Assembly (NCBI GenBank): GCA_044450965.1
Contig: JBIOJO010000012.1
Location: 3,040-67,039 of the forward strand
From: Elusimicrobiota bacterium
GTDB taxonomy: Bacteria; Elusimicrobiota; Elusimicrobia; UBA1565; UBA9628
Direction of reading: 5' to 3'
DNA: 64,000 nucleotides
Shown: positions 1 through 64,000 of the stretch, piece after piece
How the letters are laid out: each line of letters starts with the position of its first letter
Numbering within the stretch: the stretch's first letter is position 1
The notes under the pieces: generated by a model
Databases searched by the model: none
Told to the model about the DNA's origin: nothing
What the model saw: only the letters and a program-made list of their open reading frames with translations
Position numbers and translations under genes: made by a program

Positions 1-143
1 GTCGTTGTCGTCGTCCTTTCTCGGCGTCGCTATCCAGAGCATCGGTGTCCTCGTTAAGAATGGGCCTTAGCAAATCCTACGAAATCGCCGTCACATGGCG
101 ATCGCGAAGGTTAGATGTGATCTTTGGAATCGGACGCCACCGG

Positions 144-1112
144 TTAGCGGACCACGACATTCTTTTGACCTCCAGGAACAATCCCCATTCGATCCATCGG
201 GCTGAATTGCCGGTGAAGCTTTGCAACGTCGCGATTGGCCAGGCCGACGTAGATTTTCACCATGTCCAGCGTTGAGTGTCCAAGAATCTGCTGCAGGCTA
301 AACGCATCGCCGCCGTTCAAGATGTACTGAGTGGCGAAGGTATGGCGCATCGTGTGGGGGGAGACGCGGACGCCCTGGATGCTCGCCTGGGCTCCCAAGC
401 GGTGGAACCCCTTGCGCAGCAGATGGCGACAGCATCGCCCGCCGAAGCGGCTGACGAAGAACAGGTCCTGACCGGGAATCTCGCCACGGCGAGCCATGTA
501 GTTCCACAGCGCGCGCTTGGAGTTGATCCCGAAGGGGACATCGCGCTCCTTGCCGCCCTTGCCCATGACACGCAGGATGCCGGTGTTGAAGTCGATGGCG
601 TCCTTGCGCAGGCCGATGACCTCCGAGATTCGCAGGCCGGTGTCGAAGATCAGGACCATGATGGTCCAGAGCCGGTGCTCGTCGTAGCGTTTTTGCCGGC
701 ATTGGGCGAGCAGGAGTCGCACCTGCTCCATCGACAGCGGCTTGATAAGCTTGCGCTCGACCCGCGGCTTTTCGACAAGCTGGATGGGGTTCTGCGGGAT
801 CATCCGTTCCCGCGAGAGGAAGCCGAAGAAGCAACGCAGGCCGCCGTAGGCGCGCTCGACGGTGACCGTGCTATTGCCGCGCCCACGCATCGCTTCGAGA
901 TACTGCCGCAGGTGCGTCGGCGTCACCTCACGGACGGTCGAGACGCCGCGCTCCTCCAGGAACGCGCCGAACATCTTCAGCAACTGCTTGTACCAGCCGA
1001 GCGTGCCGGGGGACAATTGCTGGGCCTGGCAGCGCAGCCGAAAGGCCTCCGAGGCCGAGCCTAGCGTCACTTCGAACTGGGCGGCGGGGCGGAACGCGAG
1101 CGTTTTTCTCAT
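144..1112 (-). CDS. tyrosine-type site-specific recombinase/integrase (phage integrase family, XerC/XerD-like)
   Basis: Translation carries an N-terminal SAM-like core-binding region and a C-terminal catalytic domain with the R...HxxR...Y signature (RHTFATQYILNGGDAFSLQQILGHSTLDMVKIYV). The ORF opens at a TTG at 1124; the ATG at 1112 (MRKTLAF) is the more likely start. It lies directly downstream of the tRNA 3' end. Confidence 0.85.
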   Translation of the reverse strand: MRKTLAFRPAAQFEVTLGSASEAFRLRCQAQQLSPGTLGWYKQLLKMFGAFLEERGVSTVREVTPTHLRQYLEAMRGRGNSTVTVERAYGGLRCFFGFLSRERMIPQNPIQLVEKPRVERKLIKPLSMEQVRLLLAQCRQKRYDEHRLWTIMVLIFDTGLRISEVIGLRKDAIDFNTGILRVMGKGGKERDVPFGINSKRALWNYMARRGEIPGQDLFFVSRFGGRCCRHLLRKGFHRLGAQASIQGVRVSPHTMRHTFATQYILNGGDAFSLQQILGHSTLDMVKIYVGLANRDVAKLHRQFSPMDRMGIVPGGQKNVVVR

Positions 1113-1157
1113 TTTGACCCCCAACTAACCTTGTGGTGTGGCGAGGGTCCAAAAAAG

Positions 1158-1190
1158 AAAAACCCTGGCCTTTTGGACCAGGGTTTTTGT
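1158..1190. terminator. bidirectional Rho-independent terminator-like hairpin between tRNA and integrase
   Basis: Perfect 11-bp inverted repeat aaaaaccctgg / ccagggttttt with a 9-nt loop. It is flanked by A-run and T-run, so it reads as stem plus U-tract on either strand. Confidence 0.6.
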
Positions 1191-1218
1191 CGGTTTCTCG
1201 TCGAGAAACGCCGCGAAA

Positions 1219-1295
1219 TGGTTGCGGGGGCTGGATTTGAACCAGCGACCTCAAGGTTATGAGCCTTGCGAGCTACCGGGCTGCTCTACCCCGCA
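1219..1295 (-). tRNA. tRNA-Met: tRNA-Met (anticodon CAT; elongator-type or possibly tRNA-Ile2 if lysidinylated), CCA encoded
   Basis: Reverse complement folds as a cloverleaf: acceptor TGCGGGG/CCCCGCA, D arm GAGC..GCTC, anticodon stem CAAGG/CCTTG with loop CTCATAA, T arm GCTGG-TTCAAAT-CCAGC, then ACCA. It lacks the three consecutive G-C pairs in the anticodon stem and the 1-72 mismatch of an initiator. Confidence 0.85.
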
Positions 1296-1389
1296 GAAGG
1301 ATGATAGCACGCGGGGGTAGACAAGTCAATGCCTCTCGGCGCTTATCGCGTATCTGCTAATATTGGACCTTAGCCCGGACCACTATCCA

Positions 1390-4263
1390 ATGAGATTCGC
1401 CATTCACTGGAGAAAAGCCCAAACCCTCTTCTTCGCCGTCGGCCTTCTCCTCGTTTCCGTCCCCGTCTGGGCGCAATACGCCAACGGCATGAACGCCGGC
1501 GGCGTTCTCGGCCAGGCCGGGTTTTTCTCGAATTCCGCGGATTTCACCCAGTCCGCGCTGAATACCCCCTGGGGAGTGGCCGTCGACACGGCCGGCGACG
1601 TTTGGCTGGCCGACAGCGCCAACAACCGCGTCCTCGAATTCCGCCCGCCGTTTTCCAACGGCATGAACGCCAGCCTGGTCCTCGGCCAGCCCGACTTCGT
1701 CTCCAGCTCCACCGCCGTCTCCACCGCGTCCCTGTCCTTCCCCATCGGAGTCGCCGTGGATGGAACCGGAAACGTCTGGGTCGCCGACTACGGAAACAAC
1801 CGCGTCCTCCAGTTCCAGCCTCCGTTTTCCAACGGGATGAACGCCAGCCTGGTCCTGGGCCAGCCCACTTTTTCCTCGAGCTCGTTCGTCGTGCCGCTGT
1901 CGTCCTCCATGCACAATCCCACCGGCGTCCTGGTCGACGGCGCCGGAAACGTCTGGGTGACCGATCAGGCGAACAACCGCGTGCTCGAGTTCCAGCCCCC
2001 GTTGACTAACGGCATGAACGCCGCCCTCGTCTTGGGCCAAGCCCTCTTCACCAACAACTCTGCCGGCACCACCCAGTCGACCCTGAGTTCTCCCACCGGC
2101 ATAGCCGCGGACCCTTCCGGGAATTTGTGGATCGCCAGTTCCGGCAACAACAGGGTCCTGAAGTTCACTCCTCCGTTCTCCACCGGCATGAACGCTTCCG
2201 TCGTTCTCGGCCAGCCCGACTTCGTCTCGGGCGCCTCCGGAACCTCGCAGTCGGCTTTCTCCAACCCCGTCGGTCTCGCCGCCGACCCTTCGGGAAACGT
2301 CTGGATCGCCGACTACGCCAACAACCGGACGCTTGAGTTTTCGCCGCCGTTCAGCGTCGGCATGAACGCTGCCCTCGTCCTGGGGGAAACCAACTTCACT
2401 TCGAATACCCACAGCAGCACCCAGTCGACCCTGTACGGCCCTTCCGGCGTCGCGTCCGATCCCAAGGGGAACGTGTGGATTCTGGACAACCTCAACAACC
2501 GCGCGCTCTCATTTAGCGGAAGCCCGCGCCTGGCCCCGGGCGGCGTGACCGCCGGCGCCTTGGGGATTTCGTCGGTCACCTGGACTTGGAACGCCGTCGC
2601 CGGCGCCGCCAGCTACAATTTTTATCCGTCCAGCGGCGGCCCCGCCATTCCCAGCGCCGGAACCTCCTTGAGCCAGACCGCGCTTTCCACCGACACCGCC
2701 TACGGCGCCCGGGTGTCGGCCGTGAACCCGTACGGCGAGGGACCCTTGTCCCTGTCGACGAGCGTCTTCACCCTGGCCGCTCCCCCGTCGTCGTTTTCCC
2801 TGGTTCAGACCGCCAGCACCACCGTCGCCGTCTCGTGGGGCGCCAACACCAATCCCGGGGTGAACTATCGCGTCGATTATTGGCGGGCGACGGGCTCCAC
2901 CAGTTCCCTGACGACGGCCTCCACCCAGGCGACCCTGACCGGCCTGAGCGCCGCGTCCACTTACTACGTGACCGTCTCCGCCCTCAACGGCAACGCCCTC
3001 GCCGCTCCGTGCGGCGTCGTCCTCTCCACGGTCACCACGCCGCCGCCGCCGTCCACGGCGCCGGCTGGCTTGTCGGGAGCCGCGCTGGGGGTTTCGTCGA
3101 TTTCCTGGACGTGGAGCGCCGTCGCCGGGGCGAGCGGCTATAATTTTTACCCGTCCAGCGGCGGCCCCGCCATCGCCGTCGCCGGACCGCCGCTGACGCA
3201 GACGGGGCTTTCGACCAACGCCGTTTACGGCGCCCGGGTGTCCGCGTGGAACGCCTTCGGCGAGGGCCCGCTGTCCGCCAGCACGGCCGTCTACACTTCG
3301 GCCGCGGCTCCCGCGGCGTTCGCTCTGGTCCAAACGACCAGCGTGACCGCGACCGTTTCCTGGGGCGCCGCCGGCAATCCTTCCCCGGCGACTTCCTACA
3401 CGGCGAGTTACTGGGCGGCCGCCGGTTCCACCAGCAGCCTGACCACGAGCGCCACCCAAATCACCGCGACGGGATTGTCCCCGGCGACGACGTATTATTT
3501 CACCGTCGCGGCGGCCAACGGCAACGCCGTCGCCGCGCCGTCCGCCGTGGTCCTTTCGACGGTCACCCCGGCCGCCCAGACCGTGGCCGTGGGCGCGTCC
3601 GGCGGCGTGGTCTCTTTCAGCCCGCCCGCCGGTCCGGTGACGCTGACCATTCCTCCGGGAACGTTCGCGACGCCGGTCAACGTGACCTTGAGCGCGCCGT
3701 CCATTTTCCCCGGCGGCGCCGGTCCGGGGGAGAACCTGACGGGGACCGGCGTCGGATTCTCGATCGCCCTCGATCTACTCGTCCAGCCGGCGGTCGGCGT
3801 GAGGCTGTCGGTGTCGTATCGTCCCGGCGACGTCGTCGGCATCGACCAGAGCGCTTTGCTCCTGGCGCGCTACGACCCCGGCCGGAATAACTGGCTGCCC
3901 TTGACGTCGTCGGTCGACGCCTTGACCCGGACGGTGACGGCGCAGACCGATCATTTCTCGACCTTCCAGCTGATGGCGGCCGCCCGCTCGACGAGCGTTT
4001 CGTCGGCAAAGGCGTTCCCCAATCCCCTGCGGCCTTCCCAGGGGCAGAGCTCCATGACGTTCTCGTTCCTCCCGGCCGCGTCGAGGATCCGCATCTACGA
4101 TCTGAAGGGCGTCCTGATCAAGGACCTGACCGCGGATGCCTTGGGGACGGCGAGTTGGGACGCGACCAATCGGGCGGGCGCCGCCGTCGCCAGCGGCGTT
4201 TATTTCGTGTACGCCCAGGGCGCCGGCCAAAGCCGCACCCTGGAAGTGGCGGTGCAGCGTTGA
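1390..4263 (+). CDS. secreted NHL-repeat beta-propeller / fibronectin-III protein with T9SS-type C-terminal sorting domain
   Basis: Signal peptide MRFAIHWRKAQTLFFAVGLLLVSVPVWAQ. About six repeats of the ...GVAVD..GNVWVADxxNNRVLEF... type (NHL-like). Then Fn3-like modules (SSVTWTWNAVAGAASYNFYPSS..., YYVTVSALNGN). The C-terminal ~80 aa carry FPNP, IRIYDLKGVLIKDL and GVYFVYAQG motifs typical of the Por secretion tail / FlgD-Ig-like domain. The ORF opens at a TTG at 1363; ATG 1390 is preferred. Confidence 0.85.
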   Translation: MRFAIHWRKAQTLFFAVGLLLVSVPVWAQYANGMNAGGVLGQAGFFSNSADFTQSALNTPWGVAVDTAGDVWLADSANNRVLEFRPPFSNGMNASLVLGQPDFVSSSTAVSTASLSFPIGVAVDGTGNVWVADYGNNRVLQFQPPFSNGMNASLVLGQPTFSSSSFVVPLSSSMHNPTGVLVDGAGNVWVTDQANNRVLEFQPPLTNGMNAALVLGQALFTNNSAGTTQSTLSSPTGIAADPSGNLWIASSGNNRVLKFTPPFSTGMNASVVLGQPDFVSGASGTSQSAFSNPVGLAADPSGNVWIADYANNRTLEFSPPFSVGMNAALVLGETNFTSNTHSSTQSTLYGPSGVASDPKGNVWILDNLNNRALSFSGSPRLAPGGVTAGALGISSVTWTWNAVAGAASYNFYPSSGGPAIPSAGTSLSQTALSTDTAYGARVSAVNPYGEGPLSLSTSVFTLAAPPSSFSLVQTASTTVAVSWGANTNPGVNYRVDYWRATGSTSSLTTASTQATLTGLSAASTYYVTVSALNGNALAAPCGVVLSTVTTPPPPSTAPAGLSGAALGVSSISWTWSAVAGASGYNFYPSSGGPAIAVAGPPLTQTGLSTNAVYGARVSAWNAFGEGPLSASTAVYTSAAAPAAFALVQTTSVTATVSWGAAGNPSPATSYTASYWAAAGSTSSLTTSATQITATGLSPATTYYFTVAAANGNAVAAPSAVVLSTVTPAAQTVAVGASGGVVSFSPPAGPVTLTIPPGTFATPVNVTLSAPSIFPGGAGPGENLTGTGVGFSIALDLLVQPAVGVRLSVSYRPGDVVGIDQSALLLARYDPGRNNWLPLTSSVDALTRTVTAQTDHFSTFQLMAAARSTSVSSAKAFPNPLRPSQGQSSMTFSFLPAASRIRIYDLKGVLIKDLTADALGTASWDATNRAGAAVASGVYFVYAQGAGQSRTLEVAVQR

Positions 4264-5225
4264 GGCGCTTCCTGGTCCTCGCGGTCTTGGCGCTTCCGGC
4301 CGTTCCGGCCTTCGCGGCGGGCTTCTCGTCGTCGGGGCGGGGCTCGACGGCCGCGGAATTCCTCGATCGGGGGGTCGGCGCGCGCGCCGTCGCCATGGGC
4401 GGAGCCTACAGCTCGGTGGCCGACGACGCCGGCGCGATGTACTGGAACCCCGCGGCGTTGAGCCGCATCTGGAACCGCTCGGCGACGTTCATGCACGCGT
4501 CCTACGTCGGCTCGAGCTATTTCGACTACAGCGCCTACGGCCAGAATCTGGGGAACGGCGCCGCGTTCGGGGCGGGCCTGCAGTATTTTTCGGCCGGAGG
4601 AATCGCCCAGACGGACGCGGCGGGAGCCGACGCCGGAAGTTTCAATCCGTACGACCTGGCTTTGTCGCTGGGCGGCGCTTACAATCTGGACAGTCTGGGC
4701 GGTCTGGACGCGGCGGGACTGACGGCCTTGAAAGGATTCTCCGTCGGCGCGGCGGCGAAGTTGATCCGCTCGCGGATCCTGACGACGGCGCAGACGGAAG
4801 CCTTGGACTTCGGCGTGCTTTCCCCTGCCTATATGGGCGAACGTCTGCGCCTGGCCTTCACGATGACGAACCTGGGCGGCGCGCTGAAGTTCGACGCGGA
4901 CAAGGAAAATCTGCCGTTGAATTTCAGGCTGGGCGGCTCCTATAGAATTTCCGACCGCTGGCTGGCGGCGTTGGACGTGAATTTCCCGCGCAACGACAGC
5001 CCCTACGCCGCCTTGGGAACCGAGTTCCAATTGGCGAAGAGCGGTCCATGGAAAATGACGGGGCGCGCCGGGTTCAATTCGGAGACAATCGGCAGCATCG
5101 ATGGATTTTCCGGCGTCTCGGTCGGGATCGGCCTGGGTTATGAGCGCCTGACGGTGGACTATGCCTTCGTCCCGCTGGGGGGCCTCGGTCAGGCCCATCG
5201 CATGTCGCTGACCTGCGATTTCTAG
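4260..5225 (+). CDS. PorV/UPF0164-like outer-membrane beta-barrel protein (paralog 1)
   Basis: N-terminal motif AEFLDRGVGARAVAMGGAYSSVADDAGAMYWNPAAL matches the PorV/LptO-type signature. Signal peptide LVLAVLALPAVPAFAA. Probable TTG start at 4260 overlaps the upstream TGA (TTGA coupling). The ORF track begins earlier, at 4155, inside the upstream gene. Confidence 0.75.
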   Translation: MRRFLVLAVLALPAVPAFAAGFSSSGRGSTAAEFLDRGVGARAVAMGGAYSSVADDAGAMYWNPAALSRIWNRSATFMHASYVGSSYFDYSAYGQNLGNGAAFGAGLQYFSAGGIAQTDAAGADAGSFNPYDLALSLGGAYNLDSLGGLDAAGLTALKGFSVGAAAKLIRSRILTTAQTEALDFGVLSPAYMGERLRLAFTMTNLGGALKFDADKENLPLNFRLGGSYRISDRWLAALDVNFPRNDSPYAALGTEFQLAKSGPWKMTGRAGFNSETIGSIDGFSGVSVGIGLGYERLTVDYAFVPLGGLGQAHRMSLTCDF

Positions 5226-5279
5226 TCGAACCGGGAGCGGCGGCGTGCCGGGTTTAAACGCCCCCGGCAATATGACAGA

Positions 5280-5678
5280 ATGGCCCGGGCGCCCGAATCC
5301 ATGAAGAAAAAAATACTGGTCGTCGACGACGAAGAGGAGTACCGCGTCCTCCAGACGCGCGTGCTGTCGGCCGCGGGGTACGAGGTGTTCTCCGCCGGCA
5401 ACGGCGCGGACGGCCTGAAGCTGTTCGCCTCGAAAATCCCCGACCTGATCATGCTGGACGTCATGCTTCCCGACATGTTGGGATTCGATTTCTGCCATAA
5501 GATCCGCGCCGGCAAGACGGCCCCGCAGACCCCGGTGCTTTTCTGCAGCGTGCGCTCCGCGGTGTCCAGCCTGGCGCGCGGAATCAAGGAAGGCTCGACC
5601 GATTACGTGATCAAGCCCTTCATCCCCGAGGATCTTCTCAAACGCGTGGCCCAAGCGCTCGGAGAAGCCAAGCCGTGA
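5280..5678 (+). CDS. stand-alone response-regulator receiver (CheY-like) protein
   Basis: KKILVVDDEEEYR...LIMLDVMLPDMLGFDF...YVIKPF: receiver-domain phospho-acceptor Asp and the KPF motif. No output domain. An alternative ATG lies at 5301. Confidence 0.8.
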   Translation: MARAPESMKKKILVVDDEEEYRVLQTRVLSAAGYEVFSAGNGADGLKLFASKIPDLIMLDVMLPDMLGFDFCHKIRAGKTAPQTPVLFCSVRSAVSSLARGIKEGSTDYVIKPFIPEDLLKRVAQALGEAKP

Positions 5679-6397
5679 GCGCGATGCCGACCGTGGCCCT
5701 GGTGGACGCGGACCGCGAGTGGCCGCGCGCGGCCGAAAAAGCCCGGGCCGGCGCCGGCTACCGCGTGGAGCTTCATCAAAGCCTGGGGAAATTCCTGGAC
5801 GCGCTCACGGCGCGCCCGCCCGAAGTCCTGATCATGGACATGCACCTGCCGGGCATGGAGGGCCGCGAGATCTTCCGCGCCCTGCGCGCCAGCCCCGAGA
5901 CGGCGAAGATGATCCTGGTGGGCCTGTCCGGACTGCCGAAATCCAAGGACGAGGCCACCGCCGCGTTCAAGGCCGGCGCCGACGAATATTTCTACAAGCC
6001 CGTGGATCAGACTTTGCTCCTGGTGCGCCTGCGGTCGCTGCTGCGGCGCGCGCCGTTGCCCGCGGCGGAGGTCAACATCCGCCACTTCGGGATCACCGTC
6101 TACCCCGAGAGCCGCCTGTGCCGCGTGGAGGGAAAAGAAATCCGGCTGACCCGCCTGGAGTTCGATCTGCTGCTGGAGTTCCTGCGCAATCCCCAGCGCG
6201 TGCTGACGCGCGGCGGGCTGATCGACGCGCTGTGGAGCGGGGAGTCGTCCCGCGGCTCCCGCGCCGTGGACCGCCACATCCACGCCCTGCGCGCGAAGCT
6301 GGGCGGCTGCGGCGACCTGCTGGAGACCTTGGTGGGCGTCGGCTACCGGCTCACGAGCGCGCGGGGCCGGCCGTCGTCAGCGGCAGCTCGAAGCTGA
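5675..6397 (+). CDS. OmpR-family response regulator (REC + winged-helix)
   Basis: Receiver domain (LIMDMHLPGMEG, FYKPV) followed by an OmpR/PhoB-type trans_reg_C domain (RLTRLEFDLLLEFLRNPQRVLTR...VDRHIHALRAKLG...GVGYRL). The GTG start overlaps the upstream TGA. Confidence 0.85.
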   Translation: MSAMPTVALVDADREWPRAAEKARAGAGYRVELHQSLGKFLDALTARPPEVLIMDMHLPGMEGREIFRALRASPETAKMILVGLSGLPKSKDEATAAFKAGADEYFYKPVDQTLLLVRLRSLLRRAPLPAAEVNIRHFGITVYPESRLCRVEGKEIRLTRLEFDLLLEFLRNPQRVLTRGGLIDALWSGESSRGSRAVDRHIHALRAKLGGCGDLLETLVGVGYRLTSARGRPSSAAARS

Positions 6398-7694
6398 ACC
6401 GGCTGCCTTTTCCGGGTTCCGACTCCACGCCGATGCGCCCGCCGTGCCGCTGCACGATGGCCTGGGAGATGGCCAGGCCCAGCCCCGTGCCCGTGGCGCG
6501 CAGGGCGTTGGGGACCCGCTCGAACGGCGTGAAGATCCTCTCGCGCGCCTCGGCCGCGAGGCCCACGCCCGTGTCGGACACCGTGATCCGGACGCCGTCC
6601 GCCGTGCGCGCGGCGGAGAGCTCCACGCGCCCGCCGGCGGGCGTGAACTTGAGCGCGTTGGAGACCAGGTTGGCCATGACCTGGGCGATGAGATCCGGGT
6701 CGAACGGGAACGCGGGCAGGCCCGGCTCCACCCGGACGCTCATCTCCAGCGAGGCGTCGCGCGCGCGGGGGGAGAAGAACAGCGCGGCGTCCTCCACCAC
6801 GGGGCCGATCTCGGCCAGGCGGGGCTCGAAGTCCAGCTTGCCGCGCTCGATCTTGGACATCTCCAGCATGGAGTTGACGAAGTGCTCCAGGCGCGCGGCG
6901 TGCTTGCGGATGGACTGAAGGCTGACGCGGCCCTCGGGCGTCAGCCCTTCCGGCCGCTCCAGCAAGGTCCGCACCTGGCTTTCGATGGCGCCCAGGGGCG
7001 ATCTCAGCTCGTGGCTGACCGACGCGACCAGCATCTTCTTCATTTCGTCCAGCTCGCCCAGCTTGTGGGACATGTCGTTGACCTGGCGGGCCAGCTGGGT
7101 CATCTCGTCGGCGTCGTCCGAGTGCGCGACCTTCGCGTATTCGCCGGTGCCGATGTCCTTGAGCGCCGCCTCGATGCGGGAGATGCGCCTGGTCAGCGTG
7201 CGGCCCAGAGGAAACGAGAGCAGGATACCCAGCAGGACGGCGGCGCCGGCGACGCGCGTCACGTCTTTGATCATCGCGTCGAATTCCCGGCGCTCGCGCT
7301 GGGCGAGCAGGCGCGTGGAGAGCCGGATCTCCACCACCGCGCGCTTGCCGTCGGGCTGAGACGCCTCGATCAGGCGCGGCGCGGCCTCGGCGTCCTCCGG
7401 GGCGGCGGGGCCGCCCACCGTCTGCCACTCGCCGTCCAGCTGAACGCGGCAGAGCGTGACTTCCGGCCGGTCGCGGCGGAGCGAGGTCAGCTGCGAGATC
7501 AGCAGCAGCGGGTCCGCCGCCAGCAGCGATTCCTGCGCGGCCTTGCGCACGCTTTCGACGAGAATCTGCTCCTTCTCCAGCTCGGAACGGCGCAGCGCGC
7601 CGCGCTGTAGCGACACGAAGGCCAGGGCGGAGGCGGCCACGGACAGCGCCACGGTCACGCTGAGAACCAGCGCGAGCTTGGTGGAGATCTTCAC
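6351..7694 (-). CDS. sensor histidine kinase (TM-HAMP-HisKA-HATPase)
   Basis: N-terminal TM and HAMP-like segment. H-box SHELRSPLGAIES. G-boxes DTGVGL and GTGLGLAISQAIVQRHGGRIGVESEPGKGSRFSF. Convergent 3' overlap with the regulator. Confidence 0.85.
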   Translation of the reverse strand: MKISTKLALVLSVTVALSVAASALAFVSLQRGALRRSELEKEQILVESVRKAAQESLLAADPLLLISQLTSLRRDRPEVTLCRVQLDGEWQTVGGPAAPEDAEAAPRLIEASQPDGKRAVVEIRLSTRLLAQRERREFDAMIKDVTRVAGAAVLLGILLSFPLGRTLTRRISRIEAALKDIGTGEYAKVAHSDDADEMTQLARQVNDMSHKLGELDEMKKMLVASVSHELRSPLGAIESQVRTLLERPEGLTPEGRVSLQSIRKHAARLEHFVNSMLEMSKIERGKLDFEPRLAEIGPVVEDAALFFSPRARDASLEMSVRVEPGLPAFPFDPDLIAQVMANLVSNALKFTPAGGRVELSAARTADGVRITVSDTGVGLAAEARERIFTPFERVPNALRATGTGLGLAISQAIVQRHGGRIGVESEPGKGSRFSFELPLTTAGPARS

Positions 7695-8323
7695 CGGTCC
7701 AGTTTGAGCCGCTTGAGGGCTTTGGTCGCGTCCGGGTTGCCGGGATCCAGGTCCAAGACGCTCAAGAAGGCGGTCGTCGCCTGGAGGTACTGGCCCGAGG
7801 CGTAGTACTTGACGCCCATTTTATAAAGCGACTGGACCTTGGCTTTCGTCTCCGCCGACATTTCCTTCGAGGCGACCGGAGCGGCGGCGACGGCCGTCGC
7901 GGTGGAGGCCGACTCGACGAATTCCCCGTCGGCGAGACCCAGGCTGCGGCGCGTCACCAGGATGGAATTTTCGAGTTCGCGCCGCTTCGTCATGTCGTGC
8001 TCGAGCGGAAGGGCGCGGGTCCAAACCGTCAGGGCTTCGCCGTACCGGCCCAGGACGTAATAGATGGACCCGATGCGGTCCATCGCGGACACGTCGTTCT
8101 GCTTCAGCTCGAACGCCTGCTTCACCAGCGAAAGACCCAGCTCGTAGTTGCCGTGGCGGTAGGCGGCCTCGATCTTCTTGAGCAGGTCGGCCAAGGTGGG
8201 GGAGGGCTGCTCCACTTCGGGGCCGGCGTTGTCGGCTTCCTTGGGGGAAACGGCGCGTGACGGCGCCGAGGAGCAGCCGGCCAGTCCGATAGCGAAAAAG
8301 AGAGACAGGGAAAGGATTTTCAT
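7691..8323 (-). CDS. TPR-repeat lipoprotein
   Basis: Lipoprotein signal MKILSLSLFFAIGLAGCSS. TPR-like repeats (YRHGNYELGLSLVKQAFEL, YYVLGRYGEALTVW, YYASGQYLQATTAFLSVLDLDPGN). Confidence 0.7.
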   Translation of the reverse strand: MKILSLSLFFAIGLAGCSSAPSRAVSPKEADNAGPEVEQPSPTLADLLKKIEAAYRHGNYELGLSLVKQAFELKQNDVSAMDRIGSIYYVLGRYGEALTVWTRALPLEHDMTKRRELENSILVTRRSLGLADGEFVESASTATAVAAAPVASKEMSAETKAKVQSLYKMGVKYYASGQYLQATTAFLSVLDLDPGNPDATKALKRLKLDR

Positions 8324-8455
8324 TTCCGTAACCTCGGTAAAACCGATGTAACAAAATCGTCAAACCGTGACTTCATAATACCCTATATAGGAAATCTGGA
8401 AAACGAATTATAAGCAATTCCAAATAATGTATTCTCGATCTTCCATATTTCCCAA

Positions 8456-9457
8456 ATGAAGGCAGCCCAAACGACGGCGCGCGGTGCCTTTTTTTTCTGT
8501 CTTCTCGGCGCGCCGTTTTTCATCGGTCCGCGCGCCTCTCTCGCCGCCGGGCCCGGCACTTCGGCGGCCACCTTCCTGGATCTGGGCTTCGGCGCCCGCC
8601 CTCTCGGCTTCGCCGAAGCCTACGTGGCCATGGCCGACGACGTCTCCGCCGTGCATTACAACCCCGCCGGTCTTTCCCTGCCGCAGCCGGCCATGCGCGC
8701 CGCTCCCGGACCGTACGAGATGCTGTTCACGCACACGCTCTACATCCAGGGCATTTCGCTGGATCAGCTGGGCCTGGTGCGGCGCCCCTGGGGGCTGAGC
8801 GTCACCAGCCTTCGGGTCGGCGGCATTGAAGGCCGCACGTTGGAGACCGACACCGCCGCGAACTTCAATGCGTCCGACCTGGCCGTCGGCGTCAGCTACG
8901 GCCGTCAGGTGGGGCCGGTGGGCTTGGGCGCGACGGTGAAGTACATCCATGAGACCATCGCCAACGCCTCCGCCGACGCGTACGCGGCGGACTTCGGCGC
9001 GCTGCATCGCTTCGAAAATTATCCCGTCTCGGTCGGCGCGGATCTGGCGAATTTGGGCACGAAGGTGCGCTTCATCGACCAGGCGGCGCCGCTTCCCCTG
9101 GTGCTGCGGACCGGCGTCACCTACGGCCAGACCAAGAGCTTCCCTCACGCGCTCAGCCTCCAGATCGACGCGCCGCGGGACGGGGCGCCGTTCGTGCGGC
9201 TGGGCGCGGAGTATCAGGGCTTCGGCCCGTTCGCGCTGCGCATCGGCTACCGCACGTTCAGCGGCGGCCAGAAGGACGCGGTGCTGGGCAAGGCGCTGGG
9301 TAGCACGGCGTCGGGCTTCTCCGAATTTTACGGGCTGTTCCTGGGCATGGGCCTGCAGACGAAACTGGGGAACCTGGACTACGCCATCATGCCGTACGGC
9401 GAGCTGGGCTTGGCGCACCGGCTGTCGCTGGCCCTGCGCTTCGGCGGTCCCCATTGA
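8456..9457 (+). CDS. PorV/UPF0164-like outer-membrane beta-barrel protein (paralog 2)
   Basis: Signal peptide, then ATFLDLGFGARPLGFAEAYVAMADDVSAVHYNPAGL, the same N-terminal signature as the 4260-5225 paralog. Sits directly upstream of the fibre-like genes. Confidence 0.7.
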   Translation: MKAAQTTARGAFFFCLLGAPFFIGPRASLAAGPGTSAATFLDLGFGARPLGFAEAYVAMADDVSAVHYNPAGLSLPQPAMRAAPGPYEMLFTHTLYIQGISLDQLGLVRRPWGLSVTSLRVGGIEGRTLETDTAANFNASDLAVGVSYGRQVGPVGLGATVKYIHETIANASADAYAADFGALHRFENYPVSVGADLANLGTKVRFIDQAAPLPLVLRTGVTYGQTKSFPHALSLQIDAPRDGAPFVRLGAEYQGFGPFALRIGYRTFSGGQKDAVLGKALGSTASGFSEFYGLFLGMGLQTKLGNLDYAIMPYGELGLAHRLSLALRFGGPH

Positions 9458-9477
9458 ATCAACATCAAGGAGTCGTC

Positions 9478-10359
9478 ATGAACGCGACGTCACGCTTTTC
9501 GAATCGGGCCATTCTGGCCCTCATTCTGATCCTGGCCGCGGCCGGCGCCGCGCGCGCCACGGCGCCCAATCTGATGACGTACCAGGGACGGATCAAGGAG
9601 TCTGGCCTGCCGGTGACGGGCGCGCGCAACGTGGACATCTATCTCTGCCCCGATCCGGTCGTCGCGATTGGAAGCTGCTTCGACACCGGGGTGCAGAGCG
9701 TGTCCGTGGTCAACGGCCTATTCCGCACGACGTTCACCGCGCCCTCCGGCGTGAACTGGGAGAGCGGACAGTGGTACCTCCAACTGCAGGTGACCGGCGC
9801 GCTGTTCACGCCGCGCGAATTGTTCGCCTCCGCTCCCTATGCCGTCTACGCCTCCAGCGCGGCGACCTTGATCCCCAATCCCGGGGACCCCGGCGTCTTC
9901 ATCGCGCCGAACGTGGCCATCGCGGGCGACGGCTTCAGCGTCGGCGCGTCGACCTTCGTGGTCACCGGGGGCAACGTGGGCGTGGGGACGGCGACTCCCG
10001 GATCGGCGTTGGAGGTGAAGGGAGCGCTGACCATGAGCGGCTCCAGCCACGTCCGGATGTCCGGAGCGGGCGGCGCGGTGCCGTCCATCGGCGGTAATTG
10101 CGGCGGCGGGTCGATCGTCGGCAGCGACACGGCCGGCCGCGTGACGATCGGCGCGGGCGCGGCCCCTACTTTGGTGGACTGCACGATCGCCTTCGGTACA
10201 TCTTGGAGTCCGAATCCGCCCGTCTGCCATTTTACCAGCGAGACCGGCGTCGCCGTGGCCTACGCGGTTAGCGCCGTCAGCGCGTTCAGCGTGACTTTCA
10301 AGGGGCCCGGATCGCTCAACAACGGAGACGTGATCAGCTATATCTGCCTGAGCTACTAA
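9478..10359 (+). CDS. secreted tail-fibre-like protein, short form (N-domain + Cys-containing C-domain)
   Basis: Strong RBS AAGGAG 6 nt before ATG 9478. The ORF opens at a TTG at 9454 that overlaps the upstream stop. Signal peptide ILALILILAAAGAARA. The N-terminal ~110 aa are paralogous to the N-terminus of the 1930-aa protein (LMTYQGRIKESGLPVTG vs VLTYQGRLKEAGLPVTG). GNVGVGTATPGSALEV motif as in phage tail-fibre repeats. Confidence 0.7.
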   Translation: MNATSRFSNRAILALILILAAAGAARATAPNLMTYQGRIKESGLPVTGARNVDIYLCPDPVVAIGSCFDTGVQSVSVVNGLFRTTFTAPSGVNWESGQWYLQLQVTGALFTPRELFASAPYAVYASSAATLIPNPGDPGVFIAPNVAIAGDGFSVGASTFVVTGGNVGVGTATPGSALEVKGALTMSGSSHVRMSGAGGAVPSIGGNCGGGSIVGSDTAGRVTIGAGAAPTLVDCTIAFGTSWSPNPPVCHFTSETGVAVAYAVSAVSAFSVTFKGPGSLNNGDVISYICLSY

Positions 10360-10399
10360 ACATGATGAACAAGGTTTTCACCGGTCCGTGGGAGAACGT

Positions 10400-13300
10400 A
10401 TGAAAGTGAATAATCGCTTTTTGCGCCCAGCCGCAGGGGGCCTTTTCCTACTCCTCGCGCTGGTCGGGATCGCCGGCGCGTCCGCCCCGGCGGTGCTGAC
10501 CTACCAGGGCCGTCTCAAGGAAGCCGGTCTGCCGGTGACGGGCTATCGCACGGCGGACATACAGATCTGCGACTCTTTCACGGGAGGAACCTGCAACACG
10601 TCGGGCGTCCAGGGCGTTTCGGTGGTCAACGGAGTGTTCCGCACGACGTTCACGGTTCCGGCGGGCGTCGCGCTGGAAAGCGGCAGCTGGTTCGTGGAAG
10701 TCCACGTCAACGGCGCGACATTCAGCCCGCGCGAGATGCTGTCCGCCAACGCCTACTCCGTCTACTCCTCCAGCGCGTCCGCGCTGATCGCCAATCCCGG
10801 ATCCAACTACGTGACGATCTCCACCCCGGTCGCCTTCGCGGCGCAGGACGCGGCGGGCTACAGCGTGCTGCTCAGCTCCGGCATCAGCACGCCCAACGGC
10901 GTGGTGCGGGCGAAAGCCTTTTTCGGCGACGGCTCGGGCCTCACGGGCCTGCCGTCCAGCACGGACATCACCAAGGTCTTCAAGACCGGCGACACCATGA
11001 CCGGCAACCTGAACATCCTGGCCTCCACGTTGACTTTGACCGGGGCCAACGGCAACATCGTCACCGCGGCGTCGGTGACGGCCTCGGCGTTCTTCGGCGA
11101 CGGGCAGCACCTGACCGGCATCGTAGCGTCGGGATCCGTGCTGAAGACCGGCGACGCCATGAGCGGCAACCTGGCCATCAATAACTCGACCTTGACCGTC
11201 AACGGCCCGATCTTCTCGACGGGCACCGGCGGCGGAACGCCGTTCACCGGAACGGGCACGCGTTTCATGTGGATTCCGTCCTCCGCGGCCGTTCGCGCGG
11301 GCGTGGTCGCGGGAGCGCTGTGGGACCCGGTGAACATCGGAGTCAACTCGGTCGCCTTCGGCAACAACACCAGCGCCACCGCCAACTTCTCGACCGTCGG
11401 CGGAGGAAACGGCAACACGGCCAACGGCGCGTGGGGCGTCGTTGCGGGCGGCCAGAACAACACGGCGGGCTTCAACGCGGCGGTCGCCGGCGGCGCCGGA
11501 AACTCCGCGGGCGGGCTCTATTCGTTCATCCCGGGAGGATTCAGCAACACCATCGGCGGCAGCGGCCAGTATTCCTTCGCCGCCGGCGACCAAGCCAACG
11601 CGAACGGCCAGGGCGAATTCGTCTGGGCGGATTCCCAGGGAACGCCGCTGTTCGGCACCCTTCGGGACCAGTTCCTGGTGCGCGCGATGGGCGGCTTCGA
11701 CATCCAGTCCTCGTCGTTCATCTTCACAAACGGAGTCTCCACGTTCGTGTACGTGGACAACACCGGCCTGGCCATGGCGACGGGCTCCAGCATCACGTTG
11801 TCGGGGATCAATGGCGTGATCGTGACGCAGAGCTCGATCACGGCCGCGCGGTTCTTCGGCGACGGATCCCAACTGACCGGCGTCACGGCGGCGGGCGCGG
11901 TTCAGAAGGCGGGCGACACGATGGCGGGAAATCTCGAGATCGACAATTCCACCCTGACCGTCAATGGTCCGCTGATCTCCACGGGCACGACGGGCGGCGT
12001 GGTTTTCACCGGCGCGGGAACGCGCTTCATGTGGGTTCCGTCGCTGGGCGCGATCCGCGCCGGCGCCGCGATCGGCGCGGAGTGGGACGCGGCCAGCATC
12101 GGAATCAACTCCGTGGCATTCGGCCAGAACAATAAGGCCTCGGGCAACCAGTCCGTGGTCTCCGGTGGAATCGGGAACGGCGCCTCCGGAATATACGCCA
12201 CCGTTCCGGGCGGCTACCTGAATAACGCCGCCGGCGGCTACTCGTTCGCGGCCGGCGCCCAGGCCCAGGCATTGGCGCAGGGCAGCTTCGTTTGGGCCGA
12301 CGCGTTGTTTTCCAATCTCACCAGCAACATCCAAAATCAGTTCCTGGTGCGCGCGATGGGCGGGTTCGACATCCAGTCCTCGTCGTTCATCTTCACCAAC
12401 GGCGTCTCCACCTTCGTGTACGTGGACAACACCGGTCTGGCGATGGCGACGGGCTCCAGCATCACCTTGTCGGGTCTCAACGGCGTGATCGTGACGGGGA
12501 GTTCGATCACCGCGGCGCGCTTTTTCGGCGACGGCTCCCAACTGACGGGCGTCACGGCGGCGGGCGCGGTTCAGAAGACCGGCGACGCGATGAGCGGCAA
12601 CCTGGCGGTCGACAACTCGACTTTGACGGTCAACGGCCCCATCATTTCGACGGGAACAGGCGGAGGGCTCTCGTTCACCGGCGCGGGGACGCGCTTCATG
12701 TGGGTCCCGTCGTCGGCAGCTTTCCGCGCGGGCGCGGTCGCCGGCAACCAATGGGACCCGGTGAACCTCGGCCCGCAGTCCGTCGCCTTTGGACAGGATA
12801 ATGCGGCCGCCGGCGCTTACTCGGCGATCGGCGGCGGAGCCGGCAACCAGGTGTCCGCGACCTCGTCCTACGGCACGGTCGCCGGCGGAAGCAGCGGGGC
12901 CGTGCTGGGCTTCGGCGGAGTCATCGGCGGCGGCCTTCTTAACACCGTATCGGGCCAATACGGAACGGTTCCGGGCGGCACGGGCAACACCGCCGCCGGA
13001 CTGGCCTCATTCGCGGCCGGGTTCGACGCGAAGGCGAACGCGCAGGGCAGCTTCATCTGGGCGGACTCCGCCGGCGGCGCGGGCGCGCCGATCACGAACA
13101 ACGTGGCGGACAGCTTCCTGGTGCGCGCGCTGGGGGGCTTCGACATCATCTCCTCCACCTACTACTTCACCAATGGACTTTCGACCTTCGTGTACGTCAA
13201 CGCCACGGGGTTGGCGATGCAAACGGGCTCCAGCATCACCTTGTCCGGCATCAACGGCGTGATCGTGACGCAGAGTTCGATCACGGCGGCGCGTTTCTTC

Positions 13301-16180
13301 GGCGACGGCTCCCAGCTGATCGGAGTCGTGTCGACGGGCTCGGTGAATAGAGCCGGGGACGCGATGAGCGGCAACCTGGCGATCAACAACTCCACCTTGA
13401 CCGTCAACGGACCCTTGATTTCAACTGGAACGAGCGGCGCGGTGGTGTTCAGCGGCGCCGGGACCCGTTTCGAGTGGATCCCGTCGTCCGGGGCCATCCG
13501 GGCCGGCCAGCTGACGGCGGCGGGCAATCCGACCGCCTGGGACGCCTTCGCTGTGGGCGCCTTCTCCGTCGCCTTCGGCCAGGACAACCAAGCGGCCGGG
13601 CCGTGGTCCGTGGTGGGAGGCGGAGGCGGCAACTCGACCGGCGGCCCCGCCTGGTACGCGACGATCTCCGGCGGCAACGGAAACAACAGCTCCAACCTTT
13701 ACACCGTCGTGGCGGGAGGAAAGAGCAACACCTCTAACGGATTCGCCAGCGCGATCGGAGGCGGATTTTCGAACTTCGCCGGCGGCGACTATTCGACCAT
13801 TCCGGGGGGATCGAATAATTCGGCCGGCGGCTTCTACTCTTTCGCCGCCGGCTTCAAGGCGTCGTCCAACGCCGAAGGAGCCTTCACCTGGGCGGACTCC
13901 GTGGGGGGGGTCGGCGCTCCGATCACGAATTACGTCACGGACAGCTTCCTGGTCCGCGCGATGGGCGGCTTCGACGTGATCGCCTCCTCGTTCGTCTTCT
14001 CCAACTCGGTCTCGACCTTGGTTTATATCCGCAGCGACGGCAACGTCGGCATCGGCACCACGAACCCGGGCGCCATGCTGGACGTCAATGGTATGGCGCA
14101 ATTCGGTCCGGGCGGCGCGAAGTCCACTTTCACGGCGGCCGGTCTGACGATGAACAACAACGGAAGCCTCTATCTGTCCGGCCCCAGCGGCATCATCATT
14201 TCCGCGAGCTCGATCACGGCCGGCGCTTTCTTCGGCGACGCTTCTAATCTCACGAACGGTCCTCCCGACAACTCGAAGGTCCTGAAGACCGGAGACGGCA
14301 TGACCGGGCCGCTGACCATGCTGAGCAATTCCACCATCACCGTGACCGGCAACCAGTTCTCGGTGGGCGGCTCTACCTTCAAGGTGCTCGGCAGCAGCGT
14401 GGGCGTCGGCGCGATCGATCCCACGGCCTTGTTCAGCGTCGTCGGCCCCGGAGGAATCTCCGCGTCCGGCGGCATCCAGACGGACGGTTTCCCGGCGCTG
14501 GCCGGCGTGGTGGAGGCGAACAACTTCTACACCAACGGCGCGGGCGTGATTGGCCACACGGGAACCGGCGGCAACGGCATCATTTGGGGGGACGGCGGCG
14601 GCGGCGCCTGGGTGCATCAAGATTTTTACGTTGGGACCCAGCTCTTCCCGATGTTCCGCATGACCACCAGCGGCGTCGGCGTGGGCGGCGCCGGCCCGCT
14701 CAACAGACTGGACGTCGGAGGCGGCGGTATCGCTGTGGGTTCGTACGCGGGCGTGGATCTCGCAAGCAACGGCAGCGCCATCCTTTCGGGAACGGTCTCC
14801 ATCGGCACGGCGGCTGCGAACGAAGCGCTGGACGTCTACGCCGCGCCCCTAGTGGGGGTGGCGGAGTCGGTGGCGAAGTTTTCCGTCGGCGACGCCGACG
14901 TGAACCAGTTCGTGCAAATTCTCAACAACACGACGACGAACGGGGAATTCGACCCGAAGATCGCCGCTCACGTCACGGGCACGACCGCGCCGCCTTTGCT
15001 CCTGGAGGCCAATAGCGGGAGCAACGACGCCGTCGCCAGCGACTCTTTCGTCATGAACGCTCTTTCGGGCGTGGGCACGTTGGTGAACAGGAATCTTCTG
15101 AACGTCCAAAACAACGGCATTTCGAAGTTCGTGCTGACCGCCGGAGGCGGCGTGGGCATCGGCGCGCCTCCGCCGTCGGACGGGTCTCTGGTGGTTTCGC
15201 CGGCGAACGTCGTGACCAGTCAGCACGGCGTCGTCGTAGAAAAAACAGGCATCAATTCCACGGCCGGATTCGAGTTCAAGGACTCGGCGTTCGGCCGGAC
15301 CTGGCAGTTCGGCGGAAACCTGGGCAACTTCGGCGACGGCCGCCTGCAGGTGTACGACGAGACCACGGCGCAGTACCGGCAGGTCTTCTTCGGCAACGGC
15401 GACATCTCGATCGGCATGGTCGGCGCCGGCGACGCGCAGTCGGCGACGCCCGGCCTGTATCTTCAAGCCAACGGCAAGATCGGCATCGGCACGAACGCGC
15501 CGGTTTATGATGTGTCATTGGGCAAGGCGCAGAGAACGATCGGCGTCGAGGATCAGGGCGCGGTCGTCCTGCTGGGCAGCACTTTGACGGTGCGCTCCGG
15601 CGGGGGAGGCACGAGCGGCTCCGGCGGCGCGGGCGGTCCGCTGATCCTCGCGGCGGGCGCCGGCGGCGGCGCCGGACCCAGCAACGGCGGCCCGGTCGTC
15701 CTGTCGGCCGGCAACGCGGGAACCACCGGCATCGCCGGCTCCATCATCATGGCGCCCGGACAAGGCCCGACGGCGGGCAGCATCCAGTTCGGCGACCCCA
15801 ACAATTTCCCGCATTGGAAATCGGTACAGCAGGTTTCCTCGCCTCCGGGCGTCTCCTTTCCCGCATGCGGAACTCTGGCGGGCGGTTCGATCACCTTGTC
15901 TCCCGGCTCGACCGACATGGCGGGACAGATCAACCTCACCACAGGTGCCGGCGCCGGTGCGGCGAATTGCGTGATCACGGTGACTTTCGGTAAGGCTTAT
16001 GGGAACTCAGCGGCCAATCCACTGCACGTGTTCATCACCCCCGCGAGCGCGAGCGTTCCCGCTCTCAATGCCTGGGCGGCGGCGGTGACAGGGCCTTTGA
16101 GCGGGACTTTCACGATCACGCTCACGGGGGTACCGGCCCCCGCAACCGCCTACACCTTCGCCTATCTGGTCGTTGAATGA
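10400..16180 (+). CDS. giant (about 1930 aa) secreted tail-fibre-like repetitive protein
   Basis: RBS GGGAGA before ATG 10400. The ORF opens at a GTG at 10388. Signal peptide. About 8 tandem modules of 220-270 aa carrying the recurring motifs FFGDGSxLTG, GNLAINNSTLTVNGP and FLVRAMGGFDIQSSSFIFTNGVSTFVYVDNTGLAMATGSSITLSG. The C-terminal Gly-rich region and Cys-containing domain are related to the C-terminus of the short form. Confidence 0.8.
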   Translation: MKVNNRFLRPAAGGLFLLLALVGIAGASAPAVLTYQGRLKEAGLPVTGYRTADIQICDSFTGGTCNTSGVQGVSVVNGVFRTTFTVPAGVALESGSWFVEVHVNGATFSPREMLSANAYSVYSSSASALIANPGSNYVTISTPVAFAAQDAAGYSVLLSSGISTPNGVVRAKAFFGDGSGLTGLPSSTDITKVFKTGDTMTGNLNILASTLTLTGANGNIVTAASVTASAFFGDGQHLTGIVASGSVLKTGDAMSGNLAINNSTLTVNGPIFSTGTGGGTPFTGTGTRFMWIPSSAAVRAGVVAGALWDPVNIGVNSVAFGNNTSATANFSTVGGGNGNTANGAWGVVAGGQNNTAGFNAAVAGGAGNSAGGLYSFIPGGFSNTIGGSGQYSFAAGDQANANGQGEFVWADSQGTPLFGTLRDQFLVRAMGGFDIQSSSFIFTNGVSTFVYVDNTGLAMATGSSITLSGINGVIVTQSSITAARFFGDGSQLTGVTAAGAVQKAGDTMAGNLEIDNSTLTVNGPLISTGTTGGVVFTGAGTRFMWVPSLGAIRAGAAIGAEWDAASIGINSVAFGQNNKASGNQSVVSGGIGNGASGIYATVPGGYLNNAAGGYSFAAGAQAQALAQGSFVWADALFSNLTSNIQNQFLVRAMGGFDIQSSSFIFTNGVSTFVYVDNTGLAMATGSSITLSGLNGVIVTGSSITAARFFGDGSQLTGVTAAGAVQKTGDAMSGNLAVDNSTLTVNGPIISTGTGGGLSFTGAGTRFMWVPSSAAFRAGAVAGNQWDPVNLGPQSVAFGQDNAAAGAYSAIGGGAGNQVSATSSYGTVAGGSSGAVLGFGGVIGGGLLNTVSGQYGTVPGGTGNTAAGLASFAAGFDAKANAQGSFIWADSAGGAGAPITNNVADSFLVRALGGFDIISSTYYFTNGLSTFVYVNATGLAMQTGSSITLSGINGVIVTQSSITAARFFGDGSQLIGVVSTGSVNRAGDAMSGNLAINNSTLTVNGPLISTGTSGAVVFSGAGTRFEWIPSSGAIRAGQLTAAGNPTAWDAFAVGAFSVAFGQDNQAAGPWSVVGGGGGNSTGGPAWYATISGGNGNNSSNLYTVVAGGKSNTSNGFASAIGGGFSNFAGGDYSTIPGGSNNSAGGFYSFAAGFKASSNAEGAFTWADSVGGVGAPITNYVTDSFLVRAMGGFDVIASSFVFSNSVSTLVYIRSDGNVGIGTTNPGAMLDVNGMAQFGPGGAKSTFTAAGLTMNNNGSLYLSGPSGIIISASSITAGAFFGDASNLTNGPPDNSKVLKTGDGMTGPLTMLSNSTITVTGNQFSVGGSTFKVLGSSVGVGAIDPTALFSVVGPGGISASGGIQTDGFPALAGVVEANNFYTNGAGVIGHTGTGGNGIIWGDGGGGAWVHQDFYVGTQLFPMFRMTTSGVGVGGAGPLNRLDVGGGGIAVGSYAGVDLASNGSAILSGTVSIGTAAANEALDVYAAPLVGVAESVAKFSVGDADVNQFVQILNNTTTNGEFDPKIAAHVTGTTAPPLLLEANSGSNDAVASDSFVMNALSGVGTLVNRNLLNVQNNGISKFVLTAGGGVGIGAPPPSDGSLVVSPANVVTSQHGVVVEKTGINSTAGFEFKDSAFGRTWQFGGNLGNFGDGRLQVYDETTAQYRQVFFGNGDISIGMVGAGDAQSATPGLYLQANGKIGIGTNAPVYDVSLGKAQRTIGVEDQGAVVLLGSTLTVRSGGGGTSGSGGAGGPLILAAGAGGGAGPSNGGPVVLSAGNAGTTGIAGSIIMAPGQGPTAGSIQFGDPNNFPHWKSVQQVSSPPGVSFPACGTLAGGSITLSPGSTDMAGQINLTTGAGAGAANCVITVTFGKAYGNSAANPLHVFITPASASVPALNAWAAAVTGPLSGTFTITLTGVPAPATAYTFAYLVVE

Positions 16181-16218
16181 AGAGATATTGATCTAAGAGC
16201 GTTGACTTCGTGTTTACG

Positions 16219-19200
16219 ATGAAATCGTCGAAGCAGTTGATCGTCCTGGCCGCCCTCGCGGGCGCGCTGGCGGCACCCTGCGTCTGGGCGGCCGGACCGA
16301 AGACCTCCACCAACAGCGTGATCGTGGACGACCTTCTCACCGGCGCCGCCGGAACCGTCCACGCCACCACCGTCGGCGGTTCCGAATTGGATGGCAGCGT
16401 CGGCCAGGTGTCGGAGATCGTGGAGTTGTCCGCGGGCGCCACCGTGGAGGCGGGCTACTTCGCCGCCTTGGTGTCCACGCCGAACTCGCCCAGCTACCTC
16501 CAGGTCAACGGCTCCTCCGTCGCGCTCCAGTGGCTGGACGCCATTCCGGCCAATCCCTCGGGCACGGCCTACGCCCTGGACTTCTCCACGTCGCCCGTGT
16601 TCGGCGGAATATTGGTGTCGACGAACGCCTACGGCCTGTCCGGCATCGTGACCGGGCTGACGGGGAACACCACCTATTTCGGCCGCATCAGCGCGGCGTA
16701 TTCCGAGAGCGACAACTCGACGCCGGTCGGCTTGGGCCAAACGGTCACGCAGGCGCTGGCGCCGTCGTTCGGCGCCTTCTCGGACGTCGCGCCGTTCACG
16801 CTGAAGACCGCGTGGGATTCGTTGGGAAACAACGTCGGCGATCTGAACCCGGCGTGGACGACCTTGACCTCGACCTTGCCCGCCGTGCGCCAGGGGCAGG
16901 CCATGGTCTATTACGGCGGACGGCTGTACGTGTCCGGCGGCGCGGATCCCGCGGCGCAGAGCACGGTGTACACCGCGCCCGTTCTGGCCGACGGGACGGT
17001 GGGCGCGTGGACGACGACGACGCCGCTCCCCGGCATCCGCGAATCGCACGCCATGGCCGCGTGGGCCGGGCGCTTGTACGTGGCGGGCGGCTCCAACGGC
17101 AGCGCCCAGTCCACCGTGTGGTGGGCGCCGATCCGCTCCGACGGAAGCTTGGGAGATTGGAACACGGCCACGCCGTTGCCTTCCGCGCGCACACAGCTGG
17201 CGATGACGGCGTCCGCCGGACGGCTGGTCGTGACCGGGGGACAAAACGGAATTTCCGCGCAGTCCACGGTTTACAGCGCGGCCCTCAACGACGACGGCAC
17301 GATCGGCGCGTGGGCGGCGGCGCCGTCCTTGCCCACGTCCGTCAGCGGCCACGCCATGGCCGTTTCCAGCAATACCATCTACATCGCCGGCGGCGCCAGC
17401 GGCGTCGTGCTCAACACCGTCTGGTGGGCCCCCTTGACCGCGGGCGTTCCCGGCGCCTGGACGGCCACCACCCAGTTGCCGACGACCTTGACCCGGCACG
17501 GTATGGCCGCGTTGAACGGCAAGCTGTACGTGACCGGCGGAAACGACGGCGCGACCGTCCAGAACGCGACCTACGTCGGACAGATCAACCCCGACCAGAC
17601 CATCGCGGGCTGGACCTCAGAGGGTGCCGCCCTGCCCGCCCTGTACCTGCATGCCATGGCCGCGTCCATGGACACCCTCTACGTCTCGGGCGGTTCGAAC
17701 GGGACAAATCCCGTCAACAAGATTTTGAACGTCTCTCTGACGGGCACCCAATCCTTGGCCGAATTGGCCGCCAGCGTTGGATTCGCGCCGATCCTGGCCT
17801 CGTCCACCTGGCGCGCCGGCACGAACTTCGACTTTTCCGGACTGACCCCGAACACCACCTATTTCGGCCGCGTCAGCGCGCGCAACTACGCCGGCGTGCA
17901 GACCGCGCTCCTCCCGCTGGGCTCCACCATCACCTTGGCCGCCGTCCCGACCACGGCCGTCTCCACCTTCACCGACGTGGAGATCGGCTCGGTCACGTTC
18001 CAATGGACCGCGGGCGGCAACCCGGCCGGCACCGAGTTCAACGCCCAGGCGTCCACCGCCAGCGATTTCAGCGGGACTCTGCTGACGGGAAGCTGGCTGA
18101 CGTCCACCACGACAGGCTTCAGCAGCCTGAGCCCGAACACCAGCTACTACCTGCGCGTCCAGGCCCGCAACGCGGCCCACGTCGTCAGCCCCTTCGCCGC
18201 GGTCGGCTCGACGTACACGTTGGCGGTCCCGCCCGCCGGCACCCTCATCACCGCCTCCAACGCCTCCGGCCTCACCCTCACGTGGGGCCCGGCCGCCAAC
18301 CCCGCGGGAACGCTTTTCGAGGCCCAGGTCTCCTCGATGACGACCTTCATCCCGCTCCTCCAATCCAGCGTCGCGGTTTCGTTGAGCGCGACGTTCAGCG
18401 GTCTGATCAGCGCCAGCACGTTCTACGCCCGCGTCCGCGCGCTCAACGGCAACGGCGTCCCCAGCGGCTTCGACGTCACGGCCTCCACCGCGACCGGCCT
18501 GGACTCCGTGGCTCCCGGAATCGCGACGGGCACGTTCGCCTATCCCGGCGCCGCGGCGGACACTTTGGTCGCCGCCTGGGTCGTTCCGGGCGACAACGCC
18601 TACTCCGGGACGTTGTTCGCGGGGACGCAGTTCCTGATTCAATGGAGCACGTCCGACCCCGCGGGAGTGGCGTGGAGCACCGCGTCCGCCCAGGTGTCCC
18701 TGTCCACGGGGCCCATTAATCCGGGAAGCCTGGCCACCGTCGCGGTCTCCGCCCTGCCGGACCGCAAGCAGGTCTTTTTCCGCGAGTGGACCCGCGACCT
18801 GGCGGGCAACTACTCCGTGCCGTCGGCCACCTTCTCCGCCATCACCACCCCGTTCACATACGAGTTCCTGGCGGGCGGCGGAGGCTTCGACGCCGGGACC
18901 TTCCCGTCGCTCGCGACGGACAGGGCGGGCAACCTGCAGGCCGCGTACCGCGGCACGACCGGCACTCAGGAGCTCCAGTACGTGAAGCGGACGGCCGGCG
19001 CGTGGGGCGGGCCGGTCACCGTCGATCCGGGCACGGTCGTGACGAACCCGGTGCTGGCGCTGGACTCCTCGGACAATCCGGTCATCGCCTATTTCGACTC
19101 AAGCGCCACGCAGCTGAAGGTGGCCCGCTTCAGCGGCAGCTGGACCATCAGCGTCATCGAGGCCGGCAACTTCGTGCCCGGCGGCGCGGTGGTGGACGCG

Positions 19201-21444
19201 GCCGGCGCCGTCAACGTCTCCTACTACGACTCCGTCGCCGGCCATCTGAAGTTCGCTCGCTTCACCGGCGTCTCCTGGAGCACCCAGACCGTGGACAACA
19301 CCCCGGCGAACACCGGATCTCAGAGCGCCTTGGCCCTCGATGCGACCCAGCAGGCGTATATTTCCTACTATGACGCCACGAATGCGGCCCTCAAATTCGC
19401 CAGCTCCACGGCCGGAGGCGGCTGGAGCCTCCAGACCGTGGACGCCGGAATCTCTCTGAGCAGCGGCAGCGTCATCGCCGTGGACGGCAACGCCAAGGCG
19501 CATATCGCCTACGCCGACATGACCGGCGGCGCCGTGAAGTACGCCAGCATGACCGCCGCCGGCTGGTCCGTGCGCGTCGTGGAGCCCGGAGCCAATCTGG
19601 GCGGCATGCGCGTCAGCCTGGCGCTGGACGGGGCGGGCGCGGCGAACATCTCCTACGGCGACCGCACGGCGGCGAGCCTCAAGTTCGCGCAGTGGACCGG
19701 GACCGCCTTCAGCACTCAGACCGTGGACTCGGCCGCCGATGAAGGCCTGGAGAGCTCCCTGTCGCTGGACGCCGCGGGGAACGTCCATATCGCCTACCGC
19801 GATTCGACCGACAAGGCCTTCAAGGCCGCGCACTGGACGGGGGCCGGCCTGCCGGGCGCGTTCGGCGGAAACGCCCGCGGCCGGGCCCAGGCCGCGTCCG
19901 CGATGTCGGGCGCCGCGCTCTCGGTCACCAGCATCCAGTGGAGCTGGAACGACAACGCCAACAACGAGCTGGGCTTCCGGCTTTACGGCTCCCTCGTCTC
20001 GACCGGGCCGTTCGTCCTGGTGGCGGACACCGGGACCATCGCGGCGTCGCCGGGCGTGGGCGGCGTCCGGAGCTACACGGAGACGGGCCTGACGTCGGGC
20101 ACCACCTATTACCGCTACGCGGTGGCCGTCGGCACCGGCGGCTTCGCCGCCTCCGGCGTGGCCGCCGCGTTCCCGGCCAACGTTTCGGACACCACCCCGC
20201 CGACGATCGTCAACAACCAGACCGGCGACGCCGTCCTGCGCCGCCAGAACACGGGCACCTACAACGTCAACTTCTTCGACAGCGGCGGCTCGCACCTGTC
20301 GTCTTTCGCGGTCAAGGCTTCGACCATGCCCGGCGGCGTCGGGCCGGACCTGATCGCCTACACGACGGTCGTTTCCGGCCTCAGTTCGGACTCGTACACG
20401 GCGCCGTGGCCCCTGCCCGCGGCCGTCTTCAACGCCCTGCAGGGCGGCGTGACCAATTACATCACCATCAAGGTGGTGGACGGCGCCGGCAACGCGACGA
20501 TCGGCACCGACCTGTTCTACGTCCAGCGCGACACCTCCGTTCCCAGCATCTCCGGCCACGTCGTCGAGGTCTCCAGCGTCGGCATCACGGCCGTCGAGGT
20601 GGACTGCTTCGACGCTTCCGGCGCCCTGCAGGCCACCGCGTTCACCCAGGCCGACGGCAGCGGAACCTACGTGGCCAGCGGCATGCCCCTGGGCACCTAC
20701 CGGGTTCAGGCGACGTGGACGGTCAACGGCGTGGGCAACTCGGTGTCCATCGACAGCATTCCCGTGGACACGACCAGCCTGGACTTCACGCTTCAGCTGA
20801 ATTACAACCTGGCCGCGGTCCAGGGCAGCCTGCAGACGCTCTCGACCAATCCCAGCGGGCCGTCGCTGCTGAGCGTGGGGACCCGCGCGGCGTTCTTCGA
20901 TCCGAAGACCGTGCCCAACCCGACTCTGGCCCGCGTGGAGCTGTACCAGAACAACCGCCAGGTCGGCATGGTCCTGGTCCCGCCCAGCGGTCATTGGATC
21001 ATCCCCAACCTTCTGCCCGGAAAGTACTCCCTGCGCGCCTACAACGGGCTGGACTACACCGAATTCCAGGAGGTGGAGCTGATCGACGGCGAGGTCAAGA
21101 CCATCGGCTTCCTCAGCAGCCCCCTGCCCGACACGCAGGTCTTCGCGTTCCCGAACCCGGCGCGCCGCGCGACCTCGTTCCGGTTCCAGTCGGCGCTGCT
21201 GCCGCTGGACGCGCAGATCCGCGTCTTCGACATCGCCGGCAATCTGGTCAAGGAGCTGACCACCGCGGCGGGGGAGATCGTCATGGCGCCCGGCTCCGGC
21301 GCGGGCGTGTATCACGGCGATTGGGACCTGACCAACTCCCGCGGCCAGGGCGTGGCGTCCGGCGTGTACATCTTCTCGGTCAAGGTCAGCGGCGGCAACA
21401 ACCAGTCGGCTTTGGTCACGAAAAAATTGGCGGTGGTGAAATAG
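16219..21444 (+). CDS. giant secreted Kelch-repeat / Fn3 / beta-propeller-repeat protein with T9SS-type C-terminal sorting domain
   Basis: Signal peptide LIVLAALAGALAAPCVWA. About six Kelch-like blades (GGRLYVSGG, GRLYVAGGSNG, GRLVVTGGQNG, TIYIAGGASG, GKLYVTGGNDG, TLYVSGGSNG). Fn3-like modules (TTYFGRVSARN, SYYLRVQARN). Eight repeats ending ...LKFA/VKYA... consistent with a second propeller. C-terminal AFPNPARRATSFRF...IRVFDIAGNLVKEL...GVYIFSVKV sorting domain. The ORF opens at a GTG at 16210; ATG 16219 is preferred. Confidence 0.8.
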   Translation: MKSSKQLIVLAALAGALAAPCVWAAGPKTSTNSVIVDDLLTGAAGTVHATTVGGSELDGSVGQVSEIVELSAGATVEAGYFAALVSTPNSPSYLQVNGSSVALQWLDAIPANPSGTAYALDFSTSPVFGGILVSTNAYGLSGIVTGLTGNTTYFGRISAAYSESDNSTPVGLGQTVTQALAPSFGAFSDVAPFTLKTAWDSLGNNVGDLNPAWTTLTSTLPAVRQGQAMVYYGGRLYVSGGADPAAQSTVYTAPVLADGTVGAWTTTTPLPGIRESHAMAAWAGRLYVAGGSNGSAQSTVWWAPIRSDGSLGDWNTATPLPSARTQLAMTASAGRLVVTGGQNGISAQSTVYSAALNDDGTIGAWAAAPSLPTSVSGHAMAVSSNTIYIAGGASGVVLNTVWWAPLTAGVPGAWTATTQLPTTLTRHGMAALNGKLYVTGGNDGATVQNATYVGQINPDQTIAGWTSEGAALPALYLHAMAASMDTLYVSGGSNGTNPVNKILNVSLTGTQSLAELAASVGFAPILASSTWRAGTNFDFSGLTPNTTYFGRVSARNYAGVQTALLPLGSTITLAAVPTTAVSTFTDVEIGSVTFQWTAGGNPAGTEFNAQASTASDFSGTLLTGSWLTSTTTGFSSLSPNTSYYLRVQARNAAHVVSPFAAVGSTYTLAVPPAGTLITASNASGLTLTWGPAANPAGTLFEAQVSSMTTFIPLLQSSVAVSLSATFSGLISASTFYARVRALNGNGVPSGFDVTASTATGLDSVAPGIATGTFAYPGAAADTLVAAWVVPGDNAYSGTLFAGTQFLIQWSTSDPAGVAWSTASAQVSLSTGPINPGSLATVAVSALPDRKQVFFREWTRDLAGNYSVPSATFSAITTPFTYEFLAGGGGFDAGTFPSLATDRAGNLQAAYRGTTGTQELQYVKRTAGAWGGPVTVDPGTVVTNPVLALDSSDNPVIAYFDSSATQLKVARFSGSWTISVIEAGNFVPGGAVVDAAGAVNVSYYDSVAGHLKFARFTGVSWSTQTVDNTPANTGSQSALALDATQQAYISYYDATNAALKFASSTAGGGWSLQTVDAGISLSSGSVIAVDGNAKAHIAYADMTGGAVKYASMTAAGWSVRVVEPGANLGGMRVSLALDGAGAANISYGDRTAASLKFAQWTGTAFSTQTVDSAADEGLESSLSLDAAGNVHIAYRDSTDKAFKAAHWTGAGLPGAFGGNARGRAQAASAMSGAALSVTSIQWSWNDNANNELGFRLYGSLVSTGPFVLVADTGTIAASPGVGGVRSYTETGLTSGTTYYRYAVAVGTGGFAASGVAAAFPANVSDTTPPTIVNNQTGDAVLRRQNTGTYNVNFFDSGGSHLSSFAVKASTMPGGVGPDLIAYTTVVSGLSSDSYTAPWPLPAAVFNALQGGVTNYITIKVVDGAGNATIGTDLFYVQRDTSVPSISGHVVEVSSVGITAVEVDCFDASGALQATAFTQADGSGTYVASGMPLGTYRVQATWTVNGVGNSVSIDSIPVDTTSLDFTLQLNYNLAAVQGSLQTLSTNPSGPSLLSVGTRAAFFDPKTVPNPTLARVELYQNNRQVGMVLVPPSGHWIIPNLLPGKYSLRAYNGLDYTEFQEVELIDGEVKTIGFLSSPLPDTQVFAFPNPARRATSFRFQSALLPLDAQIRVFDIAGNLVKELTTAAGEIVMAPGSGAGVYHGDWDLTNSRGQGVASGVYIFSVKVSGGNNQSALVTKKLAVVK

Positions 21445-21445
21445 C

Positions 21446-23224
21446 ATGAGAATCCTGATGGCGGCGGCGCTGGCGGCGCTCCTGGCTCCCGCGGCGGGGG
21501 CGGGCCTGCTGAGTCCCGGAAGCGTGGCGGTTCTGGACGCCAACTCCGCGCCCCGGACCACTTTTTCCAACAACGAGCGCATCACCTTCCAGCAGCGGGT
21601 CTTCAACGGCGTGGCCAGCCCCAACCGCGTCTCGTTCACCTTCATCGTGCTGTCGCCGTCGGGCGCCAACGTGTTCCAGATCGCCGGCAACGCGGTGCCC
21701 GGCTCCGTGGGCAACGCCGCGACCCAGCTCTCCGGCTTCCCGATCGCCAAGTTCTACACCGGCCCCGGGACCTACACGCTCCAGGCGCTGGCGTCCCTGG
21801 ACGGGCAGGTCGTCTCCCAGCAGGCCACCTTCATCATCTCTTCGCCCAACATCCTGCTGCTGTATCCGCCCAACGGCGCGCAGAACGTGGCCGACGTCCC
21901 GCTCACGTTCCGCTGGGTCTCCAGCGGCGGCTCCACCTACCGCCTCACGGTCGGGGACAACCCGTCCTTCTTCAACGCGCTGTTCGCCCAGCAGACGGGC
22001 GGCGCCGAGACCTTCCTCAGCTACCCGCTCCACCCGTCCGATCAGCGCCTGATCCTGTCCGCCGGCCAGATCTATTACTGGAAAGTCGAGGCGCTGGACG
22101 GCAACGGCCAGGTGGTGGGCGCCAGCAGCGTGCCGAACTCCTTCACGGTGCAGACCGCGGCTTTGGGCCGGGACATGGCGGTGACCGACCTTTCCGTGCA
22201 GGGCGGGCAGGACCTCCAGGGCAACATCCCGTTCAAGGTCACCGTCGCCAATCAGGGCGGCACCGCGCAGGCCAACGTTCCCCTGCGCTTCAGCGTCGGA
22301 GGCCTGGCCGCGGTGGGGACTCCCGTGAGCATGGCCATGATCGGACCGGGGGAGACGCGCGACTACGCCTTCTCGGCGCCGCTGCCGCCCGGCCAGACGC
22401 AGAGCCTGGGGATCGCCTGCGTCGACTTCTCCGACGACAACCTGACCAACAACTGCAAGACGCTGCAGATCACCCAGGCCTCCGCCTCCGGGGGAACGAC
22501 GAATTTCACCACCAACGTTTCCGCCGATCAGGTCTGGCAGCAGATCCAGGATCTGCTGCGCCAGCAGGGCATGGACCTCAGCGAGTACAACCTGGTCGGC
22601 ATGGAGGGCCAGCTCAGCGCGGACGACCTGAAGTCGCTGCTGGCGTCCCTGCGCACCGGCGCCGCGGACGTCTCCCTCAGCGGCCCGACCTTGGGCGGCG
22701 GCGCGGCGGCGATCGTTCCGGCCGTCAGCACGGCCTCCTTCAACGCGCCCGCGAGCGCGCCCCGGCAGGACGTCGCTCCCGCGGCGCCCAACGGCGTGGT
22801 CGCCGACGAGGAAGAGACGGCGCCTCTGGGCTCCGAGTGGGAGGGCTTCTCCGCGCCGATGTCGTCGCGCCCCTCGGGGCAGGTGATCTCCGACGAGAAG
22901 ACCTGGAAGAAGATCTGGCGCCTGGTGCAGACCGGCCGCGTGCCGAAGGTGAACTTCAACGAGCACATCGTCGTCGCGGTCTTCGCCGGAAAGGGCGAGA
23001 AGGCCGACCACGCCGAGATCCAGGCCGTGGAGATGAGCCTGTCCGGGCTGGTGGTCCGCTACCAGTTCGTCCGCTACGCGACGTTCAACGTGAACTCGTC
23101 GCCCCGCGCCGCGGTTCCCTACCGGATGCGCGTGGTTCCGCGCACGACCGTTCCCGTGCAGTTCGATCTTGTCGAGGAAAAAGAAGACGTTCCGGCAAAA
23201 CCCAAGTCGCAGGAGAGGAAATAA
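21446..23224 (+). CDS. secreted protein with CARDB-like repeats and C-terminal PrcB-like domain
   Basis: Signal peptide MRILMAAALAALLAPAAGAG. C-terminal KTWKKIWRLVQTGRVPKVNFNEHIVVAVFAG resembles the PrcB C-terminal domain. The start is 2 nt after the upstream stop. Confidence 0.6.
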   Translation: MRILMAAALAALLAPAAGAGLLSPGSVAVLDANSAPRTTFSNNERITFQQRVFNGVASPNRVSFTFIVLSPSGANVFQIAGNAVPGSVGNAATQLSGFPIAKFYTGPGTYTLQALASLDGQVVSQQATFIISSPNILLLYPPNGAQNVADVPLTFRWVSSGGSTYRLTVGDNPSFFNALFAQQTGGAETFLSYPLHPSDQRLILSAGQIYYWKVEALDGNGQVVGASSVPNSFTVQTAALGRDMAVTDLSVQGGQDLQGNIPFKVTVANQGGTAQANVPLRFSVGGLAAVGTPVSMAMIGPGETRDYAFSAPLPPGQTQSLGIACVDFSDDNLTNNCKTLQITQASASGGTTNFTTNVSADQVWQQIQDLLRQQGMDLSEYNLVGMEGQLSADDLKSLLASLRTGAADVSLSGPTLGGGAAAIVPAVSTASFNAPASAPRQDVAPAAPNGVVADEEETAPLGSEWEGFSAPMSSRPSGQVISDEKTWKKIWRLVQTGRVPKVNFNEHIVVAVFAGKGEKADHAEIQAVEMSLSGLVVRYQFVRYATFNVNSSPRAAVPYRMRVVPRTTVPVQFDLVEEKEDVPAKPKSQERK

Positions 23225-23940
23225 TGCTCAAACGCATCGGTCGGCTGGCGGCGTTGGCGTTGCTGTCGTGCCTTGTCGTCGCGCCCGCGCGCGCGGCCGG
23301 AGAGGTCGTGGCCGGAGTCGTCATCGTGCTGAAGGGAGCGCCCGGCATCAAGCGGCGCGGCGCGTCCGCCGTGAAGCCCTTGAAGATGAGCCAGTACGTC
23401 AACGAGGGCGACGAGCTCACCACCAAGGCGGGGGAGTTCGCCTCGATCGCCTTCATCGGCGGCGCGGAAGTCCGCATCAGCGAGTCGTCGACGTTCGTGG
23501 TCGAGGCGGGCGGGGGGACCAAGCCCACCCAGCTCTTCACCACGATCGGCAAGGCGTGGACGCGGCTGCTCCAGGGCCACTCCGGCATCAACATCCGCAC
23601 GCCCACCGCGGTGGCGGCCGTGCGCGGCACCGAGGCCGACGTGGAGTCCGGCGACCACACGACCGTCAAGGTCTACGAAGGCTTCGTGGACGTGTACAAC
23701 GACCACGGCAAGCAGGCCCTGACCGCCGGCCAGATGACGCACGTGGCCAGCGCCCAGGCCGCCCCCGAGCCGCCGAAGACGATGACGGCGGCGGACGTGC
23801 AGCACTGGCAGGACGCGCTCAAAGGAAAAGACGTGGAGAAGCAGATCCAGCGCCTGCAGAAGGAAGCCGACCGGCGCCGCAGCCTGGAGCTCAAGACGAA
23901 GGACGGCAAGAAGATCAAGATCAACCTTGAGAAAAAATGA
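23224..23940 (+). CDS. secreted FecR-domain protein
   Basis: Signal peptide LAALALLSCLVVAPARAAG. FecR-like beta-rich region (GDELTTKAGEFASIAFIGGAEVRISESSTFVV...IRTPTAVAAVRGTEADV). Lys-rich C-terminal tail. Confidence 0.65.
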   Translation: MLKRIGRLAALALLSCLVVAPARAAGEVVAGVVIVLKGAPGIKRRGASAVKPLKMSQYVNEGDELTTKAGEFASIAFIGGAEVRISESSTFVVEAGGGTKPTQLFTTIGKAWTRLLQGHSGINIRTPTAVAAVRGTEADVESGDHTTVKVYEGFVDVYNDHGKQALTAGQMTHVASAQAAPEPPKTMTAADVQHWQDALKGKDVEKQIQRLQKEADRRRSLELKTKDGKKIKINLEKK

Positions 23941-23962
23941 CCGCCGCGAACCGGACTGAACG

Positions 23963-25894
23963 GTGATCATTCGCTCTCGCCGCATCGCGGCGCTCGCCGC
24001 GCTGCTGTGCGCTTACGCGGCCCTCCGGCCGACGTACGCCGCCGCATCGGATCAGGCCAGCCTGCAGTTCACGGTGCCGGCTCCTGATCCGGTGCAGGCG
24101 GGCGAGACGCTGTCCATCCAGGCCCTGGCCGTCAACACCGGCTCGAGCCAATGGGCGGCGGGCAGCTATTACTGGGTGGCGGAAGTCTACGACGTCGAGT
24201 ACCGCTTCCTGACGCGCACCGAGCAGATCTCGCCCACGGACAACGTGCCGCCGGGCGGGGTGGCCGCCATCACTCTGCCGTTCTCCGTTCCGGCCACCGC
24301 GACGGGACGGCGCTTCTACCGCGTGTACCTGGTGAAAGACAACCGCCAGCTCCTGGAATCCGACTACAAGGCGTTCCAGATCCTGGAAAAGGCCATCCCG
24401 CCGCCGCCGGAGTCCGTGGACTACCGCGTGGAAGGAAACGTGACCGTCAGCCTGAAGGATTCCAGCATCGGCAAGTGGCGCCAGGTCAACGGCTCGACCG
24501 CGGTCAACATGGTGGGCAAGCTCAAGGACGCGTCGTACCTGCTCAACGCCAACCTGATCCACGCCCCCGGAAAGGTGGTCGACCCGTACAGCATCCTTTT
24601 CAGCTACTACGCTCCTTGGGGCCGCATCTACGCCGGCGACATCGCCCCGACGTATTCCCAGCTGTCGGTGAACGGCCTGGGCCTGCGCGGATTGATGCTG
24701 GAGCAGAACAAGGGCATCTTCGATTGGTCCGTCCTGGGCGGGCAAAGCGTCACGTCCCAGGCGGGGACGGCCGCGATCAACGGCCGCTTCGCGCGCTCGA
24801 TCTACGCGGGCCGCTTCGGCGTTTCGCTGCCGGCCAACGTCAAGGCCGGCGTCAACGCCTTCCAGAGCGCCGACGAGGTCGGGTCGCTGAGCAGCGACCC
24901 GAAGTCCAACAACTTCCGCGGACCGGCGCTGGCCGCGCAGAAGAACTCGGGCATGGGCCTGAACCTGTCCTGGGCGCCCGGGGCGGGCGTGACCGTCCTG
25001 GCGGACTACCAGAAGAACACCTACACGCCGGACACGACTTTGCCGGCCGTCTCGGACACGGCCCGGCGCCTGGAGCTCCGCTGGGACACGCGGATGACCA
25101 AGCTGAAGGTCTATACGCAGCGCACGGGCGCGCACTTCATCGCCTTCGGCGCGCCGTCCGTCATCGGCGACCGCAACACCATGGACGCCAGCCTGGGCTT
25201 CTTCCCGGCGTCGTGGTACACCCTGAACCTTTCCGGCGACCAGTACACGGACAACCTGGCCAACGACCCGAACAAGCTCACGACCACGCAGCGGATCCTG
25301 AACGTCGGCAACGCGTTCCACCTGCCGACGGGAACGGATTTCAACCTGGGGGGTTCTTTGAACACGGCCAAGGGCAAGCAGGCCTCGGCCCTGGACAACA
25401 AGACCGTCACGGAAAGCGTCGGGCTGACTCAGGCGATCAAGAAGCACACCGTGTCCCTGAACATCCAGAACTCCCAGTTCCGCGATCTCAACAAGCTGTC
25501 CCACGACCTGGACACGCAGACCTTGGGCTTGAACACGAACCTGTCGCTGCCGCACAACTCGATCGGCTCCTTCGGCGTGACGACGACGCAGGCCAGCGAC
25601 AAGATCGACGGCAGCAAGCGCAAGAGCCAGTCCACCTCGGCCAGCTATTCACGTCCGCTGTGGCCCTCGTGGACCGGACAGTTCTTCGGCTCCCTGACCG
25701 CCACCAAGAACACGTCCCCGCTGTTCCCGTCCGACTCGTCGACGCTCTCGCTCAATTCCGAGCTGACCTGGACGGTCGAGAAGCAGATCAACGTGGCGTT
25801 CGGCGTGGGCTACAACAAGACGCAGGACAAGCTGTCCAGCGCCAACAGCACGAAGGAGATCGTCCTCTCCACGCGCTACTCGTACTCCTTTTAG
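23963..25894 (+). CDS. large outer-membrane beta-barrel protein (hypothetical)
   Basis: Signal peptide, alternating amphipathic beta-strand composition, Gly/Asn/Ser/Thr-rich, C-terminal ...YSYSF (aromatic terminal residue typical of OMPs). GTG start. Confidence 0.55.
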   Translation: MIIRSRRIAALAALLCAYAALRPTYAAASDQASLQFTVPAPDPVQAGETLSIQALAVNTGSSQWAAGSYYWVAEVYDVEYRFLTRTEQISPTDNVPPGGVAAITLPFSVPATATGRRFYRVYLVKDNRQLLESDYKAFQILEKAIPPPPESVDYRVEGNVTVSLKDSSIGKWRQVNGSTAVNMVGKLKDASYLLNANLIHAPGKVVDPYSILFSYYAPWGRIYAGDIAPTYSQLSVNGLGLRGLMLEQNKGIFDWSVLGGQSVTSQAGTAAINGRFARSIYAGRFGVSLPANVKAGVNAFQSADEVGSLSSDPKSNNFRGPALAAQKNSGMGLNLSWAPGAGVTVLADYQKNTYTPDTTLPAVSDTARRLELRWDTRMTKLKVYTQRTGAHFIAFGAPSVIGDRNTMDASLGFFPASWYTLNLSGDQYTDNLANDPNKLTTTQRILNVGNAFHLPTGTDFNLGGSLNTAKGKQASALDNKTVTESVGLTQAIKKHTVSLNIQNSQFRDLNKLSHDLDTQTLGLNTNLSLPHNSIGSFGVTTTQASDKIDGSKRKSQSTSASYSRPLWPSWTGQFFGSLTATKNTSPLFPSDSSTLSLNSELTWTVEKQINVAFGVGYNKTQDKLSSANSTKEIVLSTRYSYSF

Positions 25895-26817
25895 TTCGCT
25901 TCGGCGGGAGCCGGGCGCGAGGACAGCTTGCGCAGGAACTTCTTGAGCTGCGGATCCTCGGGAGAGAGGGCCAGGGCTTTCTGCCAGGCCTCGCGCGCCT
26001 TCGGGTGCAGGCCGAGAGAGTAGTACGCCGAGCCCAGCCGCTTCAAGGCGACCAGGTCCGCCGGCTCCAAGGCGAGGGCCTCGTTGAGCGTGTCGATCGC
26101 CTGGTGGTAGCGCGCCCCGTACATGTGATCCAGAGCGACGGAGCGCTTGTACTCGAGCAGGGTCATGCCCGGGGTGACCAGGTCGGTGTTGACGAACTCC
26201 GGATGGCGCGACAGGAACCAGTCGAGCAGGCGCTTGATGCGCGTATCGACGGGCTCCAGCTCGCGGGCGTAGCGCAGGCCGTCGTAGGCCAGCTTGTAGT
26301 CCTGGTTCTGGCCGACGGCGGCGTTGACGGAGAGGGTGGTCAGCCTCCAGGCCTTCGATTTGTCCGGAGCCTCCGGCACGATCAGGACGATGTCCTCGAG
26401 CGAGGACTGGAGCGCGGAGGCGAACGGGGTGCGGTTTCCGTTTTCCAGGAGGGTTTCCAACCCGGCCAGCGCCGAACGGTATCGGCCGGTCCTCACGTTG
26501 GCCAGGATCTCGGTCAGGCGCTTCGCGTTCGTCTTCTCGACGTCGTTCTGGACCTCGCGGATCATGTCGCGGGCGGTTTTCTGGTCGGGGTCGAGGCGGA
26601 GGATGTCGTCCCAGACCTGGATGGCCCGGCCGTAGTCGCCCGACTTGTAGAAGGCGAAGGCCTGGTCGTAGTACTTCTGCAGAACGACGGCCTTCGATTC
26701 CTGCGGTGCCTCCGCGGCGCGCGCGCATATCGGATGAACGGAAAGGATCGCCGCGAAGGCACCCAGGCGCAAAAAACGAACGGAGAGAAGGGCAACGGCG
26801 ACGGACTCGCCGTACAC
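25891..26817 (-). CDS. periplasmic TPR-repeat protein (last gene of the stator-rotor-like operon)
   Basis: Probable GTG start at 26817. The 534-aa ORF on the track extends upstream in another frame over the MotB2 gene and is not credible there. TPR motifs (AFAFYKSGDYGRAIQVWDDILRLDPDQ, YYSLGLHPKAREAWQKALALSPEDP). Confidence 0.65.
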   Translation of the reverse strand: MYGESVAVALLSVRFLRLGAFAAILSVHPICARAAEAPQESKAVVLQKYYDQAFAFYKSGDYGRAIQVWDDILRLDPDQKTARDMIREVQNDVEKTNAKRLTEILANVRTGRYRSALAGLETLLENGNRTPFASALQSSLEDIVLIVPEAPDKSKAWRLTTLSVNAAVGQNQDYKLAYDGLRYARELEPVDTRIKRLLDWFLSRHPEFVNTDLVTPGMTLLEYKRSVALDHMYGARYHQAIDTLNEALALEPADLVALKRLGSAYYSLGLHPKAREAWQKALALSPEDPQLKKFLRKLSSRPAPAEAN

Positions 26818-26879
26818 CCCTCCGTCGGTTTTTCGTGCCTTGGTGTCTTTGTGGTTCAATCCGCTGCCGTGGGACAATA

Positions 26880-27524
26880 TTAGCTGTCTTTCTTGACCTC
26901 GCGCACGATGCTGATCTCGATGCGGCGGTTGCGCGCGCGTCCTTCCGGGGTCAGGTTCGTGTCCACGGGACGCATCTCCCCGTAGCCGCGGGCGTCGAAG
27001 CGCTCGGGAGAAAGCCCGCGCTCGACGAAGAATTGGCCGATGGCGAAGGCCCGGGCCGCCGACAGTTCCCAGTTGTTGCGGAGGCGGCTGCGCAGCAGGG
27101 GCTTGTCGTCGGTGTGACCGGAGACGAGGATGGGGTTGGGGATGCCCGCGAACAGCTTGGCCAGCGGCTCCAGGACCTTGCCGGCGTCGGGATTGAGGGT
27201 CGCGGAGCCGGGGGCGAAAAGAACCGGCTCCGGCAGCAGGAGATGGATGTGCCGGGAGGTCACGCGCAGCCCGAAGTCGCGAAGGGCCAGCTGGTCCATC
27301 TGCTGCTTGACGTTGACGGCCAGGTCGGTCTCGTCGGCCCGGACGCGGGCGAAGTCGGAGCCCGCGTCCATCTCCTTCTGCATATGGGCGACGGCGCGCT
27401 GGTACTCGGGGGGCGTCTGCGTGTAGTTGTACGCGAACAGCGCCAGGAAAAGGATCACCATGGTGGACATCAAGTCCGCGTAGGGAACCATCCACAGGCC
27501 GGTGAGATCGTGCTTCTTACTCAT
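26880..27524 (-). CDS. motB: MotB/OmpA-family stator protein, paralog 2
   Basis: Single N-terminal TM with the conserved proton-channel Asp (WMVPYADLMSTMVILFLALF). C-terminal OmpA-like peptidoglycan-binding domain (ILVSGHTDDKPL...NWELSAARA...RNRRIEISIV). Confidence 0.8.
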   Translation of the reverse strand: MSKKHDLTGLWMVPYADLMSTMVILFLALFAYNYTQTPPEYQRAVAHMQKEMDAGSDFARVRADETDLAVNVKQQMDQLALRDFGLRVTSRHIHLLLPEPVLFAPGSATLNPDAGKVLEPLAKLFAGIPNPILVSGHTDDKPLLRSRLRNNWELSAARAFAIGQFFVERGLSPERFDARGYGEMRPVDTNLTPEGRARNRRIEISIVREVKKDS

Positions 27525-28200
27525 CGGCGGCGGCTCCTCCGCGGAGGATGACGATTTCGACGCGGCGGTTGCGGCCGCGGCCGCCGCCTTCGTTGGGCGC
27601 CAGCGGGTGGTAGGGGCCGTAGCCGGCCGCGATCATGCGCGCGGGGGGGACGCCCTCCCGGGTCAGCAGCTCGATGACCGAGGCGGCCCGGGCCACGGAG
27701 AGCTCCCAGTTCGTCTTGTAGGGCCCGGACACGACGGGAACGTCGTCGGTGTGCCCTTCCACCAGCACGTCGTTGGGAATCTGCTTGAGCACCCCCGCCA
27801 GCAGGCTCAGGGTCTTGCCGGCGTCGGCGTTCAGGCCGGCCGAGGCGCTGGGAAACAGCAGTTGGTTGCGCAGGCGCACGCGGATGGTCCGCTCCGTCAC
27901 GTCGATGTCGGCGGAACTCTTCAGCCGCGAGCTCTGCATGAGCCCCAGAAGGGCCTCCGCCGCCTGCTTTTCCTTGAATTCCCGGATCAGCGCGTCGGCC
28001 TTCGCCTGCTGGTTGTCGATGAGCTGGGAGGCCTCGAACGCGCGCAGCCACTCGGCGCGGGTCTTGGGATTCTGCAAAGTGAAGGAATACATGACCAGGA
28101 AGAACAGCATCAGGTTGGTCATCAGGTCGCACAGGACGACCAGCCAAAGCGGGTTCTCCTCCGCTTGCGCGCGCGTCACGCGGTGGAGGAACGGCATCAT
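27517..28200 (-). CDS. motB: MotB/OmpA-family stator protein, paralog 1
   Basis: TM with conserved Asp (LWLVVLCDLMTNLMLFFLVMY). OmpA-like domain (VLVEGHTDDVPV...NWELSVARAASV...RNRRVEIVIL). Overlaps the MotA stop by 4 nt. Confidence 0.85.
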   Translation of the reverse strand: MMPFLHRVTRAQAEENPLWLVVLCDLMTNLMLFFLVMYSFTLQNPKTRAEWLRAFEASQLIDNQQAKADALIREFKEKQAAEALLGLMQSSRLKSSADIDVTERTIRVRLRNQLLFPSASAGLNADAGKTLSLLAGVLKQIPNDVLVEGHTDDVPVVSGPYKTNWELSVARAASVIELLTREGVPPARMIAAGYGPYHPLAPNEGGGRGRNRRVEIVILRGGAAADE

Positions 28201-28982
28201 GCGGCGGCCTTGTAGGGGCGTTCTCCTCGGGCGCGGAGATGGAACGACAGGTACGCCTCCAGCCTCTTGGCGATCAGCCAGGGCGCCTCGTCCTGCTGCA
28301 GCGCCAGGACGCCCTTGGTGATGAGCTCCCGAGCCAAGACTTCCTCCTCAGAATAGTGGTTGAGCTTGTTCGCGATCGGGAGGAAGATGAAATTGGCGGA
28401 GAAGATGCCGTAGAACGAGGCGGTCATGGCGACGGCCATGGAGCTGCCCATCGCCTTCGGATCGGTGATGTTCCTCAGCACCTGCACGACGCCGATCAAA
28501 GTCCCCAGCAGGCCGAAGATCGGCGCGAAGGTGCCGGCGGAGCGGAAGATGCCGCTGATCTGGTCGTGGCGCTGCTGGGTCGCCAGGATGTCCCGCTCGC
28601 AGCGTTCCTTGATCATCTCGTGCTCCAGGCCGTCGACGAGCATCTGGATGCAGTCGCCCAGATAGGGATGCGGGACGTAGGGCGCGTCCTCGGCCAGGGA
28701 ATCCATGCCGTCGCGCCGCGATTTCTCGGCAAGCTTCACGATGGAGTCGATCAAAGTCTGCGCGGAAGGGCGCTTCGGGGGGAAGAACATGATGTTGAGC
28801 GCCATCGGGATCTTGCTCAGCACCGACCAGGGGTAGCTGATCATGATGGAGCCCAACGTGCCGCCGAAGATCAGGACGATCGCGTCCACGTTCAGCAGGA
28901 ACTGCATCATGTGCCCGGCGGCTAGAACGTAGAGAATCACTCCGGCGCCGCAGATGATTCCGCCGACGGTCATGAAATCCAT
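28197..28982 (-). CDS. motA: MotA/PomA-family proton-channel stator protein
   Basis: 261 aa with four TM segments. Cytoplasmic loop carries charged residues (KRPSAQTLIDSIVKLAEKSRRDGMDSLAEDAP). TM3/TM4 hold the conserved prolines (TFAPIFGLLGT, FIFLPIANKL). Confidence 0.85.
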   Translation of the reverse strand: MDFMTVGGIICGAGVILYVLAAGHMMQFLLNVDAIVLIFGGTLGSIMISYPWSVLSKIPMALNIMFFPPKRPSAQTLIDSIVKLAEKSRRDGMDSLAEDAPYVPHPYLGDCIQMLVDGLEHEMIKERCERDILATQQRHDQISGIFRSAGTFAPIFGLLGTLIGVVQVLRNITDPKAMGSSMAVAMTASFYGIFSANFIFLPIANKLNHYSEEEVLARELITKGVLALQQDEAPWLIAKRLEAYLSFHLRARGERPYKAAA

Positions 28983-28988
28983 GGCGGA

Positions 28989-30404
28989 CTAGGCCTCCTG
29001 CGGGACGGCATCGGAGGGCCGGACGTCGGGCTCCGGGGATTTCTTGCGCAGGACGATGCGGCCCTCGCGGACCAGCTGCGCGAGGGCGGCCAGCACGGGC
29101 TGGCGCGCCGCTTCCAAGGCCTCCGGCGTGGGATCGGAGGAGAGCTCGATCTCCTGCGTCAGCCACTCGCGGGTGCCGGTGGCCAGCTTGGGAAGGACGT
29201 TCAGGCGGAGCACGGCGGAGGACTTCAGCAGCACCGCCAGGAGCTTCGCCGGGACGCGGCGGGACAGGAGTTTGATCTCCGCGGGCTCGAGCGCGGCGAT
29301 GTCCTCGATGAAGACGATGCGCCGGCTCACGTTCTCCGCGATCTCGGGATCGTCGCCGCGGAGCGTCAGGAGCAGGTCGCTTTGGATGTCGGCGGGGAGG
29401 GTCTCCAGCAGCTCGACCAGCTTGTCCTCGCCGCCGATCATGTAGTCGATCCTCTGGCGGACCGACTCCTCCAGGGGACGGACCTGGCTTTCGACCAGCT
29501 CGTTCACGCGGCTGAGCAAGGAGACGACCTGGCGGCGCGCGTCCGGCTCCAGCGCGGCCAGCACCTTGCCCGCGACGTCGGGCGGCAGGTATTGGACGAC
29601 GGTGGCCGCGACTTCCTCGGTGGAGCCGCGGAGAAGATGGATCAGCTTGGGCAGGTCGCCGCGATCGAGAAAGGAGAACGGCAGGCCGGCCCTTCCCTCG
29701 GCGGCGTGCGGGGCGGGCCCCGATCCGGGCGCGCCCGCCGCCGCGGCGGCTTCGCGTTCCGCCGCGGGAGCGCGCTCCTCTCCGCCCTTGCGCATCAGGG
29801 CGGCGGCGCTCAGGTCGCGCAGATTGGTGATCAGCGGCCCGAGGAACTTTCTCTGGAGCACGGCCAGCGCGATGACGGCGAACAGCAGCCACAGCGCCGA
29901 GCTTCCCAGGGTGAAGTATCGCTGGGTGTCGGGCGCGGGGCGCGGCTTGTGAAATTTTATCTTCTCGACGTTGAGGCTGTCGCCGCGGCCGGCGGAGATG
30001 CCCAGTATTCCGGCCGCCACCTTCTTGACCAGCTCCACGTCCTTGGCCTCCGTGTCCTGGTCGACGATGAGCGTCGCCGAGATCCGGTTGACCATGGGCA
30101 TGCTCATCCCGGCGGCGCCGGCCATCGGATCGGCCGCCTGGGCATCCTTGGGGGGGACTCCGGGCATGACCTCGGAGTCGTCGTGCTCCGTTTCCGATTT
30201 CAGCGCCACGTTGACGATCACGATCAGGTCGTCGGTGCCGAGGGCTTCGCGCAGAACCGCCTGAAGCCTCTTCTCGAGGGAGCTCTCGAGCGCGACCTTG
30301 GCCTCCAGTTCCCGGGAGGCCTCCTTGGGCGTCACGGCCGCCGCGGCGGCCCCGGCGAGGGCCAGCAGAACGGCGCCGCAACAAAGGTTGAGTTTGTAAG
30401 ACAT
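28989..30404 (-). CDS. fusion protein: FliF/SctJ(YscJ)-like ring-building periplasmic domains + TM + FliG C-terminal (torque-helix) domain
   Basis: Signal peptide. Two RBM-like segments (LEKRLQAVLREALGTDDLIVIVNVALK and ISATLIVDQDTEAKDVELVKKVAAGILGI). TM helix ALWLLFAVIALAVLQ. The cytoplasmic C-terminal ~200 aa align to FliG middle/C-terminal: GGEDKLVELLETLPADIQSDLLLTLRGDDPEIAENVSRRIVFIEDIAALEPAEIKLLSRRV...LRLNVLPKLATGTREWLTQEIE vs FliG GGVDLAAEIL...EIRNLMFVFEDLVKLDDRSIQRVLREV...IFSNMSKRAAEMLREDLE. Confidence 0.7.
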   Translation of the reverse strand: MSYKLNLCCGAVLLALAGAAAAAVTPKEASRELEAKVALESSLEKRLQAVLREALGTDDLIVIVNVALKSETEHDDSEVMPGVPPKDAQAADPMAGAAGMSMPMVNRISATLIVDQDTEAKDVELVKKVAAGILGISAGRGDSLNVEKIKFHKPRPAPDTQRYFTLGSSALWLLFAVIALAVLQRKFLGPLITNLRDLSAAALMRKGGEERAPAAEREAAAAAGAPGSGPAPHAAEGRAGLPFSFLDRGDLPKLIHLLRGSTEEVAATVVQYLPPDVAGKVLAALEPDARRQVVSLLSRVNELVESQVRPLEESVRQRIDYMIGGEDKLVELLETLPADIQSDLLLTLRGDDPEIAENVSRRIVFIEDIAALEPAEIKLLSRRVPAKLLAVLLKSSAVLRLNVLPKLATGTREWLTQEIELSSDPTPEALEAARQPVLAALAQLVREGRIVLRKKSPEPDVRPSDAVPQEA

Positions 30405-30506
30405 CGCCTTCGAAGTCTAACAGGCGCCGCGGCCGAGGTCAAGGCCGCGAAACATCCTCTTAATATCCCGTCGGCAACCCGCCCCCGGGACGGGCGCGGG
30501 GGCGGC

Positions 30507-30926
30507 TCAGCTGGGCGCGAACTCCGCTTCGAACTCGCATTTGGCGACGCTGCCGCAGGCTTCGGGACCGCCGCCGTAAAGCTGTTCGGCGCAGGCGATC
30601 TCGGCGGACCCGCGCTCCTCCAGCTTCGTCAGGGACTGCGCGACCAGCTCGCTGAACTCGAAGGAGCCGGAGCCGCAGCGGCCGGGGCAGTCGGCTTCGA
30701 CGATGAAGGGGTCGTTCGGACCGATGAGGTCCTCGGTTTCGTCGAGGACGACGCCCTGGGGGGAGGTCACGGTGACGCGGACCTTGACGCCGCGGACTCC
30801 GGGGAAGCGCGTGGCCAAGGTTCCGGCCGCGTGCGCCTCGGCCTCGGCCTCGCGGCCGCGCTGGACTTTTTCCTGGTTCTTGTTGGGACCGGCCTTGCGG
30901 CGCTTCTTGCGGTAGAATCCGGGCAT
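30507..30926 (-). CDS. hypothetical small protein (basic N-terminus, four Cys), first gene upstream of the FliFG-like gene
   Basis: ORF of 139 aa with mixed composition, on the same strand between the histidine-kinase gene and the FliFG-like gene. No recognisable domain. Confidence 0.35.
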   Translation of the reverse strand: MPGFYRKKRRKAGPNKNQEKVQRGREAEAEAHAAGTLATRFPGVRGVKVRVTVTSPQGVVLDETEDLIGPNDPFIVEADCPGRCGSGSFEFSELVAQSLTKLEERGSAEIACAEQLYGGGPEACGSVAKCEFEAEFAPS

Positions 30927-30982
30927 TCGCTCTCCTCAGGTCCTCGGGCGCGTGCCGCAAGGGCGTTCAGCTTAGCATTTCC

Positions 30983-31787
30983 TCAGGGGGTTGGAGTCGT
31001 CTTAAGGAGCAGGGTCACGGTCGTGCCCTTGCCGATCCCCGGGCTGGCGATGGAAACGTCTCCTCCGTGCTTGTTCATGATCCAACGCGCGACGTTGAGG
31101 CCCAGGCCGGTGCCGCCGCTCTCGGAGCGGCCGGTCGCGAACGGTTCGAAGAGGCGGTGGAGCGCGGGGGCCTCGATGCCGACGCCGGTGTCCGTCAGGG
31201 TCACACGGGCGTTCGCCCCGACGGCTTCCGCGCGGATGTCCAGCCGTCCGCCGAAGGGCATGGCGTCGAGCGCGTTGATCAGGAGGATGGTCAGGACCTG
31301 ATGAAAGTGGCGCTCGCTGGCCAGCACCGTCATCCCTTCCGCGCCGGAGATGGACGTCTCCACGCCGCGCTCGTCGAAGCGGATCTTGAGCGGCTCGAGG
31401 GCGGCGGACAGCCGGGGCCCCAGCGCCGAGGGCTTGAGGTCCAGGGCGGAGGGCTTCGCGAAATCCAGCACGTCGGACAGGATCTCGACGGCGCGGTCGG
31501 CCTCGCGCGCGACGGTCAGGAGTTGCTCGCGCGGATCGCCGCCTCGGTCCAGGACGCGTTGCGCGTACTCGACCGTCAGGATCACGGTGTTGAGGGGCGT
31601 GCGGACCTCGTGCACCACTCCGGACATCATCTGGCCCACGGTGGACAGGCGCTGCAGCCAGGCCAGCCTCTCTTCGTCGGGAATCCCGGCGAGGGGGGCG
31701 GGCGGGCCCCGTCGGGCGAGGACCCAGCCGGCCAGCGCGCCCAGCACGGCGGCGGCCGCCGTCGCCGCGAAGAGCTTGGAGTCCATG
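30983..31787 (-). CDS. sensor histidine kinase (short N-terminal TM + HisKA + HATPase)
   Basis: Start MDSKLFAATAAAAVLGALAGW at 31787. The longer ORF on the track extends upstream with no homology. H-box VHEVRTPLNTV. HATPase G-boxes (DTGVGI, GGTGLGLNVARWIMNKHGGDV). Confidence 0.8.
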
Positions 31788-31810
31788 CGGCATTTATATA
31801 AAATCCGGAG

Positions 31811-32518
31811 GTGACACCAAAGGTTCTCCTGATCGAAGACGACGCCTCGTTCCGCAAGGCGGTATCCGACGTCCTGACGCTCGAAGGCTACGAAGTCCTG
31901 CAAGCGCCCTCCGGAAAGGCCGGCATCCTGGCCGCGCAGAAGGAAATGCCCGACCTGGTCGTCCTGGATTTGATCATGCCCGGCATGAAGGGGCTGGAGG
32001 TCTGCCAGTTCCTCAAGCAGGACGCGCTGACGGCGCGGCTGCCCATCATCATCCTCACCGGCAACGACAAGGACGGGCAGGACATCGCCTGCCTCGACAT
32101 GGGCGCCGACGACTACCTGACGAAGCCGGTCAAGAGCGAGCGCCTGATCGCCTATTGCCGGGCCCTGCTGCGGCGCAACGCGGGGGAAACCCACGGTGCG
32201 CCTCCGGCGCGCATCGAAGTGGGCGCGCTGGCCCTGGACTACGGCCGCAAGATCGTGGCGATCGGCAAGGTGGAGCATCCGCACCTGACGCCCAAGGAGT
32301 TCGAGCTCCTGTACTATCTCGCGGGCCGCACGCCGAACCCGACGGATCGCGCGACGATCTACCGCGACGTCTGGGGTGTGGAGCCGCCTTCCGAGGGCGT
32401 CCTGAAGACGGTCGAGGTCCACGTGCGCCGCATCCGCCTGAAGCTGGGCTGGAAGTCCGAGCAGTGGCTGGTCAGCGTCTCGGGACGCGGCTACGCCTTG
32501 GTTCCTCCCAAGAAATGA
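31811..32518 (+). CDS. OmpR-family response regulator
   Basis: REC (KVLLIEDDASF...LVVLDLIMPGMKGLEV...DDYLTKPV) plus a winged-helix output domain (LTPKEFELLYYLAGRTPNPTDRATI...VHVRRIRLKLG). Divergent from the kinase gene. Confidence 0.85.
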   Translation: MTPKVLLIEDDASFRKAVSDVLTLEGYEVLQAPSGKAGILAAQKEMPDLVVLDLIMPGMKGLEVCQFLKQDALTARLPIIILTGNDKDGQDIACLDMGADDYLTKPVKSERLIAYCRALLRRNAGETHGAPPARIEVGALALDYGRKIVAIGKVEHPHLTPKEFELLYYLAGRTPNPTDRATIYRDVWGVEPPSEGVLKTVEVHVRRIRLKLGWKSEQWLVSVSGRGYALVPPKK

Positions 32519-33333
32519 CCGGCGGCGAAAGACCGCCGCACGCGGTCCTGGTCCGTTCGCCCGAGAAGTTCTCCGCCGCGGCCGTGGCCGGCGTTCTGGC
32601 CCGGCGCGCGAAGGCGCCCGCGCTGGATTTCGCGGGACCCGCGCGGCGGGCGTGGGGCGTCGCGGCGGAGGCTCTGCCGGCCGGGGAGGCGGAGGCGCTC
32701 GCGGCGGATCTGAGCGCGGCCGGGCAGGAGGCGCTGGCCGTTCCCTCCAGCCTCATCGAGGCTCCGGCCGAGCCGGTCCTGGTCTCCAAGGCCGAGCTCT
32801 CGGCCGACGGCTTCGACGTGACGGCCGGACGCGCGAACGCGGCGCCGGAGCGCCTGTCCTGGGCGCGGCTGGTCGCGATCTGCGCCGGAGGCGTCGAGGA
32901 ACGGTCCAGCAAGACCGTGACCGAGTCGTCTCCCGTGGAGATGGGCGAGCAGGCGGTGCGCCTGGGGCTGACCATGGCGACCGGAATCCCTCTGATGAAG
33001 TCGGCGGTCAAGAAACAGCGCGTGGTGGAAACGCGCGACCGGGCGCTGGCGCTCGACCTCCTTTTTCTCGAGCCCTCGCGGCGCGTGCGCGTGGACGCGC
33101 GCGCGTTCGATTTCTCGCTGCTCGGCGACAAGATGACCTACGGCGCCGAGACGAACTTCCTCGCGCTGGTGGAGGAGTTGGTCTCCCGGGCGCCGCGCGC
33201 GCTGCGCGGCAAGGGCACGCGCGCGCTTCTGGCGCGCCGTCCGGCGGGGGATTCCCTGTACGAGGGCTTCGACGATCTGGCCCGCGAGGAGCGCTGGCTT
33301 CTGACCTTGGCGGCGCTCCGCGCCGCGCTTTAA
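32515..33333 (+). CDS. hypothetical protein
   Basis: The ATG overlaps the stop of the regulator (ATGA). 272 aa, Ala-rich, no recognisable motif. Confidence 0.45.
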   Translation: MTGGERPPHAVLVRSPEKFSAAAVAGVLARRAKAPALDFAGPARRAWGVAAEALPAGEAEALAADLSAAGQEALAVPSSLIEAPAEPVLVSKAELSADGFDVTAGRANAAPERLSWARLVAICAGGVEERSSKTVTESSPVEMGEQAVRLGLTMATGIPLMKSAVKKQRVVETRDRALALDLLFLEPSRRVRVDARAFDFSLLGDKMTYGAETNFLALVEELVSRAPRALRGKGTRALLARRPAGDSLYEGFDDLAREERWLLTLAALRAAL

Positions 33334-33351
33334 GCCCGGGCTACCGCCGCG

Positions 33352-33738
33352 TCACGCCCGGTCCGGAAGCGCGTCGATCTCGGCCGAGACGGCGGCCAGA
33401 TCCATGGGTTTGGCGAAAAAGCCGGACGCTCCCAGCAGCAGGGCGTCGCGGCGGGCCTCCTCGTCCCCGTCGCCGCTCATGATGTGGATGGGGGCCTTCG
33501 TCAGCTTGCGGAAGTCGGCCAGGGCTTGGAGCCCGGTCCGGCCGGGGAGGACGATGTCCAGCAGGATGAAGTCGAAGGCCCGTGTCTTCAGCATATCCGC
33601 GGCGGCCTCGGCGCTGCCCGCGCCGGCCACGCGGTGACCTTTCAAGGCGAAATAGCGCGACAGCATCTCCACGGAAGGTTTTTCGTCGTCCACCACGAGG
33701 ATGCTGGCGTCGCGCACGTCGATAGTATAGACTCTCAC
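33352..33738 (-). CDS. stand-alone response-regulator receiver (CheY-like) protein
   Basis: SILVVDDEKPSVEML...FDFILLDIVLPGRTGLQAL...FFAKPMD. Probable GTG start at 33738 or 33717. The long ORF on the track extending to 34314 is not credible. Confidence 0.7.
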   Translation of the reverse strand: MRVYTIDVRDASILVVDDEKPSVEMLSRYFALKGHRVAGAGSAEAAADMLKTRAFDFILLDIVLPGRTGLQALADFRKLTKAPIHIMSGDGDEEARRDALLLGASGFFAKPMDLAAVSAEIDALPDRA

Positions 33739-33768
33739 GCCGACCGGAGCAACACCCCCGGAAAAATA

Positions 33769-34407
33769 ATGAACGAATCCGAGATCATCCACGAAGACGA
33801 GCGCCTGGTGGCGGCCTGCAAATCCGCCGGCCGCCCGACCATTCCCGGCCGCGGCGGCGTCGGCGAGGCGATGAACGTGGAACTGGAGCGCCGCCTGGGC
33901 CGGAAGCTGCTGGTCGTCCACCGGCTCGACTTGGAGTCGAGCGGGGTCGTGGTGTTCGCCAAGGACGCGGAGACCCACCGGGCCCTTTGCGCCCAGTTCG
34001 AGGGCCGCGCGGCGAAGAAGGTCTATCTCGCCGCGGTCGCGGGCGTCCTGACCGGGGAAGGGACGATCACGCTGCCTCTCAAGGAATTCGGCTCGGGCCG
34101 CGTCGCGCCGTCTCCCGACGGAAAGAAATGCGTGACGCGCTGGCGCGTCGAGCGCTCCGGCAAGCGGGGCTCCCTGCTGCGCGTGGAGCCCGAGACCGGC
34201 CGCAAGCATCAGATTCGCGCGCACCTGTGCGCGCTGGGGCATCCGATCCTGGGCGACCCGCGCTACGGTCCTCCGCCGCGTCCGATCGGGGGAGCGGGGC
34301 GCCTGATGCTCCACGCGCTCTCCTTGAGCTTCGAGCTGGGGGGGAAGGTCTACGAGTTCACGGCCGAGCCGCCGCGCGATTTCTCGTCGGTGCTGACGGC
34401 TCTTTAA
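33769..34407 (+). CDS. RluA-family pseudouridine synthase
   Basis: Catalytic HRLD motif (LLVVHRLDLESSGVVVFAK) and TGRKHQIRAHL motif. ATG at 33769. Confidence 0.8.
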   Translation: MNESEIIHEDERLVAACKSAGRPTIPGRGGVGEAMNVELERRLGRKLLVVHRLDLESSGVVVFAKDAETHRALCAQFEGRAAKKVYLAAVAGVLTGEGTITLPLKEFGSGRVAPSPDGKKCVTRWRVERSGKRGSLLRVEPETGRKHQIRAHLCALGHPILGDPRYGPPPRPIGGAGRLMLHALSLSFELGGKVYEFTAEPPRDFSSVLTAL

Positions 34408-34516
34408 AGCGGCTTCGAACTTTTATTGGCGCCGCGCGTATGATTAGTGTAGAATACGCCGAGAGGGTCGCACCCTCTATCAACATCATGATGTTAATTA
34501 AAGGAGACCTACGATT

Positions 34517-34774
34517 ATGAAGAAGCTTCTGATTGCCGTCGCGCTGTCCTCTTTCGCCGCCGTCGCGTTCGCCCAGGCCCCGACTCCCGCCGCCACTCCG
34601 GCCGCCGCGCCGGTCGCCGAGAAGAAGGCCGAGAAGAAGGCCGAGAAGAAGGCCGAGAAGAAGGCCGAGAAGAAGGCCAAGAAGGCCGCGCACCACAAGG
34701 CCAAGAAGGCCGAGAAGAAGGCCGATGAGAAGAAGGCCGACGCCGCTCCCGCCGTCGCTCCGGCCGCGAAGTAA
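34517..34774 (+). CDS. small secreted Lys/Ala/Glu-rich repeat protein (AEKK tandem repeats)
   Basis: RBS AAGGAG. Signal peptide MKKLLIAVALSSFAAVAFAQA. Five tandem AEKK units encoded by a 12-bp DNA tandem repeat gccgagaagaag (34616-34675). Followed by a strong intrinsic terminator. Confidence 0.7.
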   Translation: MKKLLIAVALSSFAAVAFAQAPTPAATPAAAPVAEKKAEKKAEKKAEKKAEKKAKKAAHHKAKKAEKKADEKKADAAPAVAPAAK

Positions 34775-34794
34775 TTCGCACCGGACACTGATTC

Positions 34795-34830
34795 GGCCCC
34801 CGCGCGCAAGCGCGGGGGCCGTCTCTTTTT
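34795..34830 (+). terminator. Rho-independent terminator
   Basis: GC-rich stem ggcccccgcgcg-caa-gcgcgggggcc followed by tctcttttt. Confidence 0.85.
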
Positions 34831-34929
34831 CCGCCTCCGCGCGTCGCGCTCCCCGCCGCTGACGCCGGCCCCGAAAACGCCCCGAGTCGAAGCCATCGGA
34901 TAGTCTGATCTTATTTATTAGATTCACTA

Positions 34930-34978
34930 TTGACAAATATCAGATTACCTGTTATATATTCGAAGCTTGCCGCGCAAG
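34930..34978 (+). promoter_or_regulatory. sigma70-like promoter (TTGACA-17-TATATA) with downstream palindrome CTTGCcgcGCAAG
   Basis: ttgaca at 34930-34935 and tatata at 34953-34958 sit in an AT-rich island. A 5-bp-arm inverted repeat at 34966-34978 lies near the predicted +1, where an HspR-associated (HAIR-type) operator would sit. Confidence 0.5.
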
Positions 34979-34994
34979 ACGGGCACAGGGGGTC

Positions 34995-35162
34995 ATGCCG
35001 ATGATCGCGAAGGACCTGATGCCGTGGATGTTCGTGAAAAGGACCGCGACCTGGACGCCGTACGCGAAGATCCGCTCGGAGGCCGTCCGCTCCGAGCCCG
35101 CGGCGTTGCTGGAGAAGTCCGCGCGCAAGCCCGGGAGGCGCCCGCCCCGTGGGCCGGCTTGA
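34995..35162 (+). CDS. possible small ORF (55 aa) upstream of and overlapping the hspR-like start
   Basis: ATG CCG ATG ATC GCG AAG GAC CTG ... TGA. Nearly every third codon position is G/C, as expected for genuine coding sequence in this genome. It lies just downstream of the promoter. Not on the ORF track, presumably under its length cut-off. Confidence 0.3.
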   Translation: MPMIAKDLMPWMFVKRTATWTPYAKIRSEAVRSEPAALLEKSARKPGRRPPRGPA

Positions 35163-35421
35163 CCGACCCGTCCGCCGGACGCGCGCGACCCCGATCTACA
35201 CGATCGGGGCGGCGGCGCGCTTGACCGGAATCCCGATCTGGACCTTGCGCTGGATCGAGAAGCACGGCCTCCTCAGCCCCAACCGCACTCCCGGACGGCA
35301 GCGCCTGTATTCCGACGTCGAGATGGAACTGCTCCGCGAGATCCGCGGCTGGATGGAGCAGAAAGTGAACCTCGCCGGCATCCGCGTGATCCTGCGGCTG
35401 CGCCCTTCCGCCGCGCGCTGA
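35149..35421 (+). CDS. hspR: MerR-family HTH regulator, HspR-like
   Basis: PIYTIGAAARLTGIPIWTLRWIEKHGLLSPNRTPGRQRLYSDVEMELLREIRGWMEQKVNLAGIRVILRL parallels HspR (Y.I..AA.L.G....TLR.Y...GL..P.RT.G..R.YS..D...L..I.......VNLAG...I..L). GTG start. Confidence 0.7.
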   Translation: MGRLDRPVRRTRATPIYTIGAAARLTGIPIWTLRWIEKHGLLSPNRTPGRQRLYSDVEMELLREIRGWMEQKVNLAGIRVILRLRPSAAR

Positions 35422-35495
35422 CGCGCGCCTCCCGCCCCGAAGGACCCCCCGGCGCGTAGGTCCTCTTCCTATGGTTTTTTGGGACCTTAGTTCCT

Positions 35496-35524
35496 GTTGA
35501 TCTAAATCAACTGATGTCTATAAT
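35496..35524 (+). promoter_or_regulatory. promoter (TTGATC-16-TATAAT) overlapped by inverted repeat GTTGAT-ctaa-ATCAAC
   Basis: Palindrome at 35496-35511 overlaps the -35 element. TATAAT at 35519-35524. Located 70 nt upstream of the giant ORF's ATG at 35593. Confidence 0.5.
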
Positions 35525-35592
35525 GCCGCCACCTTCTAAAGGAAGGCGCCGTGGCCGCACGTCGTGGTGGCATTTACGGGAGACAACAAGAG

Positions 35593-38500
35593 ATGACTTC
35601 GATTCGATTCACTCGCAACGTGAAATCCGCGATCGCCTCAGCCGTCAGCCTGTCCCTGTTCTTGAGTTCCGCCGGTTGGCCCGCGTCGCGGGCGTTCGCC
35701 CAGGCCGTCAGCGCGGCGCGCGCCGTCGAAGGAGCTTCTCCCGTCCTGGCGCTTCCGGTCTCCGCCGCGTCCTCCCTGTCACCGATCTCTCCGCTGTCCG
35801 CGGGCGCCGCGTCGTTGAATTCCGCTCCGCCCGCGGCCTCCGCGCCGTCCTTCCGGAGCGCCTCTTCCGCGTTCGCTCCGGCGCGCGCCGCCGTTCCCGC
35901 GGCCTTGCCCAGCGCGGCACCCGCGCTTCACGCGGCTCCCGCCGCGGCGGACAAGGCGAAGCCGTCCGCGCCCGCGCCGTCCGAGCCCGCCGCGGCGCCG
36001 TCCGCCCCGCAGAGCGAGGGCGGCCCCCGCTGGGTGGAATCCGACGGCGCCGAGAAGCCCGTCAAGTCGGACGAGTCCGGGCCGCGCTGGGTGAAGACCG
36101 GGATGAAGGCCTGGATCGGCCGGCAGCTCTCCCGCTGGACGAAGGCCGACGCGGCCGTGTCGCGCAAGGAATTCGACGGGGACCGCGCTCATGACCACGC
36201 CGCGCAGGACGCGCCGGCGGCCGTCGCGGGCGCCGAATCCTCCTCCGCCTCGGGATTGTCCAAGGGCGACGAGGCCTCCCGCATCATCAACGACGTCTCG
36301 ATTCCGACCCCCGAGGCCGCGCGCCGCGTCGGCGAGCTCCGCCACGAGCACGGGACCCCGCTGTGGGCGAAGGTCGTGGCGCCTCTGTCGGTGATCGCGG
36401 CGGGCGTCGTGGCGTTCCACTTCGGCGCCGTCGGCGTCCTGACCTTGGGCGCGGGCTTGGTGGTGTCGGTCCTCGCCCACGAAGTCGCGCATCTGGCCGT
36501 CCTCAAGGCGCTGGGAGACCACACGGCGGAACACGCCGGCTCCCACAGCCTGAACCCGTTTCACCACGTGGACGCGGTCAAGACCGTGATCCTGCCGGCG
36601 CTGTCGCTGGCGATCTCCAGCGCGCTGCTCCCGTTCCCGATCCTGCTGGGCTCCGGAAAGGCCGTGGACGCGGACTTCAACAACCTGCGGGGCCCGCTGG
36701 GCGGACCGCGCTCGGCGCGCAACGCGTTCTGGGTGGCGGCGGCCGGTCCGCTGACGAACTTCGCGATCGCCGGTCTCGCCCTGGGCGCGGCCGCGCTTCT
36801 TCCGGCCGGAGGCCTGCTGGCGGGCGTGGCGATCGGCCTGGCGCACATGAATCTCGCGCTCGGCGTGTTCAACCTCCTGCCTTTGCCTCAGCTGGACGGC
36901 GGCAAGATGCTGGCCAGCGCGCTCCCCGAGGGCCTGTACGCGAAATGGGTGTACAACCCCAACGTGGAGAAGGGCTATCAGGGCCTGTTCCGCCGGCTGT
37001 ACGAAGGTCCGACGAACCTGCTCACCTTCATCGCCGACAAGCTGGGCGTGAAGAGCCAGAAAGGGCTGAACCTGGTCGCCAACGGCGTGACCTTCGCGGC
37101 GCTGGCGGCGTTCTACGCGGTGGCGTACGTCCATTTCGCGGTCGCGGTCCCGCTGCTGTTCCTGGCGCTGCCGTGCACGTACGACTACTGGTGCATCCGC
37201 GAGAAGGTCCGCTCCGAGGCGGCCGTGAAGGACGTCATGGACATCTTCAGCGTCTGGAGCTCTGTCATCGCCCAGATCGCCGAGGACCACGGGATGGCGA
37301 GCGAGGTCAGCCTGTTCGAGACCGAGCACGCGATGAAGAACGCCCTCGAGACCCTCATCGACGAGATGATGGCGAAAGAGGACTTCCGCGCGATGTCCGA
37401 CGAGGAGAAGATGGCCGCGGTCATGGCCGCGTATCCCGACAAGGCCGCCGACTTCCTGAAGGACAAGGTCTTCACCGAGGGCGCCGACACCAAGGAGAAG
37501 ATCCTGGAGGTCCTCCGCGACCCGCGCAACGGCCCGTTCTACGACCGCCTCAAGAAGTGGTTCGGCGACCACGACATCTTCAAGCGCTGGGACAACCCGA
37601 AGTACGAGGGCAAGCTCCGCGACCAGATGAAGGACGCCGACAAGCCGAAGTCCCGCGGCCAGGGCGGCTCCACGACCTTCGGCATGCTGGGCTTCCTGGC
37701 GCTGGTCGGCGGGGGAACCTTGCTGCTCGGCGCTCACGCGCCGGCGCTGGCGGGGGGCCTGGGCCTTCTCGGCCTGATGGGCACTTTGTCCGCGACGGGT
37801 TCGCCGCGCGCGTCGAAGTTCCAGCCGCGTCCCGGCGACGAGAGCAGCAACCTGCGCGTGCGCTTCGCGGAAGGCACGACGCCGGAGCAGGCGCGCGAGG
37901 TTCTGCGCGCGTACGACGGCGCGGTGCAGGAGGACACGGGCAATCTGGTGGTGTTCCACGTTCCGGCCGCCAACCCCGCGGCCGCGGTCATGATCGCCCG
38001 CGCGCTCGTCGAGTCCGAGCGCGTCGAGATCATTTCCGCTTCCAGCGCGGTCTACCCTTTGCTGAACGCCGGGGCGGAGGAGTCCGCCCAGCTTCCGCTC
38101 CCGCTTCCCTCGGCGCAGGGCGACGGCGATCCCCGCGCCGCCTCGGAGACGTCCGACGTCCCGTCCCCGACGTTCTCTCGCCCGATCCCCCGCGAGTGGC
38201 ACGAGAAGCTGCGCACCTCGCGCGGCCACCTGCACACGCGCGTGACGGTGCTTTTCAAGCCGGGCACGCCCGTGGGCATCGCGAAGGAGGTCCTCCGCGC
38301 CTACGAGACCAAGACGCCTTTCGGCGGTCCCTCTCACGTCGTGTTCCGCGTGGACGCCGGCAACCAGGTGGAGGCCGCCGCGATCGCCTCGGAGCTGGCC
38401 AAGAACGAGAAGGTAGCCACCGTCTCGGTCACCGGGGCCGTCTATCATCGCCTGACCGGCCATAACGAGCCCGCCGAGCCGTCCGCCTCGTCCGAGCCGA

Positions 38501-41500
38501 CGACCCCCGCCGAACCCGCCCGGACCGAGACGCCCGCCGAGCCCGCCGCTCCCGAGGCCGCCGCTTCGGCGCCGCAGCCGACCGAGGCCGAGCAGGCCGC
38601 CGCGCACGAGGCCGCCGTGGAGGCCGAGGCGCGCGCCCAGGACGCCGGCGACGGCCGAGCGAAGATCGGAGTCCGCGAAGGGGCCGCCGAAGGCGTCGCC
38701 GGCGCCGACCTCGGCGACCGCGACATCCTCGTCGAGCTCGCCGCCAGTCTTTCCGACGAGGTTCGCGAACGGATCCGCTCGGATATATCCGCGATGAGTC
38801 CCGTCACCCGCGCCAGCATCCGCGAGGACGGCATCCTGTCGTTGGGCCTGCGCTTCGACGTGGACGACGCCGTCGAGGTGGCCAAGGAGATCGCCAAGCT
38901 CAAGGCGGTCAAGTCCGTCACGACGTCCTTGGCCGTCCGCGACCGCATGATGGCCGTGTCCCTGCCCGCGAAGATCGCGTCGCACGGCAAGGAGCATTGG
39001 AGCACGAGCGCCGTCCTGGTCGGCTTCGCCGCGGACACCCCTCGCGTCGAGATCGAGAAGATCTTCAAGGCCCAGGGCCAGAATCATCTGTTCCGGCACG
39101 GGGACCTTTATGTCCTGAGCCTGCGCGACGCGAAGAAGGCCGCCGAGGCGGCCAAGGAGCTGGCCGGGGACGCGGCCGTCGTTTCCGTCGAGGTCCACCC
39201 GAACGTGGGCGCGGCGCTGGAGAACCGTCTGACCCAGCCTTACCCGAAGGCGGAGAGCTACGACCCGTCCCAAGCCGTCCTGATCCAGTTCAAGCCGGGA
39301 ACCACCGAAGCGGAAATGAAGGATTACGCCGAGCTCCGGAAGATGAAGCTGATCTACCCCAAGTTCCGCGGCATGGAGAACCTGGCTCTGGCCGAAGTCC
39401 TGTTCGGCGGCGACGCCGCGCTCACCCGGCAGATGCTGACCGACGAGACCCTCGACGAGGGCTCCAAGGTCGCGGAGGTCAAGCCGTTCAAGGAGCAGCC
39501 CGGCGAGGCGCCGTTGGCGCCGTCCGCCGCCGCCGTCGCGCGGGCCGAGGCCCGCAAGGCCGCGCTGGCCGCCGCCGAGGAAGCCAAGCGCCACGTGCCG
39601 CGCCGCGACGTCTCGGCGGAGTGGCTGAACTTCCTCCAGACGCGCAAGCTCAACGACGGCACCACCCTCAACGACAAGCAGGTCCAGGCGCTGGCGGAGT
39701 TCCTGAAGCCCGTCGCGAAAGGCCCGGGAGAGGCGCGCCCGCCCGTGGTCGCGCGCACCGAGGAAGTGAAGCGGATGCTGCCGATCGTGACGTCTCCGCG
39801 CGGCATGCGCAACAGCGTGATCCTGGTCGGCGGCGCCGGCACCGGCAAGACCGCGGTCGCCGAAGGCCTGGCCGAGATGATCGAGGACGCCGAGCACGCG
39901 TCCGCCAACGACGGAGACCAGTTCCTGCAGTTCCAGCGCCTGAAGGGACGCTGGCTGGTGGAGCTGGACATCAACAAGGTCCTGTCCGCCGAGGATCCGA
40001 TCAAGGTCCTGAACGCGGTGCTGGACATCCTGCCGCGCTTCAACGACCCGAACCCGGGCCGCGGCAACGAGGTCATCGTCCTGATGGACGAGATCCAAAA
40101 GTTCTTCCTGGACAACCAGGGGCAGAAGATCGCCAACATCCTGAAGGGCCCGCTGCGCGACGGCAAGATTTCCGTGATCGCGACGACGACGGACACCGAG
40201 TACAAGAAGTTCATCGAGTCCGACGACGCGTTCCGCCGCCGCCTGGAGAAGATCGACGTCGCCGAGCCGAACGTGGCGCAGACCACGCGCATCCTGCGCG
40301 CCATGAAGGGCTGGCTGACGAAGATCCACGACGCGGTGGTCCCCGACGAGGCGCTGGTGGCGGCCGCCAAGCTGACCGACCAGTTCGACAAGACGAACTT
40401 CAATCCGGACAAGTCCATCAAGGCCGTGCAGGACGGCGCCGAGCTGTCGCGCCCCGAGAACCTGCGCGCGGCCGTCACCTTGGACATTCGCGAGACTTGG
40501 AACGACCTGACGGTCGCCGTCAACGAGGCGCGCCAGGCCCTCCTCGACAAGGGCATCGCGTCGACGTTGGCTTTGCCCATCGAGGCGTACAACAAGATCG
40601 CCGACCTCATCAAGAAGGCCGAGGCGCTTTACGCCGAGCGCGAGGCGATCGCCGACGGCCAGGGCCGCCTGACCGTGGACGTGGTCAAGCGCGTGATCGC
40701 CCAGAAGACGGGCATCGCCTCCGGCCAGCTGAACATGGGAGAGGAGGACGCCTCCCGCTACAACGACATGGAGAAGACCATCGGCGCGCGCGTGATCAAC
40801 CAGGATCCCGCCCTGACGGCCATCGCCAACGCGATCCGGCGCAATAAGGCCGGCCTCTCCAACCCGAACCGGCCCATGGGCAAGTTCCTGCTCACCGGCC
40901 CCACCGGCGTCGGCAAGACGTATCTGGCCAAGGAGCTGGCGCGTTTCCTGTTCAACGACCCCGAGGCCATGATCCGCATGGACATGTCCGAGTACATGGA
41001 AGAGCACACCGCTCAGCGCCTGACCGGCTCGCCGCCCGGCTACGTCGGCTACGGCGAGGGCGGACAGCTCACCGAGGCCGTGCGCAAGAAGCCCTACTCC
41101 GTGATCCTGTTCGACGAGGTCGAGAAGGCGCATCCGAAGGTGTTCGACGTGCTGCTCCAGATCCTGGACGACGGCCGCCTCACCGACGGCCAGGGCCGCA
41201 CGATCGACTTCAAGAACACCGTCATCCTGATGACCTCGAACGCGGGCATGGGCTCCGTGGACGGCGAGAAGTACGCCAAGCTGCTCGACGCGATCGAGGA
41301 GCACAACGCCGCGGTCGAGGAAAAGACCGCCCAGCGCCAGGCCGTCGAGAAGGCCTGGGACGACGAGATCGACGCGGCCGTCGCGGAGCACCTGAAGGCC
41401 AGCTTCCGCCCCGAGTTCCTGAACCGGCTGGACGAGGACCCGCGCTCCAAGAACAAATGGATCCGCGTCAACCGCCTGCGCGCGCAGGACACGGCCAAGA

Positions 41501-43977
41501 TCGCGAAGATCCAGGTCGGGGAGTTCGCGCACCTGTTGGCCGACCGCCACGACACGGACCTGGTGGTGGACCCGTCGGTGATCGAGTTCCTGGCGAAGGA
41601 GGGCTTCTCGCACCTGTACGGCGCGCGTCCCATGACGGCGGCCATCGAGAAGCACATCGTGGACCCCATGGCGAAGTGGATTCTTGAGGAAGCCGCGAAC
41701 GGCCACAACAACGTGCGCGGCGGCCTGATCACGGTCTCCTACGACGGACAGAAGATCGTCTTCAAGGCGGAGGTCAAGCCCGCGAAGGACATCCAGCGCG
41801 CGTCGCTGAAGGACGCGTCGGCCTCGATGGCCGCCGAGGTGTTCACCTTGATCGAGGGACTGGTCGGCGAGGGCGGCGGCGAGGAGCCGTCGGAGGGCCT
41901 GTTCGACCGGCTGCTGCGTTCGTCCCGTCCCGCGCCCGCGTCGCAGGCGAAGGTCGAGACGGCGCCGGCCGTTCGGGCGTTCTTCGCGCCGGATTCGTCC
42001 TTGGCCATGCCGGACGGCGCGCGCGCCGTCGCGGCGCTGCACAACCGCGCGAAGGGCGCCGACGCGGCGGCCCGGGCGGAGATCAAGGCCGTGACCGAGG
42101 CCGTCGCGGCCGCGGGCTGGTCCGACGCCGTCGCGGGGGCGCTGTCCTCGCCCGCGGGTCAGCCCGGCGAGGGCTGGCTGAAGCAGATCGTGGCGTTCGC
42201 CAAGGACCGCGCCGAGAAGGCGGCGGTGGAAAAGCCCATCGAGATCGTCAGCGCGGTGGACGCGGACCGCGTGCGCGTGCTGATCCACTCGGACGCGGAG
42301 CTCTCCGACGCCGACAAGGCTTATCTGGCCGCTCACTTCACCGGCGCGGCGCCGGCCTCCTACGAGGCCGCCCAGCAGATCGTCGACAACCTCAACCTCA
42401 ACGGCGGCATGACGCGCAACCACAACCTGCTGGACCTGTACCGCCGCCTGAAGGACATCCCGGGCGCGCGCATGGGCTACGCCGTCGGCGCGTCCGCGCG
42501 CGGCGGCAAGGGCTCGGACCTGTGGCTGGACATCCGCAAGGAAGAGCCGAAGCCCGAGGCCGACCGCGCCATAGGGCGCGGAAGCGCCGCTTCCTCCGAT
42601 TCCGTCAGCAAGGCGGCTACGCCGCATCAGGAGCGGGAGATGGCCAAGACCCGCGATCTGATGATGCGCTTCATCGACCAGTCCCGCTTCAAGTCGGAGG
42701 CGGACCAGGACGGGACCGCCATCCGCGTCGCGGCGGCGGAGAGCTACGCGCGCCTGGCGACGCCGGCCGACCTGGAGGTCGCCCGCGCCTGGATCGCCGA
42801 GAACGAGTGGGCCGCTCCGGGAAAGGCGCAGTTGGCCCTGACGTCCAAGAACGCCTGGGTGATGACGACCGCGTTGATCCTGAAGCGCTTCGGCGGAACC
42901 GAGGACATCGCCCGCCTCGAAACCATGTCGGCCAACGTCAGCGATTACTCGCACTATCAGGTCCCGATGCACAACGCCTTGGTGGACGCGCTGGCCGTGC
43001 TGTACGCGCAGGCGGGGCTTTCGGCGGTCCGCGAGGCGGCCGTCCGCGTCGCTCAGAACAAGCCGGGCAACGACAAGGACATCAAGCGGGCCGTCGCCCG
43101 CGCGCTGGGGCATTTGGGCTACCCCGCCGACCTGGAAGCGGTCAAGGCCGACGGCGACGGAGTCACCGCGCTGTACCGGCGCATGGGCAAGGGCGACGAG
43201 CTGCGCGCCGAGTTCTACGACGACGCCGTCTGGAACAAGATCGACGGCGAGCGCAAGATCGCCGTCCTGGCCCTGGTCGGGGAGCAGGCCGAGCCGACCG
43301 ATCAGACGTTCGCGCTTCTGGCCGCGGTCCTGCGCGGAAGCCGCGCCGGCGACCGCGTCGTGCGCTATCAGGCGGCCCAGGCGTGGGCGAATTTGACGGC
43401 CGCGACGGGCCGCACGCGCGGCCTGGGAGAGGCGATCTCCGGATACTTTAAAACCAACGGCATCGGCCAGTACAACGATCCGTGGGCCGTGCTTTACGCC
43501 TACGTCCTGGCGGCGGAGCAGGCGGGGGGGGCGGACGCCCTGCCCGCGCTGGAAGCCATCATGAACGTCGACCCGGGCCCCTACAACGCGGTCAACAGCA
43601 ATCACGAGCAGATGTACTTCTCGACCCCCGAGGCCTGGGCGAAGACCCTGATCCGCAGCGGGAAATTCGCCGAGTACGCCCGGCCGGCGCTGGGTCCCGA
43701 CGGGGCGCCGCTTCCGTCCCGCCTGCAGCAGATGCTGCTCGAGAAGAACCATCCGATGATGGTGGCGGCCGCCCTGCGCGCGATCGGTTTGGCGCGCGAT
43801 CCGTCCGTCAAGGGAAAGACCGGCGCGGACGGCGCGGCGGTCCCCGCGATCGACCACGCCGCCCCTCCCGCGTCGGGCGGTTCCGGGGGCTACCACGGCG
43901 GCTATCCCGACTACGCTTACGGTCAGCGCCACAGCTACCTGATGCGCCGCTGGGAGCGCGACCTGCCGCCGATGTAG
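35593..43977 (+). CDS. giant multidomain protein: N-terminal signal/TM + Ala/Pro-rich linker + M50 (site-2 protease) membrane metallopeptidase domain + ClpB/ClpA-like double AAA+ (D1, middle, D2, D2-small) + C-terminal HEAT/PBS-lyase-like repeats
   Basis: M50 signatures: HEVAHLAV (nt about 36478) and FNLLPLPQLDGGKM within multi-TM segments. AAA+ D1 Walker A VILVGGAGTGKTAVAEGLAEMI (about 39830), Walker B VIVLMDEIQKF. LPDK-like NPDKSIKAV. D2 Walker A LLTGPTGVGKTYLAKELA (about 40900). The D2 stretch MDMSEYMEEHTAQRLTGSPPGYVGYGEGGQLTEAVRKKPYSVILFDEVEKAHPKVFDVLLQILDDGRLTDGQGRTIDFKNTVILMTSN is near-canonical ClpB. FLNRLDE in the D2-small domain. C-terminal repeats of the ...AVRVAQNKPGNDKDIKRAVARALGHLGYPADLEA... 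type. The ORF opens at a GTG at 35551; ATG 35593 with a GGGAGA RBS is preferred. Confidence 0.8.
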   Translation: MTSIRFTRNVKSAIASAVSLSLFLSSAGWPASRAFAQAVSAARAVEGASPVLALPVSAASSLSPISPLSAGAASLNSAPPAASAPSFRSASSAFAPARAAVPAALPSAAPALHAAPAAADKAKPSAPAPSEPAAAPSAPQSEGGPRWVESDGAEKPVKSDESGPRWVKTGMKAWIGRQLSRWTKADAAVSRKEFDGDRAHDHAAQDAPAAVAGAESSSASGLSKGDEASRIINDVSIPTPEAARRVGELRHEHGTPLWAKVVAPLSVIAAGVVAFHFGAVGVLTLGAGLVVSVLAHEVAHLAVLKALGDHTAEHAGSHSLNPFHHVDAVKTVILPALSLAISSALLPFPILLGSGKAVDADFNNLRGPLGGPRSARNAFWVAAAGPLTNFAIAGLALGAAALLPAGGLLAGVAIGLAHMNLALGVFNLLPLPQLDGGKMLASALPEGLYAKWVYNPNVEKGYQGLFRRLYEGPTNLLTFIADKLGVKSQKGLNLVANGVTFAALAAFYAVAYVHFAVAVPLLFLALPCTYDYWCIREKVRSEAAVKDVMDIFSVWSSVIAQIAEDHGMASEVSLFETEHAMKNALETLIDEMMAKEDFRAMSDEEKMAAVMAAYPDKAADFLKDKVFTEGADTKEKILEVLRDPRNGPFYDRLKKWFGDHDIFKRWDNPKYEGKLRDQMKDADKPKSRGQGGSTTFGMLGFLALVGGGTLLLGAHAPALAGGLGLLGLMGTLSATGSPRASKFQPRPGDESSNLRVRFAEGTTPEQAREVLRAYDGAVQEDTGNLVVFHVPAANPAAAVMIARALVESERVEIISASSAVYPLLNAGAEESAQLPLPLPSAQGDGDPRAASETSDVPSPTFSRPIPREWHEKLRTSRGHLHTRVTVLFKPGTPVGIAKEVLRAYETKTPFGGPSHVVFRVDAGNQVEAAAIASELAKNEKVATVSVTGAVYHRLTGHNEPAEPSASSEPTTPAEPARTETPAEPAAPEAAASAPQPTEAEQAAAHEAAVEAEARAQDAGDGRAKIGVREGAAEGVAGADLGDRDILVELAASLSDEVRERIRSDISAMSPVTRASIREDGILSLGLRFDVDDAVEVAKEIAKLKAVKSVTTSLAVRDRMMAVSLPAKIASHGKEHWSTSAVLVGFAADTPRVEIEKIFKAQGQNHLFRHGDLYVLSLRDAKKAAEAAKELAGDAAVVSVEVHPNVGAALENRLTQPYPKAESYDPSQAVLIQFKPGTTEAEMKDYAELRKMKLIYPKFRGMENLALAEVLFGGDAALTRQMLTDETLDEGSKVAEVKPFKEQPGEAPLAPSAAAVARAEARKAALAAAEEAKRHVPRRDVSAEWLNFLQTRKLNDGTTLNDKQVQALAEFLKPVAKGPGEARPPVVARTEEVKRMLPIVTSPRGMRNSVILVGGAGTGKTAVAEGLAEMIEDAEHASANDGDQFLQFQRLKGRWLVELDINKVLSAEDPIKVLNAVLDILPRFNDPNPGRGNEVIVLMDEIQKFFLDNQGQKIANILKGPLRDGKISVIATTTDTEYKKFIESDDAFRRRLEKIDVAEPNVAQTTRILRAMKGWLTKIHDAVVPDEALVAAAKLTDQFDKTNFNPDKSIKAVQDGAELSRPENLRAAVTLDIRETWNDLTVAVNEARQALLDKGIASTLALPIEAYNKIADLIKKAEALYAEREAIADGQGRLTVDVVKRVIAQKTGIASGQLNMGEEDASRYNDMEKTIGARVINQDPALTAIANAIRRNKAGLSNPNRPMGKFLLTGPTGVGKTYLAKELARFLFNDPEAMIRMDMSEYMEEHTAQRLTGSPPGYVGYGEGGQLTEAVRKKPYSVILFDEVEKAHPKVFDVLLQILDDGRLTDGQGRTIDFKNTVILMTSNAGMGSVDGEKYAKLLDAIEEHNAAVEEKTAQRQAVEKAWDDEIDAAVAEHLKASFRPEFLNRLDEDPRSKNKWIRVNRLRAQDTAKIAKIQVGEFAHLLADRHDTDLVVDPSVIEFLAKEGFSHLYGARPMTAAIEKHIVDPMAKWILEEAANGHNNVRGGLITVSYDGQKIVFKAEVKPAKDIQRASLKDASASMAAEVFTLIEGLVGEGGGEEPSEGLFDRLLRSSRPAPASQAKVETAPAVRAFFAPDSSLAMPDGARAVAALHNRAKGADAAARAEIKAVTEAVAAAGWSDAVAGALSSPAGQPGEGWLKQIVAFAKDRAEKAAVEKPIEIVSAVDADRVRVLIHSDAELSDADKAYLAAHFTGAAPASYEAAQQIVDNLNLNGGMTRNHNLLDLYRRLKDIPGARMGYAVGASARGGKGSDLWLDIRKEEPKPEADRAIGRGSAASSDSVSKAATPHQEREMAKTRDLMMRFIDQSRFKSEADQDGTAIRVAAAESYARLATPADLEVARAWIAENEWAAPGKAQLALTSKNAWVMTTALILKRFGGTEDIARLETMSANVSDYSHYQVPMHNALVDALAVLYAQAGLSAVREAAVRVAQNKPGNDKDIKRAVARALGHLGYPADLEAVKADGDGVTALYRRMGKGDELRAEFYDDAVWNKIDGERKIAVLALVGEQAEPTDQTFALLAAVLRGSRAGDRVVRYQAAQAWANLTAATGRTRGLGEAISGYFKTNGIGQYNDPWAVLYAYVLAAEQAGGADALPALEAIMNVDPGPYNAVNSNHEQMYFSTPEAWAKTLIRSGKFAEYARPALGPDGAPLPSRLQQMLLEKNHPMMVAAALRAIGLARDPSVKGKTGADGAAVPAIDHAAPPASGGSGGYHGGYPDYAYGQRHSYLMRRWERDLPPM

Positions 43978-43987
43978 CGCCGGGCGG

Positions 43988-45613
43988 TTATTTCTTTTTT
44001 TCCGCGTCGGCGATCTGGCGGCGCAAGGCGCGCAGGGCGGCCAGGTAGCGGTAGGTCCGGACTTCGGCGGACTTCGGCGGCGCCGCCGAGTTCAGAGCCT
44101 CGTCGACCGTCTTCGCCGCGTCGGCCGGCCGTCCCAGCTTGAGCTCGAGCGAGGCCTTGAGGCGGACGGCCCGCAGCCAGTTGTCGCCGTAGCCCGCCTC
44201 GGCGGCCTTGACCGCGTACGGATAGGCGGCGGCGGGATCTTCGTCGGAGAGCTGGGTGGCGTAATCGTAGTTGAACGTGAACTCTCCGGGATAGGCCTTC
44301 ACCAGGGACTCGTAGAGCGCCTTCGCCTCGTCCTTGCGGCCGGCCTTCATCAGCGCCTCGCCGCGGCCGAAGTTGGCGGCGCGGGGGACGGCCAGGGGAG
44401 ATTTCGCGGCCTGGGCGGCGTAGGCGTCTGCCACCTTGGACCAGACGGCCTTGGCGGCCTCCGTGGAGCCGACGGCGTCCAGCACCGACGCCAGGTTGTA
44501 GTACAGGTCGCCCGGATCGTAGCCCGCCTCGCCCGCGGCGGGATCGGCCGACCACCGGTCGACCGAGCGGCGCAGCGCTTCCTGCAGCTCTCGCGCCGCG
44601 TTCTGGTCGGCGTCGGCCAGCGCCGACAGCCAGTCGCTGTACTCGGCGTCGTCCGGGAAGGACTTGACCAGTTCTTTGAGGGCCGCCAACCCCGCGGCGG
44701 CGTCCTCCTGCAGGCGGGCGCGCTCGCGCCGGGCCTCGAGCAGGGCCTTGCGCGCCGGCGCGCCGGTCAGGCCTTTGAGGATGGCCTCGGCCTGTTCCAA
44801 CTCGCCGCGGTCGGCTTCCCACTGCGCGACGCGCAGGCGCCGCTCCTCGGTGGCGTCAGGGCCGCCGGCGGCGACGAGGCGGGCGGCCGTCTCCACGGGC
44901 TCCCCGCGGCGGGCGGAGGCCTGCGCCATGAATTTGGCCAAAGCCGGACCGGAGCGGAATCCGACCAGTCGACCGATCTCATGAAGATCGGCGTCGGCGA
45001 CGATCAAGGTCGGGTAGCCGCCGACCTTGAAGCGCGCCTTCCAATCGAAGGAGACCGGCGCGTCGGCGTCCAGGCCCAACGTCACGAAGTTCGCCGCCGC
45101 GGCGCGGAACTCCGGCGTCGGGTAGGCGTGCTCCTCCAGATCGTTGCACGGCGGGCACCAGATCCCGTAGAAATCGATGAACAGGAGCTTGCCTTCCTTC
45201 TTGGCCCGCCTCTGCGCCTCGGACGGGACGTTGTCCAGAAAGCCCGCGGGGGCGCGGCGGTTCTCCCGGGGCGCCGAAACCATCGGCGAGGCCTTGGCCG
45301 CGGCGCGCGCGACGCCGGTCACCTTGATCTCGAAACGCTCTTGGCGGCAGAAGGTCAGAGCGTCGTCGCAGACGCTGACCAGGACGGGGATCTTGCCGGG
45401 ATTTTTCATCTGGCAGCGCACGCGGCGGGAGATCAGTTCGAGCGGGCGCTCTCCGCCGCACTTCTGGGGAGCCTCGACGTTGAAATGATGCCCGGCCGCC
45501 GGGCGCAACTCGATCACTTCGCCGACCAGCGCCGTTTCCGGACGGTTCTTGAGGAGGGACGCATCCTCGGCGAAGGCTGGGGCGACGGCCAGGACGGCGA
45601 AGAAGGGGATCAT
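43988..45613 (-). CDS. secreted thioredoxin-fold (WCPPC) protein with C-terminal TPR-like repeats
   Basis: Signal peptide MIPFFAVLAVAPAFAED. Thioredoxin motif LLFIDFYGIWCPPCNDLEE...GGYPTLIV. C-terminal half has TPR-like helical repeats. Confidence 0.7.
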   Translation of the reverse strand: MIPFFAVLAVAPAFAEDASLLKNRPETALVGEVIELRPAAGHHFNVEAPQKCGGERPLELISRRVRCQMKNPGKIPVLVSVCDDALTFCRQERFEIKVTGVARAAAKASPMVSAPRENRRAPAGFLDNVPSEAQRRAKKEGKLLFIDFYGIWCPPCNDLEEHAYPTPEFRAAAANFVTLGLDADAPVSFDWKARFKVGGYPTLIVADADLHEIGRLVGFRSGPALAKFMAQASARRGEPVETAARLVAAGGPDATEERRLRVAQWEADRGELEQAEAILKGLTGAPARKALLEARRERARLQEDAAAGLAALKELVKSFPDDAEYSDWLSALADADQNAARELQEALRRSVDRWSADPAAGEAGYDPGDLYYNLASVLDAVGSTEAAKAVWSKVADAYAAQAAKSPLAVPRAANFGRGEALMKAGRKDEAKALYESLVKAYPGEFTFNYDYATQLSDEDPAAAYPYAVKAAEAGYGDNWLRAVRLKASLELKLGRPADAAKTVDEALNSAAPPKSAEVRTYRYLAALRALRRQIADAEKKK

Positions 45614-45644
45614 GGGCTCACTTTAGCGCATCGTCCGCCGGACG

Positions 45645-46430
45645 TCAACGCGCGTCGAGCCCGACGACCTCGCCCTTCGCCGTCTTTGGGCGCCACGCCA
45701 GCCAGGCCTTCTCGAAGGAGCTTGCGTCCTGATAGCCGTAGACCTCTCGGAGCGCGGTCTCGGAATCGGAGCCGCCGCGCAGCGCCGCGCAGAAGTCGGG
45801 GAAGCGCGCCTCCACGTGGCCCAGCCGGAGGAAGATCACGACGCTGCGGGCCTGGCGGTACCAGGCGTTCACGCGCGCGCCGGGGGAGTCCTGGCCCGGG
45901 CGCGTGCCCAGGAAGGCCTTCATCGGGATCGGCGCGCCGATGACCGGACCCTTGTCGCGGGGGTCGGGCAGGGAGAGAGCGTCGTCCTGAAGCATCCCGG
46001 CCAACCCTTCGTCCAGCCAGCTGGGCGGCGCGGCGGGCTTCTCGTCGAAGTAGGCGTGGAAATAGAGGTGGGTCAGCTCGTGGGCCGCGATCGACGTGTC
46101 CAGCGGTTCGTACACGGCCAGCGCCTTCTCTCCGCGCGCGTCGCTCATCAGGCCGCCGGACCATGCCGGCGGGTGAAAGCGGCCCTTGAGGAAGGAATCG
46201 CGGCCGGAATACAGATAGACGTGAACCTTCTCCTGGGTCATCCACGGCACCAGAGGCCAGAGCGCGGGGTGAAGCGCCTCGTAGATGCGCTCGACGCGGT
46301 TCTCGTCCCCGAGGGGGCTTCCCGGGCTCTCGTGGTGGACGACGAAGTGCGCGGTCTCTTCGGAGCTCCAGGACGATTCGGGCTGGGCCGCGGCGGCTCG
46401 GGCCAGGGCGAGAACGAGGATCGCGAGCAT
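45645..46430 (-). CDS. secreted HExxH zinc-metallopeptidase-like protein
   Basis: Signal peptide. AAHELTHLYFHAYF...WLDEGLAGML is gluzincin-like (HExxH plus a downstream Glu). Confidence 0.55.
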   Translation of the reverse strand: MLAILVLALARAAAAQPESSWSSEETAHFVVHHESPGSPLGDENRVERIYEALHPALWPLVPWMTQEKVHVYLYSGRDSFLKGRFHPPAWSGGLMSDARGEKALAVYEPLDTSIAAHELTHLYFHAYFDEKPAAPPSWLDEGLAGMLQDDALSLPDPRDKGPVIGAPIPMKAFLGTRPGQDSPGARVNAWYRQARSVVIFLRLGHVEARFPDFCAALRGGSDSETALREVYGYQDASSFEKAWLAWRPKTAKGEVVGLDAR

Positions 46431-46508
46431 TCCTTGAGTGTAGCCGAGGCGCGCGGGGATTCAAGGGGGAATCTTCCTTTTCGGCGCTGATATTCGTAAT
46501 ATGCCCTC

Positions 46509-47600
46509 ATGGTCAGAAGAATCCTCGTCGCGGCGCTCCTGTGCTCCGCCGCCGTTCCCGGCCGGGCGGCCGGCGTGGCCGTGCAATCCCTCGGCTACCA
46601 GCTGCTCGAAGGTGGGAAATTTCCCGCCTTCTACGCCCATCTGCTCGGCGCGGACTTCAACGCCGCGTGGACGCGCTACCAGCAGTCCAATCCCTCCACC
46701 GCCCAGGAGATGTTCCTGGACGACGCGGTGCGCCCCCAGAGCAACGACTTCGCCGTGATCGTCCTCTCCAACCCGGACGCCGCCGACGCGAAGGTGCGCG
46801 TCGAGGTCGGCGTCGAGGGCTACGCCGAACCCGCCGCCCAGACGGTGGTGGTTCCGGCGAACGGCACCGCGACGGTCTCCTTGACCCCCGCCTTCACCGA
46901 CAAGCTCTACTCGCTCCAGGAGTCCGCGCCCGCCAACGTGGACACGAAGGTGACCGACGCGGACGGGAAGGTCCTCTTCGAGAAAACGAAGCGGATCACC
47001 TTGCTGAGCAAGGACTATCTGGTCTGGGGCATCGACTCGGACTACGACCTGGCCTTCGGCGTGGCCGCGTTCGTGACCCCGCACGACTCGGGCAAGGCCA
47101 TCGACCGCCTGCTCAGCGCGGCGGCGGAGAAGGCCTCCGGCCGGGCCTTGGGCGGCTATCAGGGCGACGATCACCAGAAATCCGTGGAAGACCAGGCGCG
47201 CGCGATCTACCAGACCATCCACGAGATGGGGGTGAAGTACGTCAACGCGCCCGTCTCCTACGGCAAGAACGACCAGCGCATCAAGTTCCCGGCGGAGAGC
47301 CTGGCCGACAAGTCCGGCAACTGCATCGAGGGGACCTTGCTGTTCGCCAGCGCCTTCGAGAGCCTGGGGATGCGCCCCGTGGTGATCCTGGTCCCGGGAC
47401 ACGCCTTCGTCGGCGTGCGCCTGTGGGACAACGACGACACGATCCTGCCGATCGAGACCACCATGGTGGGCACCGATCCGTACAAGGACGCGGTCGCCAC
47501 CGCGGTGCAGGAACTGAACCAATATCTGGCCGACGGGACCGCGACCATCGTGGACATCTCCGTGCTGCGCCAGATGGGCATCACGCCGGCGCCGAACTGA
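46509..47600 (+). CDS. secreted transglutaminase-like (papain-fold Cys-His-Asp) domain protein
   Basis: Signal peptide. SGNCIEGTLLFASAFESLGMRPVVILVPGHAFVGVRLWDNDD matches the transglutaminase-like core, with the Cys in GNC and the His in PGHAF. Confidence 0.6.
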   Translation: MVRRILVAALLCSAAVPGRAAGVAVQSLGYQLLEGGKFPAFYAHLLGADFNAAWTRYQQSNPSTAQEMFLDDAVRPQSNDFAVIVLSNPDAADAKVRVEVGVEGYAEPAAQTVVVPANGTATVSLTPAFTDKLYSLQESAPANVDTKVTDADGKVLFEKTKRITLLSKDYLVWGIDSDYDLAFGVAAFVTPHDSGKAIDRLLSAAAEKASGRALGGYQGDDHQKSVEDQARAIYQTIHEMGVKYVNAPVSYGKNDQRIKFPAESLADKSGNCIEGTLLFASAFESLGMRPVVILVPGHAFVGVRLWDNDDTILPIETTMVGTDPYKDAVATAVQELNQYLADGTATIVDISVLRQMGITPAPN

Positions 47601-47616
47601 GAGGCTGGAGAATATC

Positions 47617-48537
47617 ATGAACATCACCCGCGCCGCCCTCGTGCTCCTTCTCGCCGGTTCCGCGTCCGCGCAGAGCGCCGCCCAGCAGCAGGCGCTCAAG
47701 CTGGACGCCGACCTGGTCCGCACCATGACCGACGCGGTGTTCCTGAGCCTGACCGGGCGCTCCGTCGGCGACGACGCCGCCGCGCCCGACGCGTCCGCGC
47801 CCGACGCGACCGCCTCCGCCGACGGCCCCGACAGCCGCCTGTCCCGGCCGCGCGCGTTGTCCTTGATGTACGAGACCTTGGCGTCCTACGAATACGCCCA
47901 GGCCGACGCGGGCGGGAAGCCGCAGGAAGCGGGGGCGAAGCTGTCCTCGCGCAAGTCCGGGCTGCGGGACCGCAAGGCGTCCGCGTCCTTGGAGAAGATC
48001 CGCTCCCGCCTGCACGCGAGCAAGGCCGCTCCGGTGGAGAGCGGACGCTCGGTGGCGGTGGGAAACAAGCGTCTGGCGGCGTTGAACAAGAGCGTGGCCG
48101 ATCTGAACGCCCAGCTCCAGGACCCGGCCGCGACGCCGGCGGCGAAGGCCGCGCTGCACGCGAAGATCGGCAAGGTGTACGACCAGATGTCCGCGGCGGC
48201 GCGCTACCAGGCCAGCGTCGCGGTCGTGACCGGCTCGGTGCTGGACGATTCTTCCGACGCGTCCACTGCCGCTCCGGCGGCCCCCGCCGCGCCCGCGGCG
48301 ACGGATTCTCCTCAGGTCTCGCATAAGGCGGCGAAAGCCGCCAAAGCGGGCAAGGCCGCGGCGCGCCCCAAAGCCCGCGTCGCCGACGACGCCTCCGTCG
48401 CGCCTGACGCGAGCGACGCGCCCGACGCTCCCGCGGCGGACGACGCGGCCGCCTCCGCAGCCGACCTCAACGACATGTCCTCGAAAATGCACGACCGCAT
48501 CCAAGCGACGAAGTTCGAAGATCCCAAGCCGAAGTAA
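47617..48537 (+). CDS. secreted Ala-rich low-complexity protein (hypothetical)
   Basis: Signal peptide ALVLLLAGSASAQSA. Ala/Lys-rich, probably coiled-coil. RBS-like GGAGAATATC upstream. Confidence 0.5.
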   Translation: MNITRAALVLLLAGSASAQSAAQQQALKLDADLVRTMTDAVFLSLTGRSVGDDAAAPDASAPDATASADGPDSRLSRPRALSLMYETLASYEYAQADAGGKPQEAGAKLSSRKSGLRDRKASASLEKIRSRLHASKAAPVESGRSVAVGNKRLAALNKSVADLNAQLQDPAATPAAKAALHAKIGKVYDQMSAAARYQASVAVVTGSVLDDSSDASTAAPAAPAAPAATDSPQVSHKAAKAAKAGKAAARPKARVADDASVAPDASDAPDAPAADDAAASAADLNDMSSKMHDRIQATKFEDPKPK

Positions 48538-48562
48538 GTCATACCCGCGAGGTTCCTCCTTT

Positions 48563-51346
48563 ATGAAGCTGATCGCCCTTCTCTCCGCCCTGGTTCTCTG
48601 CGCCGCGTCGGCGCGTCCCGCCTCCGCCGCCGATCCGGTGGTCCGCCTGCAGAAGCTGGCGGCCAAGGTCCGCGCGCTCAAGGGCTCGGTCACGATCAAG
48701 CCCAGCAAGAAGGCCGCGGCCCGCGCCGCAGGCGCGAAGTCCGCGAAGGCGGGCAAGATCCCGGCTTCGAACAAGGCGACGAAGGCCACGGCCCTGCGCT
48801 CGCTGTACCGCCAGCTGGCCGTGCGCGATCTGCGTTCGTGCCTGTCTTCCTCGCTTCCCAAGGCCGGCGTCGCGCGGGTGAAGTCCTCCCTGCGTAGCCT
48901 GCGCGTGGCCGGCGAACGCCTCGCAGACGACGAGGCGACGACCGCCTTTCCCGACGCCGATCTGGACAACGACTCCGATTTGGCCGACGCCTGCGGCTGC
49001 GGAACCGGCATGGCGCCGCTGGGCGAGGACTCCTACGGCCTGTGCTACTGCGCCGACTCGGCCGACGCGTCCTTCGCCGCCGCGGCCGCCGACTCGGACG
49101 ATTCGTCCACGGACGTGGCCGTCTCCAGCGTCGCCGTTTCGACGTCGGCCGTTCCCGCCGCGTCGGCGGATCCCATCTTCTCGACCGTGCAGTTCGCGCG
49201 GCTGTCCCACGCCGCCCGCGCCGCGACGAAGGCCCTCTCATCCCGCGAGACGCCGAAGGCCGTCGCCGGCGCCAAGGTCAGCGCTCAAGCCCGGCTGCAT
49301 TTCTCGCGCGCGATGACCTACCAGCGCATGGCCGCCGCGGCCACGCGTCCCCTGTTCCCGTCCAAGGCGCCGACTTCCGCCGCGTTGAAGGGCCTGGCCC
49401 GGACTTTGCGGGCCGGACGCGGCCCGATCGCCGTGTCGCGGCCCTTGGCCGGGGGCGGCTACCGCTCGGTCATGATCCCGCGCAGCCTGGCGCTGAAAAA
49501 GACTTACCGGGCCATGGCGGCGTTGGACTACCGCGCGGCGTTGGTCGCGGGCCTGCCGGCGGCGAAGGCGGGCAAGGCCGAGATGGGCATCTTCCGGATC
49601 GCGGCGTCGGCGTCCGGGGTGCGGCGCAAGGCGAAAAAATCCGCCCGCAAGGCCGGCGTGAAAATCGCCGACGACGACGGGGAGGATGACGGCGGTGGCG
49701 ACGTTTCCTATTCCGCGCCGGACGACCCGGGCTACGGCGACGTGAGCCAGAGCGACTCCAGCGGCTACGATTCCAGCGCCGGCGATGATTCCACCGCCGC
49801 CCTCGCGCCGGACGACTCCGGCTCCCCCGACGATTCCAGCGCTACGGACGCGGTTGCTTACCAGGGCGCGGACGACACCAGCGTGTCCGCCGACGACAAC
49901 GAAGGGGGGGACTCCTCCGGCGGCGACTCCGCACCGACTTGGAGCAATGACGCGACGGACGACTCCGGTTACGCCGGGCAGAACATCGTCCCGTTGACGC
50001 CTTTCGACAACACGCCCTTGGTGGATCCGGGCAGCGACGATCCCGCGCCGAGCGGCGACGCCAGCCAGTTTGCCGACACGTGGGGCGCGACGTCCGATTC
50101 GCTCACCGACGCGCTGGTCTCCGGTCCCGACGTGACGGCCTCCACGGACGACGGGACGGCGCCCTCCGATGACGGCACCGCGACGGCGACTGACGGCACG
50201 GCGAGTGCCGATGACGGCGCCGCCGCGACGGCGGACTCCGGCGACGATGCGACGTCCCAGGAACCGGTCGTCACTTTGGACGACGGAACGGGCGACGGCG
50301 GGTCCGCGGCGGTCACTGACGGGACGGCCGCTCCGGCGACGCCGGACGCGTCCGTATCCACTGATGGGACTGCGGCTCCGGATCCTCTGGACGGCGGTTC
50401 GTGCCAGCCGGATTCCACGACTCTCTCTCACTACAAGGGCGGGAAGAAGGCCGGAATCGTGGACTGGTGCAAACAGAAGCTGAACCAAGGGGTGAATTAC
50501 GTTCTCAATGTGTTGAATTCGCCCGCGGGCCAGGTTCCCGCCTGGTCGACCCCAGCTCCTGACCCGGTGTTACCCGCCCAGGCGCCGGGACAGAGCGATG
50601 ATGATTACTTCGCGCAGCATAAGAATGACATCTGTGTTTCACATGGACTCGTGGGCGGAACGTTGAACTGTCCGAAGAATTGGACCCCGATCGGGACGAG
50701 TTGCTGGTTGGAGACGAAAGAGTATAAATGCGCCGATTTGACGCTTAGAGGTCGAGTTCGGAACATCGCTCAAGCGTGCCCGGCGAGCAGCAAGGCCATC
50801 GCCGGCGGTAAGAAGTCCGGCTTCGTGATGTGCGCGGTCCAGCGTAAGTCTTCGAAAGCGGCGGGCCCGATCAAGGGCAATCGCTTGTACAGCCATCTGG
50901 CTAAGCTGGAGAAGGCGGCGAACCGCTACTCGAAAATCGTCAGCGCGAAGGCGGCCAAGCCCGCGCGCAAGTCCGCGGCGCTTTTCGCACGGGCTCAGGC
51001 GTACGAGAAGATGGCGGCGGCCATCCCAGTGCGCGGCCGTAAGTCCGCGCGCAAGAGCGCGAAGGCCAACGCGCCTCCTCAGGCCAAGAAGGCCGAGGCC
51101 AGGAAAGCGGCCGTTCCGAAGGCGGCGGTGAAGAAAGCCGTGGTCGCGGAGGACGTCGCGCCGGCTCCCGGTCCGGACGCGGCGGTCTCTCCCGACTCCG
51201 CGGCGACGCCGGATGTCGCGCCCGCTCCCGACAATTCTCCTGCGGCCGACCCGATCAAAGCCGCCGAGCAGGAGATGAACGACCAGGAAAAGGACATGGA
51301 CCAGGAGATCCAGAAACGGCTTCCGCCGACGCCCGCGGGGAAGTAG
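48563..51346 (+). CDS. secreted 927-aa low-complexity protein (Ala/Lys-rich ends, acidic Asp/Ser/Gly-rich core, Cys-rich module)
   Basis: Signal peptide LIALLSALVLCAASARPASA. Long acidic stretch DDSGYDSSAGDDS.... Cys-rich segment CQPDS...CKQK...CVSHG...CPKNW...CWLETKEYKCADL...CPASS...MCAV. Lys/Ala-rich C-terminus. Confidence 0.55.
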   Translation: MKLIALLSALVLCAASARPASAADPVVRLQKLAAKVRALKGSVTIKPSKKAAARAAGAKSAKAGKIPASNKATKATALRSLYRQLAVRDLRSCLSSSLPKAGVARVKSSLRSLRVAGERLADDEATTAFPDADLDNDSDLADACGCGTGMAPLGEDSYGLCYCADSADASFAAAAADSDDSSTDVAVSSVAVSTSAVPAASADPIFSTVQFARLSHAARAATKALSSRETPKAVAGAKVSAQARLHFSRAMTYQRMAAAATRPLFPSKAPTSAALKGLARTLRAGRGPIAVSRPLAGGGYRSVMIPRSLALKKTYRAMAALDYRAALVAGLPAAKAGKAEMGIFRIAASASGVRRKAKKSARKAGVKIADDDGEDDGGGDVSYSAPDDPGYGDVSQSDSSGYDSSAGDDSTAALAPDDSGSPDDSSATDAVAYQGADDTSVSADDNEGGDSSGGDSAPTWSNDATDDSGYAGQNIVPLTPFDNTPLVDPGSDDPAPSGDASQFADTWGATSDSLTDALVSGPDVTASTDDGTAPSDDGTATATDGTASADDGAAATADSGDDATSQEPVVTLDDGTGDGGSAAVTDGTAAPATPDASVSTDGTAAPDPLDGGSCQPDSTTLSHYKGGKKAGIVDWCKQKLNQGVNYVLNVLNSPAGQVPAWSTPAPDPVLPAQAPGQSDDDYFAQHKNDICVSHGLVGGTLNCPKNWTPIGTSCWLETKEYKCADLTLRGRVRNIAQACPASSKAIAGGKKSGFVMCAVQRKSSKAAGPIKGNRLYSHLAKLEKAANRYSKIVSAKAAKPARKSAALFARAQAYEKMAAAIPVRGRKSARKSAKANAPPQAKKAEARKAAVPKAAVKKAVVAEDVAPAPGPDAAVSPDSAATPDVAPAPDNSPAADPIKAAEQEMNDQEKDMDQEIQKRLPPTPAGK

Positions 51347-51353
51347 TCCGAGT

Positions 51354-52769
51354 CTAGGGCTTCACTGTCCAAGACCTCGCGTCCGGCGCGACGCTGGAGA
51401 CGGTGAGCGCCTGACCGACGTGCGCCAGCACCAGGTTTGCCGTGGAGAACGGGTCCTTGGCGTCGTTCGCGCTCAGTACGGTCAGATCTTCGATCGCTCC
51501 GGGCCAACGCCCGTGCTGTCTCCGATATTGCGCGGCGGCCAGGCCCACGCGCGCCTCTCTCAAGTAGGCCGTGTGGATCAATGCCTTTTCACGTATATGG
51601 GAATAATCCGGTATTGCGTAAAGTCCGATAAGCCAGCGCCTTTGGAACGAGGCATCGACCACTTTCACGTAATCGTCGCGGTGCAGGGGTATCGAATCCC
51701 GGATCGCCAGGTAAAAGGGGACGTTGGATCGGATCGCGGCGGCCAGGTCCAATTTAATGAACGGCCAGTAGTAGGGCATGATCGCGAAGAAATCACGCCG
51801 TTCGCCGCGGTATTTCCCGAAAGCGACGTCCCACCAGCGCAGACGGGAGAAGTGCATCGGATCCGTGAACAGCTCTTGGCGCAACGCGATCCAGAAGCCC
51901 TCTTCGTGCGGCGCGGGATCCAACAAATCGTCCCAGCGCGCGCGCGCGTCCGCTGGCGATACACGCGCGGACACAGCGTTTGCGGCGCGAAGAAGGTCGA
52001 TGTCGATCAGCATCGCGCATAGAGGTCCAATGAGGAGCGGCTCTCGAGAGAAAGATCGAGCCATCAGGAGACCCTGACGCACGGTCTCCAAGGCTTCCTT
52101 CCCGTGGCCGTGGCGGCTCTCCAAGACCGCTCGGACCGCGAGCAGTCTTCCGGTCATCACGGCGCCGAAATGCAGGGGAGTGGGGCGTTCCCAAGACGGG
52201 TCGTGCTCCCAGTCGATCGCCCAGTCCGCGCGCGGGAGGTCCTCCGCACGCCGCGCCAGTGCGAGCGCCTCATCGTGACGCGTGATCACGGAGGCCGCGG
52301 GAGGCTCATCGGCGCTCTTAAGGGTTCCGGCCTGAGCCTTGTCGAGAAAGTCGGTGAGTATCTTCGTTTCGGTCGAGCGGAGCCGGTCGTCACGCATCGA
52401 AGGCGTGTCGTTCATGGCCAGGTAGAGCGGAGCGGCGTTGCCCGCGTCACGGGGATCGACGGGGGCGTGATCGGTCGTCATGCCGACTTCGCGGGCGGCG
52501 GCCGCCGCGCGGTTCAACGCGAGGAGTCCGAAAGTATTCCAGACAAGCCCGGTCGCGAGGATTCCGGCCACGATCCCGGCAAGCACCGGGCCGACGGCGG
52601 GGCGTCCATTCCGGAAAGCGCGGACCAAGAGTCCAGCGGCGGTCAGGACGGCCACAGCGGAAAAGAAGACGGCCCCGATCTTGCCGAGCCGGGCGATGTT
52701 GCCGAACGCCAGACCGACCGTGCTGTAGACGGCGAACGTCAGTCCGGTGGTTTGGAAGAATACGCGCAT
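51354..52769 (-). CDS. hypothetical integral membrane protein
   Basis: Start MRVFFQTTGLTFAVYSTVGL at 52769. Four N-terminal TM helices, then a soluble domain. The 884-aa ORF on the track extends upstream over the neighbouring gene in a different frame and is rejected there. Confidence 0.5.
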   Translation of the reverse strand: MRVFFQTTGLTFAVYSTVGLAFGNIARLGKIGAVFFSAVAVLTAAGLLVRAFRNGRPAVGPVLAGIVAGILATGLVWNTFGLLALNRAAAAAREVGMTTDHAPVDPRDAGNAAPLYLAMNDTPSMRDDRLRSTETKILTDFLDKAQAGTLKSADEPPAASVITRHDEALALARRAEDLPRADWAIDWEHDPSWERPTPLHFGAVMTGRLLAVRAVLESRHGHGKEALETVRQGLLMARSFSREPLLIGPLCAMLIDIDLLRAANAVSARVSPADARARWDDLLDPAPHEEGFWIALRQELFTDPMHFSRLRWWDVAFGKYRGERRDFFAIMPYYWPFIKLDLAAAIRSNVPFYLAIRDSIPLHRDDYVKVVDASFQRRWLIGLYAIPDYSHIREKALIHTAYLREARVGLAAAQYRRQHGRWPGAIEDLTVLSANDAKDPFSTANLVLAHVGQALTVSSVAPDARSWTVKP

Positions 52770-52828
52770 CGGGGGAGAATAACCCCTAAAGCCACGAAAA
52801 GCAATACCGAATGAGGGCCAGGATCGGG

Positions 52829-55285
52829 TCAGCGCGGAGACGTCACGGGAGCGATCGCCGGACCGTGGGCTTCCGCGGCGGCGCGGATCAGGGCCTCGTG
52901 CGGGATGGTCCCGTCCGTCTTCATGTCGCTGATCAGCACGTGCAGCATGGCCGTGGGGACGTCCTGCGGCTGGCTGTACAGGGTCGTCGGGACGACCAGC
53001 AAGGCCGCGTAGGCGGCGCCGGCGGCCTCGCCCAGGGCCGAGACCAGGGCCTGCCGCACGGTCCAGGTGAAGCCCATGTAGGCCTCGCCCTGGGCGTGCG
53101 GGTCGGGGTTCTGCGGATCGAACTGTGTGGTGTTTTCGCCGGTGCGGATCAGGTTCGGCTTGCCGGCCGGGGGCGTGACGAAGAAGCCCTCGCCTATCAG
53201 GGGGTTGCCGCGGATGAACATGGAGACCGTGTCGGCGATGGCCTCGTTGACGCCGGAGTTCATCACCGGCTCCATGACGAAGCGCACGAAGCGGTAGGCG
53301 GCGTCGGCCGACTGCTCGGCGGTGAGCGCGATCTGCGACAGGATCTGCACCGCGCGGTGCGTGCTCTCGTGGTAGATGATCGAGGGCTGGGCGGTGTTCT
53401 CGAACGACATCGTGTGCGGGCGGCCCAGCTTGTCCTTGAAGGTCACCGTCGCGGCGGCCTGCAGGTTCAGGCTGTCGTCGGCCGGGCTGTAGTACGCGTT
53501 GCCGGGCATGTCGTGCTTGTTGGCCTTCACGCCGCCGCCCAACGGCGCCAGGATGCGCTCGTCGGTCACGCCCGCGGAGTTCTTGAGCCAGTCCACCTGC
53601 TTGGAGTAGTAGATGTAGCCGTTCACTTCGGCTTCCAGCTCCGGATTGGAGCCGTCGGGATTCAAGGTCGCTTTCACGGCCTGGCCCGGCGTGGCGGTCA
53701 AGGTGACGGACACGTCTCCGTTCTTCGCCGCGTCGGCGTCGGTGGTGTCGGCGTAGCGTCCGTTGAGCTTGATCGTGAGCTGGACCGGCCCGGAGGCCGA
53801 GCCCGGAACCGTGAAAGTTCCGTCGGCCGCCGTCGTGGCCACGACCTTGCCCGACGCGTCGTACACGTTGGCGAAGGGCAGCGGCAGCGCCGTGGTCGGC
53901 CCGTGGTCGCTCCCGGTCGTGTTCAAATCGGTGCCGCGCGCCATGGCCGCGCCGCCGATGCCCGAGGCGATGGGGCCGCCGTCGCGCAGGAGCTGCTGGG
54001 CGCTCCACGCGAAGGCCTCGCCGCTCTTCACGTCCACGGCGACGATCACGGGACGGCCTTCAAGATCGGCGGCCTCGTAGACGTTCATCGCGCGCCACGC
54101 GCCGTTCATCTGGGTGATGGTGCGCGTCAGGAACTGGGGCGGCTGCGCGGAGGGGACGGTCTTCTTGGCGCCTTGGACGACGCGCTCCCAAATGCGCGAC
54201 AGGAACTTGCGCAGGGCGCTGGGCGCCGCGTCCGGGGGCGACTGCATGCGCTTGGCGGCGATGGCCTGCATCTGTCCGTCATCGTAGTTGACCGTCAGGA
54301 TATCGGAGGAGATGCCCGGGTAGAGGCGGCCTTCGGTGGCCATGACGGTGGGCTTGCCGTCGGAGAAGACCTTCAGCACGAAGGTCAGGCTGCCGCCGTC
54401 CACCAGCAGATAGTAAGGAGAGCCGTCCTTTTCCGTGCCCTTCTTCCACTGCCGGAAAATCGCGTAGTACGTGTCGGCCTGGCCCTGGGACTTGTCGCCG
54501 GGCACGAACTGGACGTGGACCTTCGCCATGTCGGAGCTGGCCGCGCCGTACTTGGCCGGATCGGAGTCCACCAGCGCGCGCAGCGCCGCTTCGACCGCGG
54601 CGGGATCGGACGCGTTCGCGTTCAGCTTGATGGGAGATGCGCCGTTGGGCAGCTTCTGAGAAGGCGAGGTGTGGAAATCATTGACGCGGACCGAGCCCGC
54701 GTCGCTGGGGCGGGGCTTGGCGTCGAGGCGCACGCCCGGCTGAAGCCGGTGCTCGGCCTGCGGCGCGGTGAGAATGCCTCGGGCGTAGGCGGGCGCGCTC
54801 TCCGGAGCGCGCTCCAGGCCGCCGTCGAAGAAGCGCTCGATCGAGCGGGCGAATCCGGAGGTGACGGCCTGCGCCAGCTGTCCGACGATGGTGCGCGGTG
54901 ACGAATCGGACTTCGCGGCCGGAGCGGCGGAGGTCCGAGCGGGCGCGACCGCCGCGGCGAGCGGCGCCGGAGCGGGGAGAGCGGTCAGAGCGGGGGCGAG
55001 CGCGGCGGCGGGAGCGGCGACGGGCGCCGCGGACACGACGCCGGGAGCGGCGGCGGGGGCCAGCGCGGCCGCGGAAAGGGAGAACGAGGGCGCGGTCAGC
55101 GCCGCGGGGGCCGAGCCGAGCGCGGCGGGAACCGTTCCCATCGCGGAGGGGACGGTCCGCGGAGCGGCCTCGACGAATTGTGCCCGCGCGGGCGCCGCTC
55201 CGAGGAAGGAACTCAGAAGGATCAGCGGCGACAACAACATGGATACGACCTTCTTCGTCGCGCGCGGGCGCAGGAGGTGGCTCAT
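52829..55285 (-). CDS. secreted HExxH zinc metalloprotease-like protein (818 aa)
   Basis: Signal peptide MLLSPLILLSSFLGAAPARA. Ala/Pro-rich linker. Catalytic-looking IIYHESTHRAVQIL with a downstream Glu-containing helix (EAIADTV). Confidence 0.6.
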   Translation of the reverse strand: MSHLLRPRATKKVVSMLLSPLILLSSFLGAAPARAQFVEAAPRTVPSAMGTVPAALGSAPAALTAPSFSLSAAALAPAAAPGVVSAAPVAAPAAALAPALTALPAPAPLAAAVAPARTSAAPAAKSDSSPRTIVGQLAQAVTSGFARSIERFFDGGLERAPESAPAYARGILTAPQAEHRLQPGVRLDAKPRPSDAGSVRVNDFHTSPSQKLPNGASPIKLNANASDPAAVEAALRALVDSDPAKYGAASSDMAKVHVQFVPGDKSQGQADTYYAIFRQWKKGTEKDGSPYYLLVDGGSLTFVLKVFSDGKPTVMATEGRLYPGISSDILTVNYDDGQMQAIAAKRMQSPPDAAPSALRKFLSRIWERVVQGAKKTVPSAQPPQFLTRTITQMNGAWRAMNVYEAADLEGRPVIVAVDVKSGEAFAWSAQQLLRDGGPIASGIGGAAMARGTDLNTTGSDHGPTTALPLPFANVYDASGKVVATTAADGTFTVPGSASGPVQLTIKLNGRYADTTDADAAKNGDVSVTLTATPGQAVKATLNPDGSNPELEAEVNGYIYYSKQVDWLKNSAGVTDERILAPLGGGVKANKHDMPGNAYYSPADDSLNLQAAATVTFKDKLGRPHTMSFENTAQPSIIYHESTHRAVQILSQIALTAEQSADAAYRFVRFVMEPVMNSGVNEAIADTVSMFIRGNPLIGEGFFVTPPAGKPNLIRTGENTTQFDPQNPDPHAQGEAYMGFTWTVRQALVSALGEAAGAAYAALLVVPTTLYSQPQDVPTAMLHVLISDMKTDGTIPHEALIRAAAEAHGPAIAPVTSPR

Positions 55286-55372
55286 GCCTATAGTGTGCCC
55301 GAACGCGGATCGTCCGTCATGGGGCGTTGGGCCCCCTTGAAGCGCGCGAGGGCCCAGAAAAAAATGGGACTT

Positions 55373-56473
55373 TTAGACCGCGGAGGCGGCCGGACGGGGG
55401 ACTTGGCGCACGCGGTTGGCCCATTGCGCCTCGAAGCGCGCCTGCGGGAGGTCCATGACGACCTTGAGCGGGCCCGATTCGAGCTGCCGGCGGTCCGCGC
55501 CGGGCAGAAGCTTTCCCAGGGCCGTGCGCCCGCCCGGAAACGCGTCCAGGATGCCCGCCAACGCGCGCGCGTAGCCCGCGGGACCGTGGAGGCGCACCCA
55601 GCCGTCCAAGAGGGCGCGCACGACCTCGGCCACGTCCTCGCGCGAAAGACCCGGATGGCGCGCGACGCGGCGGCCCCAGTCGTCGAAGAACGGCCCGACC
55701 TCGATGAGCAGGTCGGCGCTGCGGCGCAGGCAGCGCGGCTCGCGCAAGGGGTAGTGCCGGTGGTTGTCGGCGCCCAGAAATTTCTGGTTCAGTTCGCCGG
55801 CCCAACCCAACAGGCCTCCGTACAGCGGCGACCCGGGCTTGGCGGCGTCGTACAGCTCCCGGCGCAAATCGTCGTTAGGCGGAAGCTCCCACTGATCGGC
55901 GACGCGGTCCAGGTCGCCGAAATTGTGCGCGATCAGGGCGCAGGCTTTCAGGGTCGCGACGCCGTCTCCGGAATCGGCGATCGCGGCGAAAATCTTCCGC
56001 TCTCGTTCGGCTTCCAGGAGCATGGAGTCCAGCACCCGTCGGGCCAAGGCCGGATCTTTTTCACGGGACGCCGCGTAGGCCCCGACCGCCACGGAGAACC
56101 ACGTCCCCTCGTGGGTGGACAACAACGCTCCGTCGGGGCTTCGCACCTTGCGCCCCGTCACGGGCGCGTAGTCCCAGGACGCCGAGTCTAGAACATGGCC
56201 CGCGAAGGCCGTGATCTGGCTGAGGGACGCGTCCTGCCACAGCCGCCAGCGGATGCCGTTGTCCACGTCGGTGGGCACGAAGGTTCCGGCGGTGGCCCAA
56301 TGGGCGCTGAGGCAAAGGAGATAATAATTCGACGCGTTCAGCGGGCGGGCGTCGGCGTCCTGCAGGCGGCGGAGGTAGGACAGCGGTCCTTCCGCGGGAT
56401 ACGGAGGCGCGTCGAAGAGGAACGGCGCGGTGTTGCGGACCTGCTCCAGCAGATTGCCGGGGGCGATGCCCAC
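55373..56473 (-). CDS. hypothetical protein
   Basis: 366-aa ORF with ordinary composition and no recognisable motif. Confidence 0.45.
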   Translation of the reverse strand: MGIAPGNLLEQVRNTAPFLFDAPPYPAEGPLSYLRRLQDADARPLNASNYYLLCLSAHWATAGTFVPTDVDNGIRWRLWQDASLSQITAFAGHVLDSASWDYAPVTGRKVRSPDGALLSTHEGTWFSVAVGAYAASREKDPALARRVLDSMLLEAERERKIFAAIADSGDGVATLKACALIAHNFGDLDRVADQWELPPNDDLRRELYDAAKPGSPLYGGLLGWAGELNQKFLGADNHRHYPLREPRCLRRSADLLIEVGPFFDDWGRRVARHPGLSREDVAEVVRALLDGWVRLHGPAGYARALAGILDAFPGGRTALGKLLPGADRRQLESGPLKVVMDLPQARFEAQWANRVRQVPRPAASAV

Positions 56474-56477
56474 GGGA

Positions 56478-57050
56478 TCAGCCTTTCCAGTGGAAGTCGC
56501 GACCGGCGTCGGCCAGGAGGGGGAGCTCCCGGTCCTTGGCGGTCATGATCTCGGCGCCGGGCGCCACGGGCCAGCGCACGCCGACGGCGGGATCGTTCCA
56601 GCGGATGCCGGCGTCCACGGCGGCGGACCAGTACCCGGTGACCTTGTAGGTCACGTCGGCCTCGTCGCTGAGAGCGCAGAAGCCGTGGGCGAAGCCCTCC
56701 GGCACCCAGAACATGCGGTTGCCGGAGTCGTCCAATTCGATGGAGGCCCACTTGCCGTAGGTCGGAGAACCGTGGCGTATGTCCACCACGGCGTCGTAAA
56801 TTTTTCCGCGCGCGCAGCGCACCAGCTTGCCGATGGCGGCCGGGTTCTTCTGATAATGAAGCCCGCGGATCACGCCGCGCTTGGAGCGCGACAGGTTGTC
56901 CTGCACCAGGGGAGGCAGGCCCGCCTTCGCCCATTCGTCGGCGCGGAACGACTCCATGAAGAAGCCGCGCTCATCCGGGAAGGACTTGCCCTCGACCAGA
57001 AGAAGCCCTTCGAGGCCGCCGTAGGGGGTGAAAGTGAAAGGCATCGGCAC
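56478..57050 (-). CDS. rfbC: dTDP-4-dehydrorhamnose 3,5-epimerase (RmlC cupin family)
   Basis: GGLEGLLLVEGKSFPDERGFFMESF...RGLHYQ...KLVRCARGKIYDAVVDIR...FWVPEGFAHGFCALSDEADVTYKVTGYWS is the canonical RmlC signature. Confidence 0.85.
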   Translation of the reverse strand: MPMPFTFTPYGGLEGLLLVEGKSFPDERGFFMESFRADEWAKAGLPPLVQDNLSRSKRGVIRGLHYQKNPAAIGKLVRCARGKIYDAVVDIRHGSPTYGKWASIELDDSGNRMFWVPEGFAHGFCALSDEADVTYKVTGYWSAAVDAGIRWNDPAVGVRWPVAPGAEIMTAKDRELPLLADAGRDFHWKG

Positions 57051-57081
57051 ATCTTAGCGCTTCGCGTCCGCCGCCGTCCAC

Positions 57082-57474
57082 TCAGGCGTGGGCGGAAGCG
57101 CCGGGAGGGACGCGGCGCAGGAGGGAGGAGACGCGCGCGATGAGCTCGACGAAGCTGAACGGCTTGGTCATGTAGTCGTCGCCGCCGGCGCCGAAGCCGT
57201 CGGCGACCTCCGCCGGGCTTTTCGCCGAGGACACGAACATGACCGGGATATGGGCGGTGCGGGGATGGGCCTTCAGCTCGCGGCAGAAGTCCAGGCCGTC
57301 CTGATCGGGCAGGCCCCGGTCCAGGATGATCAGGTCCGGGACGAAGTCGCGAAGCTGGAGCCGCGCCTCGCCGGCGGCCGACGCCGTGCGCACGCTGTGG
57401 CGCTCGTCCTCCAGGACATATTGCATGAAACTGGAGGCGTCCTCGTCGTCTTCCACGATCAGCAGCTTCATAGG
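57082..57474 (-). CDS. stand-alone response-regulator receiver (CheY-like) protein
   Basis: MKLLIVEDDEDASSF...LIILDRGLPDQDGLDFC...DYMTKPF. Start at MKLLIV (57474) rather than the upstream ATG of the track ORF. Confidence 0.75.
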   Translation of the reverse strand, partial: PMKLLIVEDDEDASSFMQYVLEDERHSVRTASAAGEARLQLRDFVPDLIILDRGLPDQDGLDFCRELKAHPRTAHIPVMFVSSAKSPAEVADGFGAGGDDYMTKPFSFVELIARVSSLLRRVPPGASAHA

Positions 57475-57571
57475 GCCAGTATGGGTCCGCAAACGCCCCG
57501 GCGCCAGATAATATTCGGCTAACGCTTGGATAAAGCTCGGTAAAAGCCTCCAATCCGGGTATAATCCGGTC

Positions 57572-58531
57572 ATGGCCAAAGGCTTCTATTTGGGCGTGGA
57601 CGTGGGCGGGACGAAGATCGCCGCGGGGCTGGTCAGCCCCGCCGGAAAGATCCTGGGCTGGGAGAAGACGTCCACCCCGCGCAAGGCCTCGGCCGAGGAC
57701 GTCGCGCGGGTCATCGTGCGCACGGTGCGCGACGTGATCCGCGACGCGGGCATGAAAGCCAAGCGCTTGAAGGGGATCGGCATCGGCGTTCCCGGCATCG
57801 TGGACTCCGCGGGGGAAAAGGTTCTGGTCGCGCCGAACATCGCCTTGGCGGGCTACCCTCTGGCCGCCGAGCTCCGCCGCAAGTTCGACACGAAGGTGGC
57901 GCTGGGCAACGACGTGAACCTGGGCGTGCTGGGCGAGCGCTGGCTGGGCGCCGGCGCCGGCGTGGACGACCTGGTGGGCATTTTTCCGGGTACGGGCGTG
58001 GGGGGCGGCGTGGTCTGCGGCGGCATGCCGCTCCTCGGCGCGCACGGAGCGGCGGCGGAACTGGGTCATATCGTCTTGGACCCGAAGGGGCCGCTGTGCG
58101 GCTGCGGCGCGCACGGCTGCCTGGAGGCGTATTCCAGCCGCACCGCCGTCGAACGCGACATCCGCGCCGGGGTGCGCGCGGGAGAGCGCACGGAGATCCT
58201 GACCTTGAACGGCGGGAAGCTGGACGTCATCAAGAGCAAGGTTCTCGCGCGCGCGCTGAAGCGCCGCGACCCGCTGGTGACGCGGGTGATGCGCGCGGCG
58301 GCGGAGCGGTTGGGCGACGGCTGCGTGAGCCTGCGGCACTGCTTCGACCCGGAGTTGTTCGTGTTCGGCGGCGGCTTGATCGAAGCCTGCGGGGACTTCC
58401 TGCTCCCCGTCGTCCGCAAGCGACTGGCGCAGGACTCATTGTTCCACAAGGTCGGGCCCTGCAAGGTCGTCCGCTCGCGTCTCGGCGACGACGCGGTGGT
58501 GCTGGGCGCCGTGGCGCTGGTGAAGCGGTGA
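57572..58531 (+). CDS. ROK-family sugar kinase (glucokinase-like)
   Basis: LGVDVGGTKIAAGLV N-terminal ATP-binding motif. GIGVPGIVD. ROK zinc-binding Cys/His cluster (CGCGAHGCLE). Confidence 0.8.
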   Translation: MAKGFYLGVDVGGTKIAAGLVSPAGKILGWEKTSTPRKASAEDVARVIVRTVRDVIRDAGMKAKRLKGIGIGVPGIVDSAGEKVLVAPNIALAGYPLAAELRRKFDTKVALGNDVNLGVLGERWLGAGAGVDDLVGIFPGTGVGGGVVCGGMPLLGAHGAAAELGHIVLDPKGPLCGCGAHGCLEAYSSRTAVERDIRAGVRAGERTEILTLNGGKLDVIKSKVLARALKRRDPLVTRVMRAAAERLGDGCVSLRHCFDPELFVFGGGLIEACGDFLLPVVRKRLAQDSLFHKVGPCKVVRSRLGDDAVVLGAVALVKR

Positions 58532-59076
58532 GCCGCTCTATTCTCGTCGTGCTCGCTCTTCTCTGCGCGGCCGTCTCTCCGGCGCGCGCCGCGAAGGACG
58601 AGTTCGCCGAGCTGAAGCCTCTCCTCGGCTCGTGGCTGGTGGACAAGGAGTGCGGGACCAACAAGGAGCGCCTGCTGGTGGTCTTCACGCGCCATCCGAA
58701 ATACATCCACATGGAGTTCAGCAATCCGCTGCGCCCGGACACGGCGCTGGGTTCGGCCGATCTCTTCGCCCACGGGGTGCCGGGCCACTTTCATTCGAAC
58801 GTGGCCCTGCCGGACAATCCGGTGCTGAAGTCGATCGGGGCGACGTCCCTGCCGAGAAATCTGGTGGTCTCCGACGACCCGGACGAGCCGGAAGGTCCCG
58901 GGAAGGACTATCTGACCTGCAGCGCGTCCGTGGGGCCGTTCAGCAGCCTGATGACGATCAAGCTGCGCGACAAATACCGCAAGGCGACCTTCATCTTCAC
59001 CGACGAGTCGCCGATCAGCCGCGACCGCTGCCGCGGGAGCGGCGTCAAGCAGAAGACGAAGCCGAAAGCGGAGTAG
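58528..59076 (+). CDS. secreted hypothetical protein
   Basis: GTG start overlaps the upstream stop. Signal peptide ILVVLALLCAAVSPARA. Confidence 0.45.
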   Translation: MSRSILVVLALLCAAVSPARAAKDEFAELKPLLGSWLVDKECGTNKERLLVVFTRHPKYIHMEFSNPLRPDTALGSADLFAHGVPGHFHSNVALPDNPVLKSIGATSLPRNLVVSDDPDEPEGPGKDYLTCSASVGPFSSLMTIKLRDKYRKATFIFTDESPISRDRCRGSGVKQKTKPKAE

Positions 59077-59079
59077 CCG

Positions 59080-59499
59080 CTACTCGAAATCGGCGACGGT
59101 GGGGACGGGGCGCTTGAGGTCGGCCTCGCCGATGGTCACGGTGACGACGGGGCTCATCCAGAGGTCGCCGAACGAGCTGATGACGACCAGCCGGTAATGG
59201 TAGGTGCCGGCGGCGATGCGGCCGTCCTCGAAGATCAGGTCCCCGACGTTGTGCGTCTCGTACAGCGCCTTCTTCGGAGCGTACAGCGGCTCGTCCTTGT
59301 CGGACTTGAGCAGGGCGTAGCCGAAGAAGTCGTCGCGCTTGTAGCGCTTCCAGGTCAACAGGACGCGGCCGTCGGCGACCTTGGCCGTGAAGCCGATGGC
59401 GGGGACCACGGCGGGGGCGCGGAGCTTCTCGGGCGGGGACACCGCGAGGGCCAGAGCGGGGACCAGCAGAAGCGACAGGGCCAGGATGTTCTTTTTCAT
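59080..59499 (-). CDS. secreted hypothetical protein
   Basis: Signal peptide MKKNILALSLLLVPALALA. 139 aa. Confidence 0.5.
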   Translation of the reverse strand: MKKNILALSLLLVPALALAVSPPEKLRAPAVVPAIGFTAKVADGRVLLTWKRYKRDDFFGYALLKSDKDEPLYAPKKALYETHNVGDLIFEDGRIAAGTYHYRLVVISSFGDLWMSPVVTVTIGEADLKRPVPTVADFE

Positions 59500-59500
59500 G

Positions 59501-60878
59501 TTAAGCGTGAGCCTCTTGGCCGGCGGCCTTCTCCAGCTCCTTCTTCCAGAACGCCTGGCCTTCGGCGGGCAAGGTGTAAACCGGGTCGTAGTACTCGTAG
59601 CGGCGGGTCATGGCGTCGGCGTCGCCGGCCTCGATGCCGGTCTTGTAGTTCTTGGTCCAGTAGGAGATGCCCTTGACCTTGTCGTAGTCGGCGAGCTGGT
59701 GGATCCAGCGCTTGCCCACGTAGGGAACGTCCACGGTCACGCGCGGAGTGGCGAAGCCGGGCAGGTAGCCCATGATGTCGTGCTGGAGCTTCATGCCCTC
59801 GGCGATGGACAGGCGCCAGTGCTCGGAGTTGGGGATCATGTCGGCCATGTAGAAGTAGTACGGCATGATCTTGGCGTGGTCGAGCAGCATGAAGCACAGC
59901 TCGAGCAGGTCTTTCTGCGTGGTGTTCACGCCGCGCAGGAGGACTCCCTGGTTGCGCACGTCGCGAAAACCCATCTCCAGGAGCTTGCGCACGGCCTTGC
60001 CGACCAGCGGGGTGACCTGCTGGGCGTGGTTGACGTGGGTATGCACGGCGATGTCGATGCCGCGGTCCCAAGCGCGCTTGGAGATTCTTTCTAGGGCTTT
60101 GAGCACCTCATCCTGAAGGAAGTGCTGGGGCAGGCCCTGAAGTCCTTTCGTGGCCAGGCGGATGTCCTTGATGTTGGGGATGTCCATCAGCTCCATCAGG
60201 AAGGATTCCAGCTGGGCGATGGGCACGTTGGCGATGTCGCCGCCGGAGACGACCACGTCGCGAACGCCGGGGGTTTTGCGCAGATAGTCCAGCATGGCGC
60301 CGTAGCGGTCCTTGGGGGTGCCCTCGAACTTGTGCTTGGTCACCTGAGGCACGGAGTTGCCGACCAGGTCCATGCGGGTGCAATGGCCGCAGTACTGGGG
60401 GCAGGTGGAGATCATTTCCGCCAGGACCTTGGTGGGATAGCGGTGGGTGAGGCCCTCGGTGGCCCACATCTCGGACTCATGCAGGCTGTCGCGGCTGGCG
60501 CGGGGGTGGTTGGGCCACTCGTTGAGCCGGTCGGAGATCATGGGGATCATGTAGCGGCGGGACGGGATCGCCCTTGAGGTCCTTCTCGTTCATCGTGTTG
60601 AGCATCTGCGGGGGAATCAGCAAGGACATCGTGGCCTTCTCGGCCTGGTCCTTCACGATCTCCTCGGCGATGGCGTCGGTCAGGTAGGGGCCGAACGCGT
60701 CCTTCAAGTCCTTCAGATTCTTGGCCGAGTGCTGGCGCTGCCACAAGGCGCTTTCCCACTGCTCCTTGGTGACGTTCTTGTACCCGGGCAGGCGCGTCCA
60801 GTCCGGCTCGACGAACTGGCGCTTCAGGGGGTACTGGAACGGCTGTCCGGCGGGGTCCGCCTTGACTTTCTTGGCCAT
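59501..60878 (-). pseudogene. KamA-family radical SAM protein (lysine 2,3-aminomutase-like), interrupted by a frameshift near 60545-60560
   Basis: Downstream frame holds GLTHRYP, the CxxxCxxC cluster (CPQYCGHCTR) and the remainder of a KamA-like body. Upstream frame (60477-60878) holds the KamA-like N-terminus (PDWTRLPGYKNVTKEQWESALWQRQ...). The two ORFs overlap by about 70 nt in different frames across a C/G-rich run. Confidence 0.6.
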
Positions 60879-60934
60879 GAGCTATTTTAACCGTTTTTGA
60901 TGGAACTTTCGAAGGGGTCGCTCCGTAGAATAGG

Positions 60935-61255
60935 ATGGACCTGGAACCGGGGTGGGAGCTTTGCTGGGTGAGGGAGAACGGGGCGCGTTTGAAGGAACTG
61001 CGTCTTGAGCGGCACATCTCGCGGAATCAACTCGCTGATGAGGCGGGGGTGAACGTTTCCCAGGTATGGCGTGTCGAATCGGGGCGCGATTCCCAGCTCA
61101 CGACGTTTCTGAAGCTGTATGCGGGATTGGGTTACACGATCAAGCTGGAACTGCTCGAGATATGCGATGAGGTGGGCGATCTTCTCGATGAAGAGAGTCA
61201 GCGTCGAAAAGACCGGCGGTTGGAAGGAATGCTTTCGGGAAAGCGATGGCGATAA
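60935..61255 (+). CDS. XRE-family helix-turn-helix transcriptional regulator
   Basis: LKELRLERHISRNQLADEAGVNVSQVWRVESG is a Cro/C1-type HTH. Confidence 0.7.
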   Translation: MDLEPGWELCWVRENGARLKELRLERHISRNQLADEAGVNVSQVWRVESGRDSQLTTFLKLYAGLGYTIKLELLEICDEVGDLLDEESQRRKDRRLEGMLSGKRWR

Positions 61256-61273
61256 TCGGCTTCCCTTCCAAAT

Positions 61274-61363
61274 TTGGTTCTTTGCCTAGGGGCAATTTTT
61301 GTGACCCACGGGCGAATTAAACGTCTCTATTTATCGAAAAACTGCCGTTAAGCAAAGAACCAA
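61274..61363. repeat. 12/17-bp inverted repeat (ttggttctttgc ... gcaaagaaccaa) flanking a 66-bp AT-rich spacer in a convergent intergenic region
   Basis: Arms at 61274-61285 and 61352-61363 are perfect over 12 bp; extended to 17 bp they differ at 1 of 18 positions. AT-rich relative to the genome. Confidence 0.6.
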
Positions 61364-61385
61364 TCTGGGAGAGGCCCGGAGGAGG

Positions 61386-63998
61386 CTACTCCTTCCCTTT
61401 CCAAAGCCCGCCCACGGTGAAGCGGTCCCACGCCCAGCGCGTCCACTCGATCATGGAGTTCGCCAGCCACAGCGCCCACAGCAGCATGGCGACGCGGTAG
61501 GCGCCCAGCGGGACGGAGACCACCCACGGACGCGGGGTGGTGGTTCCGGCTCGGTCCAGGTACCAGCGCAGGAGTTCGGGGCCGGAGCCGTTGCCGGCGA
61601 TCTGCATGTCCGGCGCGCCCAGGAGGCCGCGGCTGATGGCCTTGAACAGCAGGATGGCGGCCACGAACGAGTAGAACGCCAGGGCGATCTGGACGAGGTT
61701 GAACTTGTCGCGGGTGGCGGCCGGGTTCGCGCCGCGGTACGCGACGACGATGAACCACAGCGCGACGAAGGCCGCGGCGGGCGGGCTCAACTGCGTCAAG
61801 CCGAGCGAGAACAGGAACCACTGGCGCCAGTTCAGCGGGGCCATCCCCGTCTTCGCCAGTCCGGCGCTGGCCAAAATGAACACGAAGAGCAGGCTCCAGA
61901 ACAGGACGACGGGCCCCATGCCCGGTCCGCCCAGGAACAGGGTCCAGCGTCCCTGCGGGAGCACCACGATCACGTGGGAGTTCACGCTGGGCGCGCCCAG
62001 GTCGATGTCCGGGGCGCGGAAGAACAGGCGGATGCCGCCGGGCTGGCGCCAATCCACCTTCACGGTATGCGCGCCGGGGGAGACGGGCACGGACAGGTGT
62101 CGTCCTTCCATGCGCAGGGGCTGGACGGCGCCGTCCACGGAGGCGGTCAGAAGCTCGGAGCCCTCCGGCAAGGTCAGGAGTTGGCGGTCGCCGCGGCTGG
62201 TGCGCAAGGACACGGTCAGCGAGGCGTCGGTGGCGCGGACTCCGGGCTGGAGGTTCAGCTCGCTTTGGTCCACGGTCAAGGTCTGGCCGACGACGGCGCC
62301 GGGGCGGGTGATCTTGAGATTCAATTCCTCGCCGGGCCACGGGCGGTAGGCCATGGTGCGGGCGCCGGAATCGGGGTCCTGGTACATGGACGGCACGCCG
62401 GCCGCGTCCACGTGCCACAGCGGCCCCGGCTCCACGCGCCAGGCCTCGGTCCATGGGACGTTCTTGGGAGCGCTCATCTTGAGCGCGGAGGCTTCCTGGA
62501 TGGTCGAGGTCCACGATTCCGACGCGCTTTGGGGGGAAATGCTGAGCTGGACCTTGCCGCCGACCACGCGCAGGTCGGATGAGGTCACGGACTCGCCGGG
62601 AAGCAGCGGAATCTGGACCACGACGGCGGAACCCAGAGGCGTCAAGCGTTCGACGCGCGTCTCCACGCTCCACGACAGACCCAGCTTTAGGATGCGGGTG
62701 ACGCGCAGGAACGGCGGATAGATTCCTTGAGCGCGCGCGGCCGCGGCGGCGGCGGGCTCGGCGCTGCGGGAGCGGCTGAGCTGGAGGTTGTCCTCGGCGC
62801 GCCCGTCCTCGCGCACGCCGTGAAGCGACCAGCCCGCGACGGAGCTTTCCACGCGGCGGGGTTTCAAAGGCAGGGCGATTTGGACGGCGTCGCGCTCGGG
62901 CAGGGGCCCTTCCAGAACCAAGGTGTGCGCGCCCGCGGGCACCGGCGCCCACAGCGAGCCGTCGCCGCCGCGCAGGACGGACGCGGGCGCGCCGTCGAGC
63001 GTCGCCTTCACCGGGGACCACTCGCGCCCGCCGGACGGGAGCGGCACCGCGGCGCCGGCCACGGCGTGCACGTCGAACGACAGGCTCAGCCACGTCGCGG
63101 TGGCGGACACTTTGAGGCGAGGGCTCTCGGCGCAGTTGGGAGAACACGCCGGGGCTTCCAGAAGCCCGGCGCGGAGTTGATCGAGGAGATCCTTGGGGGG
63201 AAAGCCGTCGGCGGCGGACGAACGAACGCTCGCCACGGCGATTAAGAATAACGGAAGAATCGTCTTAATCATCCGCGAACGCCCTTCGGGCGCGCGCAGG
63301 GAGTTCAGCCAGTCGTTCACCGGAAGACCGATGACCAGGAGAGCGAGGAAGATCGTGAGCGCCACGCGCACGAGGGCCAGAACGAAATTGACTCCCGGAG
63401 GAATCAGCCACAAATGAAGCCGATGGCCCTGCGGCACGGGACCGCGCCAGGAAATCCGCGCCTGATGCCAGGACCAGTACGGCAATCCCGGTCCGGTGGT
63501 GACGCGCGCCTGGGGGTCCAGGCGCATCTGCATCAGAACCGTGTTGTAGAACGACGGTTCGGGCATCGGGGCGGCGGCGGGGGAGGGCATCGCGATGTTG
63601 GCGGATCCGCCTAATGAACTGGAGAGGCGACCAAATGAGCCAGAAGCACCCTCGGCTTTGTCGTCCTCATCCGATGATTCTGCTGCGGCCGCCGCTCGTG
63701 CTTCGACTTGTGCAGCAAGCTCGGCTCTCTTTTTTGCCATGGCCCGGCGCGGTGAGGGCCGAGCGGAAGGTCGGGGAGCGGAATCCAACTCAACCTCTTC
63801 CTGCTTTCCTGCGGATCCGGGCTGGACTGACTGGTACGGCTCTTCCAAAACTGGGAAAGCACCGTGTCGGATCTCCGTCACGAAGAACGGAAGACAGACC
63901 AACACGAGAATGCCCCACGTCGCCCGGCGCGCCCATAGGACCTTCACGGCGAAGTTGGGATACGCGACCAAGGCGCGATCTAATGCCGCGAAAGCCAA
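61386..63998 (-). CDS. large hypothetical membrane protein (870+ aa, possibly 5'-truncated by the window edge)
   Basis: Long ORF with several clusters of TM helices (N-terminal, mid, and five or more C-terminal) and large beta-rich extracytoplasmic regions. The first Met lies 2 nt from the window end. Confidence 0.5.
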   Translation of the reverse strand: MAFAALDRALVAYPNFAVKVLWARRATWGILVLVCLPFFVTEIRHGAFPVLEEPYQSVQPGSAGKQEEVELDSAPRPSARPSPRRAMAKKRAELAAQVEARAAAAAESSDEDDKAEGASGSFGRLSSSLGGSANIAMPSPAAAPMPEPSFYNTVLMQMRLDPQARVTTGPGLPYWSWHQARISWRGPVPQGHRLHLWLIPPGVNFVLALVRVALTIFLALLVIGLPVNDWLNSLRAPEGRSRMIKTILPLFLIAVASVRSSAADGFPPKDLLDQLRAGLLEAPACSPNCAESPRLKVSATATWLSLSFDVHAVAGAAVPLPSGGREWSPVKATLDGAPASVLRGGDGSLWAPVPAGAHTLVLEGPLPERDAVQIALPLKPRRVESSVAGWSLHGVREDGRAEDNLQLSRSRSAEPAAAAAARAQGIYPPFLRVTRILKLGLSWSVETRVERLTPLGSAVVVQIPLLPGESVTSSDLRVVGGKVQLSISPQSASESWTSTIQEASALKMSAPKNVPWTEAWRVEPGPLWHVDAAGVPSMYQDPDSGARTMAYRPWPGEELNLKITRPGAVVGQTLTVDQSELNLQPGVRATDASLTVSLRTSRGDRQLLTLPEGSELLTASVDGAVQPLRMEGRHLSVPVSPGAHTVKVDWRQPGGIRLFFRAPDIDLGAPSVNSHVIVVLPQGRWTLFLGGPGMGPVVLFWSLLFVFILASAGLAKTGMAPLNWRQWFLFSLGLTQLSPPAAAFVALWFIVVAYRGANPAATRDKFNLVQIALAFYSFVAAILLFKAISRGLLGAPDMQIAGNGSGPELLRWYLDRAGTTTPRPWVVSVPLGAYRVAMLLWALWLANSMIEWTRWAWDRFTVGGLWKGKE

Positions 63999-64000
63999 GA

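Follow-up and report, generated by a model that had tools for sequence, protein, structure and literature searches.

What do rotor proteins of the flagellar motor do in genomes that lack a filament? This question was raised by a survey of flagellar loss (PMC12199754). At present, flagellar-type stators (with plug, OmpA anchor and torque interface) and FliG are regarded as specific to the flagellum (PMC12505986), and one review counts just three known pmf-driven rotary motors, namely Fo, the flagellar motor and the T9SS (PMC9127263). Here, we describe a locus in an uncultivated Elusimicrobiota bacterium (GCA_044450965.1 JBIOJO010000012.1:3040-67039; this 64-kb stretch, analyzed as a whole, is referred to as the window) that represents a concrete and widely conserved candidate answer. 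We put at roughly one half the probability that its products form a rotor-stator module complete in itself, derived from the flagellar motor but used for another purpose, with a mechanical link to a surface-protein apparatus of the PorV/CTD kind. No such combination of a motor with surface proteins is described in the literature searched.

The motor genes are all encoded on the minus strand, each where a sequence-only reading had placed it (Table 1), and they are as tightly packed as that reading claimed: the fusion gene is separated from motA by 6 nt, motA and motB1 overlap by 4 nt, and motB1 and motB2 overlap by 8 nt. The best start of the TPR protein is a GTG at 26819 that is preceded by GGAGG, and the 3' end of its gene overlaps the convergent gene for the 643-aa barrel by 4 nt. 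The gene for p139, which had been counted with the operon, is not part of the core, as it occurs only in close relatives (L001, L002, and L031); the protein has no match in Pfam, NCBIfam or PADLOC.

Table 1. Genes of the candidate rotor-stator locus and of its neighborhood in the window.
Feature	Position	Strand	Basis
FliF-FliG fusion, rotor candidate, 471 aa	28989..30404	-	Pfam, family profile, fold comparison
MotA, flagellar-type stator A subunit, 261 aa	28197..28982	-	phmmer, NCBIfam, Pfam, residue check
MotB paralog 1 (MotB1), 227 aa; TM with Asp25, plug, OmpA-like peptidoglycan-binding domain	27517..28200	-	Pfam, PDB matches
MotB paralog 2 (MotB2), 214 aa; TM with Asp17, plug, OmpA-like domain	26880..27524	-	Pfam, PDB matches
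Periplasmic TPR protein with signal peptide (...ARA/AE)	25891..26819	-	TPR Pfam matches
p139, Cys-rich cytoplasmic protein, 139 aa, upstream of the fusion	30507..30926	-	No family match
Outer-membrane protein, ~26-strand beta-barrel, 643 aa	23963..25894	+	Signal peptide, N-terminal Ig-like sandwich, C-terminal ...YSYSF
Secreted FecR-domain protein, 238 aa, Leptospira Lsa33/LipL45-like	23224..23940	+	Pfam FecR 48.6 bits; NCBIfam Lsa33 E 2.4e-15, below cutoff
Secreted protein, 592 aa	21446..23224	+	Weak CARDB match
Giant secreted Kelch protein, 1744 aa	16210..21444	+	Pfam Kelch propeller, fn3, CarboxypepD_reg; C-terminal T9SS type-A sorting domain
Giant repeat or fibre-like secreted protein, 1930 aa	10388..16180	+	Weak YadA_head and Chlorovirus-GP-repeat matches
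PorV/PorQ-family outer-membrane barrel, first gene of the plus-strand operon	8456..9457	+	NCBIfam NF033709

The rotor candidate starts with a signal peptide or first TM helix, which is followed by a periplasmic domain (aa ~27-150, ~125 aa) similar to the ring-building RBM3 domain of FliF and interrupted by a disordered insert with an invariant PGVP. Next come a TM helix (~165-190) and a low-complexity linker that run straight into the PFSF start of FliG_M. The FliG middle and C-terminal domains occupy aa ~242-452 and include the Gly-Gly hinge and the torque helix. The profile of the fusion family matches T. maritima FliG_MC with an E-value of 1.9e-34 over the PFSF start, the Gly-Gly hinge and the VFxEDI motif. 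A fold comparison, made with a monomer model of pTM 0.40, indicates that the closest structural relatives of the periplasmic domain are all ring-forming motifs. Thus, Pfam, profile and fold agree with the fusion of a ring domain and FliG-C that had been proposed, in the form of a FliF-like ring domain joined to FliG_MC. Of the HMM matches expected for this protein, those to FliG_C (51.2 bits, cutoff 23.3) and FliG_M (29.5 bits, cutoff 25) were obtained, and that to YscJ_FliF_C stayed just below the cutoff in the window protein (20.4 versus 23.8 bits), although members of a sister subfamily pass it.

In the fusion protein, FliG_N was not found with Pfam, the sole match being an ARM-like one of 17.2 bits inside the M region. 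RBM1 and RBM2 are absent, and the protein is not a canonical FliF (~550 aa, with RBM1/2/3 and a beta-collar). The FliM-binding EHPQ motif is also lost: SEHPQT of T. maritima aligns with GSTEEV in the window protein, the position varies across its subfamily, and E.P is retained only in subfamily 2. In the torque helix, an invariant Glu418 aligns with D289 of E. coli FliG, the partner of MotA R90 (PMC7564593). The equivalent of K264 is mostly Lys in the family, that of D288 is Gln and that of R297 is absent. As the equivalent of R281 is a Gly (Gly410) that is invariant across the family, the rotor-stator interface is probably unlike the canonical one.

The closest precedent is the natural FliF-FliG fusion of Chlamydiaceae, a protein of ~330 aa with an RBM2-like domain, a second RBM-like domain and the M region of FliG alone (Bergeron 2016, PeerJ, PMC4768692). 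It was discussed as a possible partner of the injectisome, with no mention of stator genes (PMC4768692). Judged by its published description, it shares with the protein reported here a short FliF-like periplasmic ring region, a TM helix, a cytoplasmic FliG-like domain and a lineage not thought to be flagellated. However, the ring domain of the Elusimicrobiota protein is RBM3-like, FliG_C is present, and motA and motB are encoded in the same operon.

The stator proteins are of flagellar type. MotA has 86.4 bits to Pfam MotA_ExbB, and phmmer matches it to the solved flagellar MotA1 of Paenibacillus (9lu9; E 1.8e-52) and to PomA (2.9e-41). It has the four TM helices and the TM3/TM4 prolines of canonical MotA, as had been read from the sequence, and also the cytoplasmic-loop charges. 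All 25 orthologs keep P154 and P202 unchanged, and R/K is conserved at 89-90, the window protein having R89 R90 together with E98 D99. Both MotB paralogs, which are 37% identical, were also correctly described as keeping the channel Asp and the anchor: MotB1 (MotB_plug 33.9 bits, OmpA 58 bits) and MotB2 (32.1 and 70.7 bits) are above the Pfam cutoffs, D25 of MotB1 is found in 25/25 orthologs and D17 of MotB2 in 24/25. The best PDB matches of MotB1 are flagellar MotB/PomB, and MotB2 also has matches in the PDB.

Members of the same superfamily of 5:2 ion-driven motors perform non-flagellar tasks in Zorya, ExbBD/TolQR and AglRQS. Their A subunits lack the flagellar torque interface and their B subunits lack plug and OmpA (PMC12505986), whereas the stator described here is of flagellar type and has a FliG partner. 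The best NCBIfam matches of MotA are MotA/PomA (MotA 198.9 bits), all below equivalog cutoffs. Identity with ExbBD/TolQR was rejected given the far lower scores to ExbB (15.9 bits) and TolQ (15.0 bits) and the plug and OmpA domains of the B subunits. A Zorya-type anti-phage defense, in which the MotAB-like motor would sense perturbation of the envelope, is hardly credible. PADLOC does match both MotBs to ZorB (<=78 bits), and an anti-phage ProA-like fragment occurs elsewhere in the window. However, the ZorB matches are generic and lower than those to flagellar MotD in NCBIfam (156 and 140 bits), and MotA, which has no long tail, has no ZorA match. PADLOC likewise finds no ZorC/D or other effectors, and no match for the fusion, the TPR protein or the neighbors. 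Furthermore, the named members of the family come from one phylum and lie with genes for envelope and surface proteins, whereas a defense island would show a patchy distribution. The earlier assignment of the stator to MotA/MotB rather than to Zorya or ExbB/TolQ is thus upheld.

Given these flagellar-type proteins, the locus could supply the MS ring, FliG and stator of a genuine if unusual flagellum, with the fusion replacing FliF and FliG and the other genes elsewhere in the genome. All four motor proteins are compatible with this possibility (Pfam, NCBIfam, phmmer, PDB), artificial FliF-FliG fusions function in Salmonella (cited in PMC4768692), and flagellins are present in some Elusimicrobia (PMC7018530). 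In addition, the gene before motA in subfamily 2 is flbD, which is associated with flagellar stators. We nevertheless consider this explanation quite improbable. None of the other window ORFs scanned with Pfam and NCBIfam matched a flagellar family, in agreement with the sequence-only reading, and within +/-10 kb of the locus in relatives flbD is the only further gene annotated as flagellar. Genes for the C-ring, export apparatus, rod, hook or filament were found neither in the window nor in these flanks, and in about 25 species no fliE/H/I/J/M/N, flh or flg gene adjoins the locus, the neighbors being PorV-like, TPR, barrel and giant CTD proteins. Together with the single RBM3-like domain and the missing FliG_N, RBM1, RBM2 and EHPQ, this argues against a canonical FliF/FliG locus; the sequence-only reading, too, favored a stand-alone module over a flagellar fragment. 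A gene fusion described below, which joins the TPR protein of the operon to an outer-membrane PorV-like barrel, also speaks against a flagellum.

We then examined the distribution of the module. At 50% identity, the full-length proteins of the fusion family fall into at least 150 clusters; all members are from uncultivated MAGs, and all those with a taxon name are Elusimicrobia. The fusion gene is found beside motAB in related genomes: the order fusion, MotA, MotB, MotB, TPR occurs in 20/20 loci of GTDB species that are long enough to show it. This arrangement is not due to chance. Three different gene orders contain a set consisting of a giant CTD protein, a PorV-family barrel, a TPR protein, the fusion, MotA and MotB, with the ~26-strand barrel and other secreted proteins as further recurring partners. 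An indication of selection is that identity reaches 62-70% for MotA and 50-60% for the 643-aa barrel in loci whose fusion proteins share only 35-48%. In many species, response regulators or a histidine kinase adjoin the module.

In the survey of flagellar loss, 11% of the genomes assigned to the non-motile class were reported to have rotor proteins but no filament genes, and remnants have been described (PMC12199754). The module might therefore be a relic of flagellum loss that has no mechanical role and lies beside surface-protein genes by inheritance only. This is very unlikely, as functional residues do not vary among about 25 species, full-length fusions are numerous, and the gene set persists through three rearrangements and a domain fusion. 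No frameshifts were seen, and the one disruption noted was a stop codon in L011.

The PorV-family barrel, scored over 8414-9457, is assigned to NF033709 (PorV_fam, 120.8 bits, cutoff 90), stays under the equivalog thresholds of PorV and PorQ proper, and is 52% identical to its counterpart in L032. In two of the three gene orders (loci L036, L038, L039, and L040), a PorV-like barrel and a TPR domain form one polypeptide that is encoded directly upstream of the FliF-FliG fusion. The N-terminal half of these proteins is homologous to the PorV-family barrel of the window, and the C-terminal half to the TPR protein (31% identity, E 1e-25), in which several TPR Pfam families are above cutoff. A MotX-like role had been suggested for the TPR protein and is not supported: its fusion to a PorV-like barrel in other lineages places it at the outer membrane, not around the stators. 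The Kelch giant is recognized by TIGR04183 (30.5 bits, cutoff 23), with Pfam Por_Secre_tail below cutoff (16.9 bits). It is conserved between species only in its C-terminal ~340 aa (tblastn), and its CTD matches that of the giant protein of L040. The T9SS-type cargo and giant proteins noted earlier are thus conserved operon partners rather than incidental neighbors.

Like the T9SS and gliding machinery of Bacteroidota (PorLM/GldLM motor, PorKN ring, SprA, PorV, CTD cargo), the proposed system combines a pmf-driven inner-membrane motor of 5:2 type, a barrel of the PorV family and large cargo that ends in a type-A sorting domain, and in both the motor would serve giant surface proteins. On the other hand, no T9SS core component (SprA/Sov, PorK/L/M/N, PorU, GldL/GldM) was found in the window ORFs scanned with Pfam and NCBIfam. 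Compared with the core of the flagellar motor (FliF MS-ring, FliG, MotA5B2), the locus shares the RBM3-like domain, FliG_MC with Gly-Gly hinge and torque helix, the MotA prolines and loop charges, the MotB Asp, plug and OmpA-like anchor and, presumably, the principle of proton flow via peptidoglycan-anchored stators acting on FliG_C. It differs in that rotor and ring are one polypeptide, that there are two MotB paralogs, that FliG_N, RBM1 and RBM2 are missing, that EHPQ is lost in the window's subfamily and the R281 equivalent is Gly, and that outer-membrane barrels and giant CTD proteins take the place of C-ring, export apparatus, rod, hook and filament genes.

Based on these features, we propose that the locus encodes a rotor-stator module of flagellar-motor origin that serves a cell-surface apparatus instead of a flagellum. 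The fusion protein may oligomerize via its FliF-RBM3-like periplasmic domain into an inner-membrane ring, as fold similarity in the monomer model suggests, with covalently attached FliG_MC torque domains on the cytoplasmic side. MotA5-MotB2 stator units, possibly with a MotB1/MotB2 heterodimer, would be held to the peptidoglycan by their OmpA-like domains. Protons passing via the conserved Asp would cause the stators to push on the torque helix of FliG_C, so that the ring is turned or strained. Because genes for a rod, hook or export gate are missing from the locus, the periplasmic face of the ring is proposed to couple to an outer-membrane assembly made up of the TPR protein, the PorV-family barrel, the ~26-strand barrel and the giant secreted proteins with T9SS type-A-like CTDs. 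Synteny and one gene fusion are consistent with such coupling between the two membranes. By analogy with the T9SS and gliding driven by GldLM/PorLM, the output could be export, anchoring or movement of the giant surface proteins.

Continuous rotation may not be required. As a pmf-driven energizer, the stators could exert force on membrane-anchored FliG-like proteins or alter their conformation, and this signal would gate or regulate an outer-membrane complex in a Ton/Tol-like way, perhaps with response regulators in control. ExbBD and TolQR, which are also 5:2 motors, energize the outer membrane with no large rotor (PMC12505986), and the replacement of the torque-helix Arg by an invariant Gly, the FecR-domain protein and the adjoining regulators fit such an energizer. 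We regard it as unlikely, since the nearest structural relatives of the periplasmic domain are all ring-forming motifs, and the FliG hinge motifs are kept along with the plug and OmpA features of the stators, which are specific to torque-generating stators (PMC12505986).

If the rotor-stator module functions in the way proposed, it provides a minimal, genetically compact pair for structural study, with rotor and ring cut down to one protein and the stator genes tied by gene order and domain fusion to PorV-like and giant surface proteins. It would bear on the origin or co-option of the flagellar torque module and would point to a system for surface proteins or motility that has gone unrecognized in a little-known phylum. 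More tentatively, it could be a fourth kind of pmf-driven rotary envelope machine, in which a minimal FliF/FliG-type rotor and MotAB stators, without type III export apparatus, rod or filament, drive PorV/CTD-based surface-protein secretion or gliding in otherwise non-flagellated Elusimicrobiota. The flagellar torque module would then be able to exist and function as an independent unit, either as a co-opted 'half motor' or as a model of a pre-flagellar stage.

Some of the secreted partners vary between lineages. Within the window's subfamily, the FecR-domain protein and the 592-aa protein are both conserved; L032 and L034 lack them, and a counterpart of the 1930-aa giant is encoded upstream of the Kelch protein in both of these loci.

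The 471-aa fusion protein of the motor operon is identical (100%) to an NCBI record named "FliG C-terminal domain-containing protein". In Pfam, FliG_C (51.2 bits) and FliG_M (29.5 bits) each exceed the gathering score; YscJ_FliF_C, at 20.4 bits, falls slightly below the cutoff of 23.8. A profile of 26 family members matched T. maritima FliG_MC (E 1.9e-34, positions 241-455), starting at a PFSF motif common to both, and matched FliF weakly (E ~0.002) in the region of the RBM3 end and TM2. The AF2 model, based on an input alignment of database hits (pLDDT 75; FliG part ~90), begins with a hydrophobic helix and a periplasmic alpha-beta-beta-alpha-beta domain (residues 27-149), which is broken by a disordered insert (73-102) bearing an invariant PGVP. 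The chain continues through a long TM helix and a disordered Ala/Glu/Pro linker to a cytoplasmic part composed of FliG_M, ARM_C and C-terminal helices. Further ring-building motifs resemble the periplasmic domain, including PrgK (8.7), EscJ (8.1), SpoIIIAH with SpoIIIAG (7.8) and MxiJ (7.6). Thus, from profile matches, modeled domain order and likeness to ring-building motifs, the protein is a FliF(RBM3-like)-TM-FliG(MC) fusion without FliG_N, RBM1 and RBM2, which supports its sequence-only reading as a ring-domain/FliG fusion. The sole natural FliF-FliG fusion that we found described is chlamydial; it includes only the M domain of FliG, and no stator was described (PMC4768692).

Alignment with T. 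maritima FliG shows that the Gly-Gly hinge (G324 G325) is invariant and that the hinge region MFxFEDI is still visible, as IVFIEDI. The FliM-binding EHPQ has been lost, and GSTEEV stands in its place. Within the torque helix, the equivalent of E. coli D289 is an invariant Glu418 and that of R281 is Gly410, invariant in the whole fusion family; a second branch of the family (subfamily 2) reads NMSEG, compared with NMSKR in canonical FliG.

MotA matches Pfam MotA_ExbB at 86.4 bits, and its best NCBIfam models are those of flagellar MotA/PomA (198.9 bits vs 15.9 for ExbB), at scores below the equivalog cutoffs. MotB1 and MotB2, which are 37% identical, score best with MotD/MotB/MotS models, also below equivalog cutoffs, and each passes the Pfam cutoffs for MotB_plug and OmpA. 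Matches to solved flagellar stators (Paenibacillus MotA1, E 1.8e-52; PomA, E 2.9e-41) mark MotA as a near relative of these proteins, and the best PDB matches of both MotB paralogs are flagellar MotB/PomB. MotA has the same prolines, P154 and P202, in all of 25 orthologs, and R/K89-90 are kept (R89 R90, with E98 D99, in the window). The channel aspartate is present in all 25 MotB1 orthologs (D25) and in 24/25 of MotB2 (D17), which bears out the earlier description of two MotB paralogs that both keep this residue and an OmpA anchor. Charged residues at the rotor-stator interface had also been proposed for checking; Glu418 and the basic MotA pair are conserved, and an invariant Gly stands in the place of R281. 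Its plug, OmpA-type anchor and torque interface, the criteria that PMC12505986 applies, place the stator in the "flagellar ion transporter" type, not the generic Exb/Tol type. ExbB/TolQ- and GldL/AglR-type motor identities were rejected from the NCBIfam scores. We consider it unlikely that the locus encodes a non-rotary, Ton/Tol-like energizer or regulator. PADLOC found no ZorA, ZorC or ZorD match at the locus. Zorya identity, already dismissed along with ExbB/TolQ from the sequence, was rejected since PADLOC found neither ZorA nor effectors; we judge a Zorya-like defense system very improbable.

No flagellar family beyond the motor proteins was detected among the remaining window ORFs, as had been claimed for the 64 kb, and these ORFs gave no match to a T9SS core component either. 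In the Pfam-annotated flanks of relatives (+/-10 kb), the only such family detected was flbD, in subfamily 2. One survey places Elusimicrobia among phyla with flagellins (PMC7018530); in the supplements of a flagellar-loss survey, only Elusimicrobium and Endomicrobium species names are in the list (PMC12199754), and motility genes go unmentioned in an Elusimicrobia genomics paper. Compared with a canonical flagellum, the locus has all of the defining features of the stator, but the FliG_N, RBM1, RBM2 and EHPQ of the rotor are all missing. A true but unusual flagellum is, in our judgment, improbable.

Partner conservation was evaluated by tblastn of window proteins against all loci retrieved from relatives. 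All six genes first listed were found on the minus strand, closely packed (table), and the fusion gene is followed by MotA-MotB1-MotB2-TPR in 20/20 GTDB loci of sufficient length, confirming that motAB adjoins it in related genomes. The 139-aa gene upstream was rejected as a component because it is restricted to close relatives. A second gene run converges on the motor operon in 15 GTDB loci, with a gap of 3-10 nt in most. It encodes proteins of ~640 and ~590 aa, a FecR-domain protein between these two, and the last ~340 aa of a giant protein. A 1.8-3.2-kb insert separates this run from the motor operon in L012 and L020, and in L016 and L022 the sequence stops within ~3 kb of the TPR gene and does not reach the run; the sole longer locus without it is a Nitrospirota-binned contig. 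In the window, the 3' ends of the TPR and 643-aa barrel genes overlap by 4 nt (25891-25894), and the gap is just 3-10 nt in four relatives (L001, L003, L006, L032), leaving no space for a terminator between the converging operons. We also consider it very improbable that the locus is a relic.

Coordinates of features in the window and, where a locus is named, in relatives
Feature	Position	Strand	Remarks
Tyrosine recombinase (phage-integrase family)	144-1295		adjoins tRNA-Met gene, 1219-1295
966-aa NHL-propeller/fn3 protein	1363-4263	+	C-terminal PorZ/T9SS-CTD-like domain
PorV/PorQ-family protein	8414-9457	+	first gene of operon; NCBIfam 120.8 bits, cutoff 90
301-aa protein	9454-10359	+	
1930-aa giant	10388-16180	+	
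1744-aa Kelch/fn3 giant	16210-21444	+	C-terminal T9SS type-A sorting domain, TIGR04183 30.5 bits, cutoff 23
592-aa protein	21446-23224	+	
FecR protein	23224-23940	+	
643-aa barrel	23963-25894	+	
TPR protein	25891-26819	-	
MotB2	26880-27524	-	
MotB1	27517-28200	-	
MotA	28197-28982	-	
Fusion	28989-30404	-	
139-aa gene	30507-30926	-	
Histidine kinase	30983-31804		
OmpR-type response regulator	31811-32518		
2808-aa ORF	35551-43977	+	
366-aa ORF	46500-47600	+	
Lone receiver	57082-57585		
CheY-like gene, L003	9502-9894		
CheY-like gene, L006	9524-9913		
CheY-like gene, L024	~14375-14758		
flbD, L037	14999-15214		5' of motA
flbD, L038	16386-16598		5' of motA
flbD, L039	16390-16617		5' of motA
PorV and cargo genes, L036	1-5327		

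The FecR and 592-aa proteins had no significant match in profile searches against PDB sequences. Both are absent from a distant Elusimicrobiales lineage, which keeps the giant, the Kelch giant and the barrel, with the TPR-MotB-MotB-MotA-fusion run converging on them; L032 also has a PorV-like gene, and different lineages have the giant protein's CTD in common. In subfamily 2 the genes run giant protein, PorV-like+TPR protein, fusion, large protein, FlbD, MotA, MotB, and in a third order (L040) giant protein, PorV+TPR and fusion converge on MotB-MotB-MotA. In L036, L038, L039 and L040, PorV-like and TPR parts form one chain, encoded immediately 5' of the fusion gene. The N-terminal half of this chain is a homolog of the window PorV-like barrel (E 2e-28), and the C-terminal half is one of the window TPR protein (E 1e-25, 204 aa). 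As a Rosetta-stone fusion, it links the gene that ends the motor operon with the one that opens the surface-protein operon. The window TPR protein passes Pfam cutoffs for several TPR families and had been likened to MotX; the suggestion was rejected, as fusion of the TPR domain to a PorV-like barrel in other lineages favors an association with the outer membrane.

The flbD homolog of subfamily 2 (small, flagellar stator-associated) accompanies a single MotB, whereas the window subfamily has two MotB paralogs and no FlbD. The subfamily-2 contig L036 has two PorV genes and CHU_C/Por_Secre_tail cargo genes <10 kb from the fusion gene, and no motAB within 10 kb downstream of it.

T9SS hallmarks at the locus are the PorV-family protein and the type-A CTD, consistent with the T9SS-type cargo recognized earlier; T9SS motor, ring and translocon proteins are all missing. 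The evidence fits best with a self-contained rotor-stator module that is functionally linked to an outer-membrane assembly, made up of the PorV-family barrel, the TPR protein, the large barrel and the giant CTD-bearing proteins. Fusion proteins would build a ring with their own FliG torque domains attached, which peptidoglycan-anchored MotA/MotB units would drive. Domain identities, conserved residues, synteny and the PorV-TPR gene fusion are established, and ring formation and rotation are proposed. The motor may be coupled to the assembly across the envelope, and, by analogy with T9SS/gliding machinery, the output might be secretion, anchoring or movement of giant surface proteins. We rate the locus as the flagellar rotor-stator principle, fused and reduced, with a new partner set, and see a substantial probability that it represents a separate type of machine. 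We found no published account of this gene set, none that combines FliG/MotAB with PorV or T9SS components, and none of a FliG/MotAB system in Elusimicrobia.

One scan of GTDB species genomes recovered 24 loci with the family, labeled Elusimicrobia/Elusimicrobiota (22), "bacterium" only (1) and a Nitrospirota-binned truncated contig (1). Exhaustive searching of 1.84 billion representative proteins with HMMER (E <= 1e-30) gave 329 clusters, the best 150 of which all score at least 190 bits and are nearly all full-length (450-670 aa). Members with a taxon given by a source are all Elusimicrobia, among them low-G+C lineages such as RIFOXYA2_FULL_39_19; the G+C of the window is ~67%. Subfamily 2 (P0245, P0250, P0271, P0280) passes Pfam YscJ_FliF_C, FliG_M and FliG_C, and most of its fusions have an added C-terminal TPR (none in P0245).

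A single-domain CheY-like response regulator adjoins the module in ~8 species (L003, L006, L024, L018, L020, L023, L009, L026); it diverges from the fusion gene in some and separates the TPR gene from the barrel gene in others. The window regulators nearest the module are an OmpR-type response regulator and a histidine kinase; a lone receiver is encoded at 57082-57585. The 301-aa and 1930-aa proteins have in common an N-terminal motif, LTYQGR[IL]KE.GLPVTG, after their signal peptides and match weakly the fiber N-domain of the Bdellovibrio "mosaic adhesive trimer", which suggests fiber-like adhesins with a common base. The 966-aa NHL/fn3 protein matches TIGR04183 at 20 bits, slightly below cutoff, and its CTD-like end indicates CTD-type cargo also outside the motor locus. 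The recombinase and tRNA-Met genes may lie at the border of an integrated element. The 366-aa ORF resembles the N-terminal ~300 residues of the anti-phage ProA model (133 bits vs a cutoff of 1500). Finally, the 2808-aa ORF, with high GC3, a weak Peptidase_M50 match near its N-terminus and a ClpB-like AAA+ region (AAA_2, ClpB_D2-small) mid-protein, represents either a fusion protein of unusual size or several genes that share one open frame.

Follow-up and report, generated by a model that had tools for sequence, protein, structure and literature searches.

Rotor and stator have hitherto been regarded as meaningful only inside the flagellum, and how the two might have existed ahead of the type III export core, or separately from it, is an old question in flagellar evolution. 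The gene considered here, called FG, lies in the 64-kb stretch of Elusimicrobiota DNA analysed in this work (the window, 67% GC). FG is a minus-strand ORF of 471 amino acids which runs from ATG to TAG, fills exactly positions 28989-30404 and has a GC3 of 0.90, as in real genes of this window. A preliminary description proposed the protein as a candidate minimal rotor, in which a FliF-type ring-building motif is fused through one TM helix to the FliG middle and C-terminal domains in a non-flagellar setting, and HMM, profile and fold comparisons agree with this. FG is very probably a natural fusion of a FliF S-ring building block, consisting of RBM3, a cut-down beta-collar and TM2, with the middle and C-terminal domains of FliG, in a non-flagellar partnership with a stator. 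All four peptide stretches quoted in that description are present in the protein (aa 43-69, 108-136, 363-380 and 402-420), and a signal-like N-terminal segment and the single TM helix were also recovered. Hydropathy analysis located a hydrophobic signal-like segment at aa 7-25, where the AF2 monomer model (pLDDT 76.6) has a helix at residues 2-18, and this segment is present throughout the family alignment. The only internal TM segment was found at aa 165-183. The linker at aa 205-240 stands where the C-terminal peptide of FliF and FliG_N would be.

The periplasmic part is composed of one split RBM3-type motif (PF08345 territory), and for FG itself this RBM likeness is weaker than the FliG likeness. 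The two RBM-like segments described earlier proved to be halves, alpha1-beta1 and beta2-alpha2-beta3, of this one motif. The PF01514 architecture attributed to the protein was not borne out, as no Pfam match was found in FG for RBM1/RBM2 (SctJ-homology region, PF01514), which in FliF house the export gate; the stretch from the signal peptide to RBM3 is about 25 residues long. In the AF2 model, the periplasmic part comprises just one alpha-beta-beta-alpha-beta unit, which carries an insertion. Residues 26-68 align with E. coli FliF 239-273 and NCBIfam fliF 234-285, while residues 103-148 align with E. coli FliF 368-~440 and cover positions 96-147 of Pfam YscJ_FliF_C. The HMM alignment of FG with E. 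coli FliF is collinear over 239-273 and 368-514, taking in the RGDSLNV motif and TM2. YscJ_FliF_C (PF08345) scored 20.4 bits on FG, under its cut-off of 23.8, and distant members of the family pass the cut-off, matching the model along its full length (positions 1-147) with 27.5-44.5 bits. Foldseek, which had been suggested for the N-terminal part, matched FliF RBM3/S-ring chains (E ~2e-4, probability 1.0; PrgK ~0.1), so this part does match RBM folds, and the family profile matched FliF RBM3+TM2 with an E value of 0.0035. The full beta-collar insertion was not found in the RBM3 of FG; by alignment, an (L/V)PG(V)P motif, matching 'PGGVPG' at 306-311 of E. coli FliF, is all that remains of it. 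The loop at this position has about 30-34 aa in FG and 26-80 aa across the family, against ~110 aa in E. coli FliF. Residue conservation, counted in the 132 full-length sequences among 172 family sequences analysed, is very high in this loop (P81 in 132/132, G82 in 131/132 and P84 in 120/132), and the RGD of the 'RGDSLNV' motif is kept in more than 120 of the 132.

The cytoplasmic part aligns to FliG-MC, as had been claimed. Pfam FliG_M (PF14841) and FliG_C (PF01706) scored 29.5 bits (cut-off 25) and 51.2 bits (cut-off 23.3), the family profile matched T. maritima FliG-MC (1lkv) with E 2e-34, and Foldseek matched FG with FliG-MC at E 6e-10. The 'PFSF' at the start of the middle domain is also found in T. 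maritima FliG. A Gly-Gly linker, G324-G325 (127 and 125 of 132), and a hydrophobic 'IVFI' hinge lie upstream of FliG_C. FliG_N is absent from FG: the cytoplasmic part begins near aa 241 and is aligned from about residue 121 of E. coli FliG, and the sole FliG_N match (17 bits) is under the cut-off and overlaps the M domain. The FliM-binding EHPQR motif is not present in FG, the aligned residues (S261, T262, E263, E264 ... L296) being variable across the family. The NCBIfam fliG model TIGR00207 reached 44.2 bits against a cut-off of 226.7. An MgtE N-terminal domain (PF03448), which the preliminary description had named as the competing identity, was rejected with 20.4 bits over 43 residues (cut-off 25.9), FliG_M and FliG_C being above their cut-offs.

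The charged ridge expected on the torque helix is retained in part. The equivalents of K264 (K394, K/R in 105/132) and D289 (E418, E in 116/132) are kept. Three of the five classical charges are not conserved in the family: R281 is replaced by Gly (G410, in 120/132), D288 mostly by Gln (Q417; Gln in 85 and Glu in 46 of the 132), and the equivalent of R297 is lost.

Table. Features of the FG module and the neighbouring genes in the window (nucleotide positions; aa numbers refer to the encoded protein).
Feature	Position	Strand	Evidence
FliF(RBM3)-TM-FliG(M+C) fusion protein FG, 471 aa	28989..30404	-	ORF, Pfam/NCBIfam, AF2 model, Foldseek, profile vs PDB
Predicted signal peptide or N-terminal membrane anchor, aa 1-24, Ala-rich, AxA-like end	30333..30404	-	hydropathy, model, family
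RBM3 first half (alpha1-beta1), aa 26-68	30201..30329	-	model H26-54, E59-68; alignments to FliF
Disordered loop at beta-collar position, aa 69-102, P81-G82-V83-P84 motif	30099..30200	-	pLDDT <50; family counts
RBM3 second half (beta2-alpha2-beta3), aa 103-148, FliF-like 'RGDSLNV' motif (R140-G141-D142)	29961..30098	-	model E103-114, H119-133, E142-148; Pfam; alignment
Transmembrane helix aa 165-183, FliF TM2 equivalent	29856..29912	-	hydropathy; model helix 159-204; collinear with E. coli FliF TM2
Disordered Ala/Pro/Glu-rich cytoplasmic linker, aa 205-240	29685..29792	-	pLDDT <50; variable and gapped in family alignment
FliG middle domain, aa 241-320, starts with invariant 'PFSF'	29445..29684	-	Pfam FliG_M 29.5 bits; 1lkv alignment; residue mapping
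FliG C-terminal domain, aa 348-452	29049..29363	-	Pfam FliG_C 51.2 bits; profile, residue mapping
Torque-helix equivalent, aa 402-420, with G410, Q417, E418	29145..29201	-	mapped onto E. coli FliG R281/D288/D289; family counts
Flagellar-type MotA, 261 aa	28197..28982	-	Pfam MotA_ExbB; NCBIfam MotA/PomA
MotB paralogue 1, 227 aa, plug + TM with Asp + OmpA domain	27517..28200	-	MotB_plug 33.9 bits, OmpA 58 bits
MotB paralogue 2, 214 aa, plug + TM with Asp + OmpA domain	26880..27524	-	MotB_plug 32.1 bits, OmpA 70.7 bits
Periplasmic TPR protein, ~308 aa, signal peptide, GTG start after GGAGG	25891..26817	-	TPR Pfam matches; start codon
U643, outer-membrane protein: signal peptide, Ig-like domain, ~26-strand beta-barrel, ends ...YSYSF	23963..25894	+	
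FecR-domain periplasmic protein, 238 aa, signal peptide	23224..23940	+	tblastn 56% identity to L006 member; start codon
U590, secreted CARDB/Ig-domain protein, 592 aa	21446..23224	+	CARDB 8/9 members; signal peptide; synteny
1744-aa Kelch/fn3 surface protein with T9SS type A C-terminal sorting domain	16210..21444	+	TIGR04183; Pfam
1930-aa adhesin-like protein, weak YadA-head repeat; module membership uncertain	10388..16180	+	position only
PorV/PorQ-family outer-membrane barrel	8456..9457	+	NF033709 121 bits (cut-off 90)
Second PorV-family barrel, directly after 966-aa NHL/fn3 cargo-like protein	4155..5225	+	Pfam PorV 34.2 bits (cut-off 27)

A stator operon (MotA/MotB/MotB), which the preliminary description did not mention, lies immediately downstream of FG. 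A gap of 6 nt separates FG and motA, the gene of MotB paralogue 1 overlaps motA by 4 nt, and genes of the FG operon overlap or lie within 6 nt of one another; the order B1 then B2 is fixed across loci. The flagellar-type stator (FIT clade) is defined by a MotA with four TM helices and a torque-generating interface and a MotB with a plug and an OmpA-type domain (PMC12505986). The MotA of the operon is of the 4-TM type with the cytoplasmic R90 interface and matches NCBIfam MotA/PomA end to end with 199 bits, the match to ExbB reaching just E 0.008. Across loci, its R90 position is Arg in 19/23 and Lys in 2/23, and P173 and P222 are kept in 23/23. Both MotBs exceed the cut-offs for MotB_plug (24) and OmpA (27.2), score 140-156 bits with flagellar MotD/MotB models and keep the D32 equivalent (38/38). 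The MotA and the two MotBs make up a complete flagellar-type stator in which the residues of the ion pathway are all intact, with P173, P222, D32 and mostly R90 kept and a non-acidic MotA E98 position. The rotor reading is strengthened because such a stator is encoded immediately downstream of FG. The E98 position, partner of FliG R281, is occupied by Ala, Ser, Thr or Val and is acidic in 1/23, and Glu or Asp is found two residues downstream in 18/23. Thus in the FG/MotA pair the R90/D289 charge pair is kept on both sides and the exact E98/R281 positions are altered on both. Since three of the five torque-helix charges of FG and also MotA E98 are changed, the interface differs from that of the flagellum and might mediate another kind of contact.

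The TPR protein of the operon has a signal peptide in all orthologues and is homologous to the C-terminal half of PorV-like+TPR fusions which lie beside FG in divergent loci (E 2e-28, 5e-27). In these other lineages, the TPR protein and a PorV-like outer-membrane barrel are thus contained in one polypeptide, and the PorV/PorQ-family barrel of the window is homologous to the barrel half of the fusions. In about 16-17 of the loci that are long enough to reveal it, FG>MotA>MotB>MotB>TPR is convergent with U643<FecR<U590<CTD-cargo, and the genes outside this block differ. PF04773 was recorded on orthologues of the FecR-domain protein. In the 1744-aa protein, TIGR04183 was found at aa 1647-1701 with 30.5 bits (cut-off 23), and at other loci the CTD-bearing c8_768 family stands in the place of this protein; the cargo adjoining FG modules scored 30-38 bits with this model (cut-off 23). 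The divergent loci L029-L032 reshuffle the same parts: FG is directly preceded by a PorV-TPR fusion, and CHU_C cargo, MotA, two MotBs and a barrel resembling PorP/SprF are also present (CHU_C and PorP_SprF were recorded in L029 and L032). The ORFs of the 966-aa NHL/fn3 protein (1363-4263) and of the second PorV barrel have approximate starts and their calls overlap. T9SS core genes (GldL/M = PorL/M, GldK/N, SprA/Sov and PorU) were not seen in the window or the loci examined, and the module is not classed as a T9SS because no such gene was seen in this search of the window and the loci. The conserved neighbourhood and one domain fusion, both within one phylum, point to a link between FG and the outer-membrane and cargo proteins; that the two are physically coupled is an evenly balanced proposition.

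On these grounds, we favour, with modest confidence, the view that FG and the co-transcribed MotA and MotBs form a flagellum-independent stator-rotor module of Elusimicrobiota which is coupled to a PorV/CTD-cargo surface system. By homology, the RBM3 domains would assemble as a ring at the periplasmic side of the inner membrane. The covalent link present in FG may stand in for the handshake of FliF-C with FliG-N, and a FliG-MC ring would then hang below the membrane without FliM/FliN. Peptidoglycan-anchored MotA5MotB2 units, possibly with MotB1/MotB2 heterodimers, would conduct ions via the conserved Asp, and MotA R90/R91 would push on the FliG_C helix that carries K394, G410, Q/E417 and E418. 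Force or motion may pass from the periplasmic face, probably by the PGVP loop, to the operon TPR protein and further to an outer-membrane and surface module of U643, the FecR-domain protein, the CARDB protein, PorV/PorP-family barrels and giant T9SS-type cargo, with which FG is associated in the genome. The likely output would be energised secretion, attachment or gliding-type surface movement of giant adhesin-like proteins. The analysis leans slightly towards an FG ring that would really be turned. A module without rod or axle offers no evident means of carrying the rotation of an inner-membrane ring across the peptidoglycan, and this counts against the rotary reading. The fullest form of the proposal is tentative and somewhat doubtful: a new envelope machine with an FG-ring rotor turned by MotA/MotB1/MotB2 without type III export apparatus, rod, hook or filament, and with a TPR adaptor leading to PorV-like barrels which secrete, anchor or move giant T9SS-type adhesins.

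The same missing axle, together with the lack of a rod or bushing in the module, speaks for FG as a non-rotating force transducer or scaffold, in which a ring or smaller oligomer docks MotAB and ion flow does conformational work on periplasmic partners in a Ton/Tol-like manner. The FecR-domain protein and the large outer-membrane barrel nearby recall TonB-dependent signalling pairs, and the changed torque-helix charge pattern would also fit. However, the stator is of flagellar type (4-TM MotA, R90 interface, MotB plug and OmpA domain) rather than ExbBD/TolQR, a TonB/TolA-like partner was not found in the FG operon, and FliG-MC with its Gly-Gly hinge is kept and highly conserved. This explanation is considered unlikely, though not negligible.

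The stator-rotor reading also has to be weighed against membership in a genuine flagellum, where FG would be a divergent FliF/FliG or a second, paralogous rotor and the other flagellar genes would lie elsewhere in the genome. In favour of this, relatives of FG carry the source annotation 'flagellar motor switch protein FliG', the stator genes belong to the flagellar type, a few Elusimicrobiota do carry full flagellar gene sets (10.1101/2022.07.08.499144), and a small FlbD gene precedes motA in L031. Against it, other flagellar structural genes (fliM/fliN/flhA etc.) were absent from the 64-kb window and from six Pfam-annotated loci, where this FlbD gene is the sole flagellum-associated extra. 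The same preprint reports that most free-living Elusimicrobiota have motAB and fliG but no structural flagellar genes. FG moreover lacks RBM1/RBM2, FliG_N, the greater part of the beta-collar and the EHPQR motif for FliM binding, and its NCBIfam fliG score (44 vs 226.7) is far from the cut-off. A flagellar role is therefore regarded as improbable.

A Zorya-like anti-phage system, with MotAB-like ZorAB and effector partners, is effectively refuted: both MotBs match PADLOC ZorB models with 56-78 bits, but these scores are below those of the flagellar MotD/MotB models (140-156 bits), MotA has no ZorA match and with its 261 aa lacks the long ZorA tail, and FG, TPR, U643, FecR-like and U590 proteins have no PADLOC match. 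The FG family comprises 331 clusters at 50% identity with E<=1e-30; at least 132 full-length 50%-identity clusters were found, essentially all from Elusimicrobiota. The many diverged, full-length and intact copies, the near-invariant PGVP, RGD, PFSF and GG motifs and G410/E418, and the conserved operon indicate a family under selection. A decaying, functionless relic of a lost flagellum in this largely aflagellate phylum (10.1101/2022.07.08.499144), or an MgtE-N-type domain (weak match, 20.4 bits, under its cut-off) misread as FliG, is equally refuted in effect by this conservation in hundreds of copies and by the FliG_C score of 51 bits and the profile match to FliG-MC (E 2e-34).

In a phylum whose members mostly lack flagella, FG has been kept alongside a complete flagellar-type stator in hundreds of lineages, and the two are tied to outer-membrane barrels and giant surface proteins. 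If the proposed module is real, it would be a third way of employing a rotary ion motor in secretion or surface motility, beside flagella and the GldLM-driven T9SS, and might be a present-day model of a rotor-stator stage that preceded flagella, or else an exaptation after flagellar loss. It bears on whether 'flagellar' (FIT-type) stators are confined to flagella. It is also a candidate for the machinery of movement or secretion in uncultured Elusimicrobiota of groundwater and soil, magnetotactic ones included. FG itself is a naturally minimised rotor-like subunit (~470 aa, no FliM/FliN, no FliG_N) for studying ring assembly and stator engagement in isolation.

Among known systems, flagellar FliF and FliG of Salmonella and E. 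coli (6SD3, 8ZDS, 8UMD, 1LKV) share with FG the RBM3 fold, the RGDSLNV-like motif, TM2, FliG_M, the Gly-Gly linker, the hydrophobic hinge and FliG_C, and the adjacent MotA/MotB with R90, P173, P222 and D32 adds to the likeness. In contrast to them, FG is one polypeptide without RBM1, RBM2, most of the beta-collar, the FliF C-terminal peptide, FliG_N and EHPQR, the R281 and R297 equivalents are lost, and T3SS, rod, hook and filament genes were not found near FG in the window or the loci. Engineered fusions of FliF with FliG form rings and permit rotation; Vibrio FliFG (PMC10941966, PMC11481574, PDB 8Z4D) is one of them, and a Salmonella deletion-fusion without the FliF-C/FliG-N interface still assembles and rotates (Francis 1992, Thomas 2001, as cited in PMC4768692). 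In these engineered or spontaneous fusions, as in FG, FliF is covalently joined to FliG; they are laboratory products of full-length flagellar genes inside a complete flagellum, whereas FG is natural, widespread, far shorter and found in a non-flagellar context.

Such an architecture in a non-flagellar context was earlier called unusual, which it is, but it has a precedent in the natural FliF-FliG fusion of Chlamydiaceae (CT719 family), bacteria which build no flagellum (Bergeron 2016, PMC4768692). By the description in that paper, the Chlamydial protein resembles FG in its shortened periplasmic region and in the series of signal peptide, RBM(s), TM and FliG-like domain. As described there, it differs in its size (~330 aa), in having an RBM2-like and an unassigned RBM-like domain, and in having a FliG M-like domain only, with no FliG_C. 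It has no reported adjacent MotAB and is discussed with the injectisome, whereas FG combines RBM3, FliG_M and FliG_C in a stator operon.

The genes described here are those reported as orphan motAB/fliG of free-living Elusimicrobiota in 10.1101/2022.07.08.499144, and NORP122 of that report is locus L024 here. In its accessible text, their role is called unclear, the protein is taken as FliG by KEGG-type annotation, and a FliF-RBM3 fusion, a two-MotB/TPR operon, a PorV-TPR fusion or a CTD-cargo block is not mentioned. With the Chlamydial fusion and this note as precedents, the FG architecture and its module appear to be undescribed so far. The gliding motor GldLM (PorLM) of the Bacteroidota T9SS (PMC8986121, PMC12239597) resembles the FG module as an ion-driven inner-membrane motor of 5:2 type that is tied genomically to PorV/PorP-family barrels, to TPR proteins and to giant cargo whose C-terminal sorting domains are of type A or type B. 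T9SS counterparts of U643, the FecR-domain protein and U590 were not detected. Unlike GldL/GldM, the motor of the FG module would consist of MotAB and a FliF/FliG-derived ring, and the module, assembled from parts of the flagellar motor, would be analogous in function to the GldLM/PorLM-driven T9SS.

The ORF of FG, a protein in which the third ring-building motif (RBM3) and a membrane helix (TM) of FliF are fused to the middle and C-terminal domains of FliG, showed a third-position GC of 0.90, matching the genuine genes of the 67% GC window. The preliminary description had placed the protein in this interval, and every peptide stretch which it quoted was found in the translation. An identical protein on a 79.9-kb MAG contig is recorded in NCBI as 'FliG C-terminal domain-containing protein [Elusimicrobiota bacterium]'. 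The Pfam matches are collected in the table. MgtE_N was rejected as the identity of the cytoplasmic domain, as its Pfam match was sub-threshold while FliG_M and FliG_C exceeded their cut-offs. In NCBIfam, FG residues 243-454 matched fliG positions 112-330 and residues 29-79 matched fliF positions 234-285, both far under the equivalog cut-off.

The structure of FG was modelled by AlphaFold2 on a 24-sequence family alignment (A1), with a mean pLDDT of 76.6. From the order of elements in this model, the periplasmic part is predicted to be a single ring-building motif, of alpha-beta-beta-alpha-beta order and interrupted by an insertion, rather than two. The overall interpretation offered earlier was supported with corrections of this kind, as two RBM-like segments had been claimed. 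The likeness of the cytoplasmic part to FliG-MC and the RBM fold of the periplasmic part were both upheld by Foldseek against PDB. The top matches were FliG middle/C-terminal structures (1lkv, E 6e-10), followed by a long run of FliF MS-ring, RBM3 and S-ring chains (8zds, 6sd3, 8zdt, 8z4g and others; E 2e-4 to 1e-3, probability 1.0), while the injectisome protein PrgK came behind the FliF chains with only E ~0.1. The family profile searched against all PDB sequences matched T. maritima FliG-MC (E 2e-34) and Vibrio FliF residues 418-491, representing the second half of RBM3 and TM2 (E 0.0035). The alignment with E. coli FliF was collinear, family positions 41-75 corresponding to FliF 239-273 and 97-231 to FliF 368-514, and it included TM2 and the RGDSLNV motif of FliF (R140-G141-D142-S-L-N-V in FG). 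The invariant P81-G82-V83-P84 of the FG loop aligned with 'PGGVPG' of E. coli FliF 306-311.

Genes of the window, parts of FG (aa, residues of FG) and gene orders of divergent FG loci from other genomes
Feature	Position	Strand	Remarks
Second PorV-family barrel	4155-5225	+	Pfam PorV 34, cut-off 27; directly after 966-aa cargo-like protein
PorV-family barrel	8456-9457	+	NF033709 121 bits, cut-off 90
1744-aa Kelch/fn3 protein	16210-21444	+	T9SS type A sorting domain
U590, secreted protein	21446-23224	+	CARDB domains
FecR-like gene	23224-23940	+	placed by tblastn
U643, outer-membrane barrel	23963-25894	+	module partner
TPR protein	25891-26817	-	operon member
MotB paralogue 2	26880-27524	-	8-nt overlap with MotB paralogue 1
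MotB paralogue 1	27517-28200	-	4-nt overlap with motA
MotA	28197-28982	-	261 aa; starts 6 nt downstream of FG
FG	28989-30404	-	ATG to TAG, 471 codons
N-terminal hydrophobic helix	first element of FG		AlphaFold2 model
alpha1, beta1	aa 26-54, 59-68		AlphaFold2 model
Disordered loop	aa 73-101		AlphaFold2 model
beta2, alpha2, beta3	aa 103-114, 119-133, 142-148		AlphaFold2 model
YscJ_FliF_C	aa 104-151		Pfam 20.4 bits, sub-threshold, cut-off 23.8
Long membrane helix	aa 159-204		AlphaFold2 model; core 165-183 by hydrophobicity
Disordered linker	aa 205-245		AlphaFold2 model
All-helical domain	aa 247-445		AlphaFold2 model, confident
FliG_M	aa 254-320		Pfam 29.5 bits, cut-off 25
FliG_C	aa 348-452		Pfam 51.2 bits, cut-off 23.3
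L029, L030			protein of 514-521 aa adjoins FG upstream; PorV genes and CHU_C/Por_Secre_tail cargo in the vicinity
L031			14,454-aa protein, 614-aa protein, FG-TPR, 800-aa coiled-coil protein, FlbD, MotA, two MotB-like genes
L032			CHU_C cargo, PorP/SprF-like barrel, HK, RR, 522-aa protein, FG, MotA, MotB, MotB

The database search for this architecture and the comparison of gene neighbourhoods, both proposed in the preliminary description, revealed a recurrent family and a gene module that recurs among the 27 loci compared. A word-indexed search found 31 relatives, all from Elusimicrobiota where named. This badly underestimated the family size, as an exhaustive profile search of 1.84 billion representatives returned 331 clusters at 50% identity (E<=1e-30), and among the best 150 of these nearly all span the whole profile. 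Both RBM halves, FliG_M and FliG_C were present in 132 of 172 analysed family sequences. The gene was found in 24 GTDB species representatives, many of them from groundwater. Twenty-two are labelled Elusimicrobia/Elusimicrobiota, one 'bacterium' and one 'Nitrospirota', the last being a bin on a short contig. One 'uncultured Nitrospirota' locus (L027, CAYYSS010000025.1) has MotA-MotB-TPR with only part of FG, where its contig ends, representing either a binning error or the module outside Elusimicrobiota. The more divergent members, such as MFA5859241.1 (NCBI, Elusimicrobiota), are 545-674 aa long, their longer collar loops reaching up to 80 aa. Over its full length (1-147) the Pfam YscJ_FliF_C model matches them above threshold with 27.5-44.5 bits, and the FliF assignment of the entire family is thereby anchored. 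Some members (P0140, P0151, P0160, P0169, P0135 and P0150), and several of the divergent ones, possess TPR repeats after FliG_C, two or three in number, at a position in which FliG of flagella would face FliM. Such repeats are cytoplasmic, as no membrane segment precedes them, while every operon TPR protein bears a signal peptide; the two are not homologous in position or topology, and the fused repeats were rejected as a 'Rosetta stone' for the operon protein.

Genes of the 27 loci were called, clustered by BLASTP and compared in order. The order FG, MotA, MotB, MotB, TPR was observed in essentially all sufficiently long contigs. In 16-17 loci this operon is convergent with a block of U643, a FecR-domain protein, U590 and a protein of ~770 aa or larger, beyond which the genes vary. 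The T9SS type A sorting domain on the ~770-aa neighbours and on the window 1744-aa protein scored 30-38 bits against an NCBIfam cut-off of 23. Single-domain receiver proteins (cluster c7_145) adjoin the module in 8 loci.

Several other genes of the window were also noted. A 966-aa protein (1363-4263, +) with NHL repeats, fn3 and a C-terminal FlgD_ig-like domain forms a second cargo/PorV pair with the barrel at 4155-5225 (+); one of the two starts is set wrongly, as the ORF calls share ~100 nt. Between the PorV/PorQ gene and the giant protein with the C-terminal sorting domain (CTD), a 301-aa secreted protein (9454-10359, +) with a weak match to the Bdellovibrio 'mosaic adhesive trimer' N-domain and a 1930-aa protein (10388-16180, +) with a weak YadA-head-like repeat resemble fibre or adhesin components. 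A 479-aa histidine-kinase ORF (30983-32422, -) overlaps an OmpR-type response regulator (31811-32518, +); as the kinase domains occupy its C-terminal 220 aa, the true kinase is probably a short protein (~270 aa, starting near 31786) encoded divergently from the regulator. One ORF without stops, 2808 codons long (35551-43977, +; GC3 0.93), has a weak M50-peptidase-like stretch (aa 430-459) and a ClpB-like double AAA+ region (aa ~1400-2050; AAA_2 215 bits, ClpB_D2-small), and either encodes an AAA+ protein of exceptional size or reads through several genes. At the left edge, where GC drops to 0.615, a tyrosine recombinase (144-1124, -; phage integrase family, 118.7 bits) may indicate the border of a mobile element.

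Four divergent loci (L029-L032, GC 34-49%) possess the same gene cast in other arrangements, which confirms the association independently. In all four, the protein directly upstream of FG is a PorV-like and TPR fusion. The N-terminal part of this fusion, a PorV-like barrel, is homologous to the window PorV genes (E 1e-15 to 1e-25), and the C-terminal part, a TPR domain, to the window operon TPR protein (E 1e-13 to 5e-27, 34% identity over 190 aa). On this homology it is the valid fusion link for the operon TPR protein, tying this periplasmic protein to a PorV-type outer-membrane barrel. FG is recurrently associated in the genome with the TPR/PorV protein, outer-membrane barrels and CTD cargo. 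Downstream of FG in two of these loci lies a coiled-coil protein of 800-830 aa that is rich in Lys/Glu (L029 13138-16145; L031 11938-14810), followed by a Roadblock/LC7 (MglB-like) protein in L029 or, just before motA, by FlbD in L031; these proteins are possible cytoplasmic partners or polarity factors. The 14,454-residue product of L031 (1-7823), with no recorded Pfam match, reaches into the locus immediately upstream of PorV-TPR/FG and may be a giant filament or adhesin of the cell surface.

The fusion shares its operon with an intact flagellar-type stator. MotA matched the flagellar MotA, PomA and MotP models end to end (199, 187 and 173 bits respectively) and ExbB with just E 0.008. The features defining a flagellar-type stator, namely four TM segments and a cytoplasmic torque interface in the A subunit, and in the B subunit a plug followed by an OmpA-type domain (PMC12505986), were found in the window MotA and MotBs. 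Among 23 loci, P173 and P222 of MotA never vary, position 90 holds R in 19 and K in 2, and position 91 is always R/K. The position aligned with E98 is acidic in only one locus, E/D being found two residues later in 18. The torque helix was analysed over 132 full-length family representatives. K264 of E. coli FliG corresponds to K394 of FG (K/R in 105), D289 to E418 (E in 116), D288 to Q417 (Q in 85, E in 46) and R281 to G410 (Gly in 120), and R297 showed no conservation across the 132. Specific motifs of FG are under strong purifying conservation. As the equivalents of R90 and D289 are conserved and E98 and R281 changed, the flagellar R90-D289 pair is retained and the other exact positions are altered on both partners, a pattern compatible with a co-adapted interface.

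MotB Asp32 was present in all 38 copies analysed. In L007-L025 and the window, both MotBs have the ion-binding Asp, plug and OmpA domain, and follow a single motA in constant order, 'NPLWLVVLxDMMTNL' first and 'LWMVPYADLMS' second. This fixed order suggests a MotB1/MotB2 heterodimer or two stator flavours with a common MotA. As a heterodimer, the two could form a MotB axle within one MotA pentamer.

FliF RBM3 forms a 33-34-mer S-ring. Engineered FliF-FliG fusions also assembled rings and supported rotation (PMC4768692, PMC10941966). On both grounds the RBM3 domains of FG would be expected to assemble a ring, in which the covalent link would replace the FliF-C/FliG-N contact and peptidoglycan-anchored MotA5B2 units would drive the FliG_C ring. 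The periplasmic face, probably through the invariant PGVP loop, may engage the TPR/PorV component, and through it the outer-membrane/cargo block. A possible output is the energised secretion or attachment of giant adhesins or their gliding-type movement, analogous to the GldLM-driven T9SS (PMC8986121, PMC12239597). The weakest step is transmission across peptidoglycan without an axle. There is a substantial chance, though less than even, that the module as a whole represents a rotary surface machine of a categorically new type. In the main rival explanation, which is considered unlikely, FG and the same stator transduce force without rotation in a Ton/Tol-like manner.

The other readings are disfavoured, as the tests reported here count against FG being a flagellar accessory, a relic, a Zorya component or an MgtE protein. 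No ZorA match for MotA was obtained in PADLOC, by which the Zorya defence reading of the module was tested and rejected. No flagellar structural genes were found in the 64-kb window or in six loci with precomputed Pfam annotation, FlbD in L031 being the sole flagellum-associated extra. According to a preprint on magnetotactic Elusimicrobiota (10.1101/2022.07.08.499144), full sets of flagellar genes occur in only a few genomes of the phylum, and orphan motAB/fliG were already remarked there; its genome NORP122 is locus L024. This remark and the chlamydial fusion (PMC4768692) were the nearest finds in the literature. Natural FliF-FliG fusion and orphan motAB/fliG are therefore known, while full-text searches covering few of the subscription journals gave no description of the RBM3-TM-FliG_MC architecture, of the operon that joins it to MotA, two MotBs and a TPR protein, of the PorV-TPR fusion or of the MotAB/FliG link to T9SS-type cargo.

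FG is clearly derived from, or sister to, both FliF and FliG, and lies outside both in the equivalog sense. Compared with flagellar FliF, it retains the RBM3 core and TM2 and lacks RBM1, RBM2 and the FliF C-terminal peptide; a loop of ~34 residues stands in place of the ~110-residue beta-collar, most of which is gone. Compared with flagellar FliG, it retains FliG_M, opening with the same 'PFSF' as in T. maritima, the Gly-Gly linker (G324-G325) and FliG_C. FliG_N is missing, and the FliM-binding EHPQR motif is lost, FG reading S-T-E-E...L. A hydrophobic hinge, 'IVFI', takes the place of MFxF. The single described natural precedent, the FliF-FliG fusion of Chlamydiaceae, has RBM2-like and RBM-like domains; by its published description it carries FliG_M only, without the torque domain, whereas FG possesses both FliG_M and FliG_C (PMC4768692).

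Follow-up and report, generated by a model that had tools for sequence, protein, structure and literature searches.

A site-2-protease-type membrane domain and a double AAA+ Hsp100 module joined in one giant gene across Elusimicrobiota

In a stretch of 64,000 nucleotides from an Elusimicrobiota bacterium (hereafter, the window), we found that an M50-type site-2 protease (S2P) and an Hsp100 module are fused in one giant gene, and that this fusion is conserved across the phylum Elusimicrobiota. The domain order M50-HEL-(REP)-D1-D2-CAB-SOL is collinear in approximately 41 protein clusters and in 51 species-level Elusimicrobiota genomes, one of which is complete. The preliminary description of this DNA did not recognise the architecture as one already described, and no published description of an S2P-Hsp100 fusion was found within the full-text literature searched. 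Its product could represent a novel type of ATP-driven machine for the processing of membrane proteins. The features of the locus are listed below, and all amino acid positions in this paper are given in the numbering of the 2,808-aa protein that begins at a GTG codon.

34,995–35,162, forward strand: conserved small ORF of 53–55 aa (MIAKDLMPWMFVKRTATWTPYAKIRSE...), overlapping the start of the MerR gene
35,149–35,421, forward strand: gene for a MerR-family regulator of 90 aa (Pfam MerR_1, 5e-15)
35,497–35,524, forward strand: promoter-like sequence TTGATC-N16-TATAAT, with the -35 element inside a palindrome
35,593–43,977, forward strand: giant S2P-Hsp100 gene, 2,794 aa from the ATG
35,593–35,700, forward strand: textbook Sec-type signal peptide (basic n-region, h-region of ~16 aa, AFA/QA cleavage site)
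35,701–36,306, forward strand: Ala/Pro/Ser-rich low-complexity region, variable in the family, with conserved GPRWV (twice) and FDG motifs
36,361–37,209, forward strand: M50/S2P membrane core, six helices (TMa–TMg) and a probable re-entrant segment
37,216–37,638, forward strand: all-helical domain HEL (aa 556–696; AF2 pLDDT 94–98)
37,663–37,785, forward strand: Gly/Ala/Leu-rich hydrophobic segment (aa 705–745), poorly conserved, pLDDT <50
37,819–39,486, forward strand: five ferredoxin-like repeats (beta-alpha-beta-beta-alpha-beta) in the AF2 model, with tandem-RRM-like Foldseek matches
39,733–40,470, forward strand: D1 AAA+ module (Walker A GGAGTGKT, Walker B DE, RRR Arg fingers, AAA_lid_9)
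40,447–40,581, forward strand: short M-domain-like insert, ~45 aa against ~100 in ClpB, of ClpC-like length
40,858–41,706, forward strand: D2 AAA+ module and D2-small (Walker A/B, GYVGY, sensor-1 N, FRPEFLNR, GARP)
41,980–42,537, forward strand: alpha/beta domain CAB (aa 2144–2329), GHKL/Bergerat fold
42,622–43,797, forward strand: alpha-solenoid SOL (aa 2358–2749), assigned from structural matches

The stop-to-stop reading frame extends from 35,551 to 43,977 on the forward strand, and a GTG at 35,551 gives the 2,808-aa form. Judging from the sequence, the ATG at 35,593 is the likely start codon, because a GGGAGA Shine-Dalgarno element precedes it by ~9 nt and the N-terminal consensus of the family reads “MT..R”; the NCBI call for an identical protein (P0001) is 2,785 aa. 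A single uninterrupted frame had been claimed for this gene, and the unbroken ORF bore this out: GC3 was uniform at 0.84–0.97 in each 200-codon block, so the entire ORF looks coding. Paralog pairs occur within one genome, and the divergence of the two copies runs in parallel across the domains. Conservation is as high in the M50 region as in the AAA+ region; the covalent architecture is genuine and is maintained by purifying selection. The fusion occupies one reading frame in almost every locus with sufficient sequence. A search for fused and split orthologues yielded, in addition to the fused clusters, one natural split version (L004), in which two genes overlap by 4 nt. Both of these genes begin with a signal peptide, and the second also has a low-complexity N-terminus. 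This extra signal peptide and low-complexity start mark the split version as a genuine alternative arrangement rather than a frameshift introduced by sequencing, and the 4-nt overlap is evidence for a functional linkage. That the fusion is itself an artefact, i.e., a chimeric assembly or a read-through uniting two separate genes, might be argued from the split version and from frame changes in a few loci (L018, L030, and L051). However, the same single-frame order recurs in dozens of assemblies that were made independently in different studies, the complete genome among them, GC3 is even along the giant ORF, and the second gene of the split version bears its own N-terminal extension. We therefore ruled out misassembly or read-through as the source of the fusion, and consider its probability negligible.

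The motifs HEVAH, NLLPLPQLDGG, Walker A/B, a D2 block, and GARP had been listed in the preliminary description, and all were found in the order stated. HEVAH (aa 310–314, nt 36,478–36,492) lies inside a helix at aa 294–320, and NLLPLPQLDGG occupies aa 441–451 (nt 36,871–36,903). HExxH was present in every aligned member, the sole gapped row being a 5'-truncated fragment. NxxPxxxLDG, which contains the third zinc ligand (Asp), was kept in 40 of the 41 members, with ADG in the remaining one; the split version has NDG in place of LDG, with the Asp retained. By these motifs, the M50 part appears to be catalytically intact. In the Pfam scan, AAA_2 (8e-64) and ClpB_D2-small (7e-16) were matched, and Peptidase_M50 (PF02163) scored above its cut-off, although this match was marginal (28.4 bits against 27.2) and covered only the LDG stretch; the paralogs scored 31.4–36.8 bits. 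The AF2 model of the M50 core superposes on the entire mjS2P (3b4r; Foldseek probability 1.00, target TM 0.50, 268 columns, with an E-value of only 3e-3). The nearest stand-alone relatives are S2Ps of ~250 aa, with 34–43% identity in the core.

Every family member retains the signal peptide, as do both genes of the split version. Pfam and NCBIfam gave nothing above threshold on the N-terminal low-complexity tail. A conserved Sec signal peptide is at odds with the even number of passes in the canonical S2P core, whose start should be cytoplasmic, and this conflict means that the topology model is incomplete. Two alternative topologies were rejected. An inverted S2P, with the zinc site and HEL in the periplasm, is contradicted by several members that join HEL to the AAA+ part without a membrane pass. 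A seven-pass model, in which the segment at aa 342–359 is a true pass, would satisfy both the signal peptide and the K/R bias, but HExxH and LDG would then face opposite sides of the membrane, contrary to the geometry of RseP and mjS2P. HEL and the AAA+ part are both cytoplasmic, since no hydrophobic segment separates HEL from D1 in the P0039-type members. A signal peptide and an exported tail before a core with a cytoplasmic start may represent an unprecedented membrane topology, or the signal-peptide segment may be a cis plug or pseudo-substrate, for which the action of BofA on SpoIVFB offers a parallel.

Three parts were overlooked in the preliminary description: HEL (aa 556–696), the five ferredoxin-like repeats (aa 757–1312), and the C-terminal GHKL-fold domain. 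The conservation of HEL matches that of the catalytic core; the domain contains an E-x-EHAMKN motif and is directly preceded by a near-invariant C542 and an invariant C548. It had no Pfam or NCBIfam match, and no PDB fold match among the best 50. A second hydrophobic cluster had been noted earlier, and it was located at aa 705–745. This segment is an optional membrane hairpin or re-entrant element, because it is missing from some paralogs (P0039), and for the same reason we rejected cis-cleavage of the hairpin as a general mechanism of chaperone release. The repeat units, set from the AF2 model and aligned with hand-set boundaries, lie at approximately aa 757–845, 882–969, 1035–1134, 1142–1223, and 1242–1312. 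A BLAST self-comparison of the repeat region gave no significant internal matches, and Pfam and NCBIfam gave nothing above threshold there. The copy number ranges from 0 to many across the family, and the spacer from HEL to D1 measures ~80 aa in the repeat-less clade, ~700 aa in this protein, and well over 1,000 aa in P0030. A spacer this long and variable argues against a tight FtsH-like geometry.

The description of the Hsp100 module as near-canonical class I stood in part: two AAA+ modules with Walker A/B, Arg fingers, and D2-small are present, whereas the D1 pore-loop Tyr and the Clp_N domain are not. In D1, Walker A GGAGTGKT is at aa 1427–1434 (nt 39,829–39,852) and Walker B DE at aa 1513–1514. 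The element called LPDK-like reads NPDK, and the “middle region” of ~150 aa contains only ~45 aa of M-domain-like insert. In D2, GPTGVGKT (aa 1783–1790) is followed by the GYVGY pore loop, DEVEKAH, FRPEFLNR, and the GARP sensor-2, and there is a family-specific insert, LDEDPRSKNKWIRVNR. Scrutiny for degenerate motifs gave a divided result: the M50 motifs, both Walker pairs, the D2 pore loop, and sensor-2 are intact, but the D1 pore-loop-1 Tyr (the equivalent of ClpB KYRGEFE) is deleted in all 41 members. Against ClpB, D1 scored 87 bits, without KYRGEFE, and D2 scored 280 bits. Since D1 lacks this Tyr across the family, D2 is, by sequence, the probable threading motor; against a threading role, the missing loop could also indicate that the function is atypical and does not involve threading. 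AAA_lid_9 was matched at 1e-05, Clp_N (PF02861) was not matched, and ferredoxin-like repeats precede D1. All NCBIfam Hsp100 equivalog cut-offs were widely missed (ClpB TIGR03346, 471 against 1,232 bits, and NF008118, 402 against 1,417; ClpA TIGR02639, 390 against 993), and ClpG and ClpK were among the matches. The PDB sequence matches of the module included the PTEX HSP101 structures 6e10 and 6e11. ClpB and ClpA had been described as soluble, but Hsp100 proteins can be part of membrane assemblies, as HSP101 of PTEX sits on a membrane pore. None of the members has a ClpP-docking [LIV]G[FL] tripeptide in the stretch from sensor-1 to the Arg finger; the LGM/VGM regex matches are the TSN(L/V)GM sensor-1 stretch itself and not a docking loop. 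There was no M41/FtsH match among the best 25 of 33 Pfam and 35 NCBIfam families. The absence of a ClpP-docking loop leaves the M50 domain as the sole protease of the protein. Family-wide, HExxH, LDG, both Walker A/B pairs, the Arg fingers, the D2 pore-loop Tyr, and sensor-2 are conserved, and the D1 pore-loop Tyr, the Clp_N domain, the long ClpB M-domain, and the ClpP-docking loop are absent.

The part after the Hsp100 module, previously put at ~900 aa, measures ~750 aa and consists of a linker, the GHKL-fold domain, and an alpha-solenoid. CAB is present in all clades, with conserved motifs HF.G and IPGA(R/K)MG. It is closest to the anti-sigma kinases SpoIIAB/RsbW, as a fold-level match only (9–12% identity). 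None of the N-box Asn, G1 (DxGxG), or G2 (GxxGxG) occurs in the conserved CAB columns, and Pfam HATPase_c and HATPase_c_2 gave no match even at E ≤ 1. This resemblance to RsbW/SpoIIAB gives a hint of signalling through a sigma factor, and so speaks against a role in general quality control. The best structural matches of SOL were Rpn2/PSMD1, Rpn1/PSMD2, and APC1 (PC-repeat type), followed by ARM/HEAT proteins, with weak Foldseek E-values (0.03 or worse). The earlier assignment of HEAT/PBS-lyase repeats did not hold, as Pfam HEAT_2 (PF13646) scored 17.5 bits against a cut-off of 27.7, and SOL is better described as a generic, Rpn1/Rpn2-like alpha-solenoid. Pfam and NCBIfam gave nothing above threshold on the C-terminal 748 aa.

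Among all NCBIfam models, the best match of the upstream MerR protein was HspR NF047375 (66.2 bits, below the cut-off of 105). This gene is syntenic upstream of the giant gene in ~20 main-clade loci and is not adjacent to it in the mid and distant clades. The palindrome TTGAT-N4-ATCAA (35,497–35,510) contains the -35 element; this promoter element had one match in the window against 0.02 expected, and one copy in each of 17 related loci, directly upstream of the giant gene wherever an N-terminal match lets the start be placed. To our knowledge, the palindrome is not the classical HAIR motif. For an RNA element in the leader, there was no Rfam match and the fold z-score was only -2.45. HspR-like control is typical of clpB/dnaK regulons.

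As far as searched, the family is limited to uncultured Elusimicrobiota, in which it is widespread and sometimes duplicated. A phmmer search with the C-terminal 749 aa against 1.84 billion representatives gave 41 matches, all apparently from the same family or its fragments, and no relatives outside the fusion family. The word-indexed protein search was skewed by low-complexity words, and ordinary ClpB proteins were absent from its matches, so fusions may exist in other phyla.

Based on these results, we consider it about an even chance that the protein is a single-chain, membrane-tethered, ATP-dependent processing machine, in which a stress-controlled unfoldase and an intramembrane protease act on membrane-anchored substrates. 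The N-terminal half would be a six-helix S2P-type zinc protease, with the cytoplasmic HEL at the position of the CBS domain of SpoIVFB, and the chain would run via the variable ferredoxin-like spacer into the ClpB/ClpC-like double AAA+ module. This module would form a hexamer beneath the inner membrane, its D1 (entry) face turned membrane-ward, gathering up to six protease domains over the pore. The S2P would cut the transmembrane segment of a membrane-anchored protein near the cytoplasmic face, and the unfoldase would pull, unfold, or disaggregate the cytoplasmic part, with D2, which has all canonical motifs, threading the substrate. D1 would bind and hydrolyse ATP and, having lost its substrate-gripping Tyr, would probably serve in assembly or regulation. 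CAB and SOL, at the D2 exit face, could be platforms for partner or substrate binding. An HspR-like repressor would control expression via the conserved promoter palindrome, which points to a role in proteotoxic or membrane stress. The hexamer geometry, the coupling of the two activities, the substrate class, and the stress induction are what we infer here. More tentatively, and with a clearly smaller chance of being correct, the family could be a type of ATP-dependent intramembrane protease that has so far gone unrecognised, the bacterial single-chain equivalent of the pairing of an intramembrane protease with p97/Cdc48 in eukaryotic ERAD. The Hsp100 motor would then extract or unfold membrane-anchored, possibly periplasm-exposed proteins, and feed or clear transmembrane segments cut by six S2P domains.

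Other readings must be weighed against the processing machine. The protein could be a device for regulated intramembrane proteolysis, in which the S2P cuts one anchored regulator (e.g., of the anti-sigma type), the unfoldase strips or unfolds the fragment set free, as ClpXP does downstream of RseP, and CAB and SOL hold the transcription factor. The retention of the RsbW/SpoIIAB-like domain in all clades and the chain order membrane-D1-D2, which fits “cut first, then thread,” favor this idea; a genome with two diverged paralogs could use them in two pathways, and S2P-then-Clp, as in RseP followed by ClpXP, is an established anti-sigma-factor pathway (PMC12203970). However, no sigma factor, STAS, or PP2C gene was adjacent in the five neighbourhoods with gene calls, taken from homologs of the window protein, of L001/L002, L003, P0039, P0030, and L005, or among the flanking window genes scanned. 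Moreover, CAB has no nucleotide motifs and matches at the fold level only, the fragment would escape degradation with no ClpP loop, and a hexameric machine of 2,800 aa is heavy for a single substrate. We consider this reading rather improbable.

It is less probable still that the protein is a stand-alone, membrane-anchored disaggregase of the ClpG/ClpK type, in which M50 mainly provides an anchor or is active in cis alone, where it removes its own N-terminal signal peptide or tail or frees the chaperone by a cut in the hydrophobic hairpin. The HspR-like control, the ClpG and ClpK matches, and the absent ClpP loop would all fit, and S2Ps such as RseP clear signal-peptide-type substrates, while each polypeptide, including both split genes, begins with a signal-peptide-like segment. 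Against this, the catalytic M50 motifs and HEL are as well conserved as the ATPase, more than a simple anchor would require; hairpin cleavage is not a general release route, given the hairpin-less P0039 type; and the aggregate-binding N-domains of ClpG/ClpB are absent. Finally, the PTEX HSP101 matches and the periplasm contact suggested by the signal peptide and the exported-looking tail would suit a translocation motor, in which the Hsp100 ring unfolds proteins and drives them across the membrane, like HSP101 in the PTEX translocon of Plasmodium, and M50 forms or gates the conduit. The pore of PTEX is located on the D2 exit side, whereas here the membrane domain is N-terminal to D1, the entry side, and the exit face has the soluble CAB and SOL; we also know of no S2P fold that is a protein-conducting channel. 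A translocation motor is thus very unlikely.

The fusion resembles FtsH in that a membrane anchor, an AAA+ unfoldase, and a zinc metalloprotease are all present on the same chain, with a hexameric ring expected under the inner membrane and a likely role in membrane-protein handling or stress. In FtsH, a single AAA ring leads into a soluble M41 chamber on its exit side, whereas the fusion has two Hsp100-type rings, an intramembrane M50 on the entry (N-terminal) side, and the GHKL-like domain and solenoid at the exit face. With ClpB, ClpC, and ClpG it shares D1 and D2 with AAA_lid_9, AAA_2, and D2-small; its D2 is very near that of ClpB, the ClpP loop is absent as in ClpB and ClpG, and the M-domain is of ClpC-like length. 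Unlike class-I Hsp100s, it has no Clp_N and no D1 pore-loop Tyr, its M-domain is too short for ClpB-DnaK interplay, and it has an added N-terminal membrane protease and ~750 aa of C-terminal domains. The six-helix core, HExxH, NxxPxxxLDG, and the superposition on mjS2P are shared with group-III S2Ps (SpoIVFB and mjS2P) and small S2Ps of the COG1994 “Zn-dependent protease” type, which differ in having neither the N-terminal signal peptide and low-complexity tail nor an attached AAA+ machine. A soluble cytoplasmic domain follows TM6 in both SpoIVFB and the fusion, a CBS domain in the former and a family-specific helical domain in the latter. The SpoIVFB CBS domain reportedly binds ATP, a finding attributed to Zhou et al. 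in 2009. That S2Ps are ATP-independent, as assumed at the outset, is therefore not uniformly true, given this cytoplasmic CBS domain (PMC9042235). Intramembrane proteases also co-operate with AAA+ proteins in the pairs YqgP rhomboid and FtsH (PMC7231995) and RHBDL4 and p97 (PMC9437926). The proposed logic is that of these pairs and of RseP-ClpXP, i.e., a clip in the bilayer after which an unfoldase extracts, unfolds, or degrades; those are separate proteins, whereas here the parts are fused, or translationally coupled in the split version, and no downstream peptidase chamber is evident. Rpn1/Rpn2 are likewise solenoid platforms attached to an AAA+ unfoldase, and CAB shares the GHKL fold with SpoIIAB/RsbW but lacks the ATP-binding boxes; neither SOL nor CAB has a Pfam match above threshold.

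Site-2 proteases are thought to be slow and ATP-independent, acting on substrates pre-trimmed by another protease and passing their products to separate Clp machines. An S2P-Hsp100 fusion would be direct genomic evidence for these two steps as one functional unit. It would add a third design of membrane-bound ATP-dependent proteolytic machine, besides FtsH and the rhomboid/SPP proteases with p97 or FtsH, and would offer a compact single-gene system for cryo-EM and biochemistry of how unfolding force is coupled to intramembrane cleavage. The family also shows that the D1 pore loop of an Hsp100 ring can be lost, and that such a ring can acquire appendages of proteasome-lid-like and anti-sigma-like character. 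Because it is widespread and sometimes duplicated, the family is probably important for the envelope or stress biology of Elusimicrobiota.

The open frame encoding the giant protein spans 35551–43977 (+ strand) and has 2,808 codons when counted from a GTG codon, the numbering used here for residues. The ATG at 35593, the start in the preliminary description, is the probable start, because GGGAGA lies at Shine–Dalgarno distance from it, the ACGGGAGA element also occurs 5' of the called starts in two related loci, and the consensus N-terminus of the family is "MT..R". From this ATG the protein has 2,794 aa; the NCBI call of the identical protein, annotated "MAG: AAA family ATPase [Elusimicrobiota bacterium]", has 2,785 aa. 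In each 200-codon block, the GC content was 0.84–0.97 at third and 0.36–0.69 at second codon positions, so the frame looks coding throughout, which bears out the single uninterrupted ORF proposed from the sequence alone. The 2,717-aa antisense ORF is an ordinary shadow of a long gene at 68% genome GC. Sequence inspection and motif counts recovered all of the M50 and Hsp100 motifs named in the preliminary description, in the same order, and Pfam detected AAA_2 (8e-64), ClpB_D2-small (7e-16), AAA_lid_9 (1e-5), and Peptidase_M50, the last with a score of 28.4 bits, barely over its cutoff of 27.2 bits.

Domains of the giant protein (residues, + strand gene at 35593–43977)
15–50: textbook Sec-type signal peptide (AxA/Q), family-wide; basic n-region, h-region of ~16 residues, AFA/QA site
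51–252: low-complexity tail; Ala/Pro/Ser-rich, with conserved GPRWV (twice) and FDG
271–553: M50/S2P core (AlphaFold2 helices, Foldseek, Pfam)
556–696: helical domain (HEL); all-helical, pLDDT 94–98, conservation equal to that of the active site
705–745: hydrophobic stretch; Gly/Ala/Leu-rich, little conserved, low-confidence model
757–1312: five beta-alpha-beta-beta-alpha-beta domains; high pLDDT, tandem RRM-type ferredoxin-like by Foldseek
1395–2055: Hsp100 module (D1 and D2)
2144–2329: alpha/beta domain (CAB)
2358–2749: alpha-solenoid (SOL)

A search with the whole protein identified 41 full-length or near full-length relatives of 1,763–3,346 aa (34–100% identity), and all of those with a named source are from Elusimicrobiota metagenome-assembled genomes. 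PF02163 and Hsp100-type matches were present in all 41, and AAA_2 and D2-small in 40; in the truncated relative P0036, the Hsp100-type match was AAA_lid_9 only. When one genome per GTDB species was scanned with a profile of residues 500–700, 51 loci were detected, every one in Elusimicrobiota. One of them is on the complete chromosome CP096137.1 (3.8 Mb), and a contig of 3.1 Mb has two diverged paralogs. Comparison of eight domain segments with these loci by tblastn gave a constant order (M50, helical domain, optional repeats, D1, D2, alpha/beta domain, solenoid) and a single frame in nearly all sufficiently long loci; frame changes occurred in three loci only (L018, L030, and L051), two of them on megabase-scale contigs. 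The divergence of the M50, D2, and C-terminal segments increased in step from clade to clade, which fits the expectation for an old, stable fusion. The conservation peaks were equal, with ~0.77 identity to the query in the M50 and helical region and ~0.8 in the AAA+ modules, and the N-terminal tail and the repeat spacer were the least conserved parts. The proposed fusion is therefore real and has orthologs in related genomes, collinear across the relatives and loci.

A split version was also found. In L004, the protease part and the ATPase part are two overlapping genes. The first (3096–5066; 656 aa) covers the protein from the signal peptide through the low-complexity tail and the M50 core to the helical domain, and ends immediately before the position of the hydrophobic hairpin. 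The second (5063–12805; 2,580 aa) overlaps it by 4 nt (GTGA) in a different frame. It begins with a signal peptide, a low-complexity tail, and a hydrophobic segment of its own, after which come the repeats, D1, D2, and the C-terminal domains. Because the second gene has this extra N-terminal module, we interpret L004 as a genuine two-gene architecture and not a sequencing frameshift, and its translational coupling supports a functional link of the protease with the ATPase. In L005 (2422–7758, encoding P0036), the fusion copy stops after D1, the locus has neither D2 nor the C-terminal domains, and an unrelated gene comes next; this copy is probably a decayed gene.

In the AlphaFold2 model containing the S2P core (63-sequence alignment; mean pLDDT 79.8), helices were located at 271–290, 294–320 (with HEVAH), 342–359, 389–416, 422–441 (followed by LDG), 503–528, and 532–553. 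Foldseek aligned it with the 218-residue Methanocaldococcus jannaschii S2P (3b4r) over 268 columns with a probability of 1.00 and a target TM of 0.50, at an E-value of only 3e-3. Of the stand-alone proteins, the closest have ~250 aa and are labeled "Zn-dependent protease / site-2 protease family"; they match the core only (34–43% identity). HEL matched no Pfam or NCBIfam model, nor any PDB entry among the Foldseek matches listed. It contains a near-invariant E-x-EHAMKN motif, and a Cys pair (LPC-x5-C-IREK; C548 invariant, C542 near-invariant) lies where the last S2P helix ends on the cytoplasmic side; the pair and the motif, which span residues 542–600 (window ~37174–37350), suggest that a redox switch or an additional metal site is located beside the protease. 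HEL takes the place that is occupied in SpoIVFB by its substrate-binding CBS domain (PMC9042235). The number of ferredoxin-like repeats differs among members, with none in the distant clade, and the interval from LDG to the D1 Walker A ranges from ~330 residues in that clade to ~1,600 in the relative P0030. The sequence pattern of the repeats seems to us, as an impression, reminiscent of subtilisin pro-domains.

The linker between HEL and D1 has 86–95 residues in P0039, a repeat-less member, and in four or more further loci of the distant clade, and the P0039 sequence is polar here, with no hydrophobic segment. The ATPase must be located in the cytoplasm, and since a linker of the P0039 type reaches it with no hydrophobic segment, HEL and the C-terminal end of the S2P core must be cytoplasmic too. 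Residues 705–745 of the window protein must therefore form a hairpin or re-entrant element. The cytoplasmic side of HEL agrees with the canonical S2P orientation, in which the zinc site faces the cytoplasm (RseP, mjS2P, and SpoIVFB), and with the Lys/Arg bias of the loops (~21 on the predicted cytoplasmic side and 0 in the three short loops opposite, by manual count). If all six passes are complete, the residue preceding the first helix is expected to be cytoplasmic, and there is no hydrophobic segment between the signal peptide and residue 271; the family-wide signal peptide and a six-pass S2P core are thus inconsistent in their membrane-pass count. A seven-pass model, with 342–359 as a pass, fits the signal peptide and the charge bias but places HExxH and LDG on opposite faces, and was rejected. 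One possibility is a periplasmic N-terminal tail joined to a non-canonical core; another is that the signal-peptide segment serves the protease in cis as a plug or substrate.

The best matches of the ATPase among PDB sequences were ClpB (2e-110) and ClpC (2e-108). The ClpC alignment was one continuous stretch, and that with ClpB fell into two pieces because ~100 M-domain residues face only ~45 in the giant protein. Against Escherichia coli ClpB, D2 aligned with 280 bits and all functional elements, and D1 with only 87 bits. The NCBIfam models scored 471 bits for ClpB (cutoff 1232), 390 for ClpA (993), 386 for ClpV (885), and 347 for ClpG (1900); as these values are far under every equivalog cutoff, the ATPase is considered a class-I Hsp100 by descent that belongs to no named subfamily. 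The Pfam scan detected no Clp_N domain. On the question of whether the catalytic and pore-loop motifs are intact, the answer differed between the two modules. D1 retains the Walker A GxxGxGKT in all members (motif count, n = 41), DE (39/41) or DD (2/41) at Walker B, and the RRR Arg fingers across the family; D2 retains Walker A/B, the sensor-1 Asn, FRPEFLNR, and GARP in essentially all members, and the pore loop GYVGY across the family. However, the D1 pore loop, AGAKYRGEFEERL in ClpB, is replaced in every member by a short turn, "S-A-E-D-P-I-K", that lacks aromatic residues. The ClpP-docking [LIV]-G-[FL] tripeptide is absent from the sensor-1/Arg-finger helix-loop-helix in every member; the segment from sensor 1 to the Arg finger is a helical insert that varies among members, and beyond the Arg finger there is a family-specific "LDEDPRSKNKWIRVNR" insert. 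From general knowledge of Hsp100 proteins, we take D2 to be the likely translocation motor and D1 presumably to serve nucleotide-dependent assembly or regulation.

The C-terminal 749 residues were modeled with a mean pLDDT of 84.8. When residues 2060–2808 were compared by phmmer with 1.84 billion cluster representatives, just 41 proteins matched; because the matches were mostly C-terminal ends of long proteins or short fragments, these domains appear limited to the giant family. No N-box Asn, DxGxG, or GxxGxG box is among the conserved columns of CAB (HF.G, LLDLYRRL, IPGA(R/K)MG, and W-L). This GHKL-fold domain is probably a binding module without nucleotide. The segment first described as HEAT-like repeats is an alpha-solenoid, but the HEAT assignment did not hold: Pfam gave just a sub-threshold HEAT_2 match in the C-terminal part, and Foldseek placed Rpn2/PSMD1 first for the solenoid (probability 1.0, E 0.03 or worse). 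By tblastn, CAB was detected in all clades and the solenoid in just a few distant-clade loci. A 4,718-aa protein of Candidatus Omnitrophica (P0042) has AAA_2, D2-small, and a Pfam-detectable HATPase_c, and no M50.

Three small genes precede the giant gene.

Genes 5' of the giant gene (window coordinates)
34517–34774, +: secreted-looking 85-aa protein gene (also L001 8904–9161, L005 1285–1545)
34995–35162, +: conserved 53–55-aa ORF (MIAKDLMPWMFVKRTATWTPYAKIRSE...KPGRRPPRG), overlapping the MerR gene start (also L001 9395–9556, L005 1776–1937)
35149–35421, +: MerR-family gene, 90 aa, MerR_1 5e-15, directly 5' of the giant gene

The best NCBIfam match of the MerR gene was HspR (66 bits, cutoff 105), with the next unrelated model >20 bits lower. 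The 53–55-aa ORF is preceded by a strong TTGACA-N17-TATATA promoter and is syntenic, together with the MerR gene, with the giant gene in ~20 main-clade loci; the pair was undetected beside the giant gene in most mid-clade and all distant-clade loci. The 85-aa protein has a signal peptide, with the AFAQA site of the giant protein, and Lys-rich (A/E)KKA repeats; its gene has a GC-rich terminator hairpin behind it (~34793–34818) and is syntenic with the MerR and giant genes.

The giant gene also has a promoter-like element of its own, TTGATC-N16-TATAAT, the –35 of which lies inside the palindrome TTGAT-N4-ATCAA (35497–35510). This palindrome occurs once in the 64-kb window vs. 0.02 expected, and is present as a single copy in each of 17 related loci (L001, L002, L005, L010, L012, L014, L019, L022, L023, L025, L027, L029, L033, L036, L039, L040, and L045), just 5' of the giant gene wherever an N-terminal tblastn match locates the gene start. 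The giant gene therefore appears to be under specific repressor or activator control, with the palindrome as a likely operator. The MerR gene is not adjacent in four of the 17 loci, and to our knowledge the palindrome differs from the classical HAIR sequence; our best guess is HspR-like, stress-linked control. The interval from the MerR gene to the giant gene contains inverted repeats that overlap one another (AGGACC...GGTCCT...(T-run)...GGACCT; 35441–35487), and similar ones are found 5' of the homologs in L001, L003, L004, and L005, with both arms co-varying in L005 (GGCCC/GGGCC). They had no Rfam match and a fold z-score of only –2.45, and could be a terminator, an alternative hairpin, or a second protein-binding site. 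The flanking genes (pseudouridine synthase, thioredoxin-TPR protein, large NHL/Kelch/fn3 proteins, and FliG-like protein) yield no functional clue. The window contains six further ORFs that are very large and have good coding statistics (1363–4263, 10388–16180, 16210–21444, 48563–51346, 52829–55285, and 61386–63998), two with NHL/fn3 or Kelch/fn3 repeats and four (818–1,930 aa) without any Pfam match.

At the sequence level, the results support a functional covalent union of an S2P and an Hsp100 unfoldase that is no partner of ClpP. The chain order would place the membrane protease at the D1 entry side and the GHKL-like and solenoid domains at the D2 exit side. We give about even odds to a hexameric unfoldase, tethered to the membrane, that handles membrane-anchored substrates together with the intramembrane protease domains of the same protein: the S2P domain would cut the transmembrane segment, the ring would unfold, extract, or disaggregate the cytoplasmic part, and the machine would be under stress-responsive control. 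The logic resembles that of FtsH itself, and that of several pairings: RseP with ClpXP acting after it (PMC12203970), the rhomboid YqgP with FtsH (PMC7231995), and RHBDL4 with p97 (PMC9437926). Three features sit awkwardly with this model: the long and variable spacer, the absence of the D1 pore loop, and the paradox of the signal peptide.

The RsbW/SpoIIAB-like fold of the C-terminal domain hints instead at a dedicated RIP signaling device, a reading that we consider unlikely but the strongest of the rivals; somewhat less likely again is a membrane-anchored ClpG-like disaggregase, the protease of which would be cis-acting only. A translocation motor resembling PTEX seems improbable, and an artefact is hardly conceivable for an architecture that recurs in collinear order.

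Both enzymatic parts belong to well-known superfamilies, and membrane-bound ATP-dependent metalloproteases (FtsH) and pairings of intramembrane proteases with AAA+ proteins are already known. The preliminary description did not recognize the architecture as described, and our full-text literature search, which included a preprint on giant bacterial genes, likewise found no published description of an S2P–Hsp100 fusion in the library searched; the sequences of the family are public under generic names ("AAA family ATPase", "ClpC", and "hypothetical protein"). Comparable fusions may also occur outside Elusimicrobiota. What is new is the covalent M50–Hsp100 combination, in which M50 lies at the entry side of the two Hsp100 rings, and also the loss of the D1 pore loop, the lack of an exit peptidase, and the proteasome-scaffold-like and anti-sigma-like appendages. 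Paralog pairs were observed in L018 and L051 (both on contig CBDIQC010000001.1), L017 and L052, and L026 and L048. Each pair consists of a main-clade copy with repeats and a MerR neighbor and a distant-clade copy without repeats, and several distant-clade members also lack the hydrophobic hairpin. The presence of two diverged paralogs per genome suggests two specialized machines per cell, and Hsp100–GHKL fusions may be a more general theme among uncultured phyla such as Elusimicrobiota and Omnitrophica.
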